From: an uncultured Nitrososphaerota archaeon
Lineage (GTDB): Archaea; Korarchaeota; Korarchaeia; Korarchaeales; Korarchaeaceae
NCBI GenBank assembly: GCA_964480775.1
Contig: CAYZRF010000030.1
Location: 1 to 17,689 of the forward strand
Direction: 5' to 3'
DNA: 17,689 nucleotides
Made by a program: the position numbers and the translations under genes
In this document: piece by piece, positions 1-17,689 of the stretch
Numbering within the stretch: position 1 is the stretch's first letter
Layout of the letters: the number at the start of each line of letters is the position of its first letter
Notes under the pieces: model-generated
Database searches by the model: none
Told to the model about the DNA's origin: nothing
The model's input: only the letters and a program-made list of their open reading frames with translations

Positions 1-420
1 CACCCTGGAAATGTTGTCAACAATGCCCCCTTCTTTAACTGCAGAGATCGTACCCAAAGGTATTGCCAATAGTATGGCGATGAGCTCTGCTGTAAGAACC
101 AACTTCACTGTATTTGGAACTCTGATCATTATGGCATCACTAACTGCTCTATGAGTGATAAAAGAGTATCCCATGTTGCCTGAGAGAAGCATCTTAAGCC
201 AAGAAATGTATTGAACCCATATAGGGTCGTTTAGATGATATTTCTCTCTTAAGAACTCGATTGTCTCCATAGAAACTCTGGGATTGAACCCTAAGAAGAA
301 TTGGAAAGGGTCTCCAGGAGCTGCGTGAATTATAGTAAAAACTATCACTGAAATGGCAAACAAAGTAGGTAAAGCTATGAACGTTCTCCTTACTACATAA
401 TCCTTCAGGGCCATTATCAT
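1..420 (-). CDS. ABC transporter permease, Dpp/Opp (peptide/nickel) family; N-terminal ~140 codons only, the rest runs off the left window edge
   Basis: Absent from the supplied ORF track because it is open at the edge. My reverse-strand translation from ATG 420..418 is MIMALKDYVVRRTFIALPTLFAISVIVFTIIHAAPGDPFQFFLGFNPRVSMETIEFLREKYHLNDPIWVQYISWLKMLLSGNMGYSFITHRAVSDAIMIRVPNTVKLVLTAELIAILLAIPLGTISAVKEGGIVDNISRV. It has an N-terminal TM helix followed by the APGDP, YHLNDPxxVQY, GNxGYSF and RxPNTxxL blocks typical of DppB/OppB N-termini. Alternative start at ATG 414. Confidence 0.8.
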   Translation of the reverse strand, partial: MIMALKDYVVRRTFIALPTLFAISVIVFTIIHAAPGDPFQFFLGFNPRVSMETIEFLREKYHLNDPIWVQYISWLKMLLSGNMGYSFITHRAVSDAIMIRVPNTVKLVLTAELIAILLAIPLGTISAVKEGGIVDNISRV

Positions 421-430
421 GGGCACAATT

Positions 431-449
431 CATAATAATAAAAAAATAA
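431..449 (-). promoter_or_regulatory. A/T-rich box (minus strand reads GTTATTTTTTTATTATTATG): TATA-like element for the permease and/or oligo-T terminator for the upstream small gene
   Basis: On the minus strand a T7 run plus TTATTATTA lies 11-30 nt upstream of ATG 420/414. The geometry fits a short-leader or leaderless archaeal promoter. Oligo-T is also the archaeal termination signal. Confidence 0.35.
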
Positions 450-591
450 CTGATTGAGCTCTCTTTATCTCTCAGACTCCAGCCCTCGGCCATCTATAAA
501 GTTTAGACTTGAATGCAGGTGGTCTAATTAGGATTTCTTAGCCATACAGCACAAAAGAAAAATTCCCAACTCAAACTCACGAGATTCTCTT

Positions 592-828
592 CTATTCTTT
601 TATCAATCTGTAAAGGTAGTATCCAAGAGGCAGTAGGACAACTCCTATTATGATCCACAAAATAGATCCTCTTAGGCTTTCTCCCTTAATGTAATTCCAT
701 ATCGTAAACAAGATCCCGATGGATAGGCTGAGAACAATTGTTAGTAGTACTAAGTGAAATGCGAGATAAATTCCTAATGCAATGAACAAGGCATATATGT
801 CTTTTTTATCCAGTTTCATCTCAAACAC
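592..828 (-). CDS. small hydrophobic membrane protein (78 aa), function unknown
   Basis: ORF-track translation shows a long hydrophobic stretch (IYALFIALGIYLAFHLVLLTIVLSLSIGILFTIW) and a second one (SILWIIIGVVLLPLGYYLY). No motif recognised. Alternative start at Met4 (819). Confidence 0.45.
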   Translation of the reverse strand: MFEMKLDKKDIYALFIALGIYLAFHLVLLTIVLSLSIGILFTIWNYIKGESLRGSILWIIIGVVLLPLGYYLYRLIKE

Positions 829-843
829 TGGCTTAACCTAATG

Positions 844-854
844 CTTTTATTTTA
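844..854 (+). promoter_or_regulatory. TATA-like box (CTTTTATTTTA) upstream of the M14-like peptidase gene
   Basis: Centred about 33 nt upstream of ATG 882, in the 53-nt divergent spacer between the 828 (-) and 882 (+) starts. Confidence 0.35.
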
Positions 855-881
855 GACTTTGTTCTGGCATTGGATGTGTAA

Positions 882-2267
882 ATGAATTTAGGCCTTCTCA
901 TTGAAGAGATTCTAAGGAATGTTCCTGATTATCGGAAGTTCAAAACAGTAGAGGAACTTAACGAGTCTTCTAGAAAGCTCGCAGAAGAATACCGCGAGAT
1001 AGTTGAGTTAAAGGAGATAGGCAAATCAAGAGACGGAAACCCCATATTATCCCTGAAGATTGGAAAAGGTCGACTTAATGCTGTCCTTTTTGCGTTTCCT
1101 CATCCTAATGAACCTATAGGTAGCATGATGCTGGATTACTTATCTATCGTATATGCAGAAAACGAAGAGTTAAGGAAGGCTCTGAATTTTACCCTTCATA
1201 TCGTTAAAGTGTCAGATCCTGACGGAGCTATGTTAAATGAAAATTGGTTCAAAGGACCTTTCACTCCTCTTAACTATGCTTTGAATTTTTACAGACCTGC
1301 TGGAAACCAGCAAGTCGAGTGGACTTTCCCTATTAAATACAAAAATCTGAATTTCAACAAGCCAATCCCAGAAACAAAGGCATTGATGACCCTAATAGAT
1401 GAAACAAAGCCGGATTTCATCTATTCTCTTCACAACGCTGGGTTTGGAGGGGTCTATTATTACCTAAGCCGTGACATACCACTTCTATACCCGATTTACC
1501 AGTACATGGCCTACAAGCAGGAATTGCCCTTAAGCCTTGGAGAACCAGAGATGCCATATGCCGTTAAGTTCGCAGACGCCGTATACTCCTTGCCAAGCAC
1601 TAAAGATAGATACGACTATTTAGAGGAGCATTCAGACAAAGATCCAGCAGAAATAATCAAGAGCGGGACATCGAGCGTAGATTATGCCAAAAGAGTTAAT
1701 CCAAATGTCACTGAACTTGTTTGCGAAGTACCTTATTACTATGATCCTAGAATAGATGATCTCTCTGAATCTGATGTTATAAGAAAAGAGGCTATACTAT
1801 CAAAGCTCGAATTTAGAGAAGAGCTCTACAAATTTCTCTATGATAGGTTTAAGAAGGTACAGAATCTCCTAACAAGACCATCAAAGTTCAAAGAATCCAT
1901 AGAATACTTCCTTGAGGTTGGATTGGAGTCTATTAAGGCAGAAAGAAATTGGGCTGAGAGCAATCCAGAGTTAGAAAGATCTGCAACAGTAGCAGAGAAA
2001 TTTGACAACGAATTAGTGAGCAAGTTTTATTCAATGCTAATCACGGGTCTCTTTCTGAGAATGATAGAACATCAATTGGAGGAAAGTCAGAACAAGGTGT
2101 TGAAAGATTTGGCTGAAGAAATAAAGGGAAAGCTCTTAGAACTAAATGAGATTGTTGAGGAAGGAATGAATTACCAAGTAATTCCGATAAAGAAGCTTGT
2201 AACAGTACAGCTGGCTGCAGGCCTCTACACAATGCTTCATATAAAAGAAGTGAGTCTCAAGGATTAA
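882..2267 (+). CDS. M14-family (zinc carboxypeptidase-like) metallopeptidase, cytosolic, with a ~160-aa helical C-terminal extension
   Basis: The order of M14 blocks is preserved: IGKSRDGNPILSLKIG, then HPNEPIG (HxxE zinc ligands), VSDPDG (NPDG-like), LNFYRP (LNRN-like), PETKAL, SLHNAGFGG (third zinc His). No signal peptide. The C-terminal third is Glu/Lys/Leu-rich. Confidence 0.6.
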   Translation: MNLGLLIEEILRNVPDYRKFKTVEELNESSRKLAEEYREIVELKEIGKSRDGNPILSLKIGKGRLNAVLFAFPHPNEPIGSMMLDYLSIVYAENEELRKALNFTLHIVKVSDPDGAMLNENWFKGPFTPLNYALNFYRPAGNQQVEWTFPIKYKNLNFNKPIPETKALMTLIDETKPDFIYSLHNAGFGGVYYYLSRDIPLLYPIYQYMAYKQELPLSLGEPEMPYAVKFADAVYSLPSTKDRYDYLEEHSDKDPAEIIKSGTSSVDYAKRVNPNVTELVCEVPYYYDPRIDDLSESDVIRKEAILSKLEFREELYKFLYDRFKKVQNLLTRPSKFKESIEYFLEVGLESIKAERNWAESNPELERSATVAEKFDNELVSKFYSMLITGLFLRMIEHQLEESQNKVLKDLAEEIKGKLLELNEIVEEGMNYQVIPIKKLVTVQLAAGLYTMLHIKEVSLKD

Positions 2268-2287
2268 TCTTTCGTGATCTCGCCATC

Positions 2288-3661
2288 TTATCTGCAGAAG
2301 TACTCTGCTGCTAAATATAGTGCGTGAGCAGCCGCAACCGCTCTTTCAGGGGATGAAAAGACTGGTATTCCCTCTTTTTCAAGCTCTCGGGATTGGTTTT
2401 TAGTGAAAGGCCCCCCAGCTGCTACCGCTAAGATAGGTTTACCATAATTCTTCATCTTTGGAACCACTCTAACGATCTCTTCCTCTAGAGGGGTATCTTG
2501 GAATACAAAAAACACCATTAGGATATCAACATTCAAGTCCTCTAGAAGGAGCTTCATGGCTGTCTCATAATCCCTCATGGTTGCGCTTCCAGTTAGATCA
2601 ACTGGATTTCCTACTATAGCATAGGAAGGTAATTGTCTTCTTAACTCGCTCCTTGTTCTTTCTGAGTATTCTGAAAGCTCCAAACCCCTTTCAACAATCT
2701 CATCCGTGGCCATTACACATGGACCCGCGCCGTTTGTTACCATTGCAATTCTAGGGCCAGCAGCCAATGGTAACATCGAAAGGGCCTTTGACACACCGTA
2801 GAGTTCTTCAAATGTTCTGGCCTCAATAGCACCACATTGTTTGAATGCTGCTGACACTACTCTGTATGATCCCGCGATGGATCCGGTGTGAGAAACTGCA
2901 GCCATGGATCCCCTTCTTGTCCTGCCTGATTTCAAGACAACAATTGGTTTGCGCATAGATACCTCTTTGCATGCATCCATGAACTTTCTTCCATTCGTGA
3001 TGCTTTCAGCGTATATTGCTATTACCTTGGTTTCGGGATCCTGCCCTAAATACCTTATCAGGTCAGCTTCATCCACATCGGCTTTGTTACCATAGCTTAC
3101 AAATTTGCTAATTCCAATTCCGTCTTCTGCTGCCCATTCCAAGAAGGCACAGCCAAAGGTTCCGCTCTGAGTGAGGAATGCGATGTTCCCCTTAGGAGGT
3201 CTCAGCATTCTCTCTCTAGATTGAAAGAAAGTATCAAGCCTGGTATTTCCATCGAAAATTCCTATACAGTTTGGGCCTATTATTCTCATTCCGTATTTTC
3301 TAGCTATTTCAATACATTTCCTTTCTATTTCGGCTCCTTCTGGTCCGACCTCTTTAAATCCTCCTGAAACGATAACTATTGCTTTTATTCTCTTTTTCCC
3401 ACATTCTTCTATAACTTCTGGCACAGCTTTTGGAGGGATAGAGAGGACTGCTAAATCTACCTCTCCAGGAATCTCCAATACGCTTTTGTAGCACTTAAGT
3501 CCTAGAATTTTTTCAGCCCTTGGGTTTACAGGGTAAATGTTTCCTCTGTAATTCCCTTCAACAAGACTTCTCAAGATTTCGTGTCCTATTTTACCAATTT
3601 TTGTTGATGCCCCAACTACTGCCACAGATCTAGCTTTAAAGAAGTAGTCAAGATCTTTCAT
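2288..3661 (-). CDS. acdA: ADP-forming acetyl/acyl-CoA synthetase (NDP-forming), alpha subunit
   Basis: The N-terminus is the CoA-binding Rossmann fold (DYFFKARSVAVVGASTKIGKIGHEI). Also present are IGPNCIGI, FLTQSGT and the phosphohistidine loop AAVSHTGSIAGS, characteristic of archaeal ACS/ACD alpha subunits. No beta subunit is adjacent. Confidence 0.88.
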   Translation of the reverse strand: MKDLDYFFKARSVAVVGASTKIGKIGHEILRSLVEGNYRGNIYPVNPRAEKILGLKCYKSVLEIPGEVDLAVLSIPPKAVPEVIEECGKKRIKAIVIVSGGFKEVGPEGAEIERKCIEIARKYGMRIIGPNCIGIFDGNTRLDTFFQSRERMLRPPKGNIAFLTQSGTFGCAFLEWAAEDGIGISKFVSYGNKADVDEADLIRYLGQDPETKVIAIYAESITNGRKFMDACKEVSMRKPIVVLKSGRTRRGSMAAVSHTGSIAGSYRVVSAAFKQCGAIEARTFEELYGVSKALSMLPLAAGPRIAMVTNGAGPCVMATDEIVERGLELSEYSERTRSELRRQLPSYAIVGNPVDLTGSATMRDYETAMKLLLEDLNVDILMVFFVFQDTPLEEEIVRVVPKMKNYGKPILAVAAGGPFTKNQSRELEKEGIPVFSSPERAVAAAHALYLAAEYFCR

Positions 3662-3816
3662 ACGATTTCCACACTATATGTTCATGTTCACTTATCAAGT
3701 TGAGCAATATGTTGTGTTGACTTCCACCCCTATTTCCAATAGATGCAAGGATATTTTGTCGGAAGTTGATCAGTCTTTTTATCTATTTCCTATACCTTCA
3801 ATTAGGTGATGACGCA

Positions 3817-4449
3817 TTGACCTTTGAGTTTAAAACCATTAAGGAAGCTGAGAAGGCCCTAGAAAGAATAGAGGAAGACCTTATTATGGGAAAAATTAAC
3901 GAAGAAGATTACAAAAATCAAAAAAGAAAGATCAAGGCCTATATCTCTCTTCTCGAGTTAGAAGACCTGCTTATTGAAGGGAAAATTACTGAAGAGGAGT
4001 ACAAGCAGAAGAAAGCGGAATATCAAGCCATAATTTCAGGAGAAGCTGTTGTTGAGGAGGCAATGGCTCCACTTGCCAAGGAAATAAAGGATGTCGTGTC
4101 TAAAATAAAGGAGATAAAGAGCAAGAGGGAAAAATTAAGAGACTTATTGATGAACAAGGAGATAAGCGAGAAAACTTTCAACAAGATAGACTCCGAATAT
4201 GAAGAGAAGGAGAAGGACCTTACTAGTGAATTATCCGAGAAAAAGGAGGAACTTGAAGAGAGAATTTCTGAAATAGAAGAGGAACTCGAGAAGGTTAGGC
4301 TTCAGTTAGAGGAACTTAGGGCAAGACTTGCTCTTGAAGAGATAAGTGGCTCTGAGTATGATGCAAAGAAATCAGACCTGGAGAAAAAGGAGAGAGAATT
4401 ATCCAATGAGATGATATCATTAAAAGATGCTCTCGAACTGTTGGAATAA
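3817..4449 (+). CDS. coiled-coil protein with four SHOCT-like repeats, function unknown
   Basis: Repeated module L..L...GKI(T/S/N)EE(E/D)YK..K: MGKINEEDYKNQKRKI, EGKITEEEYKQKKAEY, NKEISEKTFNKIDSEY, LEEISGSEYDAKKSDL. These are separated by Glu/Lys/Leu heptad-like stretches. The track start is TTG 3766. I prefer in-frame TTG 3817 because GGTGA (3805-3809) lies 7 nt upstream. ATG 3887 is also possible. Confidence 0.55.
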   Translation: MTFEFKTIKEAEKALERIEEDLIMGKINEEDYKNQKRKIKAYISLLELEDLLIEGKITEEEYKQKKAEYQAIISGEAVVEEAMAPLAKEIKDVVSKIKEIKSKREKLRDLLMNKEISEKTFNKIDSEYEEKEKDLTSELSEKKEELEERISEIEEELEKVRLQLEELRARLALEEISGSEYDAKKSDLEKKERELSNEMISLKDALELLE

Positions 4450-4476
4450 TTTCCTTGAAACAATCAATACTTACTC

Positions 4477-4489
4477 TTTTTCTGCTTTT
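4477..4489 (+). terminator. oligo-T tracts (TTTTTCTGCTTTT) downstream of the coiled-coil gene
   Basis: T5 and T4 runs lie 28-40 nt after stop 4449. Archaeal RNA polymerase terminates at oligo-T. Confidence 0.4.
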
Positions 4490-4691
4490 GTCAAAGCGAT
4501 ACATCCGGAGAATAAGCAAATTAACATGTCTGGGAAAAGATTACGAAAATCAAATAGTTTGGCTCGACAACTCCAAAGAGAGAGTAGTTTAGAGTATTCC
4601 ATTTTATTTCGGCCTTTTCCCCGAAAGTATTATTACGACAGGGTGTATATTTGATTCGAAATTCGTTCTCTGTAAGTACAAGGCGAATAAA

Positions 4692-5369
4692 ATGCAAAAC
4701 GATTTAGTGAGAACGAGGATATTCCCTGCTGCTATTTTACTATTAGTAGGGGTTATTATTGAGCTTGTTGAATATAAAATAAGGCATAGAAAAGGAAGAA
4801 GAATATCTATTGATCTAATCCCCGGATGGTTAGCAAAATTAGAAGGAAGAATTCTTTTAAGGTTGAATGACATCTTTCGAGAGCCATTTCTAGGGAAATA
4901 TCTCAAAATAGCCTCTATAATGGGAGAAGAGATGACGATCATAAGTTTGAGTGCGATTTTGTGCGTTTTTGGAGCAATAACTCAGGGGATTCTTCTCTTC
5001 TCGTCTTTTGTAGGGGGTACTTTCGTTGTTCTTCCTCTTAAAGCATTGTTTTCAAGACCACGACCCTATCAAACTCATAGCTCTGTTAGACGTTTAGCAG
5101 ATGAGATAGGCGGTGGATTTCCAAGCGGCCACTCAATGAATGCATTTATCATCGCCAGAATACTAACTAACTTTTACCCAGCGCTAGGACTTGTGTTATA
5201 TGCAATTGCGGTTTCAACTGCTGTCAGTAGAGTTTACCTTGGGCTCCATTATCCAACTGATGTGATGTTTGGTTCGCTTATTGGATGGACTGTGGCCGGT
5301 GGGGCAATATGCCACCAAGATTTGGTGATATCACTTATCTACTCGGCAATCAATCTCATCAAAATATGA
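4692..5369 (+). CDS. PAP2-superfamily membrane phosphatase (phosphatidic acid / undecaprenyl-PP phosphatase-like)
   Basis: All three PAP2 signature motifs are present in order: KALFSRPRP (Kx6RP), PSGHS, SRVYLGLHYPTD (SRx5Hx3D). There are multiple hydrophobic helices. Confidence 0.85.
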   Translation: MQNDLVRTRIFPAAILLLVGVIIELVEYKIRHRKGRRISIDLIPGWLAKLEGRILLRLNDIFREPFLGKYLKIASIMGEEMTIISLSAILCVFGAITQGILLFSSFVGGTFVVLPLKALFSRPRPYQTHSSVRRLADEIGGGFPSGHSMNAFIIARILTNFYPALGLVLYAIAVSTAVSRVYLGLHYPTDVMFGSLIGWTVAGGAICHQDLVISLIYSAINLIKI

Positions 5370-5439
5370 ATCATTTCTTCTGCCAATATGTCTGCACACT
5401 TGTGGTTTCCACTGTAATGGCTATTTCTTTGTAGTAGAG

Positions 5440-5446
5440 TTTATAA
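5440..5446 (+). promoter_or_regulatory. consensus-like archaeal TATA box TTTATAA, distal candidate promoter of the kor-hdr-mvh cluster or of a small upstream ORF
   Basis: TTTATAA is centred about 33 nt before ATG 5476, which fits a near-leaderless transcript start around 5469-5472. Confidence 0.35.
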
Positions 5447-5459
5447 GAAGAGCCTCGTG

Positions 5460-5476
5460 TCCTCCAAGAAGGAGGA
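5460..5476 (+). promoter_or_regulatory. 17-nt perfect hairpin/palindrome TCCTCC-AAGAA-GGAGGA
   Basis: A 6-bp stem with a 5-nt loop, read directly from the sequence. The 3' arm is an SD-like GGAGG abutting ATG 5476. Confidence 0.4.
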
Positions 5477-5643
5477 TGGAAGTGAGAAATCAGCTATACA
5501 ATGAATCTCAAAGGCTTCTGAACGTCCTCCGAGAAGAAATGAGAGTTTCTGGTCCCGTATTGCCCTTACAGACCTTATTTATTCAACAAACGTATTTTTC
5601 TGTCCAGGAGGCTCATCTTTCAAGCGTGAATATTTTTAACTAA
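5476..5643 (+). CDS. possible 55-codon small ORF in the leader region (below the ORF-track cutoff); very uncertain
   Basis: My translation is MEVRNQLYNESQRLLNVLREEMRVSGPVLPLQTLFIQQTYFSVQEAHLSSVNIFN*. No motif recognised. Its 3' end overlaps the proximal TATA-like box. Confidence 0.15.
   Translation: MEVRNQLYNESQRLLNVLREEMRVSGPVLPLQTLFIQQTYFSVQEAHLSSVNIFN
5631..5639 (+). promoter_or_regulatory. proximal TATA-like box TATTTTTAA upstream of korD
   Basis: Centred about 36 nt upstream of ATG 5671 and preceded by purine-rich GCGTGAA (BRE-like). GGAGGT (5654-5659) lies between it and the ATG. Confidence 0.4.
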
Positions 5644-5670
5644 TAGTTGGTGGGGAGGTTGAAGAGTCAG

Positions 5671-5949
5671 ATGCCCGCTGGTAGCAAGCTTCTACCGAGC
5701 CAAAAGCTCAAGATTTCAAGAGGAAAAGTCCATATTATCGAAGAAAGGTGCAAAGGGTGCGGTTTGTGCATTGATTTCTGCCCTAGAGAGGTCTTACATA
5801 GATCTGAAAGGGTTAACGAGAAGGGATACCATCTTGTTGAAGCCATAGAGGAGCCTGAAAAGGGAAAGGTCTGTGTGGCCTGCGGCTTCTGCCAAGTTAT
5901 TTGTCCTGAATATGCAATTTGGGTTGAGAAGAGGGAGGAAGACCTTTGA
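5671..5949 (+). CDS. korD: 2-oxoacid:ferredoxin oxidoreductase, delta subunit (2x[4Fe-4S] ferredoxin-like)
   Basis: Two CxxCxxCxxxCP motifs: CKGCGLCIDFCP and CVACGFCQVICP. About 92 aa. The track start is TTG 5647. ATG 5671, 11 nt after GGAGGT, is more plausible. Confidence 0.85.
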   Translation: MPAGSKLLPSQKLKISRGKVHIIEERCKGCGLCIDFCPREVLHRSERVNEKGYHLVEAIEEPEKGKVCVACGFCQVICPEYAIWVEKREEDL

Positions 5950-5966
5950 TTTTGGAGGCGATATAG

Positions 5967-7118
5967 TTGGGAAAGGCTGTTTTGACTGGAAGGCACTTCT
6001 GGTACGGGAACATTGCAATAGCTGAGGGAGCTATAGCTGCAGGCTGTAGGTTTTTCGCAGGCTACCCCATAACCCCAGCCAGCGAGATAGCAGAGCACAT
6101 TTCAAGGAGATTTCCGGATGTAGGAGGGATTTTCGTTCAGTTTGAGGATGAACTCGCTTCAATGGCAGCCATCTTGGGGGCATCCTGGGCAGGAGTAAAG
6201 TCCATGACAGCCACCTCTGGACCAGGCTTCAGCTTAATGATGGAGAATATAGGACTTGGTGTCATGATGGAAGTTCCAGTAGTCATTGTGGATGTCCAGC
6301 GAGGTGCACCTAGCACAGGTCTTCCTACTCTTACAGCTCAGGGAGATATCATGCAGGCGAAGTGGGGTAGCCATGGACAGTATGAAATTATCGCATTATC
6401 TCCTGAGTCCCCGCAGGAAGCTTTTGACCTTACAATACGCTGTTTCAACCTTGCTGAAAAGTATAGAGTCCCAACGATTTTGCTTGCAAGCGAATCTGTC
6501 TGTCATAGTGCAGGAAAAGTGGTAGTTCCAGCTGAGGAAGAAATAGAGATCATTTATAGGAAGAAACCAAAGGTTCCACCTGAGGAATACCTGCCCTATA
6601 AGCCAGACGAGGACCTTATTCCTCCCATGGCATGTGCAGGAGAAGGATATTCCATTAAGACCACCGGTCTTACCCACAATGAGAGAGGCTATCCGGATAC
6701 TACTCCAGAGGCCCAAGAAAAGTTAGTAAAACGTCTTAACGACAAAATCAGGATGCATAGAGAGGAGATCGTAGAAGTAGAAGAGGATTTCATGGACGAT
6801 GCTGAAATTGCAGTCGTGTCTTATGGTCAGGTCTCTCGTCCAGCTAAAAGAGCTGTTAGAATGGCTAGAGAAGAAGGAATAAAGGCTGGAAGCATAAGAT
6901 TGATAACTGTTTGGCCTTTTGCTGAACATATAATACGAAAATGGGCAAGACAAGTGGATTTCTTCATAGTTCCTGAGCTAAACTATGGTCAGATATACTT
7001 AGAGGTAAAAAGAGAAGCAAACGGAAACGCAGCGACTATCCTAGTTCCGAGAATGGGAGGTAGACTGATTACACCAGGGGAGATATATCATGAGATCAAA
7101 AAGGTTATTGGGAGGTGA
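5967..7118 (+). CDS. korA: 2-oxoacid:ferredoxin oxidoreductase, alpha subunit (KorA type)
   Basis: GNIAIAEGAIAAGCRFFAGYPITPASEI, FEDELASM and TATSGPGFSLMMEN are the conserved OFOR alpha N-domain blocks. At 383 aa it matches KGOR-type alpha. TTG start with GGAGG (5954-5958) 8 nt upstream. Confidence 0.9.
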   Translation: MGKAVLTGRHFWYGNIAIAEGAIAAGCRFFAGYPITPASEIAEHISRRFPDVGGIFVQFEDELASMAAILGASWAGVKSMTATSGPGFSLMMENIGLGVMMEVPVVIVDVQRGAPSTGLPTLTAQGDIMQAKWGSHGQYEIIALSPESPQEAFDLTIRCFNLAEKYRVPTILLASESVCHSAGKVVVPAEEEIEIIYRKKPKVPPEEYLPYKPDEDLIPPMACAGEGYSIKTTGLTHNERGYPDTTPEAQEKLVKRLNDKIRMHREEIVEVEEDFMDDAEIAVVSYGQVSRPAKRAVRMAREEGIKAGSIRLITVWPFAEHIIRKWARQVDFFIVPELNYGQIYLEVKREANGNAATILVPRMGGRLITPGEIYHEIKKVIGR

Positions 7119-7963
7119 AATTGTTGGAAGAAGCTTATGAGTTGTCGCATCCAATAGACAAGTGGCTTAAGACCGATAGAATGCCCCACATATGGTGTCC
7201 TGGATGTGGTGTGGGTCCCACAATTCATGCTTGGATAAGAGCCCTTGAGAGAGTGGGAATTGAGAAAGAAAAGGTCGTTTATGTTTCTGGTATAGGCTGC
7301 TGCGGGAGAGGCTCAGGCTATCTTGATATAGATGGTTTTCATACCACTCACGGAAGAGCCATTCCATTTGCAGTTGGGCTAAAGCTTGCAAAGCCAGAGC
7401 TTTGCGTCACGGTAATATCGGGTGACGGAGATCTTTTTGCTATAGGAGGAAATCACTTCATACACGCCTGCAGGAGAAACAATGACCTGCTGGTTATTTG
7501 CGTTAACAATTTCATCTACGGAATGACAGGAGGGCAGCTTGCTCCTACCACCCCTCACGGTGGTTATTCAACCACAAGTCCGTATGGTAACATTGAGCAT
7601 CCGTTTAACACACCACATCTTGCTGATGCGGCTGGGGCTGTCTTTGTGGCCAGGTGGACAAGCGTTCATGTTAGGGAGCTAGAGCTGTCTATAGCTGAGG
7701 CTCTTAGAATGAAGGGATTCAAGTATATAGAGGTTCTATCACCTTGCCCTGTGAATTTTGGTAGGAGGAACAACTTCCCCCAGCCTGATGATATGGCTAA
7801 GTGGTTTGCTCAATCTTCAATCATCAGACATGGGGCTGACACAAGCAAGGTAGCTATCAGCATGGGTAAACCTTTGATTTTAGGCAATTTTGTAAAGAGA
7901 GAGGAGAAACCCACCTATTATGAGCTCCTTAGGAAATTAGAGGAGATGAGGCGGGGGAGATGA
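7115..7963 (+). CDS. korB: 2-oxoacid:ferredoxin oxidoreductase, beta subunit (TPP and [4Fe-4S] binding)
   Basis: HIWCPGCG, GIGCCGR and SPCP supply the cluster cysteines. GDGDLFAIGGNHFIHACRRNNDLLVICVNN is the GDG..NN thiamine-PP motif. GTG 7115 overlaps the korA stop (GTGA). In-frame TTG 7121/7124 are better spaced from GGAGG 7111-7115. Confidence 0.9.
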   Translation: MKLLEEAYELSHPIDKWLKTDRMPHIWCPGCGVGPTIHAWIRALERVGIEKEKVVYVSGIGCCGRGSGYLDIDGFHTTHGRAIPFAVGLKLAKPELCVTVISGDGDLFAIGGNHFIHACRRNNDLLVICVNNFIYGMTGGQLAPTTPHGGYSTTSPYGNIEHPFNTPHLADAAGAVFVARWTSVHVRELELSIAEALRMKGFKYIEVLSPCPVNFGRRNNFPQPDDMAKWFAQSSIIRHGADTSKVAISMGKPLILGNFVKREEKPTYYELLRKLEEMRRGR

Positions 7964-8529
7964 GTCGCAGAGGCAGAAGAGAGGTTATGTTCGCTGGCTT
8001 TGGTGGTCAAGGAATAATAACAGCTGGTTATATAGTTGGTAGGGCTGCCGCCGTTTATGATAACAAAGAAGCTACTTTGACACAATCTTATGGGCCAGAA
8101 GCCAGGGGATCGACGTGTTATAGTGGTGTGGTGATAGACGAGGAGGAGATAGATTATCCATACCTTCTAAATCCAGAGGTCATAGTGTTGATGAGCAAGG
8201 ACGCTTATGAGAAGTTTCTGCCAAGGCTTAGAGAGGGAGGAATTTTGATAGTAGATAGCTCGATTGTCAAACCGGATGAAAGAGCCAGTAATTACATCGT
8301 TTACGAGGTTCCGGCTACAGAAGAGGCCGAGGAAATGGGAGCGAGAATTGTAGCAAACGTCATCATGCTCGGCTTTCTTGGAAAGGTATGGGATGCAGTA
8401 AGCGTCGACGCTCTAAGAGAGTCTGTTAAGTCTACTGTTCCAAGAAAGTACCTCGATCTTAATCTCAGAGCTTTTGAGAGGGGAGTTGAGCTTGGAGAGA
8501 AAGCCCTGAAGAAAAGAGAAGAGGGGTGA
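7960..8529 (+). CDS. korG: 2-oxoacid:ferredoxin oxidoreductase, gamma subunit
   Basis: FAGFGGQGIITAG and QSYGPEARGS are the hallmark OFOR gamma motifs. ATGA overlap with the korB stop. Confidence 0.9.
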   Translation: MSRRGRREVMFAGFGGQGIITAGYIVGRAAAVYDNKEATLTQSYGPEARGSTCYSGVVIDEEEIDYPYLLNPEVIVLMSKDAYEKFLPRLREGGILIVDSSIVKPDERASNYIVYEVPATEEAEEMGARIVANVIMLGFLGKVWDAVSVDALRESVKSTVPRKYLDLNLRAFERGVELGEKALKKREEG

Positions 8530-8536
8530 TCAAGAA

Positions 8537-10543
8537 ATGGAGAGCGTAACATCGGCGTCCTATTCAGATTCTAGCGGAGAGAGATATAAGAAGGAAAGGA
8601 TAGGCGTGTTTGTGTGCCACTGTGGTAGAAATATCGCAGCAACCGTTGACGTTAAGAAAGTTGTTGAGGAGATTTCAAAGCATCCAGCAGTGGTACACGC
8701 AGAGGACTACGATTATATGTGCAGCAAGCCAGGTCAAGAGCTAATAGAAAAGGCCATTAAAGAAAAGGGATTAACTGGGGTTGTGGTTGCTGCTTGCTCT
8801 CCATCGATTCACGAAACAACCTTCAGAGAGACGGTAGAACACGCTGGTCTAAACCCTTACAGATGTGAGATGGCAAATATAAGGGAACAATGTAGCTGGG
8901 TTCATGAAGATATGGATATGGCAACAGAAAAGGCTATAAGACTAATCAAAAGCGTCATCGAAAAGGTTGTCAGGAACGAGGAGCTTGAACCTGTCAAGGT
9001 TGGCCTGCACAAGAAGGCTTTAGTTATTGGAGGAGGAATTGCTGGAATTAGGGCAGCTCTGGATATTGCAAACGCTGGTTTTCAAGTCATTTTAGTCGAG
9101 AAAAAACCGACCATTGGAGGACACATGTCTCAGTTGGCAGAGACTTTCCCAACTCTTGACTGCGCCCAGTGCATCCTAACCCCGCTAATGAGCGAGGTTG
9201 CCAATCATCCAAACATTAAGCTGTTAACCCTTTCAGAAGTTATTGATGTTGAGGGATATGTGGGGAACTTCCACGTTCGCATAAAGAAGAATCCAAGGTA
9301 TGTGGATCCAGATAAGTGTAACCTTTGTGATAATTGCACAGAGGTCTGTCCTGTAGTTGTTCCCTCTGAGTTTGACGAGGGATTAAGCCTTAGAAAGGCC
9401 ATTTATATACCGTTTCCACAAGCCGTGCCATCCTCCTACGTTATCGATCCAGATGCTTGTCTTGGTATGAATCCCATAATTTGTGGTAAATGCGCAGAAC
9501 CTGATGTTTGTGGTCCTGGCGCAATTAATTTCTATGATCAGCCCGAAATAATAGAGGAAGATGTCGGGGTCATAATTGTAGCAACCGGTTACGAGCTTTA
9601 TAACCCCGAAAAAATCAGCGAGTACGGAGCTGATAAGTATCCGGATATAATAACCTCCCTTCAGTTTGAACGCCTGCTTTCTCCAAATGGTCCCACGGGA
9701 GGAATACCGAAGAGGCCTAGTGACGAGAAGATCCCGAAGAGAATAGCCTTCATTCACTGCGCTGGTTCCAGAGACGAGAAGCATCGACCTTACTGCAGTC
9801 ACATTTGTTGTACTTACTGTTCGAAACATGGCTTACTGTTCAAAGAGCTTGTGCCTGATGCCGAAGTTTATTCTTTTTACATAGACATCAGGGCCGTAGG
9901 AAAGAACTATGAGGATTTCGTTAAAAGAGCCCAAGAGGAAGCTGGTATTCAATTTATCAGGGGAAAGGTCTCCAAAATTTACGAGGAAGACGGAAAAGTG
10001 AAGATATTTGCCGTTGATACCTTGTTGAACAGAAGGATAGAGGTTGAGGTCGACATGGCTGTCTTGGCCTTGCCAATAGTGCCAGCTCAGGGAATTGCTG
10101 ATTTGGCAAGCAAGATGCGAATTCAGATTGATAACTACGGCTTCCTTCAGGAACGTCACCCGAAGCTACATCCGGTAGAATCTGCAACACCTGGTATCTT
10201 TTTGGCTGGTGCCGCACAATCTCCAAAGGACATACAAGACACAGTGGCTCAAGCTAGCGCTGCTGCAAGTAAAGCATTAGAGATCCTTACACAGGATGAA
10301 ATAAGCCATACACCAACGGTCGCCAGTGTGGACAGAGACCTTTGCAGTGGATGTCGTCTTTGCCTTTCCGTATGCCCATACGGAGCCATAAAGATAGTAG
10401 ACGGTAAGGCTGAAGTCAATGAGATAATTTGTGAGGGATGTGGAGCATGCGTTTCTACGTGTGCTTCTGGCGCAATAAGCCTTAGGAACTTTACAGATGA
10501 ACAGATTGATGCCATGATCGAGGCAGTTGTGGGAGGGATCTAA
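8537..10543 (+). CDS. hdrA: heterodisulfide reductase subunit A (FAD, multi-[4Fe-4S]; electron-bifurcating flavoprotein family)
   Basis: The N-terminus is an MvhD-like Cys domain (GVFVCHCGRNIA ... ACSPS ... REQCSWVH). The FAD dinucleotide fold is VIGGGIAGIRAALDIANAGFQVILVEK. The inserted ferredoxin motif is CNLCDNCTEVCP. The HdrA signature is FIHCAGSRDEKHRPYCSHICC. The C-terminal 2x[4Fe-4S] motifs are CSGCRLCLSVCP and CEGCGACVSTC. A GGGGTGATC ribosome-binding site lies inside the korG 3' end. Confidence 0.92.
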   Translation: MESVTSASYSDSSGERYKKERIGVFVCHCGRNIAATVDVKKVVEEISKHPAVVHAEDYDYMCSKPGQELIEKAIKEKGLTGVVVAACSPSIHETTFRETVEHAGLNPYRCEMANIREQCSWVHEDMDMATEKAIRLIKSVIEKVVRNEELEPVKVGLHKKALVIGGGIAGIRAALDIANAGFQVILVEKKPTIGGHMSQLAETFPTLDCAQCILTPLMSEVANHPNIKLLTLSEVIDVEGYVGNFHVRIKKNPRYVDPDKCNLCDNCTEVCPVVVPSEFDEGLSLRKAIYIPFPQAVPSSYVIDPDACLGMNPIICGKCAEPDVCGPGAINFYDQPEIIEEDVGVIIVATGYELYNPEKISEYGADKYPDIITSLQFERLLSPNGPTGGIPKRPSDEKIPKRIAFIHCAGSRDEKHRPYCSHICCTYCSKHGLLFKELVPDAEVYSFYIDIRAVGKNYEDFVKRAQEEAGIQFIRGKVSKIYEEDGKVKIFAVDTLLNRRIEVEVDMAVLALPIVPAQGIADLASKMRIQIDNYGFLQERHPKLHPVESATPGIFLAGAAQSPKDIQDTVAQASAAASKALEILTQDEISHTPTVASVDRDLCSGCRLCLSVCPYGAIKIVDGKAEVNEIICEGCGACVSTCASGAISLRNFTDEQIDAMIEAVVGGI

Positions 10544-10544
10544 G

Positions 10545-10958
10545 ATGAGCGAAGAGTTTGAGCCCAAGATCATTGCGTTTCTCTGTAGATGGTGTGGTTA
10601 TGCTGGAGCAGACATGGCTGGGACTTCCCGATTAAAGTATCCTCCCACGATTACGCCAATCCGAGTTCCATGCACCGGAAGAATTGATATGGAACACGTC
10701 TTAAGGGCCTTAAAGATATCTGATGGTGTCTTAATTGCAGGGTGCCATACTCCAGGAGACTGTCACTACGTCCGAGGGAACTTCCAATGCTTTAAGCGTG
10801 TTACCCTCCTAAAGAAGTTCCTAAAACAAATGGGGATAAACCCAGCACGTGTCAGATTAGAATGGATTTCAGCAACAGAGGGAAGGAAATTCGCCAGGGT
10901 GATAAAGGAGTTTACTGAAGAATTGAAGGAATTAGGTCCGTTGAGGGGAGTGGAATGA
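10545..10958 (+). CDS. mvhD: methyl-viologen-reducing hydrogenase delta subunit (MvhD/FlpD family, [2Fe-2S])
   Basis: IIAFLCRWCGYAGAD, RVPCTGR and AGCHTPGDCHY are the conserved MvhD cysteine blocks. ATG 10545 is 1 nt after the hdrA stop, with GGGAGGG 8 nt upstream. The track start GTG 10527 is unlikely. Confidence 0.9.
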   Translation: MSEEFEPKIIAFLCRWCGYAGADMAGTSRLKYPPTITPIRVPCTGRIDMEHVLRALKISDGVLIAGCHTPGDCHYVRGNFQCFKRVTLLKKFLKQMGINPARVRLEWISATEGRKFARVIKEFTEELKELGPLRGVE

Positions 10959-11941
10959 GAAAGATAAAGCTGGCTGTAGATTACGGCTCGATATGTGGCG
11001 GCTGTGATGTCGCATTTATTGATGCTGGTGAAAAGTTAATAGAACTGGCTAATGCTGCCGAAATAGTCTTTTGGCCAGCTGTTGTGGATGGCAAAGAAGA
11101 GGACCTAAGGAAAACTAGAGAAATAGATGTGGGCATATTCTTTGGTGCAATTCGTACTGAAAGACATAAAGAGGCTCTTGAACAGCTAAGGGATAAATCC
11201 CGTATATTGGTAGCATTTGGAACTTGTGCATGTTATGGTGGAATTCCAGGTCTTGCAAATTCAGTTGAAAGCCGAGTTCTGCTTAAAAAAGGATATGTGA
11301 CTACAAAGAGCACGGACAATCCTGATGGCAAGCTGCCAGGATTTGAAGAATTTAAAGAGGCTGCTTTAAAACTTCCAAGACTTAGATCTTTAGTTTCACC
11401 CATTTGCGACTTTGTGGACGTGGATATTTGGGTGCCAGGTTGCCCCCCACCAGTTGAATCTGTGAACAAGCTGATAGATGTAGTTAAAGACTTACAAAAA
11501 GGCAGTGTTCCTCCAAAAGGACTTTTTATCGCAGAAGGAACGAGTTTATGTGATTTCTGTGAGCGTGAAAAGCCAGAGGTGCTACATATAAAGAGATTTA
11601 GGAGGGTTCACGAGGGCGAGATCAGAAGGGATGAATGTTTCTTAAAACAAGGAATTATTTGCCTGGGGCCTGTAACGAGGGGGGGCTGCGGGGCAAGGTG
11701 CATTGATTCGAATATGCCATGTAGAGGGTGTTTCGGACCTGTTCCAAACATTGAAGATCAAGGGACTAGGTTCCTAAGTGCAGTTGCTTCAGCACTCATG
11801 GCTGAAGAGGAGCGAGAGGTGGGGGAGGAGGAGTTAAGAAAACTGTTAGATGAATTACCGGACCCGCTAGGGCTCTTTTACATGTATTCCCTTGCTGCAG
11901 CCATAATAAACAGGAGGTACTTGGATTTGGAGGGAGATTAA
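10955..11941 (+). CDS. mvhG: [NiFe] hydrogenase small subunit, F420-non-reducing (Mvh, group 3c-like)
   Basis: Proximal-cluster cysteines are present (SICGGCD, FGTCACYGG, VPGCPP), as are distal Cys clusters (CDFC, CLGPVTRGGCGARC, PCRGC). No Tat signal, so it is cytoplasmic. ATGA overlap with mvhD. Confidence 0.9.
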   Translation: MRKIKLAVDYGSICGGCDVAFIDAGEKLIELANAAEIVFWPAVVDGKEEDLRKTREIDVGIFFGAIRTERHKEALEQLRDKSRILVAFGTCACYGGIPGLANSVESRVLLKKGYVTTKSTDNPDGKLPGFEEFKEAALKLPRLRSLVSPICDFVDVDIWVPGCPPPVESVNKLIDVVKDLQKGSVPPKGLFIAEGTSLCDFCEREKPEVLHIKRFRRVHEGEIRRDECFLKQGIICLGPVTRGGCGARCIDSNMPCRGCFGPVPNIEDQGTRFLSAVASALMAEEEREVGEEELRKLLDELPDPLGLFYMYSLAAAIINRRYLDLEGD

Positions 11942-11943
11942 GG

Positions 11944-13413
11944 ATGGGTGAGAAAGAGAGAAAGATCATAACGATTGAGCCGGTTACTAGGCTTGAGGGA
12001 GAGGCTAAGATCAATATAATATTGGATGAAGAGGGAAATGTTAAGGAAGCTTACTTCCAAGTGATGGACTACAGGGCCTTTGAAGTCCTCTCGGTTGGAA
12101 GACAGGCAGAAGAAATGCCGAGAATAGCAAATCGTATTTGCGGGGTTTGCTCCTGGGCTCACCACATGGCAGCTGTAAAGGCCTTAGACCAACTTTTTGG
12201 AAGAGATCCTCCTCCAACTGCAAAGAAGTTGAGGGAGCTTTCATACTGTGCCCACACCATCCACAGTCATATAATTCATTTCTTCCTCTTCGCGTCTCCA
12301 GATCTCTTCCTCTCGCCAGATGCAGAACCATCAGTAAGAAACTTCATTGGTCTTCTTCAGAAGCATCCTGAGCTCACTAAAAGGGCTCTCAAGTGGCATA
12401 CAGAATCAGAGAGGGTACAGGAGATCATTGGAGGGAAGGCGGTTCACCCTCCGTTTGCAATTCCAGGAGGAGTGAGTAAACCCTTAACTGAAGAGGAAAG
12501 GGTAAAGGTCATAGAAAAGGCAAAGGGATTGCTGGACTTCTCCCTAGACTCCCTTTCCTTCTTCAAGAAGAACATTGTTGAAAACGAAAAGTATAGGGAC
12601 CTGTTTTTTGGCGATCTTTATCGTCTGGAGACCTATTACATGGGATTAGTGGATTCAAATAACCAGATCAACTTCTATGATGGAAAAATAAAGGTCATAA
12701 ACCCTGAAGGTCATGAAACCTTCAAATTTGATTGCTCTGACTATCTTGATTATATAGCAGAGAGAGTTGAGCCTTGGACTTATACCAAATTTCCATATTT
12801 GAAGAAGATCGGGTGGAAAGGACTTGTAGATGGAAAAGGAAGTGGAGTCTATAGAGTAAATTCACTCCCACGCTTAAATGTATCCGAAGGTATGCCAACA
12901 CCTAAGGCACAAGAGGCTTACGAGGATTACATGGATGCCTTGGGCAGGCCAGCTCACGCTACTCTAGCCTTTCATTGGGCGAGATTGATAGAGATGATCT
13001 ATTGTTCTGAAAGAATGCTTGAGCTTTTGGAAGATCCAGAAATCACCAGCAAAGAGGTCATGAATTACACGGGTGATTACAAGGGAGAAGGGATAGGAGT
13101 AGTAGAAGCTCCCCGCGGTACGCTAATCCACCACTACGAAGCTGATGAGAATGGAATAATCAAGAATAGCAACTTAATAGTGCCAACTACAATGAACAAT
13201 GCTGCTATATGCATGGAGATTAGGAACTCGGCTAGGAAACTTATTAGAGGAGGAAATGTGCCAGAAGGAGTCTTAAATCGAGTAGAGATGGCTTTCAGAG
13301 CATACGACCCATGTTTATCTTGTTCTACCCATTCTTTGCCGGGAGAAATGCCTCTTGAGGTCGTAATAATGAATGAAGAAGGAAAGGTGCTGAGGAGGCT
13401 GAGGAGAAGTTGA
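11944..13413 (+). CDS. mvhA: [NiFe] hydrogenase large subunit, F420-non-reducing (Mvh, group 3c-like)
   Basis: The N-terminal NiFe ligand motif is RICGVCSWAH and the C-terminal motif is DPCLSCSTH. The latter is followed by a 25-aa tail (SLPGEMPLEVVIMNEEGKVLRRLRRS), which fits endopeptidase processing. Confidence 0.92.
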   Translation: MGEKERKIITIEPVTRLEGEAKINIILDEEGNVKEAYFQVMDYRAFEVLSVGRQAEEMPRIANRICGVCSWAHHMAAVKALDQLFGRDPPPTAKKLRELSYCAHTIHSHIIHFFLFASPDLFLSPDAEPSVRNFIGLLQKHPELTKRALKWHTESERVQEIIGGKAVHPPFAIPGGVSKPLTEEERVKVIEKAKGLLDFSLDSLSFFKKNIVENEKYRDLFFGDLYRLETYYMGLVDSNNQINFYDGKIKVINPEGHETFKFDCSDYLDYIAERVEPWTYTKFPYLKKIGWKGLVDGKGSGVYRVNSLPRLNVSEGMPTPKAQEAYEDYMDALGRPAHATLAFHWARLIEMIYCSERMLELLEDPEITSKEVMNYTGDYKGEGIGVVEAPRGTLIHHYEADENGIIKNSNLIVPTTMNNAAICMEIRNSARKLIRGGNVPEGVLNRVEMAFRAYDPCLSCSTHSLPGEMPLEVVIMNEEGKVLRRLRRS

Positions 13414-13880
13414 ATTCTACCCTCATATTGGGATGGGGTAATCCTTTATTTGGCGATGACGGCTTTGGAGTTAAAGTAGTTGAAAAACTGACGAAAATGA
13501 AGCTTCCAAAGGACATAAGGGTCGAATCCTGTTCTTCTTCCCCTCTCTCAGTTGCGAGAAAGATGCTCAATTATAGGAAAGTTATAATAATTGACACACT
13601 TCAGATCCCGCACGCAAAAGAGGGAAGTGTATTAAAACTTAGCCTGAAGGAGCTTTGTGACTCGCCAAACCTAATTAATCCACACAGCCTGAGTCTTCCG
13701 GCTGTCTTGGAAATTTATAGAACTTTGTACCCAGATCAGGTTCCTGAGGAGGTACTCGTCGTAGGTGTGTGTGTTGGACCTCCCAAAGTCAGCGAGAGGC
13801 TATCAGAAAAGGTTGAGGCAAAAATCGACGAGGTTGTTGAGCTAGTTGTAAGAGAGGTAGGAGGTAAGGGAAATGAATGA
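13410..13880 (+). CDS. hydrogenase maturation endopeptidase (HycI/HybD/FrhD family)
   Basis: ILGWGNPLFGDDGFGVKVVEKL is the family N-terminal signature. IIIDT and NPHSLSL supply the downstream Asp and His. TTG start in a TTGA overlap with the mvhA stop. Confidence 0.8.
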   Translation: MNSTLILGWGNPLFGDDGFGVKVVEKLTKMKLPKDIRVESCSSSPLSVARKMLNYRKVIIIDTLQIPHAKEGSVLKLSLKELCDSPNLINPHSLSLPAVLEIYRTLYPDQVPEEVLVVGVCVGPPKVSERLSEKVEAKIDEVVELVVREVGGKGNE

Positions 13881-14244
13881 GCTAGCAAAGAAAGTAATGG
13901 AGATTAGCGGACAAAATGTCTATGCTTGCTATCAGTGTGGTTGTTGTAGTGCTGGATGTATGTTTACTGAAAAAATGGATATCTTGCCGAACCAGGCAAT
14001 TGCACTCGTTCAAAGGGGAGACAAGTGCGTCCTTGAGAAAGAGACGCCTTGGATATGCGCATCTTGCTTTGTCTGCACTGTCAGGTGCCCGAGAGGATTG
14101 GATGTAGCGGCAATTATGGAAGCCTTAAGAGAGATCAAAATCAGAGAAAGGAACTTCACAAGAGTTGACTTAAGAAAGATCGAGAACATGGAGAAATTAC
14201 CACAAATAGCAATAACAGCTGTAGCTCAGAAGTTTACGTGGTGA
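13873..14244 (+). CDS. hdrC: heterodisulfide reductase subunit C (2x[4Fe-4S])
   Basis: CYQCGCCSAGC and CASCFVCTVRCPRG. About 123 aa. GGAGGT lies 7 nt upstream. 8-nt overlap with the protease gene. Confidence 0.88.
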   Translation: MNELAKKVMEISGQNVYACYQCGCCSAGCMFTEKMDILPNQAIALVQRGDKCVLEKETPWICASCFVCTVRCPRGLDVAAIMEALREIKIRERNFTRVDLRKIENMEKLPQIAITAVAQKFTW

Positions 14245-14249
14245 TAGAG

Positions 14250-15110
14250 ATGAAACTTCTGTTTTATCCCGGTTGTTCTCTTAAGAATAACTATCCTGAG
14301 TTCGAAAAGACCTCCATAGAGGTCTGTAAAAAACTTGGAATTGATCTGATAGAGATTCCTAAATGGACATGTTGTGGAGTTAACTTCAGCCTTGCTACTG
14401 ATAACGTAATGCGACACTTAGGAGCAGTGCGGTCCTTCATTAATGCTCAAAAGAAAATAGAGGAGATGGACTCCAATAAGGTGGTTACAGCCTGCTCAAT
14501 GTGCTATAACGTATTGAAAAGGGTTAATCTAACGCTAAAAGAGGATTCAGACAAGTTGGGGACCATAAACTCTTTCATTGACGATGAGCCAGATTACGTA
14601 CCAGAACTGGAGATAACCCATCTTATCACCCTATTCAAAGAGTTTGGGTTTGAAAAGATCAAGAGTAAAGTCATCAAACCTTTGAATGGGTTAAAAGTCG
14701 CATCTTACTATGGATGCGCCATTCTTAGGCCCAATAAACCAAAGGGAATTCCAATTGATAATCCAGATAGTCCAACGATATTTGAAGATCTTATTAGAAG
14801 TATAGGAGCTGAGCCTGTAGACTTTCCCTTCAAAACAGAATGTTGTGGGAATTATCATATTGTGTTTAGACCCGACATCGTGGAAATGAGAGCCGAGAAA
14901 ATTATCAGCTCTGCTAAGTCTAGGGGGGCAGATGTTATTGTCTCTACTTGTCCTCTCTGCTTGTACAACCTTCAAAGGGGAAATGAAGTCTTCGAAGAGG
15001 AAAATAAAATTCCAATTGTCTTCTTCACTCAATTAATGGCCTTGGCTCTGGGAACCGATCCGCATTTAAGTGATGAAATCAGAGAGAAAATCTTGAAGAA
15101 TGTAGAATAG
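14250..15110 (+). CDS. hdrB: heterodisulfide reductase subunit B (two CCG domains, catalytic disulfide-reducing subunit)
   Basis: Two complete C..CC..CxxC CCG modules: YPGC...WTCCG...TACSMC and YYGC...TECCG...STCPLC. I prefer ATG 14250 (MKLLFYPGC), with GGTGAT 4 nt upstream, over the track start GTG 14238. Confidence 0.9.
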   Translation: MKLLFYPGCSLKNNYPEFEKTSIEVCKKLGIDLIEIPKWTCCGVNFSLATDNVMRHLGAVRSFINAQKKIEEMDSNKVVTACSMCYNVLKRVNLTLKEDSDKLGTINSFIDDEPDYVPELEITHLITLFKEFGFEKIKSKVIKPLNGLKVASYYGCAILRPNKPKGIPIDNPDSPTIFEDLIRSIGAEPVDFPFKTECCGNYHIVFRPDIVEMRAEKIISSAKSRGADVIVSTCPLCLYNLQRGNEVFEEENKIPIVFFTQLMALALGTDPHLSDEIREKILKNVE

Positions 15111-15253
15111 AAGTAGAAGGAAGTTCTCCATAAGGGAATATTCCGCTCTCCAAGCTCAAGAGATCGAAGATGCAAAGGTAAATGAGCAATGATATCGCTT
15201 GAGCTACACTATCAAAGCTACATAAACAAGGGAACTTTTAGTTAGAAGAAACA

Positions 15254-16084
15254 TCACAAGCTGACAAGTCCAAAAGTTATGACCTCTATCCCTTTCTTTT
15301 TGAGTTCTCTTATGAAAGGATTTATTCCAACACAGTCAGATGCGATATGACCGGTCACTAACAGGTTTCCATCTAATTCTAAGCTCGCTAAGATTTCCAA
15401 ATCCCTTGGTTCTATGTGAATATATATCAGAGTATTAACCCCATACTCGAAATATGCTCTAGCAACGTCACTGCCACCATTTGTAAGAGCTCCGTGTGCT
15501 ACAACTGCCTTACCAATTCTGTTATCCTCGTCTCCTAGAACAAGCATTATAGGAGTTTTCGCTAAACTAAATTCTCTTAGACCCATGAATGCTGACATAA
15601 GATCTCTTACTTTAGCGTCACTACCAACCTTATCAACTACTTCCTGCATAATCCTTCTTCCTATTTCGTCCAATGGGTTGTGAATGTTCATATAACCTAA
15701 GTCCAAAGCTCTAGCGACACTAGGGGCCAAGTCATAATTTCTTTGATGTGACTTTACCATTAGAGCCCTCATCTTTCTTTCAACAGCTTCTTCGGCAACA
15801 TCTCTAGGCACCCCGTTCTTGATCATCAGATCAACATGCTTTCTAAACACCTTGAAGCCTTCGATGGCCGCCATTCCCCCTTCCGGATGATGTGCTATTG
15901 CCGCATCACACCCAAGCATTTTCGCTAATAATAAACCTGGGACTCCAACATCTATAGCAAAAAGTACTTTGTTAACATCATTTTTTGAGTTATATATCTC
16001 GCTATCTGCAGGAATTGAATCGAATCCAGCCATTTTTAAGGCTAAACCCATTATCTCCTCGGTACTCATCCCCATGCTAATCAA
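15254..16084 (-). CDS. NIF3-like (YbgI / dinuclear metal-centre family) protein, putative
   Basis: The family-like block order is VLFAIDV..., then AIAHHPEG, NIHNPLDE and TGHIASD, which parallels the NIF3 HHP / HTNxD / GHxxSE metal-binding blocks. The assignment is tentative. The start could be TTG 16084, ATG 16075 or ATG 16069. Confidence 0.5.
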   Translation of the reverse strand: MISMGMSTEEIMGLALKMAGFDSIPADSEIYNSKNDVNKVLFAIDVGVPGLLLAKMLGCDAAIAHHPEGGMAAIEGFKVFRKHVDLMIKNGVPRDVAEEAVERKMRALMVKSHQRNYDLAPSVARALDLGYMNIHNPLDEIGRRIMQEVVDKVGSDAKVRDLMSAFMGLREFSLAKTPIMLVLGDEDNRIGKAVVAHGALTNGGSDVARAYFEYGVNTLIYIHIEPRDLEILASLELDGNLLVTGHIASDCVGINPFIRELKKKGIEVITFGLVSL

Positions 16085-16106
16085 AGTCTAACATAGCAAC
16101 CTATCC

Positions 16107-16114
16107 TTAATTAA
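16107..16114 (-). promoter_or_regulatory. TATA-like TTAATTAA upstream of the NIF3-like gene
   Basis: Palindromic A/T box about 25-35 nt upstream of the candidate starts 16084/16075, in the 55-nt spacer after the adenine deaminase stop. Confidence 0.3.
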
Positions 16115-16139
16115 CGCACAGGTCATTCAAGCAAATTGC

Positions 16140-17689
16140 TTACCAAACTGGAGGTATTCTCTTCCCTGTCTGAAGATCGATTAAACCTTTAGCCGTTAGC
16201 ATTATTTTTCTTGGATAGCAAGTCAGAAACATGAAGGTTTGAGTATCTATTGGATGCGGATCTAAGGAAGGATCGGGTTTAAGCGTTTTAGCCTTTTCAT
16301 TGATGTCCTCCAGTTCCTTTACTACTTCTTCCAATGGTCTGTCTGTCATAAGACCCCCAATCGGGAGGGAGATCTCTGCGAGGACTTTGTTCCCCTTTAC
16401 CACGACAATTCCGCCCTTAAGATCGAAAACTCTGTTGACTGCTAGCGTCATCTCCTCATCTGTAGCCCCTATTACTGATATATTGTGAGAATCATGTAGT
16501 ATGCTCATAGCCACGGCTCCTTCCTTATATCCTACCTTCCAGAAGGAGATTCCTATGCTTCTACCGAACCTGTCAACGATGGCAACCTTGTTTATACCCC
16601 TTCCGAGATCTCTTTGAACAACTCCGTTTCTAACCTCAAGCTCCTCTGTTAGCTCATCTAAATCCGCTCCGAAGTATCTGGGCCTCAGAACAACTGCTCT
16701 CACAACTTTCTTATCAGGAGATACCCTTATCTCAAAGTTCTCTGGCTTTAAAGCTCTTGGGAGGCGTAGGCTTTTCCTAACGTAATCTGGAGCTGGTTTC
16801 ACCGGTATATCAACGATAAGCCTTCCTCTCTCAGCCACCATCTGACCGTTTGCCATAACCTCGATTATCTCGACTCTCTCCAAGTCGGAGATAAAGAGAA
16901 TGTCCGCATAACGACCTGGTGCTATTAGCCCGACTTCGCCTTCTAACCTCCAATGCCTAGCGTTGTTTATAGTTGCAAGTTGATAAGCTATCAAAGGGTC
17001 GAGCCCTGCCTTTATGGCCTCTCTCACCTCGTGATCGATGTGCCCAATTTTCGCTAGAAGTTCTGCAGGACGGTCGTCAACGCAAATTCCAACCATCTGC
17101 CAGTCTATGCCAGCCTCTACAAGGCCTGATATTGCTTCCTTACAGGCACTAGCCTTAAGTTCAAGAAAAGCCCCTCTCTGAAGGAGTTCTAAGGCTTGAT
17201 GAACGTTTCCATAGAAATGAGTTGAGGAAACTCCGGAACAAAGCCAAGCATCAGCCTCTGGTGGAAGGGGAACTCCATGGCCCTCTACTACCTTTCCAGC
17301 ATTCAGGCCCGCCTGAATGACCTCCCATAACCTCTCTCCCCTGTTGAATAGCTGGACGTAGTCCATGACCTCCCCTATGCCTACTACTCTATCCAGTTTT
17401 AGTGCCTCCTCGGCCTCTTTTCCACCTATGTAGCCTCCTGTTTCCTCATATGGCGTTGGAGGGGTTGCTGAAGATAGAGAGACATATACCTTCTGGAATA
17501 GACCTTCTGTTTCCTCAAGGAGATATGAGATCCCTTTCAAGCCTAGAGCATTGCATATCTCGTGGGAGTCCTCAATTATTGTAGTTGTTCCCCTTGGAAG
17601 CGTTATCTGAGCGTGTCTTCTAGGGCTAAGCCTCGAACTCTCTATATGATAATGGGAGTCAACAAACCCTGGCATAAGATACGACCCTT
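16140..17689 (-). CDS. ade: adenine deaminase (amidohydrolase superfamily); N-terminus runs off the right window edge
   Basis: The reading frame stays open to the edge (KGRILMPGFVDSHYHIESS...). The HxH metal motif is followed by LPRGTTTIIEDSHEICN, which matches the adenine deaminase PHGTTTVIxDPHEIANV block. The C-terminal domain ends in FLTCYP...LTAKGLIDL, typical of the adenine deaminase C-domain. Confidence 0.85.
   Translation of the reverse strand, partial: GSYLMPGFVDSHYHIESSRLSPRRHAQITLPRGTTTIIEDSHEICNALGLKGISYLLEETEGLFQKVYVSLSSATPPTPYEETGGYIGGKEAEEALKLDRVVGIGEVMDYVQLFNRGERLWEVIQAGLNAGKVVEGHGVPLPPEADAWLCSGVSSTHFYGNVHQALELLQRGAFLELKASACKEAISGLVEAGIDWQMVGICVDDRPAELLAKIGHIDHEVREAIKAGLDPLIAYQLATINNARHWRLEGEVGLIAPGRYADILFISDLERVEIIEVMANGQMVAERGRLIVDIPVKPAPDYVRKSLRLPRALKPENFEIRVSPDKKVVRAVVLRPRYFGADLDELTEELEVRNGVVQRDLGRGINKVAIVDRFGRSIGISFWKVGYKEGAVAMSILHDSHNISVIGATDEEMTLAVNRVFDLKGGIVVVKGNKVLAEISLPIGGLMTDRPLEEVVKELEDINEKAKTLKPDPSLDPHPIDTQTFMFLTCYPRKIMLTAKGLIDLQTGKRIPPVW

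Follow-up and report, generated by a model that had tools for sequence, protein, structure and literature searches.

An Operon of a Korarchaeon Joins a 2-Oxoacid:Ferredoxin Oxidoreductase to an Mvh-Hdr Module in a Probable Redox Unit

Why would a 2-oxoacid:ferredoxin oxidoreductase (OFOR) be encoded in one operon with a module that combines a hydrogenase (Mvh) with a heterodisulfide reductase (Hdr), and in which direction would electrons pass between them? This question is raised by the stretch of 17,689 nucleotides analysed here (the window), whose host, a marine hydrothermal Korarchaeon, belongs to the genus QMVU01. We consider the OFOR-Hdr-hydrogenase operon to be probably a real redox unit, because the link between the oxidoreductase and Hdr recurs in Bathyarchaeia and several bacteria.

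Operon Organisation and Subunits

Eleven genes follow one another on the same strand:
5671-5949, plus strand: korD, OFOR delta subunit, 2x[4Fe-4S] ferredoxin-like; alternative TTG start at 5647
5967-7118, plus strand: korA, OFOR alpha subunit; POR_N and PFOR_II
7115-7963, plus strand: korB, OFOR beta subunit, TPP-binding; TPP_enzyme_C
7960-8529, plus strand: korG, OFOR gamma subunit; Pfam POR
8537-10543, plus strand: hdrA, flavin/Fe-S subunit, predicted bifurcation site; HdrA2 model
10545-10958, plus strand: mvhD, [2Fe-2S] adaptor subunit; FlpD
10955-11941, plus strand: mvhG, [NiFe]-hydrogenase small subunit; Oxidored_q6/VhuG
11944-13413, plus strand: mvhA, group-3-type [NiFe]-hydrogenase large subunit with C-terminal extension; NiFeSe_Hases/VhuA
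13410-13880, plus strand: hydrogenase maturation endopeptidase; Pfam HycI, TIGR00072
13873-14244, plus strand: hdrC, short 2x[4Fe-4S] subunit, 123 aa; Fer4_8
14250-15110, plus strand: hdrB, two-CCG-domain subunit, predicted site of the high-potential half reaction

The gaps from korD to hdrB, recomputed from the open reading frames with a junction script, are in order 17, -4, -4, 7, 1, -4, 2, -4, -8 and 5 nt, exactly those of a first-pass annotation; the korA stop and korB start overlap in GTGA, and the protease gene shares 4 nt with mvhA and 8 nt with hdrC. GGAGG/GGGAG-like Shine-Dalgarno motifs stand ahead of most start codons in the operon. None of the junctions holds five or more T in a row, the seven such runs within the operon being intragenic, as are the TATA-like hexamers there, so that the reported lack of TATA-like boxes and oligo-T tracts at the junctions was borne out. 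The spacing alone suggests a single transcript for the 11 genes.

Pfam and NCBIfam profile matches confirmed every domain assignment behind the gene names first given. KorD is a Fer4 dicluster protein (Pfam Fer4_7/Fer4) with OGOR_delta as its top NCBIfam match (52.9 bits, under cut-off), KorA scored 555.8 bits on PRK08659, “2-oxoacid:acceptor oxidoreductase subunit alpha” (cut-off 411), and the top match of KorB was PRK09628, 2-oxoglutarate ferredoxin oxidoreductase beta (267 bits, under cut-off); the best-scoring models of all three are of the OGOR/Oor type. Among PDB chains, KorA matched 1yd7 (P. furiosus 2-keto acid:Fd OR alpha) with 419 bits, 8ys5 (2-oxoglutarate synthase alpha) with 256 bits and 6n2n, which has a generic depositor name and which we take to be a Magnetococcus OGOR, with 221 bits, against merely 50 bits for a PFOR alpha, the sole pyruvate-type chain matched. 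KorDABG is thus predicted to be a four-subunit OFOR of the KGOR type, and 2-oxoglutarate/succinyl-CoA + CO2 is its most likely substrate pair, because of these model scores, the far better fit of KorA to OGOR-type structures than to the PFOR chain, and the setting of its bacterial relatives described below.

In the hydrogenase module, MvhG scored 200 bits on the VhuG model and 203 and 200 bits on the MvhG chains 9sw2_E and 5odc_E, while MvhA scored 405 bits on VhuA and 414 bits on the MvhA chain 5odc_F, with both NiFe ligand motifs, RICGVC..H and DPCLSCSTH, intact (alignment A3). The maturation protease reached 105.5 bits on NCBIfam TIGR00072 (cut-off 47). A study of Korarchaeia classed the hydrogenase of the host's lineage (Kg_8) as group 3c (PMC10667645).

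HdrA aligns over its full length (residues 14-665 to 6-653) with HdrA of the solved MvhAGD-HdrABC complexes (8rvu, 705 bits; 5odc, 692 bits), and its 836.7 bits on the NCBIfam HdrA2 model lie below the cut-off of 1100. MvhD covers the whole Pfam FlpD profile (positions 1-123 of 123) with 167.5 bits. HdrC carries Fer4_8 and matches HdrC/QmoC models under their cut-offs; its residues 15-97 align with 30-112 of methanogen HdrC, which has 184 aa. HdrB has two CCG stretches and aligns over its full length with methanogen HdrB, the cysteines of both motifs coinciding, and it scored 163.9 bits on CoB_CoM_SS_B and 145.8 bits on SdhE (MFR anchor), both under cut-off. The Mvh-Hdr set announced by the first-pass annotation is therefore complete in subunits and metal-ligand motifs, but the substrate name needs correcting: since none of HdrA, HdrB and HdrC reaches its NCBIfam cut-off for CoM-S-S-CoB reductases, and since methanogens do not include this host, “heterodisulfide” is best read as a placeholder for some high-potential couple.

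Conservation of the Gene Cluster

All 11 genes recur in unchanged order in three Korarchaeal contigs (L001, L003, L108) and in part in two more (L002, L011). The window is part of a metagenome-derived contig, so that chimerism, with two unrelated operons lying fortuitously side by side, was possible a priori. Nothing positive speaks for it, and it is effectively refuted by separately assembled contigs of various studies and samples with the same arrangement (QMVZ01, QMVU01, CAZUBM01, JAVCBX01 and ENA ERZ27248455) and by the kor-hdr arrangement in closed Bathyarchaeal chromosomes; the stop/start codon overlaps at several junctions also argue against it.

The Bathyarchaeal genomes CP070828 and CP070786 carry korDABG-hdrA-mvhD-hdrC-hdrB in the gene order of the window at 64-80% identity (KorD 65-71%, HdrC 73-74%), with mvhG, mvhA and the protease gene absent from the clusters. 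Three junctions are spaced as in the window, namely hdrA/mvhD (1 nt, as in locus L104), preceding gene/hdrC (8-nt overlap) and hdrC/hdrB (5 nt). In Bipolaricaulota and other bacteria, the cluster is accompanied by sucCD, by a TfrA-like flavoprotein together with an Fe-S protein, by korDAB, and by fumarase and malic enzyme; bacterial KorD is 43-50% identical to that of the window, and in all these relatives korD is directly 5' of korA. This setting points to 2-oxoglutarate and to the TCA-cycle arm that runs from fumarate to 2-oxoglutarate.

That arm is a context which the first-pass annotation had not considered.

The most conserved junction is korG/hdrA. The two genes adjoin in this order in Korarchaeal (L001-L003, L011, L108), Bathyarchaeal (L103, L104) and bacterial loci (L004, L006, L008, L009, L010, L021, L022), and in the bacterial loci the contact is retained despite the shift of korDAB to the cluster's opposite end. 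We surveyed 91 HdrA-bearing loci, binned by HdrA identity to the window: kor genes adjoin HdrA in all four Korarchaeal loci, in 9 of the 16 in the 54-62% bin and in none of the 71 below, so that the adjacency is limited to the closest HdrA clade (at least 54% identity). A search of gene neighbourhoods for OFOR genes beside Hdr, a check that the first-pass annotation had itself put forward, was thus positive in Korarchaeia, Bathyarchaeia and Bipolaricaulota as well as in other bacterial contigs, and the functional tie between OFOR and Mvh-Hdr first proposed from the window gains strong backing from synteny. Kor, HdrA, MvhD and HdrCB form the conserved core, probably an old, mobile module common to Bathyarchaeia and several bacteria, and MvhG, MvhA and the protease a variable one, missing in Bathyarchaeia and predicted to be catalytically dead in Bipolaricaulota. 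The Korarchaeal version differs from the Bathyarchaeal one in carrying a predicted working hydrogenase in cis.

Synteny fits a physical complex and co-regulated enzymes on a shared ferredoxin pool alike. OFORs ordinarily work with free ferredoxin, and the operon's genes include neither a polyferredoxin nor anything else that is obviously a bridging subunit. OFOR and Mvh-Hdr might then be independent soluble enzymes on the general pool, free of dedicated channelling, sharing an operon for balanced expression, with Mvh-Hdr supplying, for example, the Wood-Ljungdahl pathway with reduced ferredoxin; the Mvh-Hdr of this lineage has indeed been read as serving general ferredoxin reduction (PMC10667645). 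Some close KorG relatives also stand apart from Hdr, as in another Korarchaeon with korABG (L105, 65% identity), or beside other redox partners (L106, L107), and several Bathyarchaeal ones carry, in place of HdrABC, a polyferredoxin, a shorter flavoprotein or both, so the kor-hdr link is frequent, not obligatory. We nevertheless regard mere co-regulation as improbable: the korG-hdrA junction outlasts cluster rearrangement in archaea of two classes and bacteria of at least one phylum, kor genes are confined to the neighbourhood of the closest HdrA clade, and Kor-Hdr stays joined where the hydrogenase was lost or inactivated, which suggests that the conserved partnership is that of Kor with Hdr, not of Hdr with hydrogenase.

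Proposed Mechanism and Direction

The explanation that we favour as a whole, with a probability of about 0.45, is a three-port redox unit of the Kor core and a hydrogenase in cis that would, physiologically, confurcate. Coupling, complex formation, HdrB substrates and direction are what we infer here. The first port would be KorDABG (2-oxoglutarate/succinyl-CoA + CO2, about -500 mV) as dedicated low-potential partner of HdrA, the second the [NiFe] hydrogenase MvhAG (H2/H+), linked to the core via MvhD, and the third HdrBC, serving a high-potential couple that may be a disulfide or else a route for electrons to some reductase with its gene elsewhere. At the FAD of HdrA, electron pairs would be split or merged among the ports (flavin-based bifurcation or confurcation), with KorD docked directly on the HdrA ferredoxin domains or communicating via a local ferredoxin, and the chemistry would be reversible. 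During confurcation, low-potential electrons of 2-oxoacid oxidation and those of a weaker reductant at HdrB would together yield H2, and the resulting acyl-CoA could give ATP through a neighbouring ADP-forming acyl-CoA synthetase (ACD):
2288-3661, minus strand: ACD alpha; Succ_CoA_lig and CoA_binding, TIGR02717 538 bits

ACD alpha, a possible pathway partner (acyl-CoA <-> acid + ATP), is kept upstream of the operon in L001, L003, L011 and L108 as part of a conserved neighbourhood with an Opp oligopeptide transporter and an M14 carboxypeptidase; sucCD occupies the equivalent position in bacterial relatives. Bathyarchaeal relatives adjoin an ACD-beta-like gene (downstream in L103) and also an acyl-CoA dehydrogenase with EtfAB. 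Because of these peptide-catabolic and Bathyarchaeal neighbours, and because Korarchaeia were characterised as peptide fermenters (PMC10667645), confurcation to H2 seems the more likely direction in this peptide-importing host.

The reverse flow is possible but somewhat unlikely: MvhAG would oxidise H2, HdrA would bifurcate, the low-potential electron would drive KorDABG as a 2-oxoglutarate synthase on succinyl-CoA and CO2, and the high-potential one would reduce a disulfide, or fumarate via a Tfr/Frd-type enzyme encoded elsewhere. This would make an H2-powered branch from fumarate to 2-oxoglutarate, one fumarate reduction paying for one carboxylation, a 1:1 stoichiometry that Tfr, Mvh-Hdr and Kor of methanogens equally give through free pools. 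To our knowledge, every characterised Mvh-Hdr complex runs toward H2 oxidation, for which Kaster et al. 2011 is reportedly the source. The HdrB score on the SdhE fumarate-reductase anchor model nearly equals those on HdrB models, and the bacterial gene setting would suit this direction, although it suits the oxidative one equally.

Further arguments for reductive carboxylation come from the lineage-specific hydrogenase and from a published precedent in the reductive TCA (rTCA) cycle. QMVU01, with group 3c and 1h hydrogenases, is the sole Korarchaeal lineage that combines the Wood-Ljungdahl pathway with group 3c and a putative uptake hydrogenase; its autotrophy was doubted because no route to 2-oxoglutarate was seen, and H2 evolution is already served by ferredoxin-dependent group 4g and [FeFe] hydrogenases (PMC10667645). 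In tubeworm symbionts, korABCD and tfrAB are interspersed with flxABCD-hdrABC, proposed as a bifurcating complex feeding OGOR (PMC6315080, PMC11636981) and co-expressed with rTCA genes (PMC6315080, PMC11636981, PMC13147460); the Endoriftia analogue was linked to the reductive TCA cycle. That system pairs Flx-Hdr with Tfr; the Korarchaeal operon has Mvh-Hdr and, in contrast to the bacterial relatives, no Frd/Tfr-like flavoprotein gene in the window or adjoining the operon. Reductive carboxylation would also require a stoichiometric high-potential acceptor, of which none was identified, and it sits poorly with the peptide-catabolic neighbourhood, as an organism importing peptides needs little de novo glutamate synthesis.

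The arrangement thus has a conceptual precedent in OGOR and Tfr with Flx-Hdr, and Syntrophobacter is on record as having an HdrAL/POR cluster (PMC5947623). The initial statement that no OFOR-Hdr-Mvh assembly is characterised stands in so far as we found no description of an Mvh or archaeal version in the literature, but the OFOR-Hdr concept itself was already published.

Upstream Region

One further element precedes korD:
5434-5643, plus strand: putative upstream control region, a 55-aa ORF with a conserved AT-rich box on either side

The boxes, at about 5434-5449 (GACTTTATAAGAAGAG) and about 5624-5643 (GTGAATATTTTTAACTAAT), which flank the ORF (5476-5643), are both conserved when the window is aligned with L001, L003 and L011, whereas the intervening sequence diverges, and they may be promoter elements.

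Gene Layout and Control Region

Eleven consecutive plus-strand open reading frames run from 5671 to 15110 in the ORF listing of the window. From korD to hdrB, the gaps between them, taken by script from start and stop codons, are 17, −4, −4, 7, 1, −4, 2, −4, −8, and 5 nt, which agrees exactly with the junctions, including the GTGA, ATGA, and TTGA overlaps, read off in the first-pass annotation. GGAGG-like motifs precede most of the starts. This geometry is consistent with one operon, and a single transcript is predicted from the gene layout. The host being an archaeon, a scan for T-runs and TATA-like hexamers was used in place of a sigma-70 promoter/terminator scanner. Seven runs of at least five T lie inside the operon, each of them intragenic and none at a junction, as had been noted at first sight for oligo-T tracts; a TATA-like hexamer was found at 13714, within the protease gene, and the hexamer scan leaves room for internal promoters.

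The operon is preceded by a 300-nt intergenic region, and its downstream neighbour is convergent. Two AT-rich boxes upstream of korD, GACTTTATAAGAAGAG (~5434–5449) and GTGAATATTTTTAACTAAT (~5624–5643), the second lying ~28 nt before the korD ATG, are conserved among four Korarchaeal contigs and are candidate archaeal promoter elements. The boxes flank a 55-aa ORF (5476–5643) that has an AGGAGG of its own and, adjacent, the inverted repeat CCTCC..GGAGG. The N-terminus of this ORF is semi-conserved in the related contig L001 and poorly conserved in L003 and L011, and the ORF may represent a leader peptide, a small regulator, or just part of an untranslated leader.

Identity of the Encoded Proteins

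HdrA, HdrB, HdrC, MvhA, MvhD, and MvhG are all encoded, as judged from Pfam, NCBIfam, and solved-structure matches, and the complete Mvh-Hdr module claimed from the bare sequence thereby stands. HdrA scored 836.7 bits against the HdrA2 model, whose cut-off of 1100 it did not reach, and is full-length with FAD and ferredoxin domains, its residues 14–665 aligning to 6–653 of the HdrA in 8rvu (705 bits; 5odc, 692). MvhD matched the entire FlpD profile, MvhG matched Oxidored_q6, VhuG, and MvhG structures (200–203 bits), and MvhA matched NiFeSe_Hases, VhuA (405 bits), and 5odc_F (414 bits). Both ligand pairs of MvhA are present, RICGVC..H and DPCLSCSTH, followed by a 26-residue C-terminal tail for the protease, whose gene overlaps mvhA and which scored above the TIGR00072 cut-off. 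HdrC, a Fer4_8 protein of 123 aa versus about 184 in methanogens, is without roughly 70 C-terminal residues of its methanogen counterpart; its structure match covers the dicluster core only, and it reached 49–53 bits against CoB-CoM equivalog cut-offs of 160–350 in NCBIfam. HdrB has two CCG stretches, the motifs that ligate the non-cubane [4Fe-4S] clusters, and aligns over its full length to methanogen HdrB (130 bits) with all ten cysteines aligned, scoring 163.9 bits on the HdrB model (cut-off 345) versus 145.8 on the SdhE fumarate-reductase anchor model. With these intact motifs and structural counterparts, the module is complete and apparently functional. At the NCBIfam cut-offs, none of HdrA, HdrB, and HdrC gave an equivalog-level match to CoM-S-S-CoB reductases, and this heterodisulfide is an unlikely substrate of the Korarchaeal Hdr because the host belongs to a non-methanogenic lineage (PMC10667645). 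No high-potential partner for HdrB is encoded locally in the Korarchaeal operon.

The four Kor proteins constitute a complete delta-alpha-beta-gamma set in Pfam and NCBIfam. KorD is a 2x[4Fe-4S] protein with OGOR_delta as its top model, a weak match; KorA has POR_N and PFOR_II and scored 555.8 bits on PRK08659 (cut-off 411); KorB has TPP_enzyme_C, with an Oor-type beta subunit as top model; and KorG has a POR domain. Against PDB chains, KorA scored 419 bits with P. furiosus 1yd7, 256 with the 2-oxoglutarate synthase 8ys5, 221 with 6n2n, which has a generic depositor name and which we take to be the Magnetococcus OGOR, and 50 with a PFOR alpha chain, the one pyruvate-type chain matched. At the level of sequence, KorA is much nearer to OGOR/KGOR-type chains than to that pyruvate-type alpha subunit. 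Oor/OGOR models rank first or second for the Kor subunits at scores below the model cut-offs, and a literature search for residue-level determinants of 2-oxoglutarate specificity gave none usable. The model ranking, together with the sucCD, Tfr-like, fumarase, and malic-enzyme genes that surround the related clusters described below, points to 2-oxoglutarate as the probable substrate.

Conservation in Korarchaeia

An exact-sequence look-up gave no record for HdrA, whereas the identical KorG is on record on the contig of the window itself. With HdrA as query, a scan covering a single genome for each GTDB species revealed near-identical loci in the “Thermoproteota archaeon” MAGs B15_G15 (96%) and B8_G17, in a binchicken MAG, and in Kor4. 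B15_G15 and B8_G17 are Korarchaeia of the family and genus QMVU01 (PMC10667645 supplement). When the retrieved loci were annotated with tblastn, the window's proteins serving as queries, all eleven genes appeared in the same order in the related contigs L001 and L003 and part of them in L002 and L011; L108, an independent 108-kb ENA contig, also has all eleven with the order kept. We give next to no credence to the idea that the adjacency of kor, hdr, and mvh is an artefact. The upstream flank is conserved as well and comprises the following genes:

882–2267, M14 carboxypeptidase
2288–3661, minus strand (divergent), alpha subunit of an ADP-forming acyl-CoA synthetase (ACD alpha)
3766–4449, coiled-coil protein, glutamate/lysine-rich
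4692–5369, PAP2 phosphatase

Still further upstream, L108 encodes an Opp-type oligopeptide ABC transporter. The neighbourhood upstream of the operon (window 1–5369; L108 1–7207) is peptide-oriented and conserved.

The Kor-Hdr Link in Bathyarchaeia and Bacteria

The nearest non-Korarchaeal relatives of KorG in a protein search, at 67–77% identity, are annotated as Bathyarchaeia. The loci of KorG relatives have these gene contents:

L103/L104 (closed CP070828.1, CP070786.1), about 6722–13256: korD, korA, korB, korG, hdrA, mvhD, hdrC, hdrB
L100: HdrA::MvhD fusion directly upstream of korDABG
L102, L107: korDABG, then polyferredoxin and/or shorter HdrA-like flavoprotein
L106: polyferredoxin only, beside the kor cluster
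L105, a more distant Korarchaeal relative: korABG alone

In L103/L104, the gene order is that of the window minus mvhG, mvhA, and the protease gene, and the identities from korD to hdrB are 65, 80, 75, 71, 77, 74, 73, and 64%; hdrB of L103 has only 99 residues and appears truncated, the full eight-gene set and the 64% resting on L104. Three junction spacings equal those of the window, namely 1 nt between hdrA and mvhD, an 8-nt overlap of hdrC by the preceding gene, and 5 nt between hdrC and hdrB. A second hdrC/hdrB-like pair precedes both operons; on the 3' side, another HdrB-like protein, an acyl-CoA dehydrogenase, and EtfAB are encoded in L104, and an ACD-beta-like ATP-grasp gene is found in L103. 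At L106 (9611–10507), L107 (9625–11813), and L102 (8901–9688), a ~295-aa polyferredoxin and/or a 432-aa flavoprotein, 58% identical to part of HdrA, takes the place of the full HdrABC, and such loci would be a second way to hard-wire an OFOR to an electron-transfer module. Given these contexts, with korABG standing alone at L105, the kor-hdr link is therefore frequent and ancient, not universal.

Among bacteria, the genome scan revealed Bipolaricaulota and “Thermotogae”-labelled MAGs whose HdrA is 58–60% identical and in which korG lies immediately upstream of hdrA, and a metagenome scan with an HdrA alignment added 80 more loci. Gene orders from the genome scan (L008) and the metagenome scan (L021, L022, L025) are as follows:

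L008: sucC, sucD, korG, hdrA, mvhD, MvhG-like, MvhA-like, hdrC, hdrB, 2x[4Fe-4S] protein, TfrA/SdhA-like flavoprotein, korD, korA, korB, class-I fumarase
L022: korG, hdrA, mvhD, mvhG, mvhA, protease, hdrC, hdrB, Fe-S protein, Tfr-like flavoprotein, korD, korA, korB
L021: korG, hdrA, mvhD, mvhG, mvhA
L025: hdrC, hdrB, hdrA, Fe-S protein, Tfr-like flavoprotein, korD, korA, korB

The order in L008 is a cyclic permutation of the archaeal one that keeps the korG-hdrA junction. Across the 91 HdrA-bearing loci, the presence of kor genes tracks the identity of HdrA to that of the window.

Presence of kor genes by HdrA identity to the window
At least 80% (Korarchaeal): 4/4 loci
54–62%: 9/16 loci
Below 54%: 0/71 loci

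In the 54–62% bin, 13 of the 16 loci have kor and/or a Tfr-like pair, the remaining three being short contigs; many loci below 54%, human-gut metagenome contigs included, still have a Tfr-like pair and a fumarase. We considered naming the bacterial neighbours frdA/frdB and rejected this, the flavoprotein being only TfrA/SdhA/NadB-like and below every NCBIfam cut-off and the supposed FrdB a generic 2x[4Fe-4S] protein, no classical SdhB; the case for fumarate as substrate therefore comes from the fumarase and malic-enzyme genes next to it.

The gene-neighbourhood search proposed in the first-pass annotation has thus found kor-hdr synteny recurring in Korarchaeia, Bathyarchaeia, and bacteria, and the functional OFOR-Hdr link suggested there is well supported by it. 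Co-regulation of Kor and Mvh-Hdr without dedicated coupling is, in our estimate, improbable.

Judged from predicted activity and gene content, the hydrogenase is the variable part of the cluster. MvhA is predicted to be active in the QMVU01 Korarchaeia and in L004 (first copy), L021, L022, L024, and L027, the bacterial NiFe ligands having been inspected in L004, L022, and L027, and L021 and L024 being assigned by 47–50% identity to MvhA of the window. In the MvhA-like protein of Bipolaricaulota (L008, 12365–14546; L004, 14672–16826; L005–L007), all four NiFe cysteines are replaced (RIDAHCA / RPAFVPT), and it has no Pfam hydrogenase match, so the MvhG/MvhA-like pair looks like a dead hydrogenase retained as a scaffold. 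In L004 and L005, this degenerate set stands in tandem with a bona fide hdrA-mvhDGA set. From the Bathyarchaeal kor-hdr operon, the hydrogenase is absent. With a hydrogenase that is predicted to be active in Korarchaeia, looks dead in Bipolaricaulota, and is deleted from the Bathyarchaeal version, and a Tfr-like flavoprotein present or absent in the same series, these clusters offer a natural experiment on the modularity of bifurcating enzymes.

Comparison with Known Systems

With MvhAGD-HdrABC of hydrogenotrophic methanogens (5ODC, 8RVU), the window shares the six subunits, the NiFe ligands, FlpD, and both CCG motifs, whereas it places mvhDGA and the protease gene between hdrA and hdrCB and the OFOR directly upstream. 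HdrA also matched the 7BKB family, which we take to be the Fdh-MvhD-HdrABC-Fmd supercomplex of Methanospirillum hungatei, the precedent named in the first-pass annotation, in which MvhD likewise links the donor module to an Hdr core and a low-potential CO2-converting enzyme is wired directly to that core. There, the bridge is the polyferredoxin FmdF, and the CO2-converting enzyme is formylmethanofuran dehydrogenase, no OFOR being involved. No polyferredoxin ORF was found within 5671–15110; some Bathyarchaeal kor clusters (L106, L107) have one. The subunit order delta-alpha-beta-gamma is that of Thermococcales KGOR and Helicobacter OorDABC, and the top structural relative is the alpha subunit of the P. 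furiosus 2-keto acid:ferredoxin oxidoreductase. To our knowledge, known KGORs pass their electrons to free ferredoxin, and their genes do not lie alongside Hdr or hydrogenase genes, whereas the OFOR of the window, with a specificity that we infer, is co-encoded with both.

Tubeworm symbionts and Thioflavicoccus carry korABCD and tfrAB interspersed with flxABCD-hdrABC in an rTCA gene cluster (Rubin-Blum 2019, PMC6315080; Mitchell 2024, PMC11636981), for which Rubin-Blum et al. proposed a complex shuttling electrons straight to OGOR and thiol:fumarate reductase (PMC6315080) and Mitchell et al. 2024 demonstrated co-expression (PMC11636981). Among the rTCA bacteria covered by a 2026 survey, the OGOR-Hdr arrangement was Endoriftia-specific (PMC13147460). 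As in the window, the genes of a four-subunit OGOR are contiguous or interleaved with hdrABC, and the bacterial relatives of the window also have a Tfr-like flavoprotein. The donor of the Endoriftia type is the NADH dehydrogenase FlxABCD, whereas MvhDGA holds this position in the window, in which Pfam and NCBIfam detected no Flx-like genes. Furthermore, tfrAB is absent from the window, L001, L003, and L108, a TfrA-like flavoprotein occurring in the bacterial relatives. Endoriftia-type clusters belong to Gammaproteobacteria that possess a full rTCA cycle and ATP citrate lyase; tfr/frd genes are missing from the Korarchaeal window, and ATP citrate lyase from its lineage (PMC10667645). The HdrAL/POR cluster Sfum_0012–0018 of Syntrophobacter fumaroxidans, which was not detected in the proteome (PMC5947623), resembles the window in encoding an Hdr-type flavoprotein beside an OFOR in a non-methanogen and differs in its HdrL-type NAD(P)-binding fusion, its pyruvate oxidoreductase, and the lack of a hydrogenase.

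The OFOR-Hdr idea therefore has a precedent in these reports, and the first-pass statement that none was known needs qualifying. In the literature searched, we found what appears to be no description of the version linked to a hydrogenase, of the archaeal version, or of how widely the linkage extends: a kor-hdr(-mvh) cluster is unmentioned in the papers examined on Korarchaeia, Bathyarchaeia, Bipolaricaulota/Acetothermia, and Culexarchaeia and in reviews of bifurcating enzymes, and we found no biochemically characterised member of this cluster class there.

Proposed Mechanism and Direction

In Mvh-Hdr complexes, the FAD of HdrA bifurcates electron pairs that come from a mid-potential donor via MvhD, one electron passing uphill in potential via HdrC to the non-cubane clusters of HdrB and the other reducing ferredoxin by way of low-potential Fe-S clusters. 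The reaction of OFORs, in which a 2-oxoacid is converted to acyl-CoA and CO2 or the reverse, runs at about −500 mV. The operon would encode the three ports together in cis, which would make the OFOR the dedicated low-potential partner. In the bacterial relatives, 2-oxoglutarate/succinyl-CoA as the most electronegative and fumarate/succinate as the most electropositive couple of one pathway segment would average to about the potential of H2, a pairing that would be stoichiometrically neat in either direction.

Our preferred reading, held at somewhat short of even odds (roughly 0.45), is that Kor is functionally coupled to Mvh-Hdr with confurcation to H2 as the main physiological direction. It agrees with the classical logic of confurcating hydrogenases, in which a weaker reductant is paired 1:1 with electrons derived from 2-oxoacids. 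The retained peptide-catabolic neighbourhood (Opp, carboxypeptidase, ACD alpha), the position of Bathyarchaeal versions beside an ACD-beta-like gene, acyl-CoA dehydrogenase, and EtfAB, and the description of Korarchaeia as peptide fermenters all count for confurcation. A coupled module that runs reductively, taking up H2 for reductive carboxylation, we regard as rather unlikely. In its favour, every characterised Mvh-Hdr complex known to us oxidises H2, QMVU01 already has ferredoxin-dependent H2-evolving enzymes and is the lineage where the Wood-Ljungdahl pathway occurs together with putative uptake hydrogenases, and the sole published analogue is co-expressed with rTCA genes. Whichever the direction, we are doubtful that KorDABG, HdrABC, and MvhADG form one supercomplex in which the TPP enzyme would exchange electrons with the HdrA flavin directly via KorD, with no free ferredoxin. 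If they did, the assembly would be the first flavin-based bifurcation machine to include an OFOR, would explain the wide retention of HdrABC/MvhD in non-methanogenic Bathyarchaeia and Korarchaeia, and, run reductively, would amount to an H2-driven carboxylase making a C-C bond from CO2.

Non-methanogenic archaea such as Bathyarchaeia, Korarchaeia, and Asgard keep HdrABC/MvhD without CoM-S-S-CoB, which has been called “puzzling”, and the substrate “unclear” (PMC10667645, PMC7886697), the former word being applied to the conservation of HdrABC/MvhD in Korarchaeia (PMC10667645). A conserved linkage to a KGOR-type OFOR provides a concrete, testable partner. For rTCA bacteria, the supply of low-potential ferredoxin to 2-oxoglutarate and pyruvate synthases is “still unresolved” (PMC10052474), and an Hdr module wired to an OFOR, previously seen in one gammaproteobacterial example, is a candidate answer. 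The QMVU01 lineage (Kg_8) is alone in having both group 3c and group 1h [NiFe] hydrogenases alongside the Wood-Ljungdahl pathway, and autotrophy was deemed questionable since no route to alpha-ketoglutarate was seen (PMC10667645). If the reductive direction were true, the operon would supply the 2-oxoglutarate route whose absence made such autotrophy based on this pathway “questionable”. That paper draws no link to an oxoacid oxidoreductase, the terms oxoglutarate, oxoacid, and fumarate being absent from its main text.

Base Composition and Related Clusters

The GC content changes from 0.37–0.39 in the upstream flank (3001–5000) to 0.44–0.47 in the operon (5001–15000 compared), with a positive GC skew across the whole operon, and is 0.45–0.48 in the adenine deaminase gene downstream. 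Lateral acquisition was considered on this basis and dropped, composition being uninformative: the operon lies above the upstream flank but is like the adenine deaminase gene, and because the latter is equally high, the step is no clear sign of foreign origin.

In L022, a “23S rRNA-intervening sequence protein” gene (PF05635, 15900–16277) sits between hdrC and hdrB of an otherwise intact cluster. Many contigs, among them L046, L061, L072, L074, L077, L082, L090, L092, and L093 and including human-gut metagenome assemblies, have hdrB-hdrC-hdrA-mvhD and, after it, genes for a 2x[4Fe-4S] protein, a TfrA/SdhA-like flavoprotein, and fumarase, with neither hydrogenase nor kor genes. Our searches found no description of this Hdr, Tfr-like, and fumarase cluster, which may encode a fumarate reductase or succinate dehydrogenase that is coupled to Hdr and widespread. 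A further metagenome contig, of low GC (39%) and without OFOR, is laid out as follows:

L027, 7057–18436: malic enzyme, fumA, fumB, hdrA, mvhD, mvhG, mvhA, hdrC, hdrB, Fe-S protein, Tfr-like flavoprotein

This set is a candidate H2-dependent bifurcating fumarate-reducing cluster.
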